DNA from: Macrostomum lignano
Taxonomy: Eukaryota
Assembly (NCBI GenBank): GCA_002269645.1
Contig: NIVC01000001.1
Location: 434,001-498,000, forward strand
Reading direction: 5' to 3'
DNA: 64,000 nt
The translations under genes and the position numbers were made by a program. Positions 1 to 64,000 of the stretch are shown in pieces (position 1 is the first letter of the stretch; the number at the start of each line of letters is the position of its first letter). The notes below the pieces were generated by a model. That model had not been told where the DNA came from, did not search any database, and saw only the letters and a list, made by a program, of their open reading frames with translations.

Positions 1-161
1 AACAACTGTGAGTAGATTGATAACAACTGTGAGTAGATTGATAACAACTGTGAGTAGATTGATAACAACTGTGAGTAGATTGATAACAACTGTGAGTAGA
101 TTGATAACAAAACTGTGAGTAGATTGATAACAACTGTGAGTAGATTGATAACAACTGTGAG
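1..161. repeat. 21-bp tandem repeat (AACAACTGTGAGTAGATTGAT) in a NAGLU intron
   Basis: About 7.5 near-perfect copies visible directly; the array continues off the window edge. Confidence 0.95.
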
Positions 162-266
162 CTACCAAAAGCAATTTCCGCCACGGGTAAATCAGCAGGT
201 AAATATCGAGTAAGAACGAATTCTGCAATAATTTATTTGTCTCCAATTTTTATTTGAGTCACCTAC

Positions 267-3200
267 CTGTCTGATTGCGGTGGCGAGCTGGTGTAGAAAC
301 AGCGCCCACCTGGGCCTGTAGTAGCCAGCCAGCAGGCCATTGTACATCCTGGCCGCGTAGTCCTGTATGGTGTCCGGCCCGGGACCCCAGCAGGTCAGCT
401 GATTTCGAATGTTGAACTCGTATAGGCCAATCTCCGAGGGGCTGGCGGCGAATGACTTGGCGCTGTTGATGAGTCTCTGCAGCAGGAAGCGCTCGTCAGT
501 CTGCAGCAGCTTGTCCATACTGTCAAGAAGGCCCAGCATTGTTGCGCCCGAAGCCCTGGTTAGAAACGGTTGGTGACCTGAGACTACTTCGGCTAGACTT
601 CATTACACACCGTTAATTTCACCTTCTACAGTCCTTCACTTACTCAACGGCTGTTGCATTCTCAGTGTGAGCAGCCTGTTTGAGCACAGTGTAGTACTGG
701 TGAAACCGAATCTGCAGCATCTGTCTTGTGAGGTCCACTTGGTCGTAGCTGGGCGGAGGGAGTTTGCGGATCTAATAAATTTCATGACGCCTGGTTCACA
801 GATAAACCTGTCCCACGGACTCACTTCAGCATCGCATTGTCAGACTGATTAGTCGCGATCAGCAGTCTCCAAGCGGACTCAACCAGAGTGGCATTGTAGT
901 TCGCGTTCTCGCTTAGAGATAAGGACGGACGAAGCACCAGGACGGGGATCAGCATGCCAGTATGCGGGGTGTTGTATACTGTGGACTGGTGAAGTGCATG
1001 TAGGCTGTCAATAATGCAAAAGGTTCAGTTTACATTTTACAAACAATGAGAATGCCGAGATGGATGTGCAATGTAAATAGATCCAAGATAGATCCAAGAT
1101 AGATCCAGTATCAATTTAAATATATCCATGAAGAATTTTATGTAAGTGCTATGGGACATTTCACATGACAGTGTACATATACGAGCGTCTCGTATATGTC
1201 CACTGTCATGTGAAAGTCCTTTCTCAGTCGATGACCACAGCGGCTTATATATACATATAGGGCAGATGACAATGACGGTGGACACATGACAATGAACACA
1301 TGACAGTGGAACATGACAGTGGAACATGACAGTGAACACATGACAGTGGACACATGACAGTGGACACATGACAGTGGAACATGACAGTGAACACATGACA
1401 GTGGACACATGACAGTGGACACATGACAGTGGAACATGACAGTGAACACATGACAGTGGACACATGACTTCAGTAGACAACATGACAGTGGACACAAGAC
1501 TGCAGTAGACAACATGACAGTGGACACAAGACTACAGTAGACACATGAAAGTGGACACATGACAGCGGACACGTGACTGCAGTAGACAGATGACAATGGG
1601 CACATGGCAATGGACACAGTCGTAAACACATGACAGTGGACACATAACAGTCGACACACGACAGTGGACACAGACTGTGGACACATATTGCAGCAGACAG
1701 ATGGCAGTGGACACATGACAGTGGACACAGACTGTAGACACATATTGCAGACAGATGACAGTGGACACATGACAGTGGACACATGACAGTGGACAAATGA
1801 CAGTGGACAAATGACAGTGGACACAATACTGCAGTAGACAGACGACGGTGGACACATGACAGTAGGCAAATCAAAGCGCTGAGTGAAGCTTGCGCGGACT
1901 TCAATCTGCAAATTTGATTAAAAGGCTTCAACCAACGCTGCTGCAGGCTCACCAGCAGTCCCTCCCACGCATCCAGCAGGTTGCGATCTGGACAACCATA
2001 CCGCCGCCTTGCGTAGTCTCGGATCCACTCAGCCAGCGACTCCGGCTGCTCGGCCCTCCAGTTGAACTCCATCACCAGCTCGTACACAACTTCGTTCTGC
2101 CCGATTCCTTCCGGTTGGATTCCCGTGCCGAGCATGTTTCCAGGAAATTGACGCCGCAGGCCAAAGGGCCCGTGCTGGCCAAAGTTCAACAGCCGGCCGT
2201 ACATGGCGTTGTTACCGCCAAAGTTGTGCAGGGCTGTCCACACGAAATTGTGTCCGAAGAAGCCGTCCAACTGTTGGGCCAGATTGACCGTTTCGCCCCA
2301 CAGCTCCATCACTAGTAGATGAGTCTGCATTGAGTAGCGCAGGCACTTGACACCTCAGTGACACATTGAGCCAAAATTCGAATTGTTAAACCGCTCACCT
2401 TGTTGATGGGCTCAAAGAACGCCTTGGCCCGGTCGATCGTCCAAAAGTCGGCGGCGTTATTTAAAAACCAGCTTTGCAAAACCCTGGGATATGGCCAAGT
2501 AAAAACAGAGTCCTTTCTCAGTCGATGACCACAGCGGCTTATCTATCGACGTGAAAGACTTACCAAACGCCCTGGGGATCGGCACGTAAAAATCCATTAA
2601 GAATTGCAGCGCTGACCGCCCTGATGTAGGCCGGGTCACTGAGGAGAGTTACCGGGAGAAACAATTAATTATCTTTAATAAGCGCTCAGTTGCTTGTAGG
2701 GGTGTTCGAGTTTCCATTTTTTCCACTGACCCCGAACCCGAAACCCGACCCGGATCGAAACCCGACCGGACCCGACCCCGAACTTTCCCTGAAAGGAGAC
2801 ACTTCATCTCAGGCTTTCTACTCGTATGATGATATTTTTTCCACGAGTGACGACTGAAGGGAGTTACTCGTCCTGAGGTACCTCTAGTAGTCTACTTCTC
2901 GTTCTCATTTGCAGTCCTGGCTCCTGAACTCCTATTTCTAGTCAGCAGCTAGCAATCTCAAGCCTTCACTCCTCTCCTCCCTATAATTTGACTCCTCATT
3001 CTTAAGATCCTAAGCATTGACTTTATCATCCGCTTATCCAAATGTTTACCAACTTGGGTTTAAGTTGTCATTGTTAGCGCAACATTCGAGTGTAGCTTAA
3101 TAAAGAATAGGAAATTGGAAACCCGGTACCAAAACCCGACCCGAAACCCGACCCGACCCCGAACCCCGAACACCCCTAGTTGCTTGTGGCAACATGTACA

Positions 3201-5427
3201 TGTAGATGACATCTACGGGGAAATTTTTAAGCTTGAACTGCGAACTGTGAAGCGCATTTACTCACCCGTTGGATGGCAGGTTTTCATTAAACGGATCCAT
3301 AGCGTAGTGATGAGTCACGTGACCGAAGACTTTCACGTTCTGGAAGAGTTCTCTGTGACTTGAAGTGTCAAAGCGTTAATTGCAATGTTATCGCCAATCA
3401 ACTCTTCACTACAACTGTTACCTCCTTGATGACGGCCGCAGACAAATTCGTGAACATCGGGTCGTTAGGGCTCACAAAATAGACTCTAGAATTTGTTTGT
3501 TTTGAGCTCAGATGAGCAGGTGCATGTAATAAAAATTGTATTCCATCACACAAATACCTACTGAGAGTAGTTTCGTCCAAAGTTGTTCCAGTCGGATAGT
3601 TGAGTATAGTTCACATTTGGATATTTTCTGCAAAATTAATTGCAATTAGCAATGAGCTATGCACACTTCTATTGCACAAACAGCTCAGCCGCAGCTATTG
3701 CTCGGCGCATCTGACTGGGGGTCTCGCTACATCCACCCTCCATTAAGCTAATGGCACCCATTTCGCAGCTGGGTGAAGTGAAGCAATGCAGAGTTTAGTG
3801 TCGTGCTCAAGGACACAAATTGTTGCGATTGGCTCGTGAATCGAACCGCCGACCTTTTCAGTCGTGGGTCCGAAGCTACTAACCACTAGGCTACAACCCC
3901 TCGGCTATACAAATATACAATCTACATAAGGAAGCAGTGGTGTACGCTCGTATTCCAGAATAAATTGAAGGTGAAAAAGTACAACTAAAATGAACAGAAC
4001 TACAAAGCACTAAAGAGGAATTATGCTCGTAAGCCTTGCGAAAATGAAGAAAATGCTAATTTCTATTGTTTCATGAGTCCTATAATATTGTTGAAGTAGT
4101 GTGGTGTGTAGTTTCTTACTAATGGGATCAAGGAACTGCTTGAAGCTAGTGGTTTATTAGCTTATTAACCTTAACCCCGCCAAATATCTGATATCTTTGT
4201 CTGTCTGCTGATACAGGTTGCCAGCTAAGAAGACATTCGATTGCACACGGAGTAGACTTGCTTGACAAACGAATCTGGCACCATGCCGGAGAACCCTTGC
4301 AGCACGGGAGTGATGCCCAGTGCTGTCATTCGGTCCAGAATACGCCGCTGCAGGTCCACTTGAGAGTCGCACCATGCCTTGGGTAGGGGTCCGCCCCAGG
4401 CCTTGAGGTTGCCCATGCGACCCCTGAAATGAGGGAACCGGATTGCTAATCAATATTCCAATATATCGTCCCCAGCATCAAGTCTCTCACCAAGCCAGAA
4501 AAGCAGGCCCGGGAAAGTACTGGACCAAATCCGCCTCGCTCAGCCCGAAGTGGCTCATGGCGCCCGCCATCACTCGCTCCTGTCCTGTGAGCGCGTACGC
4601 CAAATTCACTCCGTGCAAAGCCATCCAGTCGATGTGGCGCTCCCAGTCCGAGAACCGCCACCAAACGTACGAGTAGGAGAACGTCACCACATTCGGCATC
4701 ACTGTGTAGACGTCCTGGGACTCCAGAGTCAGCTGACCGGAAGGCAGCATTGGGAGACGATCCGGTGGCAGGGCTACCTGGGAACCCGACCAGGACACCA
4801 TTGCGGAGCAGTAGCCGGTGAGGTACCGATGCAGTGCCCAGGCAGCGGCAACGCCAGAGTTAGCGCTAATGCTGACATTGTTACGACCAGTGTTTCTAAT
4901 CTGCAGGTTTTTTGTGAGCAGCAAATTGTTTTGATGAGTAGCATCATTCCTTGACAGATAAAAGTACGGCTCGTAGACTCTAACCCTGAATACAATCTGA
5001 AATGTTTTAAACTAATTTCTAATAAAAAAGGCATGAAGAAGACCTCGCAACCGCTTGCAAAAGCTACCAAACTGAATGTATTAGCTGGTATGAACTCTCA
5101 ACTATGAACTCCTCAAAATCAATATTCATCCTTTTTTAAAAGCCCATCAAACATTGAGACTTATCATTAATATCTCCTAGATGAGACACTATAATTATAC
5201 TGTAATTATCTCACCAGCGCCCGATGCCTGGGCAGAGCCGTGTCGGGCGTCACTCTGAATGAAAACCGCGCAGCATCGACACCCAGAAGCCGGCTGGCCA
5301 GCTGCTCGACTGCCAGTGCTTGCCGTTGATCTTCCCTTGCTGGGCTGTTGCTAGAAGCAACCGCAGAGACGGCAGTCGCGGCGATAATGAAGAAGATAAA
5401 CAAATCGAATGAATTGCGAGTGAACAT
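267..5427 (-). CDS. NAGLU: Alpha-N-acetylglucosaminidase (GH89), multi-exon; 3' end lies beyond the window
   Basis: Exons inferred by hand with consistent phases: 5427-5215 (signal peptide), 4900-4491, 4423-4262, 3627-3562, 3485-3422, 3339-3266, 2638-2564, 2483-2399, 2324-1953, 985-825, 748-644, 555-267. Motifs: WERHIDWMALHGVNL, PGPAFLAWGRMGNL, HYAMDPFNE, LHNFGGN, GTGIQPEGIGQNEVVYEL, YDQVDLTRQ, YEFNIRNQLTCWGP, YYRPRW, all matching NAGLU. Confidence 0.95.
1270..1865. repeat. 13-15 bp minisatellite (CATGACAGTGGACA and variants) in a NAGLU intron
   Basis: Visible directly; accounts for the spurious CVHCHV/STVMC ORFs. Confidence 0.95.
2697..3178. mobile_element. hAT-type MITE
   Basis: TIRs TAGGGGTGTTCG / CGAACACCCCTA; exact 8-bp TSD GTTGCTTG (2689-2696 and 3179-3186); subterminal ACCCGA repeats; no ORF. 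Confidence 0.9.
3672..3900 (-). mobile_element. tRNA-derived SINE, family 1 (copy a)
   Basis: The reverse complement starts GGGGTTGTAGCCCTAGTGG with a GGTTCGATTC B-box and is homologous to the copies at 26533-26810 and 40644-40897. Confidence 0.88.
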
Positions 5428-6599
5428 ACTGAGTCGAGATGGAACACTGCATGCAGCATGGTCTACTTATTAGTGAACTTATATAATTAGTCGATCTAGG
5501 CATTAGACACTTAACCTGCTCGTACACTGAGTGGTTTAAAATGCGCACGCTGCAAAGTACAATGTATGTAGCTGTGTGTTCTTGTTTGTATAGATGTGCG
5601 ATTACTGGACGGTGGTAAATGACATTTTCAACCGCTCACCACCATATCAGCAGATCATGTAGCAGATATTAAAAAGCTAGCGTACCCCCCCCCCCCAGTA
5701 ACCAACCAGCCCCAGTGTATTCCGAAGTTGCACAAGTTATAGACAGGGCTATTAGTAGGTTCGTCTCTGAATGCTAAAAAATTGTGGTTCATAAAAACAT
5801 GCACATATTTAAAATGTATAATAACTCATTAATAGAAATTAATGCTTAATTCTACATACTACTTGTATGCCACACAAATGGACCACTGCAATAAAAGCGC
5901 CGGAATGTACGCTTCTATCCTCTGTCTGTATGGTCTATTCTTGCAGCCCCAATCGCGCCTCTCTTTCGCCTATCTCAACCCTTGCTTAGATCTGTTTCTC
6001 TTCAACAATACCATGCCGCGTACACCATTTTCCTACAATCTATAGCTAAATCTCTTCTCCTGTAGCCTGAGCTGTCGTTCCATTGGTTGGCTCATTCGTG
6101 GAGTTGACTCAGTCCAGCAATGCTCTCGTCTTCAGCGTACATTTGTCCGAATGGCTTAGTCAAACAGCCCATTTGCTTGTGCTTAAAAATGAGGCTGCAG
6201 CAAACGAAGCAAGCAAGGCTAGAAAGGAGCTCTGCCGTGTAATAGCAAGAGTTGCAACGGAGGAGTTTCTGGAAAGACAGGTAAGTCACCATGTACACTC
6301 CTAGGTCTCTAAATTTCGTGTCTGGCAATCTGAAATACCCTAAGGTACTTAATATTGTAGCTATCATTTTTAATGTCAAACATGAAATAGGTACGAGCGA
6401 TGTATGTGGAACTAGAGCATGTTGTAGAGTTCTAAAAATAGCATCTAGATTGGAAATTAAATTTTATCGTAAGTTTGAGAATCATTCTCCAGCCACATTG
6501 ATTTGCTTAGGATTATAGCTCGTAGTCTAGCAAAGTCTGGGTTTGCTAAATACAAAGAAAGGTCCTATAATGTATAACAGTATGACAGGGCACGCGGTC

Positions 6600-8007
6600 C
6601 AGGGGTGTCGGTACCGGGGGGGGGCACGGGAGGGGCTGGAGCCTACATACATACAAGGATCACTTTTTAGCATGATCCTCCAAATGACCTTTTTGAATTT
6701 CAAGGAAGTGTCGGCCGGTTTTCGGCTTTGGCTTTACTGAGTCTTGGAAGCTAAGAGTACCAGCAGCTGATATAATAGTTCATGTTGTTCTCAATTCCTT
6801 TCCACTACAGTTTATCCAATGTTCCTAAGCCTTGTGCTTTTAGTGCAGGGGTCAGCAAACTTTTTGCCTCAAGTGCCAGATTGAGAACAGCGCATGACTG
6901 CCCTTCTGGGTCCGCTTCGTTGGGCCCCCAAAGCGAAACGCGCGCCAGGAGTCCCTGATGACTGCGGGCAATAGGGAGAGAGGATAGGGAATAGAGAAGA
7001 GAAATACGAGCGCAGGAGAAAGGAGAGGCGAAGGAATAAAGAAGAAGAGAGTAGACAAGAAGAGAGATAAAATAGGAGAGAAGAGAGGAGAGGGGAGATG
7101 AATGAGGAGAGGAGAGTCGAAATATAAGAGAGGAGAGAAGGACATGAGAGAGGAGGGAAGGGAGAAGAGAATGGAGAGGAAACGGGAGATGAGAGGAGAG
7201 GAGAGATGAGAGAGGTGAAATGCGAGGAGATGAGAGGAGAGGAGAGAGGTGAGGAGAGGTGAGGAGAGGAAAGGAAATGAGAGAGGAAAGGAAATGAGAG
7301 AGGAGAGGAGAGGAGAGGAGAGGAGAGGAGAGGAGAGGAGAGGAGAGGAGAATATGAGAAGAGAGAGGTGAGGAGATAAGAGGAGAGGAGAGGACAGGAG
7401 AATATGAGAAGAGAGAGGTGAGGGAAGAGAGCTGAGAAGAGACACAAACCCTGAGCGGGCCGGATTGCTATTGTGAATATTCAAAGGACCCAAGGGCCGG
7501 ATAGAGAGGCTTTGCGGGGCCACATTTGGCCCTCAGGCCGGAGTTTGCCAACCCCTGTTTTAGTGTTTAGCCCTTTTACTTTGGCATCTCTGATCGAAAT
7601 TCCGAGTCCGCCGCAATCCCAAGACTTAAACCGCTGCTGGCGCTGCAACTAAAAGCACTAAATGCCGTCAGATAAAAGAATAAAGAGTCAGCGCCAAGAG
7701 GAACTGAAGGAGGCAGCCAAGGGATCCAGAAAACTACTGGTCTTGCCCTGGCAATTTCATTCATTTGAGATATTTACTAAATAAATTGATAGTGCGGTGC
7801 AGTTGCGCAATGTTTGAATTATTTGAGAATTTGAACATTTTTCAGACTTTTGGCCACTTTCAACACAATTGAATATTGGCCTGGTTGTCACAATGTCACA
7901 AACTGACATAACAGCAGGAGTTTGGGTGCTCTTAGATTAAAAAAATCATGTGCAATGTGCCCTCCCACCAATAGCCCCCCACTTTTAAATATTTTCCGAC
8001 ACCGCTG
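6600..8007. mobile_element. Probable older hAT-like non-autonomous element hosting a nested MITE
   Basis: Imperfect TIRs CAGGGGTGTCGG (6600) / CCGACACCGCTG (ends 8007) with GGGGGGGCAC / GTGCCCTCCC subterminal boxes; no clean TSD. Confidence 0.5.
6846..7557. mobile_element. hAT (Charlie-like) MITE with an internal GA-rich microsatellite
   Basis: TIRs CAGGGGTCAGCAAACT / AGTTTGCCAACCCCTG; exact 8-bp TSD TTTTAGTG; purine-rich (GAGGA)n core at about 6970-7440. Confidence 0.9.
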
Positions 8008-8585
8008 GGCGCGCCTTAAATATTGAATCTGCATTGCTTTTGTCTGTCTAACAGAGAATGAAGCCACTCACATTACTCTCCAGCCCCTCCGAGCTAAACC
8101 CTCCTCGGCCACTGCTTCTGCAATACCAACGTCAAGTTGCGAATAAATAAAGTACAAATATATGGTTGGATTTTTATCACATTTCTTGGCTTTTGCAGTC
8201 CATGGCCCATAGACTAAAGCAAGATGCAGCCAATTGGCCCTTGGCAGGCAGCGTATGGAGGATACTCAGGCTGACAAAAGCTATAACAATCTGATAGATC
8301 TGGGCCAGCAGGTACAAGACGAATCTGGTTAATTCGTCAAAAAACAACTCGGCATGCTCAGTATGAGATAATTTAACTTTCTAGTTATTGAGCCTCGCCA
8401 AGACAACGGCTGAGGGATGCCTTTCATAGCGGAGACAAGGAAACAGACGCCACGTTAATCTTCATGCTGTAATAAAATTAAGAGAGTTATAGATGTGGAG
8501 TAATCTGTTTTCATCTAAATTCCTCAGCTGCCGACACTTCTGAAGCAGCGATAGTCAGGGTGCCCGTCGGGACCAAACCGCAGCC

Positions 8586-10044
8586 ATGATGATGAGCACG
8601 TCAACCTGCTGCAGAAGCCTGCGACGCCGGTTAAAACTGCGCAACTTCCTCGGTTGCATTGGCCTTCTGGCCATAGCAACTACCCTCTACCGTCACTTCG
8701 CCGTGGCCCCCGAAAAGTTTACTATGCAGCTCACTGAGCCAGACAGCTACCAAGTAAAAGGAGATTCAGTTAAAAAAATAAACAGAATTCCGGCAATCCT
8801 TCATCAGACCTGGATATCCGACATCATTCCTAGCACCTACGTGCCCTACGTGCGCAGCTGGGCGAATCACAGGCCCCGCCTTGACTATTACTATTGGACC
8901 GACGCCAACTCGCTTGAGTTCGTGGCGCGCCACTATCCGGAGATTCTGGCCACTTTCCGAGGTTACCCAGCTCACCTGAGTCGGGCGGACGCTGTCAGGT
9001 ACATGCTGCTGCACAAATATGGCGGCATCTATGCCGATATGGACATGATGCGGCTGAGAGACCTGGCCCCGCTGCTTAACAATAGCAGGGAGTTGTGCTA
9101 CCTCAGCCAGGAACGCTACGAGATCACGCGGCTCTACTGGGGATACAACAGGTAGGTTTTGAATTGGCTAAGCTTTAATAGACAGTCTTGAGGACAAATG
9201 CTATTATAGCGAACTGATACACTGATAAACAAAAACCGATATGCAATTTGAGTTGAGTTTTTAATTTACTCTGTCACTTAGACAACGCTTCTCAATCTGT
9301 ATACTTCCAATGACCAATGCACAACATAAGAAACAACTTTTAAATGTATGAAAATCGCAAGAAGTCATATCGGTTTTGTTGAAATAGACTGGGAAGCGGT
9401 GTTAGCATTTTGCTAGTGTTGTGGAGTAATCCAACGGATGCTCTTGAACTGACTGCCCAAAATCTGCATCCACGGAGAGCCGATTCGTCCTCCAGGGGTT
9501 GACATTTACGAAATTCAGATTTGGCATTAGCTTGTCTTCGTTCTGACACACCAACAGCAGCGTCATGAACGCCATAATGCTAAGCGCGCCGGGCCACAAG
9601 TTCATGGAGTACGTTGTCAAGGCTCTGCCAAGATTCGCCAACAACTCCCCGGACGTCATGACCTCGACGGGGCCGTTATTTCTGCAGAGAGTCTACGAAG
9701 AGTTCCATTACCGATCGCCCGTTTGCGACCTGCGTGACCCGATGTGCCGCTGCGTGGCTGCCGACCCCTACGACTTCATGCCGCAGGTGGACCCGATCCG
9801 AATCCCGCTGTTCCGCGGCAAGTGCTCCTCGCCCAACCAGCTGAAACCCAACGCTGTGGAGGCCTGCCGGATGCTGGACCGAATAGGATGGCGCAACGAG
9901 ATCTCAGAGATCGGCACCAGGTCCTACACGCACCACGGATTTCTGCACTACGGCTTCGAGAACCAGCGGTTGAAGTTCGCCTCGGTGGCCAACATTAGCA
10001 GCGTCCGCGCAGACAAGCTCAGCTTCGGCCGGGAGATTCATTGA
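8586..10044 (+). CDS. GT32 / DXD-motif glycosyltransferase (Gly_transf_sug; SUR1/OCH1-like), type II membrane protein
   Basis: Exon 8586-9151 and exon about 9558-10044, phase compatible. N-terminal TM anchor; motifs IPAILHQTW, RADAVRYMLLHKYGGIYADMD, NAIMLSAPGHKF, STGP. Confidence 0.88.
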
Positions 10045-10117
10045 TGCGACTTTTACCGCCGCTGACGGCCGTTTCATTTGCTATTATCGGTCATGGACAA
10101 CTCAAGTAGCACTCGGG

Positions 10118-10345
10118 GTTTTCTTAGAAGAGAGCCGGAGGCCGGAATTAGGAACGTGTATTTGTCGCATTGCTAGGGCGTTTATTACAATATGCTCCGG
10201 AGAACGCATAGCGCTAAATGCATGGGGTTTGGCCATAGACGAGTTCAGTCGAGAAACAGCCGATTTGTCGAGAGCACACTGAATGCACTGCGATATGCGG
10301 CAAATATACGTTCCTCCCCGGCCTCTAGCTCAATTATAAGAAAAT
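10118..10345. mobile_element. MITE-like element with about 55-bp imperfect TIRs
   Basis: The left arm TTTTCTTA..GAGGCCGG..AGGAACGTGTATTTGTCGCAT mirrors the right arm ATGCGGCAAATATACGTTCCT..CCGGCCTC..TAAGAAAA; no clear TSD. Confidence 0.55.
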
Positions 10346-10769
10346 CTAGTGTAGAGCGTCCAATATTTTAGTGGTCCATGTACCACATACATTTATGTAC
10401 ACATACGCAATCTTTTATGTATTACATAATTACTATTCCACATGGCATTTCCTATGATCATGCGGTCGTAAATGTACTTTTTACTTCATTTTATGAATCT
10501 CAACTGACTTAAGCCTTACTATACCTATCTGCAAAAAATTCTCGACAACTCCCAAAACAGAAAAACCGCTTTTAAGTGGGTCTACGGCATCAGCCCGCAG
10601 GAAGATTCCCAAATTCTTGTTTAGACCAATTTTATTGGCCTGCATAATGATGAGTCATAGCAATCGAGAAACGGTGATTACATTATTATTCATATCTAGT
10701 ACCAAGTCTAAATACTATTAATTCCATCTTTGTCTAATGCTTACTGTGGTTATTTAGACATCCAAATGT

Positions 10770-10975
10770 CTGCGGGCTAATGACCTGCGGATGAATGATC
10801 TGTGGGCTAATGACCTGCGGGCTAATGACCTGCGGACGAATGATCTGTGGGCTAATGACCTGCGGGCTAATGACCTGCAGGCTAATTACCTGCGGACTAA
10901 TGACCTCCAGCCTAATGACTGCGGGGGCTAATGACCTGCGGGCTAATGACCTGCGGGCAAACGTCCTGCGAACTA
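10770..10975. repeat. 15-bp tandem repeat (GCTAATGACCTGCGG)
   Basis: Visible directly; followed by a GGAGTTAAGG-rich stretch at about 11055-11085. Confidence 0.9.
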
Positions 10976-11786
10976 ATAATGTCGTGTCAAAACAGGCTTT
11001 TTGCTTGCTACTACTTAAATAAATTTGCAAAAATCTGAGGAGTTTTGTTAATTGGGGGAGTTAAGGAGTCAAGGAGTTAAGGGCTAACCTCATTAATAAT
11101 TAGTTGTACTGATGAAAAAAACTGTTAATGTGACAAGCAGACTTATTGGATTAATCAACAAGAATCGTGTTGAAATAAATATAAAAAGTCCAGTCAATTG
11201 GATAAATTAGACATTATAATTTATTATTGAAATAAGCAATTCAGAGCGATCGGTTTAAACAGGCATTTCAGATAGCAATAGGTGAAATAATATATTGAGT
11301 AAATGAGAGCAGCGAGTGTTTGCCGACTTTGCGAATGCATGCACGAGATGTAATGGGTGTCACACGCAGCGGAAAGATCATTGAGCAGCAACCGGCGACA
11401 GCCACCGCTTCTCGGGCTACCCGGCGCCAGGCAAAAATGCTTTTAATTTTTATCGAGGCACAAATTATTCTAAATATTAGCAACAATCGCTACTGTAAGC
11501 GGTACGTGCGGAATTTATACGAAATGAAATTCAATGGGTAGTTTACTAATTAGAAAAACAAAGGAGATTTTCAAGGCATTAGTGCCAAGTTATTTACCAG
11601 CTATAGAAAATTGCACCTTGTAACAGCTTTAAATAAAACTCAGATGAGCAAAACCAATTAGTTAATTTCTTGGCTTTCGGCAATATTGATTCAATAATAC
11701 GCTTTAGGCTATGCTAAATGAGAAGATTTTCTTAATTAAGCTTGTATGAGGTCGAATTCTAGTGCACACGTTCAAAGGCAGCGGAT

Positions 11787-12450
11787 GTAGATTGGGGAGA
11801 GGGGTTGGCAGCGGATGTACATTGGGGAGAGGGGTTGGCAGCGGATGTACATTGGGGAGAGGGGTTGGCAGCGGATGTACATTGGGGAGAGGGGTTGGCA
11901 GCGGATGTACATTGGGGAGAGGGGTTGGCAGCGGATGTACATTTGGGAGAGGGATGTACATTGTGGAGAGGGGTTGACAGCGGATGTACATTGGGGAGAG
12001 GGATGTACATTAGGGAGAGGGGTTGGCAGCGGATGTACATTGGGGAGAGGGATGTACATTAGGGAGAGGGGTTGGCAGCGGATGTACATTGGGGAGAGGG
12101 ATGTACATTGGGGAGAGGGGTTGGCAGCGGATGTACATTGGGGAGAGGGGTTGGCAGCGGATGTACATTTGGGAGAGGGGTTGGCAGCGGATGTACATTG
12201 GGGAGAGGGGTTGGCAGCGGATGTACATTGGGGAGAGGGGTTGGCAGCGGATGTACATTGGGGAGAGGGGTTGGCAGCGGATGTACATTGGGGAGAGGGG
12301 TTGGCAGCTGATGTACATTTGGGAGAGGGGTTGGCAGCGGATGTACATTGGGGAGAGGGGTTGGCAGCGGATGTACATTGGGAGAGGGGTTGGCAGCGGA
12401 TGTACATAGGGGAAGAGGGACTGGCAGTGATGTACATTGGGGAGAGGCTT
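11787..12450. repeat. 30-bp G-rich minisatellite (ATTGGGGAGAGGGGTTGGCAGCGGATGTAC) with 20-bp deletion variants
   Basis: Visible directly; the end of the array plus its flank is duplicated (12409-12521 = 12556-12668). Confidence 0.95.
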
Positions 12451-12786
12451 GCGGGTATTATGATTCAAAAACAGAAGACACTATCGAACTTCGAGTAGGA
12501 AGGCTATCTTAAAACGTTAAGGATTTGGGAGAGGGGCTGGCAGCGGATGTACATTGGGGAAGAGGGACTGGCAGTGATGTACATTGGGGAGAGGCTTGCG
12601 GGTATTATGATTCAAAAACAGAAGACACTATCGAACTTCGAGTAGGAAGGCTATCTTAAAACGTTAAGAGCACAGCATTTGAATTCCGAGAGCAGTCAGG
12701 GACCTTTAGGTGGGAAAATTAAATCAACGATATTACTTGAGTAGTTGAGTAAGCTTTTCTAGTTTGGGCCAGGTGCGAATGCTAAT

Positions 12787-15312
12787 TTATCGGTGCTTAG
12801 CCTGATGAGCCAGCTGTTGCTGCTTAACAATGGCCGAGGCGGACAACTGCGGATTCGAGCCCAGGACTACCGGAGCAGCCAACTGTTGCTGCAACAAACT
12901 CTGTTGATTCAGATGATGCTGATGCTGCATCAGAGAGTGATGATGAGGCTGCCTCTGCTGCTGCTGGGGAAGCTGGGCCTGCATAGCGGCCCGGTGCTGG
13001 GCCAGCCGAGCCCGGCAGTGAGCGCCGATGCCGGACATCGGGGCCAGGGTGCGCCTGCGGGCCCAGCCCAACAGGGCCAGGCCGCTACCAGCGCCGCCAT
13101 CAGCTGTAGAGCAGCCTGCCGCAGAGGTCGCAGCCGAGGCAGCCCGACCGCCGCCCCGTCGAATCAGCAGAAGAGGCTGCGGCGCGCCGAGGCAGCGAAA
13201 CTGAGCGCCAGCGACGGCCTCCACAGGCTGCTGCTGGTCGGTGGGCAGCGGCACCGGAGTGGGCGCGGGCGTGGGGAATTCCAAGAAATCCTCGTCAGAC
13301 GAGTACGCCTCCGGATTAGCCGGGGGAGGCGGCGATGAGGAGGAGGAAGCGGCGGACGAGCACAGGGCGGTGGCAGTGGGGATGAGCACAACTGGCTGTT
13401 GCCGGAAGAACATCTGCAGCGCTGGCTGTGTTTGCTGGTGCTGGTGGTTCAGCAGCTGCGGCGAGCTGCTCACGGCTGGCAGCGGGCCCACGGCTGCCGA
13501 CACCGGCGCGCCGGGTGGAGCCACGGGGGGCGGCTGTCCGGATTTGAGGCTCCGGCTGGCCTGCAGCAGGGCATCGAACGGGCGGGTCCTGCCGGGCACA
13601 GCGCGCCGGTCTCGCAGGCTGTGCTTCTTGCAGGTCAGGGAGCGGACGCAGCGCTGGCCGGAGTCGGTGACTACGCCGCAGTGATTGTCCGGGTCAAAGG
13701 CGCGATCTCGGAGCGGCAGGATGCGCGTTTTGGTGCCGCCGCCTTGCCCGCTGTTGCTGCTGGTGTGGCTGTGCTGATGCATCAGCGGCTGGCTTGAGGC
13801 CACGCCGCCAAGAGGCGACATCGCCACGGCGGTTGTGGGTGTCGCCGCACCGCCTTGCTGACCGTGGCGATGTTGCTGATAGCCAGATGAAGCCGAACTC
13901 ACCAGCGCAGCGGCGCCAGCGGCAACGGCCGATGCGGATTCGTCCTCTTCGCGGATTCGAACCACCGGAACTGCATCCTCTTCCGGTTCGAGCGATACGC
14001 TGACGGGAGCCTCCTCGAGCAGGCCAGGCAGCCGCGGGGTCTAACAGAGAGCGGGAGGGCGATTCTTTAAACTGGACTGTAGGGCGATTCTTTAAACTGG
14101 ACTGTAGGGCGATTCTTTAAACTGGACTGTGGGCGATTCTTTAAACTGGACTGTGGGCGATTCTTTAAACTGGACTGTAGGGCGATTCTTTAAACTGGAC
14201 TGTAGGGCGATTCTTTAAACTGGACTGTGGGCGATTCTTTAAACTGGACTGTGGGCGATTCTTTAAACTGGACTGTGGGCGATTCTTTAAACTGGACTGT
14301 AGGGCGATTCTTTAAACTGGACTGTAGGGCGATTCTTTAAACTGGACTGTGGGCGATTCTTTAAACTGGACTGTGGGCGATTCTTTAAACTGGACTGTAG
14401 GGCGATTCTTTAAACTGGACTGTAGGGCGATTCTTTAAACTGGACTGCAGGGCGATTCTTTAAACTGGACTGCAGGGCGATTCTTTAAACTGGACTGTAG
14501 GGCGATTCTTTAAACTGGACTGTGGGCGATTCTTTCCAAACTTTAATCAAAGAGATTTTCCGAGCCAGTTAAGGACCAGGTGAGTTGTATGAGAGTCGGG
14601 AGACAATTGAGCTGCACAACAGCCAGCTCGATACACAGGACAGGTAAGACAGGAAAGCAACCTGGGAGTCCTCCGCAGCCATCGGGCTGGCCCCGATTCC
14701 TCCGCTGCTGCTGCCGCGCCCGTTGCCAACCTCAGCATCTTCATCATCGTCCGCCGCCTCCTCGTCATCCTCGGCCACCTCCGCGTCTTCCTGCTCGTCA
14801 TCTTCATCTTCGACTGCGGTTGTCGCCGACGCCACGGAAGTTGGCGCCGTGGTGCCGCCCTGCAGAGCGGAGGCCGAGTGGCCAGCGGCAGCGCCGCCAG
14901 CCCTGCTAGGAGTCGATGGCGGACTCGTCAGCATCAGCGGCGAAGTTGACAGAAGCGCCGCCTGGGTCAGCGTGGGCGAATCTGCCATCATGGCAGCTGC
15001 CGCCGCCGCGGCTGCTGCAGCAGTGGCGTCGCGTTTCCCGCGGACTTTCCTTCGGCCTTTGCTGTGCGCGCTGTCTAGGTGCCTGAGCAGGGTGATGAGG
15101 CTGGGGAATCTCAGCGAGCATAGGCGACAATCGTGAGCAACAAAATCTCTGCTCAAAGGAGTCTGGCTGAGCAGTGGCATCAGGTCTGACTGGAGCAGCG
15201 GCACGTCTGGACTGCTGGGCTCCGGGTTGGATGGGCATCGAAGCTGGCCACTGCGCTGGGCTTGGCCAATGGCCGACACCTCGCCCTGGAGCCAGCTGCT
15301 CCAGTCTGCCAT
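12787..15312 (-). CDS. ATXN7: Ataxin-7-like protein (SCA7 domain; SAGA deubiquitinase module subunit)
   Basis: Exons 15312-14662 (C2H2 finger CRLC..HLDSAH, acidic tract) and 14040-12787, phase 0. SCA7 signature FDPDNHCGVV..QRCVRSLTCKKHSLRDRRAVPGRTRPFDALL. The symbol is family-level (ATXN7/ATXN7L). Confidence 0.85.
14057..14535. repeat. 24/25-bp tandem repeat (GGGCGATTCTTTAAACTGGACTGT[A]) filling most of the ATXN7-like intron
   Basis: Visible directly; about 19 copies by length. Confidence 0.95.
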
Positions 15313-17950
15313 GCTGCTTCGGCCTCTTGTAGTGGATTGTTGCTATGCACTTTGGCTTTGAATTCTGCTGCAACTGCAAGTCTGCGATGGACTGCTAGGT
15401 TTCAGTGTTGCACTGCGGCTGATTTCATTTAGGGCCAACTAATAGCAGTAAAAGGCAAAAAATTTTATTAATAGGATAGGAAATCATTTTGAATTATTTT
15501 ATTACAATAGATGTATTATATTGCTAAATGTATTAAATATGCATATACTATATAGACTAACATTAAATAATGAATGATACAATTGATATGAAATATACAA
15601 TATATTTAATCATACATGTATAATATATACCACCCAATCAATTTTGCCAACATGGATCACCGAAGAGAGGAGAAATGCAATTAGAAAAGGAAAAAAATAA
15701 AGAAAAATAAAAGTTACAATTAGAAACAAAGCTTTTATTTTTGTTAAAACTACAAGCTTGAAGTTGCATAACTAATTATGTTAATTTGGAAAGTTATATA
15801 AGTATATATATGCTATACAAAAATAAAATGAACAATATTATTAGCTCAATAGCAGATATAGATAATTTTAAAGAATTTTTAAATAGTCTACTTTTGATAT
15901 TTAGAAACTTGCTACTTAAAATGCTTTAAGATTTAATGTAGATAACTTAGAAATTTTGTATTTATTAGAAATATATATAGGCTAGATAGATAATTAGTCT
16001 ATTGTCTAATTAAGACAATAATTAAATTAGGCCTAACCCATCAATTAATAGACTTATTATCAAAATTTTATTTTATTTTATTATATTTTATTGTAGCAAC
16101 AAAAGTTAAAAGGCAAAAAATTTCTCTCTAGTAGTTCTAGTAAGTACTAGTAGCTAGGCCTTAATTGATTGAAACAAATTAAGTTATAGGGCCTAAACCA
16201 AATCAACTTAACATTTAGCCTTGGTTATGTTAAGTTGATTTGATGTTAGGCTTAAAAATGTTAGGTTAACCTGATGCTAGGCTTAAAAAACTTATAATGG
16301 CATATAACACTAGGCTATATAGGCACATAAGATTTTTTTAGCTATCTAGATAAACTTAGATATAGGTACCCATAGGCATAGGTCTAAAAATTAAAAACCA
16401 TGATCAGCTGATCAGTAAATCAAAATTAAACAAGAAAATTTTTCGATGCAAAAATTCAAGGACTAGGGTCTAGCCCCTGGGCCTAGACTAGACCTAAGCT
16501 AATAGACCTTTCCCTCGGGCCTCGGCCTAACTAACCTACAGAAGCCTTTAGACCCTAATCCTCTTCTACTAGACTAAGAATTGGCAATACAATAGGCCTA
16601 CCCTAAAAATAATTTAGTATGGGCCTAAATAATGTTCATAAACCATAATGCATAGTGTGAAACCTAGCTATTAGCTAATGAAAAAAGCAATGAATATAGA
16701 ATGTAACATTCCGATCAGGAGCATGATGATGTTGTGACATGACAAATGGGATTATTGTTCAAGGATGCAGTTTGCAGAAGCTGTAGGCCCTACTCGCAAA
16801 CCGTTTTCTAAGAAAAATATTCCAATGTACCGAACCGAGGTTGAAGTTCCTTAAGAAACACTTTAGTTAACAAGAACATTATCAAAAATCTTCAGCTGAG
16901 CCATTATGCAGCTATCTACATCTATCTAGCATTTTTATCATGAGTTTATACATGTATATAGCTATACGAGCGTATATCTCGTACATACGAGCGTAGAAAA
17001 CCGTTGCTATGGGTCCATGGCAACTGGGTCCATGGGTCCATGCCTGGAAAAACTTTTCCAGGTCCATGAGGTTGGTGCAGTGGCGACCCGCACTTTGCGC
17101 TAGTTCAGAAATTGTGGGAGGGCTAAATTTGAGTCCGATCGAGAGACCACAATTATCAGTATTCAAAAAAGCAAAAAAGATTTGTATAGGTCTGAACCTG
17201 CACATACATGTACATGCATGTGAGGCATACATTTACAGTACATGCAAAAATGCCAAGTAAAGCGACCTAGTGAATGCCGAACATACGGTCTTGGAAACCT
17301 AGCAGCGTCCTGTGAAACATCTCGGATGCAAGTTTAGGCCGCATAACCGTATAGTGGCCCGAATGTGACCCGCGAAAAAGATTAAATTGGTTGAGGATAT
17401 AATCTGGGAGTTACGCTATTTACATGTATATGTACAGTGTATAAGGCTAGATTCGGTAGTACAGGTGGCTCGGCAGCGTCTGCGTCAAGCTTGGCAAAGA
17501 TAGAAGGTTGACTGTGGAGTGAAGCCGCCGCGAGGCCACACGTACTCAAAATGAAGTGTGGACTCCTGGTACCGCGCGCGCACTGTGGCCTGGTACATGT
17601 ACAAGTACACTCAAAGTGTGGCGCCACTACATCATGTCTTAAATAAAATGGCGCCCTACAAAAGACGCTTTCCCCGATAAAAAACTCCGGCTACGCCCAA
17701 TAATGGAGCACCGTGATTGGTCCATCTGACTGTGTCGTCTCTGGTGGCCCTAATATTACCAGCCGAAACGTCAAACGCCTGAATATATAAGCTGTGTGAG
17801 TTATTTTTCTTAATTTACTTAAACATTTATAATGCATATGTTGTAGGCAGAAATTCCGCCTCCCTGTGTGGAAATCACACGTTCGCCCAGCACGACAGCT
17901 GAGGTTGGCCTGGCCCTTGCGACGTAGCAATGCCCAGATGGTCATGGCGC

Positions 17951-18020
17951 GGCGAAGACTTTGATCATTGTCTGGTTGATGCAGGAGTTCAAGCGCAAGT
18001 ACCGCAAGGACATGAGCAGC
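17951..18020 (+). pseudogene. Isolated, frameshifted HSP70 gene fragment
   Basis: GEDFDHCLV followed, after a frameshift, by MQEFKRKYRKDMSS; compare the HSP70 consensus [20 protein letters not shown](H/Y)KKD(I/M)S. No flanking HSP70 sequence seen. Confidence 0.65.
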
Positions 18021-18050
18021 ACGGCCGGTCTGGATGATCGGGGTTGCTGC

Positions 18051-19015
18051 CAGGGGCGTCGCCATGGATTTTATGGTGGGGGAGGACAAACCCAAGAATT
18101 CTACATGCACATGCACATGACTAATTTCCTGCATGTACATTTTTTTCAGAAATCGGTGTTGTCAGCATCCATTTTACCACCACAGGCACTCATTTTGGTG
18201 CCGCAGACAGGCACTCATTTTGGTGCCGCAGACAGGCACTCATTTTGGTGCCGCAGACAGGCACTCATTTTGGTGCCGCAGACAGGCACTCATTTTGGTG
18301 CCGCAGACAGGCACTCATTTTGGTGCCGCAGGCACTCATTTTAGCACCGCAGGCACTCATTTTAATTTTAGCGCCGCAGGCATTCCTTTTAGCGCTGCAA
18401 GCACTCATTTTAGCGCCGCAGGCACTCATTTTAGCGTCGCAGGCATTCCTTTTAGCGCTGCAAGCACTCATTTTAGCGCCGCAGGCACTCATTTTAGCGT
18501 CGCAGGCATTCCTTTTAGCGCTGCAAGCACTCATTTTAGCGCTGCAAGCACTCATTTTAGCGCCGCAGGCACTCATTTTAGCGTCGCAGGCATTCCTTTT
18601 AGCGCTGCAAGCACTCATTTTAGCGCTGCAAGCACTCATTTTAGCGCCACAGGCACTCATTTTAGCGTCGCAGGCATTCCTTTTAGCGCTGCAAGCACTC
18701 ATTTTAGCGCCGCAGGTACTCATTTTAGCGTCGCAGGCATTCCTTTTAGCGCTGCAAGCACTCATTTTAGCGCTGCAAGCACTCAGTTTAGCGCCGCAGG
18801 CACTCATTTTGGCGCCGCAGGCACTCATTATGGTGCCGAAGGCACTCATTTTAGCGCCGCAGGCGCTGTTATGTCGCCCTTTCAGCAAAATTATTGATTT
18901 CCAAAACAGGTCAGAAAGGTGGGGTGGGGGGACAAAGCATTGTCATGTTCTTCCATATCTTTTACTGATGTCCCTCCCCTGATAGACATGTCCCCCCGCC
19001 GGTGGCGACGCCCTG
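18051..19015 (+). mobile_element. hAT-type non-autonomous element carrying a 21/25-bp minisatellite
   Basis: TIRs CAGGGGCGTCGCCA / TGGCGACGCCCTG; exact 8-bp TSD GTTGCTGC (18043-18050 and 19016-19023); internal array at about 18180-18870 (GCAGGCACTCATTTTAGCGCC). Confidence 0.9.
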
Positions 19016-19577
19016 GTTGCTGCCATTAGCTCTGTTGGTTCTGCGAGCAGCTCAGGTTGGTCTCCAACTGCAACAAAGTGAATCCAGTGTTTTACGGAGA
19101 TTCAACCTCAAGAAGGAACAGCATCTCGATCACTTGATTCCCAATCTAGATGAGTCCAAGGACAACCCCTTACTCTGGAGGATCTCCTTGCAGATGTTTT
19201 ACACCGCGAAAAAGAATTCTTTTTCAATAAAAATCTGATAAAGCAGCTGAAGTCTAGACTGGAACCGTTTCTGGCAGTCATGGTCCTGTACAAGTACATT
19301 CAGAAGAGCACCATGGCAGTCTTGGTAAGCCCTACCGGTGCTCTCAATGGAACGTTTTTAAGAGAATCTTAAAGGACCTGCGTCTTCATACGTGTACAAG
19401 CCGCTGCTTCCGGATTCTTGCCCCTATAACCACGCAGCATCCAAACATCGATAGACTCGATAAACAAGCTCAACGTCGATTTCTCAATTTCTGTATAGCT
19501 ACGGGCAAGGAGTGCGTCAGCAGAGCAGCGAATCCGGTAATTGATAAATGATTACCGGATAATTGATATTGATATTC

Positions 19578-20429
19578 AAGCGTGCTTGGCTACGCCGACG
19601 ACCTCGCCCTCCTGTCCTCGTCCGTTGAAGGCGCCCAGCGCCAGATCGACAGGCTGGTCGAGGTGGCATCGAGCGTCGGTCTGATCGTCAACACGCTGAA
19701 GACCGATGTGCTGACTGTGCCGGCCGACATCCCAGCAGACCTGACGTGCCTCGGCGCAGACGGGCAGACGACCAGGCTCGCAAGCTGCCAGCGGTTCACT
19801 CTGTCCCCTAATTTAGCGAATTAGGGGACACTACCTCGGCGGTCTGGTGCCCCACGTGGAAGAGGACCTCCGACGGCGCAGAGGACTTGCCTGGGCGGCC
19901 TTTCGTTCGATCCGAGCCGTCCTCCAGTCCGAAGCGCTGCCCGACCGCCAGAGGGCAGGGGGGCAGGGGGTGGTCGAAACCGTCCTGCTATGCAACGCCG
20001 AGGTGGACGCTGACGGCTACCCTAGAGCGGCAGCTGGACTCGGCGCACTCAGGGCTGCTCCGTGCGGCCTTTCGAGCTGACGAGAGCGTCGGGACCGAGG
20101 CCCTGTACGATCGGGCCAAGCTGCAGCGCCCGTCCACCATCCTGCGCCGACGGCGACTTCAACTGGCGGGCCACGTGATCCGGGCCGAGGGCTACTGCCC
20201 CCAACCTGTTCAGGACGTCCTGCTGCTCATCTTGCAGGGCCTGTTCAGGCGGGGTCAGGCCCGAACCCGTCGATACGTGGACTGCCTGCTGTGCGACGCT
20301 GGGACGCCCGACACTGCCAACGGAGCGGACTTTGTTCGCTCCCAGGCTCTGCGGTGCGCCATCTGACGCGCCCTGCTCTAACTGTGACTGTGCATGCAGG
20401 GTCGCGTATTTTGTTGTTTGTTGTTGATG
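19578..20429 (+). mobile_element. 5'-truncated RTE-like non-LTR retrotransposon (RT C-terminal part), frameshifted
   Basis: LGYADDLALL..GLIVNTLKT..FT/YLGG..RRRRLQLAGHVIR; (TTG)n tail; 9-bp TSD TTGATATTC (19569-19577 and 20430-20438). Confidence 0.9.
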
Positions 20430-21221
20430 TTGATATTCCATTAGGCTCGAATTGTGCCGCAACAAACGTAAACAAAAAGTTTTCACGCTTTAAAAGTGAG
20501 TTGCATCATATTTCGCTTGAAATTAACAGTGATTAGTGGATGGGCTGCTTGCTAGTCTTTTTGTGAAAAGCAAATGAAAATCTCAACTCAAGCTGCTGAA
20601 CTGGTGTCTCAAATATCTTATAAGTAGTCCTTCCTTCCATCTTTCCATTTTTCGAGCAGATTAACAATTTTGTAGCTGAGTCTGAAAAGCGCGACTTTCT
20701 GAAAGAAGATATTTGAGAATAAGCCCTACGAAAGAATTCAAAGTAGCTGTATATTTGTTTCTCACATCGGAACACGCTAAAGAAAACTAAAGCCGCTAAA
20801 GAGGCTTAATGAATTCTCAACAAAAAGCTGGATTATCCAAAGTCAAGGACTGCATTTGTGATGGAAGAATTTCTACAATTTTAGAATAACCGTTTCTGCA
20901 ATTTAAAACTTGTTCAATTACCCACTCTTACAGAATTTAAAATTTTCAAGACAATTAGCCCAAGGACATTATTGCATGATAGAAAATTAAGTCTTGGTCT
21001 CCCAGAACGTCGATTGTACATTGTCGATAAATCAGTAAAAACCTTCAACAGGGCCAATTTCCATAACCATAACACATCAGTCAATGTATTTTTAATCCCT
21101 TATATTGTTCTATTTCTATGTGTCATAGAAATAGAAGAAAATGGACAAAGCACTTGCTTTGAGGAATACAGCTCTAATTTCTAGTATTGAATACAAATAA
21201 ATACGAGAATTATCGTACTAG

Positions 21222-21765
21222 CTAACGTCGACTGGCAAACGTCGGCTGGCAAACGTCGGCTGGAGAATGTCGGCTGGCAAACGTCGGCTGGCAAAAGTCG
21301 GCTGGAGAATGTCGGCTGGCAAATGTCGGCTGGAGAATGTCGGCTGGCAAACGTCGGCTGGCAAACGTCGGCTGGCAAACGTCGGCTGGCAAATGTCGGC
21401 TGGAGAATGTCGGCTGGCAAACGTCGGCTGGCAAAAGTCGGCTGGCAAACGTCGGCTGGCAAATGTCGGCTGGAGAATGTCGGCTGGCAAACATCGGCTG
21501 GCAAACGTCGGCTGGAGAATGTCGGCTGGCAGCAGATGTCGGCTGGAAAATGTCGGCTGGCAAACGTCGGCTGGAAAATGTCGGCTGGCAAACGTCGGCT
21601 GGAGAATGTCGGCTGGAAAACGTCGGCTGGCAAACGTAGGCTGGCAAACGTCGGCTGGCAAACGTCGGCTGGCAAACGTCGGCTGGCAAACGTCGGCTGG
21701 AAAATGTCGGCTGGCAAACGTCGGCTGGAGAATGTCGGCTCGAAAACGTCGGCTGGCAAACGGAG
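21222..21765. repeat. 14-bp tandem repeat (AAACGTCGGCTGGC and variants)
   Basis: Visible directly; a degenerate TTAGG/TTAGGG tract follows at about 21880-21960. Confidence 0.95.
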
Positions 21766-22578
21766 GTATCCAACTGAAATTGAGATCTGACCGTTAAAAA
21801 TATGAATTGGAATTTTTAGTTTCTTGACTTACTTGACGAAACTAAACTAACGATTTGAGGTTTAAGGGTATAAGAACTAGGGTTTAAGATGGGGTTTAGG
21901 CTATGTTTTGGTTAGGGTTGGGTTTTAGGATAGGGTTAGGGTTTAGGTTAGGTTAGGTTTGGAAGTTAATTTGTGGTAATTCGTAAGCCCTTCAGTTTTT
22001 CAAAATACTTGAACACGATAACACTGATGAGTACCGTATGGCATTAATTATGATTTTTGCGGCGTTTCTCGCGACCACTTCCCAGGTAAAAGCCCTGTCT
22101 ACATCATCATTGATTTGGAAAACAACAAAATCAGGGTCTTTACATGTAGTTACATGTACATGTAGCAACGTTTTTGACACCGGTTGAGAGTAGGTTCAGA
22201 CGTTGGAAGATTGTGAGCAGTAGGCTGAAGTAGGCCTTAAGAAATCCCAGCGCATCCGGCTTCTTGCCTTAAATTTTGATTGGCCGCTTTCGATTGGGGC
22301 ACCATCACCCGATTGGCTGGACTCTGCGTGGTGGCTTCCCATTTTTGCCGGACTACAAGTAATCCTTAGAGTTTTTTAACGACAGAAAAAATTACTTTGC
22401 CTTCAGCCAGCCACAAGGAATCATTCGATCCTAAAATATTCGGTAAGTACATGATTGACAAAACTTTATACGTCGGTTTCATCAATAGTGAGTGCAGTCA
22501 CGTGAATTTTTAAATTATTTTGATACATGTTCCAGGTTTGGGTAGTTTAAGCAAAATTTTCAAGCCGCAAAGTCCGTA

Positions 22579-22850
22579 CAGGTGAGATTTCCAAGCCATA
22601 CTGCTTCCTACCATATCACAGGTGAGATTTTCAGGCAATACTGCTTCCTACCATATCACAGGTGAGATTTCCAAGCCATACTGCTTCCTACCATATCACA
22701 GGTGAGATTTCCAAGCCATACTTCTTCCTACCATATCACAGATGAGATTTCCAAGCCATACTGCTTCCTACCATATCACAGATGAGATTTCCAAGCCATA
22801 CTGCTTCCTACCATATCACAGATGAGATTTCCAAGCCATACTGCTTCCTA
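22579..22850. repeat. 40-bp tandem repeat (CAGGTGAGATTTCCAAGCCATACTGCTTCCTACCATATCA)
   Basis: About 7 head-to-tail copies with no spacers. Confidence 0.95.
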
Positions 22851-23585
22851 AATAGAACGACGTGAGACTCCAATGTCTCCGTTAACCGGGGCAAGCATAT
22901 TGAATAATTTTTAAAAACCCTACCTCTGATGGCCTTTTAAATGGGGACTACTTCAGTATAAAACAAAGGGAGTTCATCAATGCTCACAAAGAAAATGATT
23001 TTAAGTTTGTTTCTTTAAAGAAGAAGAAAATACAAGAGTATTTAAGCATTCTATAGCGTAAAATGCATGCTTAAAAGTTTTTTCTCACACAATTGATCAT
23101 TCAGTTTTGTAGGAAATTCAATCTCTAACAAAAAGCAGACAAAAGACCCCCCCCCCCCCCCACGGTTTGCCAACATTTACCAGCTTTAGATTTGTTTTGC
23201 CAATTCCTCAAACTCTGAGCATCTCTTTGTGAAATTTCATACGCAAGCCATCAAGAAAGCTTGCAAGACAACTGGAATTCCTTCTGTTTCCTTCTGCTTG
23301 CTGATAGCGCTGGCCACAGCCTTGGGCACGAGAAAAAAGGTCGATTTTGTGACTCTGCAGCCCAAGAGACACATTTCAATGACCGATCTCAATACTGACG
23401 GGGGTACAGAAAACAGGTTGAAGAAGCAGAAGTTGCTTTGCTAGTTTGAAATCCGATCTTCGAATAAAGATTGCTCCCAACCCGATAAGAAACGGGATTC
23501 TTCATGTGTGATCGAAGTCGCATTGAACCGCTTTATCCTCTCTTTAACTTTCAGGGCGGATAATAAAGGATCTCACTGCGCCTAT

Positions 23586-25757
23586 ATGGCTAACGAAATG
23601 CAGTCTTCAGCTGACCAAGAAGAATTTAATGAAGAGAAGCAACTTCCCGCAACTGCCATGACTGTCGTTAGTGGCAATCGTCACCTGTTATACTTTTGTC
23701 ACCTGTGCAGCTTTGCTGGTGAGATTTGGTTAGATTTGGTTAGGTATCCGAAATCACATTTCTAATAAATCACAGTTTCTCGACCATTTTTTCTCTGTAT
23801 TCCAGTGGGCTAGTGGTCTTTAGCCACCAGAAATATCTGCAACATAGTTCTGTACAATTGCAGATGTATGTCTTTGTCTGCACAACTGTGTTGTCACCAC
23901 AGATACTAGAATAACTAGATAGGCCACTCAGGCATATATAACTTAGTAAAACAGCTTTCTACTTTCAGTTCAGTAGCAAAGAAGAATACATAAGCTATTT
24001 TATAAAATAAAGGTGGCTGAAATGACTTTGGTAAGTTTAGAAGCCCAAGCTTGCAGTAAACAACTTGCTAATTGGTTCAGCAGTAATGTACATTGGCCAG
24101 TCCACTGAAATGTACATGGCAGCTTTAGGCTGGAATTCCAAAAAAAACAATAAAAATTGGCGCGGGGTGGGGGTAGTGTGGAAAGGCGCGGGTGGAGGGT
24201 TTAAGCTGGGGGATAAGAGCTATTAGCTATTAGCTATTGAGTCAAGCGTATTAGCATTTATTTTCTGTTTGTATAATTTCTCGGCTCTCCATAGCAAACA
24301 TTGCAAGAAGCGAAGCACCGGTCTAGGTGGGAACAGAATACATTTAAACAAAACACTTCAATCTAGGAGACTGGTCTCATCTTGAAGGAAATTTCAATTC
24401 GCTAATTGCCTGGTTGAATTCTGTTTTTGCCAATTTTTATTTAATGAAAAGCAGAAATACTGCTCTGTCTTGTGCGGCAAAATTAGCAGCAGAATTTTCC
24501 TTTCGACGACTGTTTTAACTGATACAGTATTTGTCTTAAAGTAAAAAATAGCCATTTTTCTGCAACAAAAAACCCTTTCCTCACTCATTGGTGCCCGCAG
24601 GAGAGGCGCACAATGCAAAACTAAACAGAAGTAGATCCGCTTTGTTTCAATCCATTTATCATGATTGCACAACGCTTTCCTCTAGAGCTCACTCAACTCA
24701 AAGCAGTCACGTGGTTCGATCTCAGCTGCTCCACACGTCTTTCCAACCCTGCCATCACACGTTCAAACGCAGCATTTAACACCTCCTTTACCTCCCAGGC
24801 GCCACTCAGGAGGCCTTCAAGGAGCACATGGCCACTCACTACGAGTTCCAATGCCCGGCGTGTGACTACAAATCGCGCACGGACGGCCGGCTGAAGCGCC
24901 ACCTAAAGGACTTCCACTCGGAGGTGCCACCGGACAGTTACTCGGGCAAGGCTGCGCCGTCTCGCCAGAAGCTCCACCGCTGCCGCCAGTGCAGCTTCGT
25001 GACGGACGACAGGTCTGAGTTCTGGCAGCACTCGCGCAGTCACATCAAGTCGGAGAGGCAGCTCGAATGCCCCAGCTGCCCGTTCGTCACCGAGTACAAG
25101 CATCACCTCGAGTATCACATCCGCAATCACCTGGGCTCAAAGCCATTCAAATGTCCGAAGTGCAACTACCAGTGCGTGAATCGGTCTATGCTGAATTCGC
25201 ACATGAAGTCGCACACGAACGTGTACCAGTACCGCTGCCTGCACTGCAGCTACGCCACCAAGTACTGCCACTCCCTCAAGCAGCACCTGCGCCGTTTCGG
25301 ACACCGTCCGGCAGCTGTGCTGAATGCCGATGGCAGTCTGCCGAAACCCGGAGCCCAGAGCCACTCTGCATCGGCCAGGAGGATCCAACAGCCACAGCCA
25401 CCTCCACCGCCGCCACCTCAAGCACCGCCTCCGCCACTGCTGCCGCCGCCACCGCCGCTGCCGCCGCTGTGCCCGCCGCCGCCGTTGCCATTCCTCGGGC
25501 CGATCCTGCCTTTGCATGTGCCGCTGGATTTGACCGCAAAGCCGCCAGGAGGAGGCGGCGATAGTCACAGTCAGCCTTCGATAGTTCAACGCTGCGAGTG
25601 CCATTTCTGCGGCATCGCGTTCAATGAGCCGCTGATGTTCGACCTGCACATGGGCTACCACGGCTTTGAGAACCCATTCAAATGCAACCGCTGCGGCTGC
25701 GAGGCCCGCGACCGACTGGAGTTTTTTGTGCACCTGGTGAGCAGCGCCCACTGCTGA
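23586..25757 (+). CDS. hb: Hunchback zinc-finger transcription factor, 8 C2H2 fingers (2+4+2)
   Basis: Exon about 23586-23718 ([10 protein letters not shown]) splices in phase to 24799-25757 ([13 protein letters not shown]), completing finger 1. Diagnostic central fingers [43 protein letters not shown] and a C-terminal [13 protein letters not shown] pair. An acceptor at 23554 suggests a possible further 5' exon. Confidence 0.95.
23900..24215 (+). mobile_element. Truncated copy of the CAGATACTAG-TIR MITE, in the hunchback intron
   Basis: Homologous, in inverted orientation, to 63510-63825. Confidence 0.75.
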
Positions 25758-26532
25758 GCCGAGCAAGCAACAGAGACTATTAGAGCGTCCTGACGTGATA
25801 CTGAAACCTCGTTTTACTCCACGAGCACTAGAGCTCGACAGTACTCATTTAAGACATCGATTTTTTGTTTTTAACCAGATTTCAACAATCAACAATCATC
25901 AATTTTAATTATTATTACAATGGATAAATAATAATGCGCGAGCCATAGACAAATCGTTGTCACGTGCTGCGACCGCTGATTCTTTGCATTGTTATGCTGC
26001 TTGACGATCCTACAAACAATGACAAACAATGCATTGTTTGTAGTAATATATTGCTCTGCATAAAAGATGTGAATAATGATCGTCAAATTGCTAAACAATG
26101 TAATCGTGCAGCATTAATCGCCCCCTAGGTAATGACCCTAGTTTCTTAAACCCCTAAAGTAACTTGTGCGTTTGTACCCCCTACACGCAATTGAATAATC
26201 AAATCAGTCACATCCTGAATGCACGACTTTCTGCACCGTACTCCTTAGTCTTCGCACGTATTTTATGCGGCACTAAGCACCCTGAGTCAGAAATTAGTTG
26301 AGGTAAATACATGGAGAACAATAGTTAATTAAATTAAACAATGGTATCTTCAGTTACCGTCTCTATCACAATATTATTCTCACAGTCTGCAGGATGCTAT
26401 CATTTTACGTTAAAACCTATGAAAGACGGCTCTTTAAAAAATGACTGTACAAATGGAGAATTACAAGTAAAATTTAGTTTATGCATTATACTTACACATT
26501 ACTTAATGTGTAATAATTATAATATTATTAAT

Positions 26533-26810
26533 TTGTGCAACCGACAGCTCAGCCGCAGCTATTGCGCGGCGCATCTGAAGGCTGCGTACGGCTGTTCAGT
26601 CCAAGCACTGGGGGGGGGGGGGTCGCCACAAACACCCTCAATTACCCCAGCTAATGCATATTACAGGCTAGATGGGTGAACTGAAGCGATGCAGAGTGAA
26701 GTGGTAAGTGTCTTGCTCAAGGACACAAATTGTTCCAGTGGGGATCGGGAATCGAACCCCCGACCTTTAAGTCGTGAATCTATCGCTCTAACCACTGGGC
26801 TAGAACCCCC
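26533..26810 (-). mobile_element. tRNA-derived SINE, family 1 (copy b)
   Basis: Reverse complement GGGGTTCTAGCCCAGTGGTTAGAGCG..GGGGTTCGATTCCC..TGTGTCCTTGAGCAAGACACTTA; matches copies a and c. Confidence 0.9.
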
Positions 26811-27135
26811 CTCACAACCCTCACTAGACTACAAACCCTCACTAGACTACAAACCCTCACTAGACTACAAACCCTCACTAGACTACAAACCCTCACTAGG
26901 CCAAAACCCCTCACTAGACTACAAACCCTCACTTGGCCAAACCCCTCACTAGACTACAAACCCTCACTAGGCCGACACCCCTCCCTAGACTACAAACCCT
27001 CACTAGGCCAAAACCCCTAACTAGACTACAACCCCTAACTAGACTACAACCCCTAACTAGACTACAACCCCTAACTAGACTACAACCCCTAACTAGACTA
27101 CAACCCCTAACTAGACTAAAACCCCTAACTAGATT
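26811..27135. repeat. 18-bp minisatellite (CCCTCACTAGACTACAAA / CCCCTAACTAGACTACAA) abutting the SINE 5' end
   Basis: Visible directly; the unit resembles the first ~19 nt of the SINE head. Confidence 0.95.
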
Positions 27136-28592
27136 ACAATTTTTAGATTCCTTCTACTGTATACCAGAGTATATACTACAGTATCATGAAAATTTTCAAT
27201 TTTAGCTTTTGTCAGATAAATTAATAATATGAGATTGGGTCGCATATTTAAGGACTTGAATAAGCAGGCAGTTAAAGTACATTAAATTGTATTATATGGC
27301 TGCTATTAAATTTTTTAAGCTGTCATTCTACTCTATAATGTATAGTGTATAACGAGTTCAATAAAAGTCGATGGAATATTTAAAGAAAACTATTTATACT
27401 ACTTAAATCAGTAGCTACACTACTTAAATAGTGTCTCATTTGTTAAAATAGCCTACAAAGTGTGAAAGCGGCATTCGAAAAACTAAGAGACTAAGTCTAA
27501 GACACAACACCTGGTAGCTGAGAATGAAGTTTGTAAAGGATTCTTTGAGAAAGATTAATAGTAGTTGTTGCTAAACATGGAAATAACTGAGGTTCTGAGG
27601 CACTAAAAGAGGTCCTCTCCAAACACCAAGCAAGACTCAAATGATGACTCCTCGGGACAGGGCCTAGCATACAACTTTGTGCATGAGTTTAGGGTCTTTC
27701 GTTATGAAAAAACAGATATCATCTTAAAATCGAATTTAGAACTCATCTCGTATGTATGTACTGAAGTAGATGCCAGCGAGGCATCAAAAACAAAAATCTT
27801 GTTCTAAACGAGATTTAATAAATAAAGTATCAAGGATGTACTCTAGTACAGCACATGAGCTAAATGAGCTGACAGTTAATTATTATTTAAACTCGCAAAC
27901 AGGATAGCAGCAAAAAAACAAATCTTTCTTGGAATGCAGAGTATTCATTTTCAAGGCCGGATTATAGAAAACAGAGAGCTAAAAAGCGAGTGAGGGCTAT
28001 AAAGTGAGGCCTCTACTCAAGTAGTTAAAAAGGGCCTGAGACCCCTTGAAAGCTATAGTATAGTAGAACAAAAGAAAAGCTCAAGACTCCGTTGAGATGG
28101 GCTAGATTTTTAAGCGTGCCATAAGAGGTATCTGGATAGCAAAGCTACAACATACAGTACAAAACTGAGCAATGGTGTACAGTATTAAAAGGCCCATTTA
28201 TCCTATTCTCTCAGGGTCCGGGGCACAAAAAAGAAAGGAGAGTTAGTTAAAACGTTGAGCTTAAAACAGAACGAATTCTAAATAGTATAAGCCGAATGAA
28301 AAAATTCATTGCAGATATTTTTATGGATCTTTTTTAGTAAATCTTTGCTATATTATCCATAAAAGAATAAAAAAACGTTTGTCACTGTTACGTCGAGTTT
28401 CCTTAATTTTTGCACTCGAAAGTTTACAGTAAAAATCATCTGAGACCGTAAATGTGTGTAAATTGTTTTGCATATTGGTTTCATAGAGTAGAAACTGTTT
28501 AAGAGTCTTGTGTCAGGTCTGGCCAATCTGGATGTTTTAAATGATCAGTCTGATTAAATTCTGCTACAATTCGAAGACGTTTCGATCGTGAT

Positions 28593-30288
28593 TTACCGTC
28601 GCGTTCCTCGACGGGTGTTTACAAGCACCTCTTTTCCACGCTTCTCCGTGTGAATCGCTATGGGCGGCAGCGTTTTCGTGCGATTCAACATTCTGTGAGG
28701 CGCCTGCGAGAGGGAAGCAGAATTTGCTTCAGTTGACAGAGGTCGAGCACCCGAATTGGGATTCTTGGAGGGTTGCTCGCTTGCTCGTGGTCTATAAGTG
28801 AGTGGCTGAATCCCTCTGACACTCTGTTTGGGCAAATCCATGGTCTCCGTGTACGTGCCTCTCGAACCCGGGGGTGATAGAGACGATAAAATTGGTTGAA
28901 TCACCGGAGGGTCTTTCGGGCGAGCATTGCCCGTCTGGTTCAAGTGGTGTCCGAGTAACGCTCTTCGACTGCCCTCAGAGGGAGCGACCCCCCTTCGCGG
29001 TGTAAACGCGGCGCTAAGTAGGGGCTGCGACGGATCGTTTGCTGCTCCTTGCTGCTGCCGCTGCTGCTGCTGTTGCTGCCGCTGCTGCTGCTGCCGCTGA
29101 AAGTACTCGATTGCGTCTGCACTTGGTCCATCAGTGGCCACATGCGGTGCCTGAAATGCGGTTTGAGCTCCAAGCTCGCCGGCATTCCGCAGATGACTCC
29201 TTGCTGTCCTACCTGTTTGTCGCTGGTCTTGCGTTAATCTTTCGATTCGCTGACGCTCCCTTTCAAACTCGACCTGCTGCGTATCGAGCTGCCTTTGATG
29301 CCTCTCCATTTGAAGTTGCCGTTCAAGATTCTGAACTCGCTCCTCTAGCTGCCTCTCTCGAACTGTAGGGGGAGCTCTTCTGTCGAATGTAGAATGGAAT
29401 CATTTAGGTGAAATTACAAGTGGCTTAGTCTGCAAGAATGCTCGTCGACTATTTGTACTGTATAAGTTTAAATCAGATTGCATCGACCAGACCATATTTG
29501 CGAACATCGTCCTACATCTAAAGTACATCTAATGCATCACATTTTTTCGCTCACATCGGCTCCAGAGGTGGCAACTCAAAAGTTGACACATTTTGTATTC
29601 GGTTTCTCCTCGTCCTGTCAGCGCGAGGTGAACCCTCTAGTGGTTTGAGCAGACGGGAAATTCTTTTATTTAAGTCAGTAGCCAGTTTTGCAACAAACGC
29701 CTCGCCATCAGCGCACAGCTCCAGGCTCTCCACTGTCGGCTCTACCGGAGCGGCTCTCAGTTCCCGTCCGGCAGTGACGCCCTGTTCCGCTGACCGCTTC
29801 AGCTGCTCCATGTCGTCTGCCCACTGCGCCACAGCTTCGTGATGCCGCTTCAGTGCACCGATTGACGCGTCAAGTCGCTCCCGCTGAGTCGCTACCGCCT
29901 GCTTCATTTTCGACTCGATGACCGACAGGCAGCGCTCGATTTGGTCAGACTTCTCCATGGCTTCTCGGGCCGCATCCTGCGACTGCTGTCGGGTTCTCTG
30001 CAGCTCCTCGATGCTCGGCAGCTGGTTGGAGATCTCTCTGGCTTTAAAAACTCGATTAGCCTCGATCAGCCTGACCATGGACAGACACTGCGGCAGCTGC
30101 TCCGGCCGCACCTGAGTCACATGTCGGCAGGTCGGACATCGAAGAACTCCTTGGTTCTCCAGCAGTCGTTGAAGGCATTCGAGGCAAAATGTATGCTGGC
30201 AGTTTAGCGCTGTTGGCCTTCTCTGCTCCTCGTAACAGATAGGGCAGCTGATGTCAGAGTCAGCGATGATCGAGTTTGGTTCGGTCAT
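28593..30288 (-). CDS. RING-finger (C3HC4) coiled-coil protein, TRIM-like E3 ligase with a Gln-rich C-terminal exon
   Basis: CPICYEEQRRPTALNCQHTFCLECL..CPTCR then coiled coil. Donor AT|gtgagc at 29555 and acceptor gacag|A at 29379 are both phase 2 and join ORF 29551-30288 to ORF 28593-29309. Confidence 0.75.
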
Positions 30289-31574
30289 ACCGGAGTGGGT
30301 CGGTACTTTCGTTCCGCACTAGGTAAAAGGCTGCGAAACTGCTGTATTTGTGCTTAAAGCTAGCATATAAACTGATATTTATGGACAAACGCGATAAAGT
30401 CCGGGAGGCTTTGCTGTCATGGCTATTTTTAAACGTTAGACAGATGGATTCTACCGGAGCTACAGGCGACAGGCGACCAACCATCTCAAATCTGAAGCTT
30501 TATTAAGCAAAAGCACAAACACCCACGAGAATATTCGCGGGGTCGGACTGCACTTCAAAACTTTTCTGTACGTCTTTCTAAGGGTTGGGCCTCATTGTCT
30601 TCATTGTGCAGACAGTGTTACTCCGAAGAGGTATATAGCCAATGAATATTCAATTGAATACATCATTACTGCACTATTTGTATTGACGTACATGTAGAAT
30701 AAGTGCATGCATAAAAATCTTCAAACTTTAAATGTTAAAACCATTTTGGAGCAAGAATTAACATCATTTTGAAGACCGAATATTCTTAGGTTTTGATTTT
30801 GATTCAGCTTCAAAACATAGACTACTTAAAGTAGCATTCTGCGCCCCCCGTGGTTAGCTGCGACAAAGAAAGGAATTTTTTAAATAAACAAAATCTAACT
30901 TTTGATCTTGTTTTTCGTGAACTATTGTTAACTTCTTAAGGAAAATGACGCTTAAAGGAGAAAATAATCAAGCCCTGAACGCCCTGAAATAAACTATGCC
31001 GGTAGGCTCAAAGCCTTCTCCCTTTAACCCTAATTCTTAGTCTCATTTTGATTATAATTGGCCTACTAACAACTCCCAATTAATCCTTGGCATCTCAGCA
31101 ACTCCCCATGAGCCAAAGCATTTCAGCAATCCCCCTACGAGCCTTGACATCTCAGAAATTCCACTATCTACCGAAAGCGACAGTATTCTTATTCATAACA
31201 CGGCTACGAGCAAAGAAGTTAATGTTTCTACAACTTGTATATTTTAAAAGTAAAGCTTAATGCTGCTTAATAATTCTTAGTATCAGTTACTATTTTTTCA
31301 ATTCGCAAAATAAGGAGTTTTGGCCATAGACAATTTTTTCGATTTCATTATTTCTTTCTTTGTCTTGTGTGCTGGTGTGCTAATGTGGGGGCTCCGCCCC
31401 CACACCCCCGCAAGGGGGCTCAGCGCCCCCTTGACGCCGCTTTCTTCTGACTTTGCCATAGACATTTCCAGCAGGCCGTGAAACCGACTGAATGCATTGG
31501 AGTAAATGGGATTTTACCATAGACAGTCTCAGCGGCCCGTGAAACGCGGTTTCACGCCCGCTAACTATAACACT

Positions 31575-31674
31575 AATATGGATGGGCCGCATCGGGCAGA
31601 AACGAGCTAACACTCCTCGGCGCTACGCGCCTCGGCGTTATAGCTCATTTCTGCCCTCTGCAGCCCATCAATAT
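31575..31674. other. 100-bp imperfect inverted repeat, probably the terminus of an unclassified element
   Basis: AATATGGATGGGCCGCATCGGGCAGAAACGAGCTA pairs with TAGCTCATTTCTGCCCTCTGCAGCCCATCAATATT. Confidence 0.7.
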
Positions 31675-32480
31675 TGGTATATTGTAAAAGTCAGCATCAC
31701 AGATCACTAGGAATATTTGATGCCAATTTTAGAACCCCACCAGCAGCTCTGTAGCAAGCAGCTTTTAAGCCTGGGGGGGGGGGCGAACATTTCTTGGGAG
31801 CAAACAACTCCATTTCAGCACTGCAATGGAGATGAAAAACGAGAACCTGCAGGTTCAGCGGAACTTTTCGTGTAAGCGAGTGAATTTAGGAGCAGAATAG
31901 CAGCAGCAGCCATGCTTTACAGCCAAAAAATCGATACAGACTCCACTTTCTGCTTTTGGCTAGAGCGAGTAGGGAGAGCGGCCTGAGTACCTCGCTCACA
32001 CAATTGGCTCGCTCCGGCCTCTTCCGCCTCCATTTTCCACTGCTGACAGTCAAACCGGCATAAATACCCCGAATTTTTGCCTAGAAATATCCCCTGTCTC
32101 TGACCAGGACTTGGATCAACTACCAGTCACTGTATCGGACAGCGGTCAGATAAAAAGCCAATGGCATTTACAACGTCCACAGGCTCTGCGGCGACAGCCG
32201 CCAAGAGGCTTCAGCAAATGACCAGGTAGGCTGGTTGTACCTGTATTTCCCTCATCTGTCAGAGCTCGTTAAAATAATTAGTCCAATTTGGGTCCAGCTA
32301 GCTAGGCCTATTTAGGTACTCGTACAGGTAGGACCAATCTCTCAACACTACTTCAGGTGCGTCATCTCCCCAACCTTTTAAGATATTGTAAGAACCAATT
32401 TAGATCTATCAGATCCCATCAGTTGGTTTACCATTCAATGTGGCTCACTCGTACAGTTGAGGACCTATTATGGGGACCTT

Positions 32481-32832
32481 TAGGGGGCCGTAGCCCAGTG
32501 GCCTGGCGCGGCGCTCTGATGTGGCAGCGGCCCAGGCTCGATTCCAAGTGCAGTCACATTAATTTGGGGCTGAATTGGATTCTCGGCTTGGCTCTCGCCC
32601 ATAAGTGCCAACCCCCAAGGCACAGTGAAGTGTACTTGCCTAACGATAAATAAAGTTAGGGCCGCTGTACACTCCTGTGTGACTGTGTGCCTGTGAGTAT
32701 GACTGCGTACGTACCCGCGCGCTTGTGTGCCTGCTCAGGGGAGTCGGTGGAATGGGCAGTAATGCCTCTCGCCGGTTGTGCAACAAAGTCGCTTAAAGTG
32801 CGCCAGGGTGCACACAGCCTTTAACTAAAAAA
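32481..32832 (+). mobile_element. tRNA-derived SINE, family 2 (copy a)
   Basis: GGGGGCCGTAGCCCAGTGG A-box, GCTCGATTCC B-box, A-rich tail; 11-bp TSD ATGGGGACCTT (32470-32480 and 32833-32843); homologous to 52082-52404. Confidence 0.9.
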
Positions 32833-34817
32833 ATGGGGACCTTCAGTTGGAGTTCATGCTTGTTGAGTTCCCTCCAGTTCATGCCTTCAGTTGAGGCTCA
32901 GTTTAACCAGTTTAGTTGGTATAATTCAGATACACTGGTAAACTGCAAAGAACATTGGTACAGGTATTGCTCAGGCTGACGAGATAATGACAGCCGCTAG
33001 TTGCCACTAGAGATTAATTTTTTTATTTTGCATGACGGGAACTTGACAGGTGAAGAGGAAAAAGATGTCACTCTGGAAATAAATAAAAAACTCAACTATG
33101 GAGCAAAGCCGACATTGATTGTACTATGTACAATAATTCTTCAAAAGCCAGGACTTTTTTGTTACAAGCTGGAACGTTGTGCTTTGGGAGTCAGGGAGCA
33201 CAGCCAGGGTTTTGAAGAAAATGCAATGCTTATGACGGTGTTGGGACGTGAGCATGTTCTTGCATAAATGCTTATAACAGTGTTAATTTTTAGTTGCTAG
33301 TATAGTTACGTTTTGCTTATTATCACAGAGTTCCTGTAGGACAATCGTCAATTTTCTACCATTTACAATTTCTATTGACATTCCCTATAAGTATTCGCAT
33401 TCACCATGAAAGCTGGCTGCCCGATTCCTTTTTGAGCACGTCTCACGCCTCCTGTTTCCCGGGCTCCCGCATCTCATCTCTCATTACAGGCCACCTGTTA
33501 CATTCCCAGGATCACTAAAGGCTTGTATTGCACTGGCTATAGCTCCCAATTCCTGCTGTTCGTGATTGAAGCAAGGTCTTATTGCGCAGACAATTCTGCT
33601 TTAAAATCAAAAGAAACCTTTGTGTGGCATCAGTTTGCCTCCCCTGTTGCTGGGCGTCGGCGTGACTGAGCCAGTCATATATAAAGTGGTCACTTTTTCG
33701 CTCGATTGTACACATTTAGAATGGCGGTTTCGCCTCAAGACTACTCCTCAAGGCTGATTAAAGTTTTGTCTATGTCTCAAATCGATGCAGAATATAGACG
33801 TAGGACCTATGACTATATTTAATAACAGAAATGCCTCCAATATCTTTTTAACGTTATTTCACGTATCTTGCGTTCGTTTCGTGTCAAAAAATTTAATCAG
33901 CCTATAGCGGAACAATCTTGAGGTGAACCTGATCGGCATTCTATGTGTGGAAGTGACCACTTTTTATATTGAGTTCGCACTTCTAGCTCGTAGTGTTTTT
34001 AGGATCAGAGTTCTAACCTAAAGCCTGAGGGTGGGGAGAAATGGAGACTGATGGGAGGATTAAGGATAGGGAGATTAGCAGCTCGTCAAGGGAGGGACTA
34101 GAAAAGAGGAGGACACACCTAAAATGGTTTCTAGGGCCACAGGAATACAGACTAAATGACATACCGAAATGAAATAATTTTGCCCGATTTGTATTAACCG
34201 TTGCGCTTAAGTTCGACCATAGACAAAATGCCCAGGCCGAACATTGAAATCCATAAATCCCGATAAATTTTGGGATTTAGGAAATCTAGCTCCGGTAACA
34301 GCAAGAAAACGTCAGAAAAGATTGAAAGGGAAGTCAACTGTAGCACCAAACACGCTGGATCTACTCTCGTATTTCTCGCGAGTGTTCAACAATGCAGTCT
34401 GCTAGTAGGCAGTGCTTTGATCTCAAGCGTTTATTTGCGTGAGCAGAAATATCTACTGTGCTTGCGAGATGCTGTGCTCCAACCTATCGACTACAGTGGA
34501 AGCAAATAAAAAAAAGAATTTAAAAAATTCAGCAAGCTGATTCTGACTACTCGTAAAGGTGTTTGCTCTGAAAATCTAGAATCAAATTCAAACTATTCGA
34601 ACTACAGCAAAACTATTTGCTTTAAAGAAGGAAAGAATTTAGAAACGAAAGGAAAGTGTTAAAAAGGTCTGTTAAGCGTGCTAGTAGGAATTCATTTGCT
34701 CGGGTTTGAGTTGCTTAAGTCTCTAAGTGCATCGTGTGATATTATTTAACATGAAGCTTTCTTGGAATGAGCCGAATTCTCGATGACTCTGTTCAGGTGA
34801 TTCCATAGAACCTGAGT

Positions 34818-37114
34818 TCATTCCCATGGGGTAACAGCATTCTCAGACTTTTCCCACGGCGTGACAGCATTCTCCGGGTTGTCGGCGGTCTCCCACGGTG
34901 TCACCTGATTATCGGGCGCAGTGACGACTGCTTGGAAAGCAGCACTTGAACTGCCAGCCGCCGCAGACTCCCATGGAGTCACGAGATTCTCTGGAGCATT
35001 AGAGGCCACTGCCGCGCTCTCCCAGGGTGTTACATTATCATCTGGCTGAAGTTCCTGCTTCTGCATCAGATTTTCATGCTGAAGCTTTGAGGATGAAGGA
35101 TTGCTTGGGATTGCGGCCGTTTCCCAGGGAGTCACAGGATTCTCCGGATTGCCCGCCGTCTCCCACGGCGTCACCTGGTTGTCTCCGGCCTCCCAAGGCG
35201 TGACCTCATCGATGGTGCCTCGGTCAGCATAGTTGTAGGAAGTGGAAGCTCCACCACCGTTTTTCAAAATAGAGGCCTGCTGCTGCTGCTGCATCTGCAC
35301 CACAACTACCGGGTTGCTGCGCATCGGCCGGTTGCCGTTGCTGCTGCTGGTCTCCGTGCTGCTCACAGTCTCGGTGCGGTTCTTGCTGCTGGAGCCGCCG
35401 CCTCCTGCCTGCTGCCGCTTGACGAAACTGAAAGCGTGCGCCGCCGCCGCCTTCTTCGTCTTGGCCAGCTGCTGTCCGTGTTTGTCTGCAGACGCCTGCA
35501 GAAGGCATTTGTAGTCCTCGGATCTGAGAAATCTCTGATAGCTGTCCTTCTTCATCAGCATGTAGATGTGCTCCTGCGCCTCCTCGAAGCTGAATCGCCC
35601 GGCTTCCTGCATGCCCCGCTGCGTGGCCGTCATCGTTCTGGAGTCGATGTTGATCTCGGACGGTGCGCCCGAGGCCAGGAACTCGGCGAAGATGCTTTCC
35701 ATGCGAGCGTGCAGCTGGCTGACTGGCCCGAACTTGTAGTCCTGCACGGCCAGCCAGAAGCGCAGGTTCTCCGAGCTGAACTCGCGGGTCAGGAAGTGCC
35801 TGAAGTACTCCCGGCCGGCCGGATCGCGCAGCAGAAAGTCGAAACTGGTGCCCCATAGTTTCACCTGCCTTGGCGTCAGGCCGCTCTCCCCCGTGCCCTG
35901 GCAGGAGTGGAATGCGGCTTGGTCGTCCTGCAGCCAGGGAGATCCGGCTTGCACTGCCGGGGTCCCAGTCTGGTCCTCGCTGCCCGAAGTTCCGGTAGCC
36001 GCAGCAGCAGACGACGCCGCCGCTGCTGCAGCAACTGCTGCCTCAGCGGCAAATGCCGGAGCATTCAAAAACCAGTCGAACGATTTAGTCAACTCGTAGC
36101 AACTCACAATGATGTCCATTGACTTGTGAATAGCCGTCGCGATGTTGTTGGAGGTGCAGTGCGCGCCAGTGCTCTGCAGGGCGGCCTCCTGCTGCTGGAG
36201 CTGCTTCTCCCTGCGCTTTTGCATGTGCTGGTCATGCTGCTGCTGCTGCTGCTCACGCCCGCGGGCCATCCGACGCTGCATCTGGACGTCGTTAAAATGG
36301 CGCTGCAGCGGATGATCGACCGGGTTCATATAGCCGGGAGGCGGGCGGTGCACTCGCCAGTAGGCTCGCTCCTGAGTGGAAAGTTTGAAGCAAACTGATT
36401 GGTCTAAAGGAGAATTATGTACCTGGATTACAAACTTACACCAAACTTGTACAGCATACACTTCAGCTAGCTAAGCCAATATCGAACCGGGCAATTCCAG
36501 ACCCGCATCACCTGCATTTCCAGCACCATTCGGTCGTTCTTCTTTCTCTCCCTGGCCAGTTTGAGTTCCTCCTCGGCCTGCAGCGCAATAAACTGCCACC
36601 GATCTGCCAGCAGCTTCTGCAGTCTGGTCAGTGCCGTCTTCTCGTACTCCTCGAAGCCGCTCTTCTGCTTGCTGCGAATCATTCGCTTTGTCAGGTAGAT
36701 AGCGTAGTCAACGTTGTCCGGCCTACCGGACACGGACAGCCAGAAGTAGGGCGCCTGGAATCGGTACAGGCTGGTCGAATCGTCCTTCACCAGCAGCGAG
36801 TGGCCCTCGGCCAGCGGATAGACATAGCCGTACACAGCTAGGAGGTGGGCAATGTGCGCCGCTTCCTCGGTGGCGTCGCCAGCGGTGGTCAGGCGGTCTC
36901 GAATCCAGCCGATGAGGTCGCTGCCGCTGACTGCGGCCGGCACGGTGGACAGGAACGCCTTCTGAGCTTTGAAGGTGACACCAGTGTCTGGATGTTGCAT
37001 CAGCTCGACAAGGTGCTCGAGTCGGCGCACTACGGACAAGTGTCGATACACGTCAATGGTAGTTAGAGGAGCCTGCTCGTCAAACTCGTTGCCATGGGAA
37101 CCGGACTGTGCCAT
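34818..37114 (-). CDS. R7-family regulator of G-protein signalling (DEP-DHEX-GGL-RGS; RGS6/7/9/11, EGL-10/EAT-16-like) with 8 C-terminal VTPWE motifs
   Basis: Exons 37114-36512 and 36371-34818, phase 0. DEP: VSGSDLIGWI..YRFQAPYFW. DHEX: PDNVDYAIYLTKR..QERAYWRVHRPPPG. GGL remnant: FDWFL..SPWLQDD. RGS: WGTSFDFLLRDPAGREYF..EFSSENLRFW..LMKKDSYQRFLRS. Confidence 0.93.
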
Positions 37115-40100
37115 CGTGTCTTGGGTCAGTGTTGCGATCCCGTTGATTCGGTCTCGCTCTACGACTCTACCTTTGTCTTAGCCGGTTTTTATTACTTGCC
37201 CTCGCTTCTCAATGCCGGGAGCGTTCAGCAGAGAGTTGGCCCTTTAATCTGCCGTCCCGGCTGGCCCACCTCTCTCCCCTGAGTCCATCTAAGAAATCCG
37301 GCGTCTCTTCCTGCCTCGCTCTCATTCCCAATCGCAGCGGCCCCTCCTTAGCCGAGCACAGCCAGTCATGCCTTTCGCTCCTCTGCGCGTCCCCATCAAT
37401 TTCTCGAACCCGTGCTCAAATCCTACTCGAGTTGAGAAGAGGGAAAGAAACGACTTTAAAAAATCTGCCAGAGAGTCGCATGGCAACGGCCTAACAACGC
37501 GCTCGTATAGGAGTAGAGAGTGTAGTCGGGGGATAGACCTGAGGGCATGAAAATCGACAAGAGAAGAGAGGGAAGAGAGGCAGGGAGGTGCAGATGGAGT
37601 GGGATTGGCGAACCACAGCCGGGCAGAGAAGACTTCCTGCAACATGTGCTGCACCCGAGCTGCCTTGAATTAATCTCTGCCTGAATGCCGTATTCTCCAC
37701 ACCCCCAGCATATTGGGCTCAGTCACTAAAATAGGTACGATGAAGGAGATTTAAAGAGCTCTCGAGGGGATTGTCCCAGCTTCTGTTGCTCCCAGTGCAG
37801 CTTGTTGTGCAGCTCGTATCTGCAGTTTGCTTGCACCTAATCTGGGTCGCACTGCGCGACTGCCTGCAGCCTCATTGGCAGGAAATGATCATGTGATTGC
37901 TAGAAGACAAAAAAATGACTGATTGGCCTTCTCAAACTGAAAATGTTAAGCTGTCATTTTTCTAGGCAGTGCGCCGTGGAGCATCTGAGACAGCTAGAGA
38001 CACTTTTTTCCGGCTTCCCTCTCATTTACAGTCGCTCTAATTAACATTTTGTTAAAAATCGTGGCTTTCAGCGAGACAATTCTATATAATCTTAGGGATA
38101 GGTTGAGAGCTAGTTAGTTCCACTGCCGCTGATTGCTAATGATAGGCTACAGCCCTGTTATTTTTTTCAGACACAAAAGGAAAATGCCGAGTTCACAGAT
38201 TGCTTTAAGTTTAACAAAACATGCAGATGCATCTCAGTAAGCGCAGTCAGTATACTGCAAATACGATACGAGCATTGTAAGCGTTAAACTTATAAAATTT
38301 GGTTTAGTTTAAGAATCGCCTCAGGGGACGGCTTTCATCACGGCATTCTCAGCAAGCTTCATTGATCAAATGACTTGAAGGGATCAAAGCTAATGGTAAG
38401 GATTCTCAGGAACACGCTCAAAGGAAAAAATCGAGACTGTATATTTTTAAGTCGTGATTGCATGGCTAAATGAAGATCGAAAATTACGAGCTAATGTACA
38501 GTGCATTCAAAAAGGTACGCGCAATTTATCCTGCATGGTCCTGCATGTCAAAATTTAGACACATAAATGTACATCATTTGCATTTAAGTGCCGTGCCAAC
38601 TTATGCATCAAATCGTAATTCTGCAGTAAGTATACATTCTACGTGTGTAATACTTGTATTTCTACATGTAAATGTACATGCATGGAGATCTGCGTTGTTG
38701 TGTAGTGTACATGTACATGAACATGCAAAAATTATTACACGTACTTTGCATTGCATGTAACTACAGAAGTTAGTTTACGTGCAATCAACAATGCCTAAAT
38801 ACATATACATGTAATATAGGCACAACTTTCTGCGGTATATTTTGTAATATAATTAAAATAATTAATATAATATATAATTATAATAGCCTTAGTCTTTCAT
38901 GTACATGTACATATGTAGATACGTGTATGAATGTAACTGTACTGTAACATGCTATTCATGTTACAAGCTCTCATTAAATATTATAAATATATTAATGATA
39001 GACTTAGAATTTCTACAGACTTATCATGCTAATATTATTCTTTTGAATCGCACCGCAAAATATAAATACTATAAATTGAGTCCTGGCTGATTTACGACAA
39101 AAATTGATGGGGCTGCTTCCTCTAAATTTAAGTATGAATCTGAAGTAAAAATAGTTAGATAGAGCAAAGAAACTGATTATTTACATAATTTTACTTTGGC
39201 ATAAATATTAATTGATTCGCAAAGTGACACACTTATCTTATAGCATTTGTTTAACTAAAGTAATTGTCAAGGTAAAATTCGTTGCACACTAAAATTAAAA
39301 TTTTAACTTGATATTTTATTCAGTTTCACGCCGTCCAATGGCAATAGCATAAAATGCGTGTAGTAAGAAATATTGTAAGAGATATTTTCACCACTGGATT
39401 TAAACTCATAACTTTTTTTACATTTATTGTGTATAAAACTATACTATTTTGCTGACTTAACATCGCTCGCTTGTAACTGTTAGAGTCAATCAACAACGAG
39501 TTGAAATTTTTTTCGCAGTTGTATGTTGGAGTATGTAGGAATTGTAAATTTTAGTTGTACTGATTTTTAAGTAGCATGCAGATTAAGTGATGAAATTAAA
39601 AATCCGGCAGAGTTGATTCATATTTTTTTATTCCCCTAAACTGTTTATACGCAAGGTTGTTACTGAAAGTAATGAAAATGTAGTGCACTAAAGAGCTCAT
39701 TGCACATTATATTGAATAGATAAGATAATAAATTGAATGGATATTGAATATGACTTATGCCAGCCGTTTTCCTTTATATTATTTATATAGTTATGCAGTT
39801 ATGAATAGTTATGAATTTTTTAAATAAATATATAACTACTAAATGAATTGTGCTATCTCAAAATGACATGACTTAAATTTAGTTGAAAATACTGAAAATA
39901 TTTAGTTCGAACCATATAATTACTTTGTCTAAAATTATTATACAGTGCTTTGTTTTTATTTTCAAAATCATTGAGCTGACATTCTATAGATAAACATATC
40001 ATTGTCACTTTATCCAAAGTACTTTTTATTTTAATTTTGTATTTCTATTTTTCATCCTAGGAAAGGGTTTAGGAGCCAGAGCAGGTAAAATGTAATTTTA

Positions 40101-40274
40101 ATTTAGCACCCTTTAAAACTCGTCTTTGTATCACTCTTTAGTTAAAAATTTGCCTTCTGGTGGGGATCAATTGACCCCCCTGTGACCCCCCTTGTGATCT
40201 CCTGTCTGAAGCACGTGTTATTACTGTATTTCAAATGCTTTTCACTTCATTTCAGCGCGGCAAAGCTGGTGCAA

Positions 40275-43200
40275 ATGGGCCGGAACAGAAAAAGTGATAG
40301 TAAATCTGCGCGCAGCGAAGAGCCAGGTGATAAGGAGCCAGGCAAGTCACGTGCATCATCATAGTTTGAGCGCTTGATGGCTTCGTACTTCTTATTCTTT
40401 CAGTCTTTGGTCAGTCGCCTCAGACTTAATATTTTGTCATTGCTCTTGAAATTTGTCATTTCTTCATTCAAACTTTTCAGAGCCCTACCAGCCCACTGGC
40501 AATTTTCAAACGGATTTTGCCGAACTGTGCAAAGAGGCCGAGATCTGCCGGCCGCCAGCGGTGGTGCTGAGAGCCAAGCGGCCCACCTCGCCAGATAAGG
40601 TGAGTCATCAATCCGCGTAAACTTGTTAGGAAATGTACTTCTAGGGGGTTGTAGCCCAGTGGCTAGAGCGTCGGACTCACGACTGAAGGGTCGGGGGTTC
40701 GATTCTCGATCACACTGGAACAATTTGTGTCCTTGAGCAAGACACTTAACTCTGCATTGCTTCAGTTCACCCAGCTGTAAAATGGGTGCCAGCATTAGCT
40801 GGGGGTAATTGAGGATGTGTGTGGCGACCCCCCAGTCCTTGGACTGAACAGCCGTACGCAGCCTTTAGATAGCTGCGGCTGAGCTGTCGGTTGCACATCT
40901 GGCCCGATTGGGGTGGGTAAAATAATTTATTTTTACTATAATTGTTATTATTTCATTACTGACATTATTCATCACGCTAATGCAGTGTGCATGCGGGTTT
41001 TACCATAGAAAAATCATTGAAAAGTACACCTTTCCTGTCTGCATCAACAAAAGCGATGCGCAATTTCTTCATTCCAGTCTTATGGCACTATTAAAAGTTT
41101 CTATTCAGACAATCCAGCGCTCTAACAGCTTTATAAGCTTATCGCTTTAAATCTATACAGCGCAGTCTGTCAATAAAATACAGCTTTTAACTTGATTTTG
41201 TACCCAAAATTCTGTAAAAATGGGCCAATCAAATTACCCCGACTGCAATGCCTTAGGCTTGGACTTGTAGCTGCTCTAGAGGGTTCCTTGGTCAGAAGAG
41301 GACTTAGAAGTATTTCTGTTTTACGGAGAGGATTTCGATGGACTTTGCACCTTCACTCAGTCAGAGAAGAGAGAAAAGAGAAGAGAGATGATAGAAAAGA
41401 GAGTAGATATGAGAGAGGAGAGATTAGAGATGAGAGAGAAGAGGGGAGTAAGGCGAGAATGAAAAGGGAGAAAGAAGAGAAGAGGAGAGAGGAAATGAGA
41501 GAGGGGATATGAGATAGCAGAGGGAGACAGGAGAGATGAGAGGAGAGAAGAGAAGGGGGATAAAAAGCGTACAGAGGAAATAGAAGAGCATAGAGTAGAG
41601 ACGAAAGACGAGGGAGAAGAAATAAATAGAGAAGTTGAGATGACAGGGTAGAGAGGAGAGAGAAGCGAGAGGAGAGGCGAGAGAGGAGAGCGATAAAAGA
41701 TCAGAGATGAGAGAGGTAAGAGAAGAAAGTATTGAGGAGAAAGAAGAGGAAAAAGATGAGAGTGCAGAGAGGAGAGATGAGAGATGCGATGAGAAAGAAG
41801 ATTAGTGAGAAAATAAGAGAGAGAAGAGATTAGAAATTAGAGAAGAGAGGGGAGAATATGAGAGGAGAAAGGAGAGGAGAGAAGACAGAATGGATAGGAG
41901 AGAAAAGAGAGAAGAGAAGAGACAGGAGATGATAGAAAGGAGAGAAGAAAGATAGGAGAAAAAGAAGAGATAGAGGGTAGAGGAAAGATGATAGATAAGA
42001 GAGTAGAGAGATGAGAGAGTAGATGAGAGAGGAGAGAGGAGAGAAGAGGGGAGAGAGGAGACAGGAGAGAGTAGACACGAAAGATGAAGGAGAAGAGATA
42101 AATAAGGGAGTGGAGAGGAGAGAGAAGCGAGAGGAGAAGGAATAAAGGAAAGAAAAGCGAGAGAAGGGAGAGAGGAGAGAGTAGAGTGATGAAATATCAG
42201 AGATGAGAGAGATGAAAGAGTGGAGAGGAGAAATTGGTGAGGAGAAAGAAGAGGATAAAAATGAGAGCGCAGGGCGCAGGTATTTGAAAGGCTTTGGACG
42301 ATGGGATTCAAATAATAGAATTTCAGCTGATGGATTCCAGGAAATGGAATTCCGGTGATGGGAGTTCTTCCCCTTTCTCCTCCGAAGGAGGAGTTCCACT
42401 CGTTTTTACTATAATTGTTATTATTTCATTACTGACATTATTCATCACGCTAATGCAGTGTGCATGCGGGTTTTACCATAGAAAAATCATTGAAAAGTAC
42501 ACCTTTCCTGTCTGCATCAACAAAAGCGATGCGCAATTTCTTCATTCCAGTCTTATGACACTATTAAAAGTTTCTATTCAGACAATCCAGCGCTCTAACA
42601 GCTTTATAAGCTTATCGCTTTAAATCTATACAGCGCAGTCTGTCAATAAAATACAGCTTTTAACTTGATTTTGTACCCAAAATTCTGTAAAAATGGGCCA
42701 ATCAAATTACCCCGACTGCAATGCCTTAGGCTTAGACTTGTAGCTGCTCTAGAGGGTTCCTTGGTCAGTTGGATAAACAGCTCCCGCAGTCTTAACTAGT
42801 TTCGGATCGAATGGCAGTATTGTTATGACACTGACTGCTGTCGAAGAGAATGAGGACTGTATGTAGAGACGGTAAACGACGGGCCAATCGTACAAATCAT
42901 TCAGATCGAGCACGCCCAGGTGCCAGCAGGCAAGAAGGGCAAAGAAGACAAGAAGGCCGCCCAGCAGCAGCAGATGGTCGAGCCCGAGGAGGAGTCGCCT
43001 GAAGAGAAAGGTAAGAAGTGGCGCAGTGCGGTGATCTGCTCAGAGCCTAGGACTGCCGCAGTTTTCATAAAGCATGTCCATAGTCACCTGGTGTCACCTG
43101 TTGAAGGTGCCGACGGTTTCTCGATGACGACTGTATGCTTCAGAGACTAGTTGAGGATGTCCTGCAATTAAGGTTTGCTCTTTTTTGAGGTCTGATCAGA

Positions 43201-46200
43201 AAAACTTAGTAATAGGGTGTCTATAGCACCTGGGGCCACGTGTTGAAGGTCCAGAAGCTCTCGATCTCGACGGCGACTTAATTCTGTTTTTCAGAAGGTG
43301 CACAACAAAAAAATTAGGTCCATTTTCTTGAGGTTCTCCATTCCTCCTTCTCCTGGTAGTTTTACTGTCAATGCGATGAGTTGCAGTCGGAGGTAAAACA
43401 GGCGTTAATTTACCTTGGAAATCTGTTGAAGCAATTATCAGTTCATTTCTACCCGCGAGTTCACCACCTGGTTCCCAGACTCTGTCTTGTCCGATGAAGA
43501 GCGGAGACTCGCACTTGACGATTGGGGTAAAAGCTATTACATGTAAATCGCATTTTGACGATGAGACCTTGATTAGTTTTTTAAACCCAAACGTTTCCTA
43601 AACTGTTGGTAGAGCTTGTGAAAGTTAAAACTGACAATTTTACTAAAACAACCGCGTGTAATATTCATGGACAACTGGAGTACAAGGACGCTACTATCCT
43701 CTCAAAAAACCCGAGTTTATTGAGAACATCCTTATACTTTAGCTGTCCATGGTAAGATCATGCGCGATTCAATTAACAAAACTCGTGCATTACTCGTATA
43801 GTTTCATCTGCAAACCCCTTTATTACTCGTACTAACCAAGTTTCCTAGAATCGCAAGTCTCCTGTGGTAAAATATGATTGAAAATCAGGATTTATTTAGC
43901 AATAATTAACTATGGTATTTACCATTAACTTACTCCCTGTGCAGCCGTGATGGAGCTACTCGGGTTCAAGCCGAAGACATTTTCTGTGAAAAGCCACCTG
44001 GAGCTGATGAAGCCGTGTATTCAGGTCGAGATGGACCACCCGGACAGGCAGGACAGCGTCACGGAGGTCTTCATCAAAGATTGGAAACTGCAGGCACCGA
44101 TGCTGCTGACGCTGGGCCGCTGCTTTGAGAAGCTTCAGAAGCTGCACAGCATAAAGTAAGCAAGCGGATCATTTTGTGCATGCGGATAGCCAGTCCCAGT
44201 GCAAAGCCAAATGCGTATTTAGCTGAGGGTGTCTGGGGTCCTCACAGCTTTTGAGAAACATGCATGTACTTCCCATGAACATCAGCAAGGAAGCTTCCAG
44301 GCGCGTCGCCACCGGGGGAGGACAGGGGGACATGTCCCCCCCCAGTAGTAAAAGCTCTGGGGGGGACATGACAATGCTTTGTCCCCCCCACCCCACCTTG
44401 TGAGTCGTGGTAATCAATAACTTTTCTTCAGGGCGCCAAAATATAGCGCCATCGGGGCCAAAATGAGTGCCTGCGGCGCCAAAATGAGCGCCTGCGGCGC
44501 CAAAATGAGTGCCTGTGGAGCTAAAATGAGTGCCTGCGGCGCCAAAATGAGTGCCTGTGGAGCTAAAATGAGTGCCTGCGGCGCCAAAATGAGTGCCTGC
44601 GGCGCTGAAATGAGTGCATGCGGCGCTAAAATGAGTGTCTGCGGCGCTAAAATGAGTGCCTGCGGCGCCAAAATGAGTGCCTGCGGCGCTGAAATGAGTG
44701 CCTGCGGCGCTAAAATGAGTACCTGCGGCGCCAAAATGAGTGCCTGCGGCGCTAAAATGAGTGCCTGCGGCGCTAAAATGAGTGCCTGCGGCGCTGAAAT
44801 GAGTGCATGCGGCGCTAAAATGAGTGCCTGCGGCGCTAAAATGAGTGCATGCGGCGCTAAAATGAGTGTCTGCGGCGCCAAAATGAGTGCCTGCGGCGCT
44901 GAAATGAGTGCATGCGGCGCTAAAATGAGTGTCTGCGGCGCCAAAATGAGTGCCTGCGGCGCCAAAATGAGTGCCTGCGGCGCCAAAATGAGTGCCTGCG
45001 GCGCCAAAATGAGTGCCTGCGGCGCTAAAATGAGTGTCTGCGGCGCTAAAATGAGTACCTGCGGCGCCAAAATGAGTGCTTGCGGCGCTAAAATGAGTAC
45101 CTGCGGCGCCAAAATGAGTGCCTGCGGCGCTAAAATGAGTGTCTGCGGCGCTAAAATGAGTACCTGCGGCGCCAAAATGAGTGCTTGCGGCGCTAAAATG
45201 AGTGCATGCGGCGCCAAAATGAGTGCCTGCGGCGCTAAAATGAGTGCCAAAATTTAGTCATGTACATGTTGATTTCTTGGCTTTGTCCCCCCCCCCACTA
45301 TAAAATCCATGGAGACGCCTCTGCTTTAATCGAGCTGTGAAGGCAACTTACTTTCCAAGCTCCCTTGACTATCATCAGCCTTTGGCGAGTGGCGGCCGAT
45401 GCCAGCATTGTTGACACCCTGGCTAAGCTATTGGGACGCCTGCCAGCCCTGCGCTCTCTGTCTCTGGAGTCAAACGGACCCGTGGCAGATGAAGAAGTCT
45501 ACGCGGAGCTGATTCGAGTTGAGAGCAAGTAAGTGCCTGCCAGTTTCCCAAGCAACATACAAGTCTCTACTTTCTCTGTATGACAGTGTTAACCCGCAAA
45601 ATATTCCAACCGCCACAAAGCCTCACAAAGCTGCGTCTGCGCTTCAATCAACTTAGCGACAAGGCCGTCTCAGCGATGGCCATCCAGCTGGACGGGCTGC
45701 GCGAGACGCCGTCGAAGCTGGTGTCACTCGACCTGTCCTCGAACTGCATCGGCGATGCTGGGGTGGATTCGCTGGTTAAGGTACCAGATCCTTTCCCGAC
45801 ATGCCAGATCCTTTCCCGATATGCCAGATCCTTTCCCGATATGCCAGATCCTTTCCCGATATGCCAGATCCTTTCCCGATATGCCAAATCCTTCCCGATA
45901 TGCCAGATCCTTTCCCGATATGCCAGATCCTTTCCCGATATGCCAGATCCTTCCCGATATGCCAGATCCTTTCCCGATATGCCAGATCCTTCCCGATATG
46001 CCAGATCCTTTCCCGCGTTCCCAGCATGCTTAAGCTTAAAGGTGCAAATACTGAAACACCTGTTCACCCATTCCAGTCTCTGCGCACCAACCGGACCCTG
46101 CTGCACCTGTCGCTGAGCAACAACCGCCTGACGGACCGGTCGGCGATCGCCTTGGCCCAGGTGTGTTCCCGGTTCTTCCTCACCCACGAAGAAACTGTGC

Positions 46201-49200
46201 AGCGCCGCCGCCTGATGTCCGTTGACTTCCGCTCCGGCACCAGCGTGAGTTCAGCTGTTAATGAATTGGCGCCTAATAGCGGCGCTGGTAACCATGGAAA
46301 CAACGCTGGTTTAACTGCATCTACAGCTACGCATAACACAAACCATAGTAATAACCATAGCCACAACCACACCGGCGGCACCGCCTCCTCTCATCTGCGT
46401 GTTGTAAGTTCACCGACCTCCCCAGGCTTCTGACAAGTGATTTGTCCGAAACCCCGAAAGACTAGATAAACAAACCAACATTTAAAATAATTTACTGGCC
46501 ACATTGCTAAACCTTTGATTGCTGTTTTGAAACACCCGTTGCTATGGTTTGAACACCCGTTGCTATGGTTTAAACACCCGTTGCTATGGTTTAAACACCC
46601 GTTGCTATGGTTTGAACACCCGTTGCTATGGTTTTAAGACCGTTTCTATGGTTTGAACACCCATTGCTATGGTTATAACACCCGTTGCTATGGTTTGAAG
46701 ACCCGTTGCTATGGTTTAAACACCCGTTGCTATGATTCGAAATCTCGTTGCTACGGTTTGAAGACCCGCTGCTATGGTTTGAACACTCGTTGCTATGGTT
46801 TAAACACCCGTTGCTATAGTTTGAAGACCCGTTGCTGTGGTTTGAACACTCGTTGCTATGGTTTAAACACCCGGTGCTATAGTTTGAAGACCCGTTGCTA
46901 TGGTTTGAGCACCCGTTGCTATGGTTTGAAGACCCATTGCTATGGTTTGAAGACCTGTTGCTATGGTTTAAACACCCGTTGCTATGATTCGAAATCTCGT
47001 TGCTACGGTTTGAAGACCCGTTGCTATGGTTTAAACACCCGGTGCTATAGTTCCATCGCTATCTCTGAGACACATTTGGTTTGATGAAGATTCTTTACCA
47101 TGTGGCTATTGAATTTGAGCAAAGAAACAGGAGCAGTGCTCAAGCCTTGTCGGTTGTGTTTCGGACAAAACTCACTTTTTATTGCGCATTTTCAAAATAG
47201 TTCCGGACGCACCGCCGCCTGCGTGGACCAGTTTTCTCAGGAGTAACTTTTCAAAACAAAAGTAAAAAAATATTTTAATTTAACGCTGATATTTCTGAAG
47301 TTGCCGTCACAGAATATTATTAATAACTTGAATGAATTTTGATTTTCATTAACAAAACTGGTCCACACAGATGCGCCTCTCCGTAACTTTATTAAAACCA
47401 AGTAGCCTAGCAACCAACCCCATCTCTAACCAAATGCCTTTTTCTGCATTGCTTGCTGATTCTCGACAAGCAGGCGGCCACAACCGTAAGTGAAACATGG
47501 AGATTGAATTCGTGAAAAATAATCGTATTTCAATTTGAGTAATTATCTTTCATGACTTCCTTGTGAGCACAACTGACTTGAATAAAATTTGTTTTTCTGC
47601 ACATCGAGTTCTATACTGTATGTGTTGTATCCGTAAGTTTTTTGGGCAACTTTTGCACTAATAGTTCATTTTATGGGCACTAATATGCTTTGTAATTCAT
47701 TCTTCCCTAGAAAATATTCAGTCTAAATGATATGCGAAAAAAATAATTTAATTTTAAACTGTACGAACTGATAGCAACCAACTAATCAGAAACCGCAGCC
47801 AATCAGCTGCCACAACTAATCAAATGTCTCAGCCAACCAGACGCCGCAACCAATCAAATGTCCCAGTCAATCAGACACCACAACCAATCAAATGTCTCAG
47901 CCAATCAGACACCACAACCAATCAAATGTCTCAGCCAATCAGACACCACAATCAATCAAATGTCTCAGCCAATCAGACACCACAACCAATCAAATGTCTC
48001 AGCCAATCAGACGCCACAATCAATCAAATGTCTCTGCCAATCAGACACCGCAACTAATCAAATGTCTCAGCCAATCAGACACCACAACTAGTCAAATGTC
48101 TCAGCCAATCAGACACCAAAACTAATTAAATGTCTCAGCCAATCAGACACCACAACCAATCAATTTTTACAGCCAATCAGACGCCACAACCAATCAAATG
48201 TCTCAGCCAATCAGACGCCACAATCAATCAAATGTCTCAGCCAATCAGACACCACAACCAATCAAATGTCTCAGCCAACCAGACGCCGCAACCAATCAAA
48301 TGTCCCAGTCAATCAGACACCACAACCAATCAAATGTCTCAGCCAACCAGACGCCGCAACCAATCAAATGTCCCAGCCAATCAGACACCACAACCAATCA
48401 AATGACTCAGCCAATCAGACGCCACAATCAATCAGATGTCTCAGCCATTCAGACGCAGCAAACAATCAAATATTTTAACAAAAATAGCCAATGCAGGCTA
48501 ACGAGCAATTGTAAAGCCACCATGTTCAGTTTAGACAAAGCAATAGCCACTTTAACGCTTTTAGAGTATACTGTTTTCATCCAGCCTTAACTCAAATCTG
48601 ATCATAAAATTTTCCTTTCTTTTTTTTCTTCCGCCACAACTTTTAGCCAGACAGGGAGAGCCGTCAGAGTCGCCCAGATTCGTCTCACGCAACGGTACTC
48701 AAGATTTGCTTAGCTTGCCCATCTCTATGCATTCTGTGTGTGTGTGAACTGACGCCAACGGTTATTCGCTCTGCAACAATTAATAACTGATGAATGAGTT
48801 TAATATTTGCATTAATTTTTATTAATTTCTACTTGTATTGAAATGCAGAAGCTCGCATGCAGTGCAGTGTTCTCTAATTAAGCCAAAGCAACCAGCATAT
48901 CGCTCGCAGTATGACTCCAAACTGTCCATGTATTTTTGAAATAGTACTTTTTTGAATCGGTGATGTTGATAAAGCACTTGTTTATCCCTCGGTAATCCTA
49001 AAGATAAGCAAGATTAGCCCTCGGTAATCCTAAAGATAAGGAAGATTAGCCCTCCGTAATCCTAAAGATTAGCAAGATTAGCCCTCGGTAATCCTAAAGA
49101 TTAGCAAGATTAGCCCTCGGTAATCCTAAAGATTAGCAAGATTAGCCCTCGGTAATCCAGAAAATTAGAAAGATTATCCCTCAGTAATCCTAAATATTAG

Positions 49201-52200
49201 CAAGATTAGCCCTCGGTAATCCTAAAGATTAGCAAAATTAGCCCTCGGTAATTTTGCCACACAAGTGAAAATTTTCGTACAGACACCTACTAGAGTACAC
49301 AACCGCTATTTTAAATATTGTCTTGCATGATTAACAACATTTTTTAAGAGTTCTTGCGCTTTTTGCTGTGACTTTGTGCTCCCTTTTGTTTAAATGATTA
49401 AAATAAGATGTTTTACTGTTTGATTTTTAGTTTTAAGCTAAGGTTAAAACACGCGATATTTTGGACATTTTATAAAATTCGCGTCATATTGAGAAGTCTG
49501 CATTTGTTACTATCAGTAGTAGTCTTGAGAAACGCACATTAAAAAGCTGAATAATAAAAACACGCCTTCCCGCAGCCGCCGCCAAGCCGCAAGGGAGCGG
49601 ACAGGCCGGGCAGCGTTCGCAGCATCGACAAAGATAAGGATAAGAAGTCTGCCGCAGCTGCCGCCAAGACTGGCGGCAAAGGGAAAAAGGTGAGCCTTGA
49701 GCTTGTAGGGGAGAAATAGGAGTCAAGTTGGTGATTTTGGTACAAATTTTGGGATATGCAGGTGGGTGAGAGATACAGGTACAAGAGAGGATGAAGTGGT
49801 AAGAATAGGGGTAATAAGAAGCATGCTATGGAGATTGTGTTTTGAAAGGGGAAAGGGTAATGAGAGACAGGGGAGGGGTGGTGAGAGACAAAGGAGAGGG
49901 TGGTGAGAGACAGGGGAGAGGGTGGTGAGAGACAGGGGAGAGGGTGGTGAGGGACAGGGGAGAGGGTGGTGAGGGACAGGGGAGAGGGTGGTGAGAGACA
50001 GGGAGAGGGTGGGGAGAGACAGGGAGAGGGTGGTGAGAGACAGGGGAGAGGGTGGGGAGAGACAGGGAGAGGGTGGTGAGAGACAGGGGAGAGGGTGGTG
50101 AGAGACAGGGGAGAGGGTGGGTAAGAGACAGGGAGAGGGTGGTGAGAGACAGGGGAGAGGGTGGTAAGGGACAGGGGAGAGGGTGGGTAAGAGACAGGGG
50201 AGAGGGTGGGGAGAGACAGGGAGAGGGTGGTGAGAGACAGGGGAGAGGGTGGTGAGAGACAGGGGAGAGGGTGGTGAGAGACAGGGGAGAGGGTGGTGAG
50301 AGACAAAGGAGAGGGTGGTGAGAGACAAAGGAGAGGGTGGTGAGAGACAAAGGAGAGGGTGGTGAGAGACAGGGGAGAGGGTGGTAAGGGACAGGGGAGA
50401 GGGTGGGTAAGAGACAGGGAGAGGGTGGGAAGAGACAGGGGAGAGGGGTGAGAGACAGGGAGAGGGTGGTGAGAGACAGGGGAGAGGGTGGTGAGGGACA
50501 GGGGAGAGGGTGGGGAGAGACAGGGGAGAGGGTGGTAAGGGACAGGGGAGAGGGTGGGTAAGAGACAGGGAGAGGGTGTTGAGGGACAGGGGAGAGGGTG
50601 GTGAGAGACAGGGGAGAGGGTGGTGAGATACAGGGGAGAGGGTGGTGAGAGACAGGGGAGAGAGTGGGTAAGAGACAGGGGAGATGGTGGTGAGGGACAG
50701 GGGAGAGGGTGGGTAAGTGACAGGGAGAGGGTGGGGAGAGACAAAGGAGAGGGTGGGGAGAGACAGGGGAGAGGGTGGTGAGGGACAGGGGAGAGGGTGG
50801 GTAAGAGACAGGGAGAGGGTGGTGAGGGACAGGGGAGAGGGTGGTGAGAGACAGGGGAGAGGGTGGGTAAGAGACAGGGAGAGGGTGGTGAGGGACAGGG
50901 GAGAGGGTGGTGAGAGACAGGGGAGAGGGTGGGGAGAGACAGGGAGAGGGTGGTGAGAGACAGGGGAGAGGGTGGTGAGATACAGGGGAGAGGGTGGTGA
51001 GAGACAGGGAGAGGGTGGTGAGAGACAGGGGAGAGGGTGGTGAGAGACAGGGGAGAGAGTGGGTAAGAGACAGGGGAGATGGTGGTGAGGGACAGGGGAG
51101 AGGGTGGTGAGGGACAGGGGAGAGGGTGGGTAAGAGACAGGGGAGAGGGTGGTGAGGGACAGGGGAGAGGGTGGTGAGAGACAGGGAGAGGGTGGGGAGA
51201 GACAGAGAAGAGGTGGTGAGGGACAGGGGAGAGGGTGGTGAGAGACAGGGGAGAGGGTGGTGAGGGACAGGGGAGAGGGTGGGTAAGAGACAGGGGAGAG
51301 GGTGGTGAGGGACAGGGGAGAGGGTGGTGAGAGACAGGGGAGAGGGTGGTGAGGGACAGGGGAGAGGGTGGGTAAGAGACAGGGGAGAGGGTGTGGAGAG
51401 ACATTAAGAGGAAGTTGACAGGTTGCAAATCAGCAGAGAAAGAAAGGTGGGATGTGAACCGGGAACAAGAAGACAGAAGCCGAAGATGACCCTGCCCTGT
51501 AAAAACTGCTCCTAATAGGACGAGAAGGCCAAACCGGACGATAAAGCAAAGGGAAAAGCGGCATCCAAGGAGGACCCAAAAGCGAAGGGCAAAGGTGAGT
51601 TGAGGCTCAGCCGTTTAGCCTTCAGTGAGTTGGATGGTGAAAACTGGCTCTGACATAATTCCCACAGCTGCTCAGGCCAGCGAGAAGGACGCCAAGGCGG
51701 GCGCCAAGTCCGGCAAAGGTCGCGGCGCCAGGGTCAAGGTGTCAACGCCTCAGCCGGAACCGGAGGTCAGATTGCACTTTAGTATGGAGTTCTTAATTTC
51801 TTAGAACTGCTCTGGTGCTTGTTGGACCGGAGATCGGCGGTCAAGCAAAGTTTCCAACAAGTTTCATATTTTCCTATCTGTTTGTGCAATTCTGTATGAG
51901 CAAAACATTATTTACGAGCCGTATAGCAGAGCGCCACAGAGCAAATCTTTGAGAACTTCTTTCTAATGATATGTGTTTGAAAATGTTTTGATGAACTTGT
52001 GAAACAAACTTTGGAATTTAGAAGCTCAGAAGAAGGTGAGCTACTGTCTGCTAAAAACTGAAAACTAAGAAGGATGGACGCAGGGGGGTCATAGTCTAGT
52101 AGGCTAGCGCGGCGCTCTGGTGTGCCAGCGGCCCAGGCTCGATTCCAAGTGCAGTCACACTAATTTGAGGCTAAATTGGAATCTCGGCTTGGCTCTGCTC

Positions 52201-54917
52201 GTGCAATTAACGACCTTGAGGGTCCCAAGGCACAGTGAAGTGTACATTTCGCTGTGTACACTCCTGTGTAAGTGTGAGCCTGTGCGAATGACTGCGTACG
52301 TATCCGCGCGCTTGTGTGCCTGCTCAGGGGAGTCGGCGGAATGGACATCGCTCAAAGTGCAGTAAGATGCAGACAGCCCTCTGACTCTAATATAAAAAAT
52401 AGATGGATGGACGCTGCCTAGATGTGTCCTATGTCTAACATCTAAGATTCTAACAATGATGCAGTCACGTCCTCAACCCTTCACAGCAAGTCGAGGTCCA
52501 CTTCGACTCGGAGCACCCGCTGCTGGAACGTGCCGACGCCAGCTACGCGCCTGGTCACCTGCTGGTGCCCGGGAACTACGCCCTGGCACTGCTGAACCTG
52601 TCCCGTGAGTTCCAACTGCGAACTTTTCTACATTTAATTGCATTTATTGCTTCTCTGGAATTTTTTTTATTTTTAGCTCGTACAACAGATAGATGAAAAT
52701 TGAAAAATGTTCTTTTCGTAAAAAAATCCTAATACTTGAAATTTATTATTTATATTTTCACCAGGAAAGATGCCGGAATAAGTGACCAGATTATTTCGAT
52801 AACGTAATTCCCAGCTTCCTCCATTCACTGAGCAATCAAAGCTTGCGATATGTTGCGATATTCACTGCTCCAATGTTAACTACGTGTAGCTATTAAAAAA
52901 ATTCAGCGTTTCACATGTGCTGTAACCACGAGGTATCTCAGTAAGGCCTTAAGTGTATTTTCTATCGCTAATAAAAAGTCTCCCACCTCACTCTCGATGG
53001 CAATCTTCAAGATTCGTTCAAATTTACGCCAAAATAAAACAAAGTTAAACAACTTTTCAAACCGTTTAAAAAATATTTCTAAACATTATTTTAAATCAAA
53101 GTTTTAGTTCAAAAAATAACTTCAAGGGTGTTCAAAAGTTTTGTTCACAATGTCTCTTATTGTACTGAACTTATTGTACTTTTGTACTGAACTTATTGTA
53201 CTTTTGTACTGAACTTATTGTACTTATTGTACTGAACTTATTGTACTTTTGTACTGAACTTATTGTACTTTTGTACTGAACTTATTGTACTTATTGTACT
53301 GAACTTATTGTACTTATTGTACTGAACTTATTGTACTGAACTTATTGTACTTATTGTACTGAACTTATTGTACTTATTGTACTGAACTTATTGTACTGAA
53401 CTTATTGTACTTTTGTACTGAACTTATTGTACTTTTGTACTGAACTTATTGTACTTTTGTACTGAACTTATTGTACTTATTGTACTGAACTTATTGTACT
53501 TTTGTACTGAACTTATTGTACTTATTGTACTGAACTTATTGTACTTATTGTACTGAACTTATTGTACTTATTGTACTGAACTTATTGTACTTTTGTACTG
53601 AACTTATTGTACTTATTGTACTGAACTTATTGTACTTTTGTACTGAACTTATTGTACTTTTGTACTGAACTTATTGTACTTATTGTACTGAACTTATTGT
53701 ACTTTTGTACTGAACTTATTGTACTTATTGTACTGAACTTATTGTACTTATTGTACTGAACTTATTGTACTTTTGTACTGAACTTATTGTACTTATTGTA
53801 CTGAACTTATTGTACTTATTGTACTGAACTTATTGTACTTTTGTACTGAACTTATTGTACTTATTGTACTGAACTTATTGTACTTTTGTACTGAACTTAT
53901 TGTACTTTTGTACTGAACTTATTGTACTTATTGTACTGAACTTATTGTACTTATTGTACTGAACTTATTGTACTTTTGTACTGAACTTATTGTACTTTTG
54001 TACTGAAATTATTGTACTTTTGTACTGAACGACTCTTGAATGCTGCCCAAATCAATCAATGTACAATCGTGCACAACTTTTACAAGATCAACAAAAATTT
54101 TATTTTCTTGTTTACTTATTATAACTAAACAATATTGTTAAAGCCGTTGTGACCACTAAACCTCGTAGGCAATCAGATCACGGATCGTGGCGTTGACGAA
54201 TGGAAAACGGCTATTAAATACCAGGCGGCTTACATGGCTAAGCAGAAAGTGCACGGAACTGGCATGCTGAAGCTCATGCTGCAGGTGAGAATTCGGACCC
54301 TGCGCGGTATTTTCCTTTGTCCGTTCGAGAAAAACAGTTAAAAAACACGATTGTTCGGTCCATTATAATACCAACTGTGGTTTGTACCACGGTGTTGCAG
54401 AGTTCAATGAAGAGCCAATCAGAAGGCAGCGAGAGGGAGGAGGGAACAGAGTAAACAGAGATGAGGCCAGATGAACTGAATACGGGCTGGTAGATGACTA
54501 AGACAGATCTGATTTCCTCCATCAAATAGTCTATGTCGAAACCCCATTCAGCACTGTGCGTTCTACGGAGCATACTACATGTACATGAAACTTCGCTCCT
54601 CTACCTCATCTTCTCTTCTCTCCCTTCTCCTCTCCACTCGGCTATATCTCCTTTATTCTCGCCTCCTCTCTCTCCTCTCCTCTGGCCCACAGTCGTGCGC
54701 TGGGTTCTATACGAGCGTGTCTGGCCCTTGAGGTAACAAAGGTTGCCGACCCCTGATGTAAATGCAGTAGTGAAAGAGGCAACTTAGCGTTAGCGTCAGA
54801 TTGTTTATTTTCACGCCGCAGGGAAACCCGTTCTCAACGGAGACGGACAACTACAAAGCATTGGAAGACGCGTTGAATGCTCGAGATCCGCTGAGGCCAG
54901 GGGTTGCCGACAACTGA
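40275..54917 (+). CDS. LRRC71: Leucine-rich repeat-containing protein 71 homolog
   Basis: Phase-consistent exons 40275-40341, 40481-40599, 42920-43010, 43945-44155, 45379-45528, 45621-45780, 46077-46244, (47474-47485), 48647-48694, 49576-49689, 51519-51594, 51668-51765, 52487-52604, 54169-54284, 54822-54917. Motifs TDFAELC, IQVEMD..VTEVFIKDWK, LRTNRTLLHLSLSNNRL..FLTHEETVQRRRL, HPLLE..VPGN..LLNLSRNQIT, RDP match LRRC71 as recalled from memory. Confidence 0.82.
40644..40897 (+). mobile_element. tRNA-derived SINE, family 1 (copy c)
   Basis: GGGGTTGTAGCCCAGTGGCTAGAGCG..GGGGTTCGATTC..TGTGTCCTTGAGCAAGACACTTAAC..CCAGCTGTAAAATGGG. Confidence 0.9.
40930..42768. repeat. 366-bp direct repeat (40930-41295 and 42403-42768) flanking a 1.1-kb GA-rich insert
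   Basis: The two copies are near identical (two substitutions noticed); the interior 41365-42265 is almost pure purine. Confidence 0.9.
44298..45323 (-). mobile_element. Second copy of the 18051-19015 hAT-type family, carrying a 21-bp array (AAAATGAGTGCCTGCGGCGCT)
   Basis: Termini CAGGCGCGTCGCCA / TGGAGACGCCTCTG; shares subterminal blocks (GACATGACAATGCTTTGTCCCCCCCACCCCACC; CCATGGATTTTAT) with the 18-kb copy; TSD not evident. Confidence 0.85.
45784..46022. repeat. 20-bp tandem repeat (CCAGATCCTTTCCCGATATG)
   Basis: Visible directly; starts just after the 5' splice site and fills most of the intron. Confidence 0.95.
46530..47050. repeat. 21-bp tandem repeat (AACACCCGTTGCTATGGTTT[A/G])
   Basis: Visible directly. 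Confidence 0.95.
47199..47388. mobile_element. Small MITE-like inverted-repeat element
   Basis: CTGCGTGGACCAGTTTT pairs with AAAACTGGTCCACACAG; imperfect pairing extends about 35 bp. Confidence 0.45.
47775..48470. repeat. 34-bp tandem repeat built from two 17-bp CCAATCA-containing halves
   Basis: Unit CCAATCAGACACCACAACCAATCAAATGTCTCAG, visible directly. Confidence 0.95.
48984..49251. repeat. 32-bp tandem repeat (GATTAGCCCTCGGTAATCCTAAAGATTAGCAA)
   Basis: Period 32 read from unit starts at 49012, 49044 and 49076. Confidence 0.95.
49860..51400. repeat. About 22-bp purine/G-rich minisatellite (GAGACAGGGGAGAGGGTGGTGA), 1.5 kb
   Basis: Visible directly; generates the spurious 629-aa SPLSL ORF. 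Confidence 0.95.
52082..52404 (+). mobile_element. tRNA-derived SINE, family 2 (copy b)
   Basis: Homologous to 32481-32832; 10-bp TSD GGATGGACGC (52072-52081 and 52405-52414). Confidence 0.9.
53155..54030. repeat. 22/23-bp AT-rich tandem repeat (TGTACTGAACTTATTGTACTT[T/AT])
   Basis: Visible directly; two alternating variants plus a 14-bp short form. Confidence 0.95.
54590..54755 (-). mobile_element. Partial copy (one TIR plus GA-rich tract) of the 6846-7557 hAT MITE family
   Basis: Reverse complement CAGGGGTCGGCAACCTTTGTTACCTCAAGGGCCAGA..CAGCGCACGACTG followed by (GAGGA)n. Confidence 0.7.
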
Positions 54918-55839
54918 CGGGCTTGAGCGCAACTAATGGCCTGCTTATTGACAAATAACCCATTTTTATAATATTTCTGATTATACGATTCTCGTTTCGA
55001 ATCGTTTAAGTTTAACAACCAATTTGGATTTTTCGGTGCTTAACACACTACTGTAAGCAGTTTATGTTTAATTATAAGATTTCCAATAACCGACATACAT
55101 GTATACAATTTAAATTATTTTGAGATGAAGCAACGTTGTAGCAACACGGGGCAACTGATTGAACTCTTTTTCTGCAAAACAATCCACGTCTGAAAACCTC
55201 TCATTGGATTCGAATTATTATCACTTTACTCTGACGTTTATGAGTAGATCGATTCTATAACTTTCAACATAATGCCTTTTTGGGCTGGGTTCTCAAACAT
55301 CATTTTTCTGGAATTCAGTTTGAGTTGCTCTCTTATCCAGACCTTCTGCAGCGAACCCATTGCCTTAAAATATCTGCATCCTGGTCCGTAGTCCTTGCAC
55401 ACTTCCCTCGGTAAATGTCATTAGATGAGACCAAAGAAGACTGCTAAAATGGATTTCAGAACCATCTTATTTTACTTTTGAAGATGACGTGTAAATGAAT
55501 AAATTAATCAGAATGATTTTTAGCTCTGTATGAAAAATCAAAAACTACAAAATAATCTGGGACTTCTTATTTATTTATTTATCGGTGATTAAATGTAAAA
55601 TACATTTCTGAGAGGCGCATGGCCTCACATCTTGTGTCACTGCAGCGACATCAAGGAGGTTAGCATTGCACAGACACTGGACACTCTACTGCATGAAAAA
55701 TACGAGTGGGTGATCGACAGTAAAAACTGAGGAGAAACCGAGTGCAAAGGCATTCAAAAGCTGCTACTGTATGCCAGAGAGGCTGCTATGGTCGCCTCTC
55801 TTCTGTTGGGAAACTCTGCAGGGAAAGAAGTCTCAGGAG

Positions 55840-57305
55840 CTACAGTTGCTCCCGCACGCGACGTCCTGAGCGACGTCCAGGCGCTACCGAAATCGGCATC
55901 AGCGGCCTGCCGCCGCCAAGGCAGCCTGGCAGGGAGGCGCGAATCACCTGCTGAGCCTGATGCGGCTCCGTTGTCACCTGGTGATGCATCGAGCCAGCGG
56001 GAGCCAGGCAGGATGACTGTTGGCTGGCCTGGGAGCACTGGCACGACTCGCACTGGCCACAGCCGACCAGCTCCAGCATCAGGTTCAGCCGGCTGACCAC
56101 CACCTGCTGGAAATCGTTACTACTGTTGGTGTGGTGCTGCTGGTGCTGAGGCTGAGGCTCAGAGAAGCTGGGATCTGGGCCCTGATCCCCAGACGAGAGC
56201 ATCGGGATGCTGGAGTTCAACTTTGTGCTTGATGAGAAGACTGTTGGCTGGTATTCAGTCGTCATCTTGCCAACGCGCTGGTGCTGCTGAGGTAGCTGCT
56301 GCTGACGGCAGAACTCAGCTGCCTCTTGCTGCATCATGGACGGCATCTGCGGCAGTCGCTGCTGCTGCTGACGACGCGACTGCGGCTTGCCGTTGGCTGT
56401 GACGGTGGGGCTGCGGCCGTACAGGGTGCTTTGAGGCTCGTCGAACTGAGCGCTTAGCGCAGTCGGATCGGCCCGGTTTCTGCCGGTAGTGGTCTGCGGT
56501 TGCTGCATACAGGTGTCTGGAACCGGAACCTTGCACGATCGCTGACTCTGCTTGTGTGCGCAACCCATGCTGGCCTTATTGGGTCTCTGCGGCTTCTGCT
56601 GCTGAATTTGCATCTCCATTTGCTGTTGCTGCTGCCTGCTGCGAGACTGTTTGCCGCCAGTGGCTCTGGGCTGGGGACTCTGATCGTACATGGAAATCTG
56701 CTGCTGCTGATGGAGGCGGCTGTTGCCACAGCTTCTGATGGCATCTTCTGAGACATTCGGGTGTCGTTTCGGAGCCTGCAGAGGTTAGGTTAGAGGTTAG
56801 GAGCACAGATACTTCACGCTTCAGTGTAAATGCAAACTGCATCTGATTTACACGTACTTACCCGAACTTCTAGTGGAGGATTCTCCAGTGAGCTGCAGTC
56901 GCTCTCTTCATTTGAAGACGGTCCTATTGGGTCATTGGCGCTGACGTACTCGACTGGAACTTTACTGCAGGTTCGCTGCGTTTGCTGGGCTTGCATATCG
57001 GATGGCTGCTGCTGATGCATCCTTGACAACATGGTCTGTCTCTGGTGAAACTGCTGCTGCTGCTGCCACTGCTGAGGCTGTTGCTGTTTCTGCTGCAGAT
57101 GTTGGCGCCTGCAGCTGGAAGTGACAACTGATGCCGACTTCTTCGATTTGTAGATCTTTTGAGGCTCCATACTGTACTGATCGCCGCTATCCATCGGCCT
57201 CATCGGAGGCTGGTAGCTGCTTTCTTCGTCATCGTAGGCATCGTCATCCATCGGGCTGGCACAGTGGTATTGCTGATGCGTCATCGGCGAAATTGATTGC
57301 TGCAT
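55840..57305 (-). CDS. Unassigned Gln/Ser/Pro-rich, probably disordered protein (2 exons)
   Basis: Donor CGG|gtaagt at 56862 and acceptor ctgcag|GCT at 56775 (both phase 0) join the two ORFs. GC/CAG-rich composition like the other exons; no recognisable domain. Confidence 0.6.
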
Positions 57306-60300
57306 GTTTAATTACGCTGCGCTTACGAGTATTTGGTCTGACTGAGAATTCAAGTATAGTGTTTCGACTTTTCAGGGAGCTCTAAAAGGCAAGCTGTTAC
57401 ACTACATTTTAGTTGGGATTTGATTACGTGTATTATAGACTAGTTTAATTTTTTTTCAATTGCCTTTTTTTCCATAGACAAATAGCTAGATTAATTTTTC
57501 ACATGTGCATGCATATAAGCATAAGCTTAAAAAAATAACAAATCGAATCTCGCGGATCATAGATAAACCAACTACTACTCAAATAGCTAGTAGCTAGTCT
57601 ACTACTTGAGTAGTCTTTGAGATAGACCTAGAGATTACCTACAGAGTGAGGTGTCCTCAAACTTTATTGTATATGTAACTTTAATTAAGCTGTACATGTG
57701 CATCTATTTTTACATGTATAAACCGATTTTATGGCCAGAAAGAATTACATAAAAAACAGTTTCACGCGGTTTTTAGTAAAGATCGTCTAAATGTATTCAT
57801 TTACAGAAATCTTAGCCAGAAACTGAAAAACTTCGTGTAAAACTAGGTTAATTTTTTTGTGCGATAGGGATGATGCAGCTGTTGTATAATGAATAAGCCA
57901 GCCAGTCTGCAAGTTTGTAGGCGAAACTCTCAAGCTCTCAAACTCACCGCGCTCTCACTTATATATCATATATTGAATGCGATCGATAGCTAACAGATGT
58001 ACAACGAACGTACACACAACTAAGCACACGCATAGAGTAGCAACACAACAGCAGCATCCTGACTTTTCGAAATCCCATCTCAAAAAGGACATTCACATTA
58101 GCAAAAAGATGCGATTTTGCATCCGTGCCAGCTAGAAAAAAACCCAGGCTAGGTTTTTTATGCAATATGGATGCTATATAATATCCTGACTCATCCTGAA
58201 AGATCGCATCCTGAAATTGGACCTTGGATGCGATTTGCATCTTATTAGCGCCAGCGGAAAAACCTTATTAGCGCCAGCCTATGACCCTAAATCTAGAAAG
58301 AAAGAGCCCTTATCTTAGAAAGCTTAATTGATCCAACGAGCGTAAGAGCACTTTTGTGAATTTTTATGATAGACCACTATTATTAGTAGTACCACTTAAT
58401 AACGAAAAGTTTCTTTAAATCTGTTCTGATAACAGGCATTTTCTTTCTGCTGCGCGGCTTTTAGATGTTGGTTGTTGTATGTAATAACAAAACAACACAG
58501 AATAAGTTTAGTGATAAAGCACCTAATTTTTAAAGTAGTAAATTTCCTTATTAAAAGTACTAAACAGATAAAAACCGCTTTTAAAAAAGCAAACTGACCT
58601 AATCTAAACCGCTTTCATCGGAATAAATTAAAATCGAAATTCTGTCGCATTTAGTTCCACCATGTGAAAGTTATATTATTTTTCATTTTCTTTTTGCCAT
58701 CTAGCGTATAGCGTAGCGTGCTCATTAGTGCTTATCTAATTTCTTTTTGTCTTAATTGCCCATGATTTGATTTGCTCGGTCTGTAACTTCATTTTCAGTT
58801 TTCTTTGTGATTCTGTATCATTGTATAGGCCTAGGCCTAATACAGACTGGGCTGACTGACCTACTGAGACCAGCTAATTAATATTTAAAAACATAATAAT
58901 CGCAATGTGTTGCTATTTATGATAAAGATTTGGCACATAAACCCTTTTTGTATGACTAGAGATTAGTGGTGCTGGAACTCAATCTATGACAGTATAAGTC
59001 TATAAGACTATAGTATTGTTATATAGCATTAATAAACCAACTAACAGTCCTAACACTAAGATGAAGAATGTGTTTGTGAAAAATGAATGTGTTTAATTAA
59101 ATTAAACCTTTTAATTTATATATTTTATATAAAATTAAAACTGGCTCTGATTCCAAGCAATTACTATAGTTAGTAATAAAAAGCTTCTTTTGTTAATAAG
59201 CAGTTCATGAGTTCAAGACTATTTATTAGGCCTACTTTAATTTGATTGGATAGTTCATTTCATTATAAATGTCAAAGGGGTGTTGCTTCCCTCTTTAGCT
59301 ATTCCCCTAATGCTACCAAAGTTGTAACAGGCCTTTTAGCTCTCTCTAGAAATCTCAACTGTTGACACCAAAGTTGTCAAAGGGCTAATTCTTCTGTCTC
59401 TTCAAATGATTCCACAGCTGTCACTAAAATTGTCAAAGGGCTAAACTCCTGTTTTTATAAATGTTAGTAGCTGCCACCAGGATTATCCTATTAATAAATT
59501 ATGAGTTTATCAATCTTAGAATAATGAGGTGGGGCGGAGAAAGTTTTCTTGGAAATCGGTTGGTTTTTGAAATTTGCTGACACCAGTGAGGTGGGGCGGA
59601 TTCCATGTTTGAATTGCATTTGAGTTTAAGTTTGAGTTCGCACAAATAAAGCCGGAAATTGCGCAGACGAATTACAACGAATTATTTCCTTGTGTATTAG
59701 GCCCTACTCCGACTACCGGGTTCTCAAGTCCAGGGGGAGGGTAGTCGTAATCATAGTCAAGCGGTCATAAGCGGCACGGTCGTTTAGACTTTAGACTCAA
59801 TGGTCTAGACACTGTAAATCTGTTTCTGAGTTGTTGAGCTGATTACTATCAGTAAAGTAGTGCTGCCACCACCGTAATTGCGTATTATAGAACGTTAAGA
59901 TCTCAGAGCTCATTCGGAGATGAGATTAATTGGTTGTTTAATGCCCCACAGGCAAATGACTCAAGTTAAACTATTAAGGGCTTTGATTAACAAATGAACC
60001 ATTAGTAGGAATTATTATTATGTTTATTTATTTTAGCAGGCAGTGTTAACTGATTAAATTAGAATGTTATTTTAACAAAGATGATCGCAGCGGGTGCCAG
60101 GTGCCAATTAACTAACCCAAAACACAATCAAAGCGCTAAACTAAGTTAAACCAACAAGGGAGAAGGTACAAAAAACCAGGTAATAAAGGGACAGAAGAAC
60201 AAAACAAAAGAAGAAACAGAATAAAAGCTGGTGGCCCGAATTGGCCATATAAATAAAGGAATTGTTGTCCGGACAGGGATGGGGCAACAGATGGGGCGAC

Positions 60301-62019
60301 AAGGCAAGGGATGGGGCGACAAGGCAAGGGATGGGGCAAACAATGGGGCAACAGATGACACTGCAAAGAAAATGGGAAATAACAAAAAAATGACTTCGGC
60401 AAAAGATGGGGCAAAGGGCGGCGCAATGGGTGACAAAAAGGCGTCATAGAAATTTCATCATCTGACGAAATTATCTCGCTCGGAGTGGTAGCTCACCCTA
60501 CTACAATAATCCAAGAAACGTTTCTTAGAATTGATCTGAGTATATATCTTAGTATTTAGTCTGAGTATTTATTCTTAGAATACTATTAGCCCTTATAAGT
60601 ATTATTCCTCTGTTATTCTGGTAGCATTTATTCTGATTCCGGTAGCATTTACTGTACTTTTGGCCTGAGTGGTCTATTGGCTATACTGGTATATGTATTC
60701 CATGTACTTTGCAAGTCCTTGGGCATTACCAAGATCAGAGGGTCATAGCCTCTGGTTATGTATCGACTTCAGATCTACTTTGTATCCTCTTACTACTTCC
60801 ACTTCTTAGTAGTATATACTGTATATACTTTGGCCTACTTCACTCTTATGTCTGCAAATGAATAACTCGGAAAACGGCTCTTCTTATATTTATATTTATT
60901 TGGAACATTCCTTTCTCATATGCTCACTTCTTTCATAGGAACTGCACGAAGGCAAATTGCTTTCTCCTCGGCTCAGATCGTGTCTATTTAAACTAAATTG
61001 TTCAGTAGTTTTAAACAAAAAATTAATTCGCAAAAATATTTTGGTAAATACATACATTATAACAAATTGTTTGCTTAGTTTTGGCATGAGTTTAAAAGTA
61101 TTGAATTGTAGAAATATAGATTGCCCTGCACATGAATAAATAAATACAATTTAGTCAGTAATAGCATTTGATATAAAATGATATCCTACACTTTATATAG
61201 GCCATATAATATTATTACTATTGTAATATACTAGCCCTCATTATCACACCACCATACCATGTACTACCAAAAGCCGCATCAATGTGTGTCAACTTTTTTT
61301 CATAGGCCTACAAACAAAGTGCATGCTAGACCATTCCAGGATAAACAATATCTTCCAAAATGTAAATATTAAGTTTTAGTTAAGTATTCTATATAGCCTT
61401 TTATAATGTTCTATAAAATAATTTTTGCAGTAAAATAAAAAATGCTTGCAATATAAATTAAGACCCACAATAATTTTCCTATGTGCTTTTATAGAGTTTT
61501 TATTATCATGGCCCAAACTTGCTTTAAAATGGTTAAATTATAGAAGTTTTTTGTATACCTTTTGTTAGATATAGATAGATATTAAATTTTGAAATTAAAA
61601 GTGAGTATATATACATATATAGTATCTATGCAGTTGTATGTGCTTAACATTAAAAGTTAAGGAAAAAGTTAGGAAGGTCATTTTGACCACTTTTAACTCT
61701 CTAGCACAGTCAATTCAAATATTCAAAATATTTATGGCCAATACAAAAATTCTCTATACCCACCATTCTAGTCAGCTATGGGTTAAACTTGACCAGTAAT
61801 AGAAGTAAAATGAACAAACTTCACAAAGATGGTTTATATTTGTTTATTGGAATATGAAACCACAAATGAAATAAATATACTTGTAATTCATAAAGATGTT
61901 TTGGAGAGCATTTTGTAATTGCATTTCTAGCATATACATCAAAGTCAAAATAGTAACAAACTAGTATCCAAAAGCATTCAAAGCTTGCTAACACTTTAGA
62001 AGATGACAATGGTTCTTTT

Positions 62020-63000
62020 ATTATTATGCCATATGCCAAAGCAGTTCATAAGACACAAGGATGGGATACTAGGACACTGAAAGCAGATATATTGTCTTCT
62101 TTTGACAATGTTGGCACCAATGCCTTGGTTGATTTTGGCCAACAACCTGGCCTGACTTGCTTAGAATTAGAATGTGCCTGGCTATGATGGCTACCCAACT
62201 GACTCAAACCAAAATGCAACATCTGCTTTGCCCAGACTGTTCAATCAAATCCTTAATCACAACTTCTAGGAAGCTCTTTATTCCTGTCATATTCTAGTAA
62301 ATGATCTAAGCATTGCAAACCAGAAAAAGGATATGAAAACTGAGCTTCTGAAACCATTTTTCATTTTCCTATTTGGATGATTTAGCTGGAGTCCACTGTC
62401 CAGGCAATCTATGCTGCCCATAAAAGATGAATAGTTGGCAATGCAAACCAACCAGTCAAAAAGATGCTGAAACATGTCATCTATCAAGAACTTCTTGACA
62501 AAAAGATTTATTTTTATCAGAATATCAGTTTGATACAGTAGATTTCATAATTAATTGCAACCAGTTGTTCCCAGAAATTCAAGACATTGATCTGGTCATT
62601 CATCATCATGCTCTGTGTAATGACTTGAGGATGAAGTCTTGATTTGCTATGCACTGGGAATTGGCTCCCGAGTGGCAGACAGGAATAAGAGATGTAAACC
62701 AGGCAATATCGTCTAGCTTTGCCATATATTTGTGGGCTCCTGGGCCCCAACATAGCCAGGCACACTGTGGCACAATGCATGGAACACGTGTATGAATGGT
62801 GCACACATGGTGCAAACAAACATAATCAGTGGGAGCGGCAGACCATATGGCCAGGGCTGCGCCAGCCTAGGCCATCACACTCTGATAGAATGTTCTAGGC
62901 TTTTTACTGTTCCACAAGTTTATTATTTTTGTCTTCTTCCAAATTGGCCTCATCCTCAGAGTCCAAGTCAGTGCTGTTGTTGATTTCAGACTTGTCAGTT
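62020..63000 (-). pseudogene. Fossil piggyBac transposase
   Basis: IANYSSFMGSIDCLD (cf. DYN..MGGVD..D), EKWFQKLSFHILFLVCNA*IIY (cf. KWYKKLFFHLLD..NAYILY), and a frameshifted Cys-rich tail CQHCQK / KKTIY / CFQCPSIPSLCLMNCFGIWH; acidic stretch near 62950. Confidence 0.75.
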
Positions 63001-63388
63001 AGTGTCAGATTTAAGACTGAGTCTACACTTTGCTGTCAATAAAGCTTGCCTAGGTGGAGGTCTTCTCAAAGCCATGGATTTTGAAATGTTGTAGATTAAT
63101 ATAAAACACTTTTGTCTGTGACAGAAACTTCTAAACTTACAGATGACATAAACATACATGTTAAATATACAAAACCTTTAACTCTGTGGTCTTTCTGACT
63201 GGAATGGGGATGCCAGGTTTGAGCAGAAAGAAAGTGTCTATGGCCCAAATTCAACCTATCCAACTGAAACAGGGAGTGACAAATATCTTTACTATCTTGA
63301 AGAGGTAAAGAGTCATTGGAATAGGCAGAATTGCCTCAATACTACATTTTTTCATGTTCAATTTTGATCAATGAGTTTTTGAAAAATC

Positions 63389-63825
63389 GAGATACTAGAA
63401 CAACTAGATGGGCCACTCAGCACATTTGCGCTCAAGCTACTTTCAGTTCAGTAGTAAGTTAAACTGAAGCATTTTAATGTAGTCTTGATGAAAATGCTCA
63501 TTTATTGGCTTCTACCCCAAACTTAAACCCTCAAACTCCACACGGAACCTCTACCCCGCCCCGCCACCCAATTTTTATTACCTTCCTCAGCTGTTCCAGC
63601 CTAAATTTGCCATGTACGTTTCAGTGGCCAATGTACATTATGGCTGAACCAATTAGCAAGCTGTTTATGCCTGCAAGCTTGGGCTTCTAAACTTATCTAA
63701 GTCATTTAAGCTGCCTTTATTTTTATAAAATAGCTTATGTATTCTACTTTGCTACTGAACTGAAAGTAGAAAGCTGTTTTGCTAAGTATATGCCTGAGTG
63801 GCCCATCTAGTTATTCTAGTATCTG
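63389..63825. mobile_element. hAT-type MITE with long TIRs (CAGATACTAGAATAACTAGATGGGCCACTCAG)
   Basis: Inverted arms at 63389-63420 and 63794-63825; 7/8-matching TSD (G/A)AAAAATC; second copy at 23900. Confidence 0.8.
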
Positions 63826-64000
63826 AAAAAATCCCAGAATACTGGTCTCCAAATACCAATGTTTCTAATTTTGGAATTGCAGGCAAAACTGCAATCCCAG
63901 TATTTTGTTCCATAATTGCAGGATTCACTACTACTCTTGTTAACAAAACTAGACTGAGTAGTCAGTTTTGAGTTCTGCTTTGAATCTAGGCTTGCTTGCT

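Follow-up and report, generated by a model that had tools for sequence, protein, structure and literature searches.

A tail of eight VTPWE motifs on an R7 RGS protein of the flatworm Macrostomum lignano: a candidate cis array for Gα capture

R7 RGS proteins determine how fast Gi/o signalling proceeds in neurons and photoreceptors, and the way in which they find their substrate is known mainly from the vertebrate helpers PDEγ, GPR158 and GPR179 and from the isoform RGS9-2. An RGS gene of Macrostomum lignano, located in the 64-kb window (the whole stretch of DNA that was analysed), encodes eight copies of a similar Trp motif behind its own RGS domain. This raises the questions of how such an array came about, whether it is peculiar to this gene and whether it might capture activated Gα for the adjacent GAP domain.

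Structure of the gene and its eight-motif tail

The gene occupies positions 37114..34818 of the minus strand and consists of two exons encoding a product of 718 aa, in which DEP, DHEX, a divergent GGL and RGS are followed by a disordered tail (Table 1). The joined reading frame of the two exons was checked, and the splice gives back the ...VLEMQ/ERAYWRVHRPPPGY junction, which is conserved in all homologues; the RGS domain and the eight motifs both lie inside a single ORF (34818..36461, minus strand). An independent public gene model, UniProt A0A1I8GYV1, is identical to the spliced product save for a gap of 22 aa, corresponding to a 66-nt in-frame 'intron' in that model; it keeps the full tail and is the sole support for transcription of the tail. 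Exact-product lookup in other assemblies and transcripts gave no record for P0001, whose tail is identical to that of the eight-motif protein, or for the 547-aa ORF.

Table 1. Features of the eight-motif RGS gene, with positions in the window
Feature	Position	Strand	Details
Exon 1	36512..37114	-	codons 1-201; ATG at 37114; N-terminus, DEP and most of DHEX; from ORF list
Intron	36372..36511	-	140 nt, GTGATG...CACTCAG; GT donor at 36511 read from sequence
Exon 2	34818..36371	-	codons 202-718; end of DHEX, divergent GGL, RGS and entire tail in one exon
Stop codon	34818-34820	-	directly after motif 8
DEP domain	36758..36982	-	aa 45-119; Pfam PF00610, E 1e-09
DHEX domain	36312..36751	-	aa 122-221, split by intron; Pfam PF18148, E 2.6e-27 on exon 1, continues into exon 2
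Divergent GGL region	35919..36128	-	aa 283-352; KSMDIIVSCYELTKSFDWFL, ~40-aa Ala-rich insert, then SPWLQDD
RGS domain	35508..35846	-	aa 377-489; Pfam PF00615, E 1.3e-32; AF2 pLDDT >90
Disordered C-terminal tail	34821..35477	-	aa 500-718; AF2 pLDDT ~36-47, without secondary structure
Motif 1 DEVTPWE	35190..35210	-	aa 589-595; aligns with GEVAPWE of paralog P0002
Motif 2 NQVTPWE	35160..35180	-	aa 599-605
Motif 3 NPVTPWE	35121..35141	-	aa 612-618
Motif 4 DNVTPWE	35019..35039	-	aa 646-652
Motif 5 NLVTPWE	34968..34988	-	aa 663-669
Motif 6 NQVTPWE	34890..34910	-	aa 689-695
Motif 7 NAVTPWE	34851..34871	-	aa 702-708
Motif 8 NAVTPWE	34821..34841	-	aa 712-718; protein C-terminus
Internal duplication copy A	35120..35183	-	motifs 2-3, DNQVTPWETAGNPENPVTPWE
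Internal duplication copy B	34850..34913	-	motifs 6-7, DNQVTPWETADNPENAVTPWE; repeat family D4

With DEP, DHEX and RGS domains all found by Pfam, the protein belongs to the R7 subfamily (RGS6/7/9/11, EGL-10, EAT-16), as a sequence-only reading of this DNA had proposed. Its top homologues are all R7 proteins, and the best PDB matches of the RGS domain are RGS7, RGS6 and RGS9, the scores being closer to RGS7/RGS6 than to RGS9. The Gα-contact and catalytic residues of the domain are all intact (E402, N403, N442, D477, S478 and R481, in invariant alignment columns). Pfam G-gamma (PF00631) had no match in the eight-motif protein or in its paralog P0002 even at E<=10, in a search in which the controls P0005 and P0022 do match. 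The GGL remnant can be aligned, column by column, to GGL plus linker in R7 homologues (consensus K.SKA.ES...E.Y.E.DPFL...PSNPWISDD), FDWFL standing for DPFL and SPWLQDD for NPWISDD. Since the region is too divergent for Pfam, pairing with Gβ5 is uncertain. The tail is enriched in A, S, T, N, P and Q; the AF2 run was of the monomeric exon-2 product and informs on fold and disorder while being silent on binding.

The eight motifs were recovered after the RGS domain exactly as listed in the sequence-only reading, with the last one ending the protein. Their consensus is [ND]-x-V-T-P-W-E, the core VTPWE being exact in all eight, and every one of the eight Trp residues of the tail falls within a motif. 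Start-to-start distances are 10, 13, 34, 17, 26, 13 and 10 residues, and the linkers vary freely in length and sequence. When the 218-aa tail was shuffled 20,000 times, the commonest 5-mer occurred at most four times (in one shuffle), compared to the eight occurrences observed. Each VTPWE copy also contains Thr-Pro, a minimal proline-directed kinase site.

Selection on the motifs and origin of the array

The codons used in the motifs vary (V by GTC, GTG, GTA and GTT; T by ACG, ACT, ACA and ACC; P by CCT, CCG, CCC and CCA; E by GAG and GAA), which had previously been read as selection on the peptide rather than DNA slippage. Comparison of the motif codons showed 40 of 40 residues to be invariant, with zero non-synonymous changes and a pS of 0.88, near saturation. 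Copies A and B of the internal duplication are 83% identical over 64 nt, with pS of 0.64 and pN of 0.058, yielding a pN/pS of ~0.09. Both comparisons bear out the first half of that claim: the motifs are under purifying selection at the peptide level.

The second half held in part. Tandem Repeats Finder detected no DNA tandem repeat across the motif region, and a gapless repeat finder applied to the tail DNA returned degenerate copies only (60-85% identity), including the 64-nt duplication; degenerate repeat families of 30-39 nt are also present in the tail. Given the empty Tandem Repeats Finder result, the low identity of the copies and the saturation of synonymous sites, recent slippage or a minisatellite origin was rejected, but internal DNA duplication, of which the 64-nt repeat is a trace, did enlarge the array long ago. 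The array is probably the product of old internal duplications of an ancestral tail with one or two motifs. The window as a whole is rich in minisatellites.

The paralog BOX15_Mlig015244g1 (P0002; 610 aa, 54% identical to the eight-motif protein, with an equally divergent GGL) has no introns and occurs on four contigs of a single assembly. Its tail contains two motifs only, EVAPWE and a terminal VTPWEDG, which align with motifs 1-2 of the eight-motif protein; the tails are otherwise unalignable, VAPWE and VTPWE being retained at matching positions.

The motif across R7 proteins and known PGL systems

The sequence-only reading had also called for the pattern to be sought across invertebrate R7 orthologs. 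Such a search located [VI]-x-P-W-[ED] behind the RGS domain of R7 RGS proteins from echinoderms, brachiopods, molluscs, annelids, nemerteans, nematomorphs and arthropods, in 1 to 7 copies and with Thr variants among them. The decapods Cherax, Portunus and Procambarus have 6-7 copies, Daphnia 4, the nematomorph Gordionus 4, and Drosophila and Anopheles 3, with a single copy in Lingula, a chiton, gastropods, Dimorphilus, Lineus, Lytechinus and Holothuria. The highest number among the R7 proteins examined is the eight of M. lignano, and in the other phyla the motif as a rule lies at or near the C-terminus. In 217 R7-like proteins, [VILMC]xPW[ED] occurred 121 times in 29,833 tail residues vs 0 times in the 92,966 residues up to the RGS end; after clustering at 50% identity, 20 of 89 R7 representatives carry the motif.

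The motif was not found in the third M. lignano R7 paralog, Caenorhabditis EGL-10, parasitic flatworms or vertebrate RGS6/7, indicating that it is dispensable for basic R7 function, nor was it found in the three sponge R7 RGS proteins sampled. The relative P0072 (run SRR19411413) is likewise without it. A homologue search with the tail only returned nothing, yet missed P0001 with its identical tail, and is thus uninformative.

The extended consensus common to R7 tails is N/D-x-[VI]-[CAT]-P-W-[ED]. The replacement of Cys by Thr, as the sequence-only reading put it, applies to all eight copies, but is not peculiar to this gene: among non-redundant R7-tail motifs, position 2 is C in 70, A in 14 and T in 9, and the Thr form recurs in Lytechinus (ITPWE) and in one JGI protein (VTPWD). 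Judged by the sequences compared, Thr at this position is uncommon, not unique. VTPWE fits [VI]-C-P-W-E in all eight copies except for this residue.

Human RGS9-2 (the long isoform of RGS9, 674 aa) is likewise an R7 RGS protein with a cis motif in a disordered post-RGS tail, at the very C-terminus (...EKEVICPWESL), where it holds VICPWE, the same hexapeptide as PDEγ (both sequences were checked). Unlike the eight-motif protein, it has one copy, Cys at position 2 and a canonical GGL. Published accounts (PMC7572916; PMC5795056) count PGL as one of the elements of R7 proteins that have been shown to regulate how Gα is recognised. PDE6 gamma (VICPWE, Trp70), the affinity adapter of RGS9-1, has the core V-x-P-W-E and, jointly with an R7 RGS, acts on a Gαi-class subunit in its activated state, but differs from the flatworm tail in being a separate 87-aa protein that acts in trans, with a single copy, a C-terminal extension that is helical and an end that inhibits PDE6. 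Its contacts with Gαt exceed the Trp motif and include helices after residue 71, to which the flatworm repeats have no counterpart. The structure 1fqj in the PDB contains RGS9 together with PDEγ 46-87. Neither the eight-motif tail nor a profile of 14 pancrustacean R7 tails matched PDB sequences at E<=10, and hhalign of the pancrustacean profile with PDEγ aligned 13 columns around CPWE with 59% probability. Homology of R7 tails to PDEγ beyond the pentapeptide was rejected on these results, the likeness being at the motif level only.

GPR158 and GPR179 also present several PWE motifs in a long disordered cytoplasmic tail, have an R7 RGS as partner (RGS7-Gβ5) and engage Gαo, GPR179 being the known case of a tandem PGL array. 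They differ in that the array sits on a receptor-like anchor, not on the RGS protein, in the Cys of their motifs and in being vertebrate class C orphan GPCRs. The VCPWE motifs of GPR158 mediate interaction with Gαo (reviewed in PMC9027133), and mutation of the PGL repeats of GPR179 alters basal Gαo BRET (PMC11437087). The invertebrate R7 database entries with PWE tails have an equal domain order and a motif after RGS that is frequently protein-terminal; they have fewer copies, and those of arthropods use Cys and a conserved ...PFVKTYATLGYL end that is missing from the flatworm.

The parallels drawn in the sequence-only reading thus proved accurate (VICPWE in PDEγ, EVICPWESL ending RGS9-2, VCPWE in GPR158, tandem PGL repeats in GPR179), but its statement that the architecture was not known did not stand, because RGS9-2 already has a cis PGL and multi-copy tails are found in Daphnia, Gordionus, Drosophila, Anopheles and decapods. 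In sequence terms, the eight-copy tail is an extreme case of expansion: the PDEγ-like motif that it multiplies was already known from the tail of human RGS9-2. Our search of the literature on PWE motif variants, PGL with RGS9 and M. lignano RGS found no account of invertebrate R7 PGL tails. The Trp motif is carried by the RGS protein itself in many bilaterian phyla, in one to eight copies, and its wide occurrence in bilaterian R7 proteins suggests that the cis arrangement is the older design.

Gα capture and alternative readings

We consider it probable that the PGL short linear motifs of the tail form a cis array by which activated Gαi/o is captured for the GAP domain next to it. This proposal draws on the match of the motif to VICPWE of PDEγ/RGS9-2 and to motifs tied experimentally to Gα, its confinement to R7 tails, the selection on the peptide, the disorder of the tail, the intact Gα contacts of the RGS domain and the retention of VAPWE/VTPWE at aligned sites of P0002 despite 54% identity. 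A disordered tail beside a folded domain is the usual context of short linear motifs. By analogy with PDEγ Trp70, RGS9-2 and GPR158/179, we infer Gα binding, the binding site and a kinetic gain from multivalency. Each motif would insert its Trp in the effector cleft of a Gαi/o-class subunit in the GTP-bound state, a cleft that adjoins the RGS-binding surface. The tail would then serve in cis as an affinity adapter, supplying the GAP domain with activated Gα. With eight weak sites along a flexible tether, capture would be faster and the local concentration higher, and product release would not be slowed.

A more far-reaching scenario, to which we give limited credence, is that PGL is an ancestral bilaterian cis element of R7 proteins, that parts of the vertebrate system lost it or shifted it in trans to PDEγ and GPR158/179, and that it was amplified independently in arthropods, nematomorphs and Macrostomum, the flatworm array being a multivalent Gα-GTP capture device with a Thr-Pro phosphorylation switch at each site. 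If the switch were real, kinase signals could adjust the recruitment of GAP separately at each copy. The M. lignano paralogs with 0, 2 and 8 motifs form a natural 'dose series' for relating multivalency to the speed of G-protein shut-off, and, as the species is a transgenic and RNAi-tractable model, a test of multivalency is practical. Its result would also shed light on how the motifs of PDEγ and GPR158/179 arose.

Among the alternatives to Gα capture, the strongest, although unlikely, is that the VTPWE motifs dock a non-Gα partner, the array governing localisation or stability rather than substrate capture. Repeated motifs with a Trp, set in a disordered tail, are characteristic of arrays that bind adaptors, and the Thr-Pro of every motif could serve a proline-directed kinase. 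Candidate partners would be a receptor or membrane anchor, an autoregulatory target in the RGS, DEP or Gβ5 module of the protein itself, a reader of TRAF-type P-x-E sites or a trafficking adaptor that recognises Trp-acidic motifs. The EVCPWEVTE of GPR179 also fits the TRAF6 motif PxExx[FYWHDE], according to a preprint. When other short-motif classes were tried on the eight-motif protein, the TRAF6 pattern PxExx[acidic/aromatic] fitted 3 of the 8 copies only, the fitting residues lying outside the conserved core, and DP[FW], NPF and [LM]xW[DE] were not found. Also against a non-Gα partner, the AF2 monomer shows no docking of the tail on the RGS domain at any level of confidence, and the motif follows R7-RGS tails and the R7 partners PDEγ and GPR158/179, all experimentally linked to Gα.

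It is improbable that the tail is missing from the main mature protein through alternative splicing or early polyadenylation, the eight-motif form being a minor isoform or an annotation artefact. R7 genes do use alternative C-termini (RGS9-1 vs RGS9-2 in vertebrates; PMC5795056), and the public model of this gene already departs from ours by its in-frame 'intron'. That model nevertheless retains the full tail, RGS and tail are encoded in a single exon by one open frame that stops right after motif 8, and purifying selection on the tail peptide means that the tail must be translated.

Least probable of all is a largely neutral low-complexity expansion in which function resides in one ancestral C-terminal motif, the others being passengers of duplication in a repeat-prone genome, as the minisatellite density of the window, the internal duplication and repeat families of the tail and the wide variation in copy number among lineages (0 to 8) might suggest: at pS of 0.64-0.88 between copies, passengers of such age should have decayed, whereas the linkers diverge freely and 0 of 40 motif residues have changed.

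The R7 RGS gene and its terminal motif array

The segment at 34818-35215 forms the 3' end of a protein-coding gene, in which two open reading frames are joined across a short canonical intron (see table). The splice joins ...VLEMQ to ERAYWRVHRPPPGY, a junction kept in all homologues, and yields a product of 718 aa whose top public match is A0A1I8GYV1 (UniProt; the free-living flatworm Macrostomum lignano), the public model of this gene. The exon 2 product is identical to that model apart from 22 aa (VSCYELTKSFDWFLNAPAFAAE, aa 291-312), which A0A1I8GYV1 treats as a 66-nt in-frame intron. It is probably coding, contrary to the public model, because it is kept in P0002, the two-motif M. lignano paralog, and lines up with the GGL domain in its C-terminal half.

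Pfam matched DEP (1e-09), DHEX (2.6e-27) and RGS (1.3e-32) domains, and the nearest solved structures are those of RGS7, RGS6 and RGS9. The Gα-contacting RGS residues E402, N403, N442, D477, S478 and R481, whose RGS4 counterparts are E87, N88, N128, D163, S164 and R167, are intact. The GGL domain was not detected by Pfam in this protein or in the M. lignano paralog, while control orthologues matched; alignment revealed a recognisable GGL remnant, KSMDIIVSCYELTKSFDWFL ... SPWLQDD, into which an Ala-rich stretch of ~40 aa is inserted. On its DEP, DHEX and RGS domains, the predicted protein belongs to the R7 subfamily, its GGL being divergent.

All eight VTPWE motifs noted in the sequence-only reading are present where it placed them, at aa 589-718, with the stop codon directly after the last. 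They contain every Trp of the 218-aa tail and are irregularly spaced (10 to 34 residues apart). The top 5-mer multiplicity of the tail is 8, compared with a maximum of 4 in 20,000 composition-preserving shuffles.

Features of the RGS gene and its surroundings (window positions)
Feature	Position	Strand	Detail
3' end of coding region	34818-35215	-	
547-codon ORF	34818-36461	-	ORF listing
215-codon ORF, upstream of the 547-codon frame	36467-37114	-	ORF listing
Intron, 140 nt	GT at 36511 to AG at 36372	-	junction read
22-aa stretch	36039-36104	-	intron in A0A1I8GYV1
Duplicated block, 64 nt	34850-34913		motif pair 6-7
Duplicated block, 64 nt	35120-35183		motif pair 2-3
Minisatellite	14056-14535		
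Minisatellite	44453-45248		21 nt, 38 copies
Minisatellite	47796-48471		
Minisatellite	49847-51403		22 nt, ~71 copies
Minisatellite	53156-54030		
Neighbouring ORF	1470-2330	-	NAGLU fragment
Neighbouring ORF	8586-9155	+	DXD glycosyltransferase
Neighbouring ORF	12787-13965	-	SCA7 zinc-binding
Neighbouring ORF	24828-25757	+	C2H2 zinc fingers
Neighbouring ORF	29551-30288	-	RING finger
Neighbouring ORF	45801-46433	+	weak LRR

Distribution of the motif among R7 RGS proteins

The motif was scanned for in 120 close homologues and in the results of an exhaustive search, reduced to 150 representatives by clustering at 50% identity, with RGS domain boundaries placed by phmmer. The post-RGS tails, 29,833 residues in all, held the pattern [VILMC]-x-P-W-[ED] 121 times, whereas the 92,966 residues that precede them, RGS domain included, held it not once. 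It is carried by 20 of the 89 representatives in which the RGS domain is complete and at least 15 aa of tail follow. The search across invertebrate R7 orthologues found it in the post-RGS tails of many phyla, with the common consensus [ND]-x-[VI]-[C/A/T]-P-W-[E/D], mostly at or close to the C-terminus. A single copy is found in the human and primate RGS9 long isoform (C-terminal ...EKEVICPWESL), Holothuria (TLIAPWE), Lytechinus (NLITPWE), Lingula (NVVAPWETA), a chiton, several gastropods, Dimorphilus, Lineus, a horseshoe crab and a spider; there are two in a mayfly and in Lepidoptera, three in Drosophila and Anopheles, four in Daphnia and the nematomorph Gordionus, and 6-7 in decapod crustaceans, the eight copies of the window gene being the sample maximum. 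The motif is absent among the sampled vertebrate RGS6, RGS7 and short RGS9 forms, the sampled Caenorhabditis EGL-10, Trichuris and parasitic flatworms, and the three sponges sampled. A word-seeded search with the 147-aa tail missed P0001, a database protein with an identical tail, and its negatives on low-complexity queries are untrustworthy.

Within M. lignano, the paralogs form a natural series of eight motifs (window gene), two (P0002) and none (P0149), and the species is a tractable model. P0002 is 54% identical to the window protein, and its two motifs align with motifs 1-2. Its intronless gene lies, identically encoded, at 3001-4833 in each of four GCA_002269645.1 contigs, which fits a recent genome or segmental duplication. 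In the bivalve R7 paralogs P0156 and P0158, the tails end in N-x-[IV]-A-P-L-[AE]-E, the same frame with Leu for Trp.

Comparison with known PDEγ-like elements

The solved entry 1fqj contains RGS9 together with PDEγ 46-87. This structure, from Slep et al. 2001, reportedly also includes a Gαt/i1 chimera, with PDEγ Trp70 seated in the cleft between switch II and α3. The likeness of the window tail to PDEγ is confined to the motif core, and the repeats are without the further helical contacts that PDEγ uses. The extension at the C-terminus of the RGS9 long isoform has been postulated to stand in for PDEγ (PMC5795056), and the PDEγ-like element (PGL, core [VI]-C-P-W-E) is listed with those R7 elements that have been shown to control how Gα is recognised (PMC7572916, citing Martemyanov et al. 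2003). In GPR158, two VCPWE motifs govern the interaction with Gαo (reviewed in PMC9027133), and mutation of the tandem PGL repeats of GPR179 alters basal Gαo BRET (PMC11437087).

The parallels with PDEγ, RGS9-2 and GPR158/GPR179 drawn in the sequence-only reading are therefore essentially correct, judging from the sequences and these papers. Its view that the fused architecture is unknown does not hold: RGS9-2 has this design, an R7 RGS that bears a PGL in cis, and public proteomes of invertebrates commonly include cis tails with several copies. Our literature search found no paper describing invertebrate R7 PGL tails. The window gene carries a known element in its known family context, in an extreme form with eight copies of the Thr type, and its main value is comparative, in exposing a bilaterian-wide cis PGL tail. 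Insect and crustacean R7 tails (P0020, P0022, P0024, P0131, P0142 and others) share a near-invariant end, ...[VI]CPWEDEE.CK....PFVKTYATLGYL-COOH, which loosely resembles the PDEγ end VICPWE...ELAQYGII; profile tests of arthropod tails against PDEγ gave no significant similarity past CPWE.

Selection on the array and its possible function

Tandem Repeats Finder reported no repeat in the motif region. A gapless search uncovered degenerate families (60-85% identity) and a 64-nt internal duplication (83% identity) whose blocks both encode DNQVTPWETA[D/G]NPEN[A/P]VTPWE, so that the array did expand through DNA duplication, though long ago. Between these blocks pS is 0.64 and pN 0.058; for the VTPWE codon sets, compared in all 28 pairings, pS is 0.88 with zero amino-acid changes, and the linkers vary freely. 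This is strong evidence, at the codon level, for purifying selection on the pentapeptide, which implies that the tail is translated. The proposal of peptide selection rather than DNA slippage is thus upheld as to selection, and needs amending in that old internal duplication built the array.

Disorder is predicted for the tail (pLDDT ~36-47, no secondary structure), which adjoins a confident RGS fold with pLDDT > 90. Given the demonstrated array anatomy, peptide selection and family association, the likeliest reading, and a reasonably probable one, is a cis PGL array that would capture Gαi/o-GTP for the GAP domain: the short linear motifs would engage the effector cleft of GTP-bound Gαi/o and pass the subunit on to the adjacent GAP domain, and a flexible tether bearing eight weak sites may speed up capture without holding on to the product. 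Counting against this reading are the likeness to PDEγ that ends with the core and the helical contacts of PDEγ that the repeats lack. The motifs could instead serve a partner other than Gα; yet a TRAF6-type P-x-E matches just three of the eight copies, and the window protein contains no endocytic or kinesin-type motifs. That the extra copies are duplication passengers in a repeat-rich genome is countered by synonymous sites that are saturated while not one residue has been replaced. Absence of the tail from the main isoform is at odds with its single exon, the independent public model and the peptide selection. A feature that the sequence-only reading did not bring up is that Thr-Pro in all eight copies constitutes a minimal proline-directed kinase site, its Thr standing where PDEγ has Cys68, two residues ahead of Trp; we speculate that phosphorylation there could switch binding.

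The neighbouring ORFs with Pfam matches show no obvious link to the RGS gene, and the weak LRR match adjoins a repeat array. Many minisatellite arrays populate the window, and that of the 22-nt unit AGGGGAGAGGGTGGTGAGAGAC drives the GC skew of the 50-52 kb bin to an extreme 0.68.
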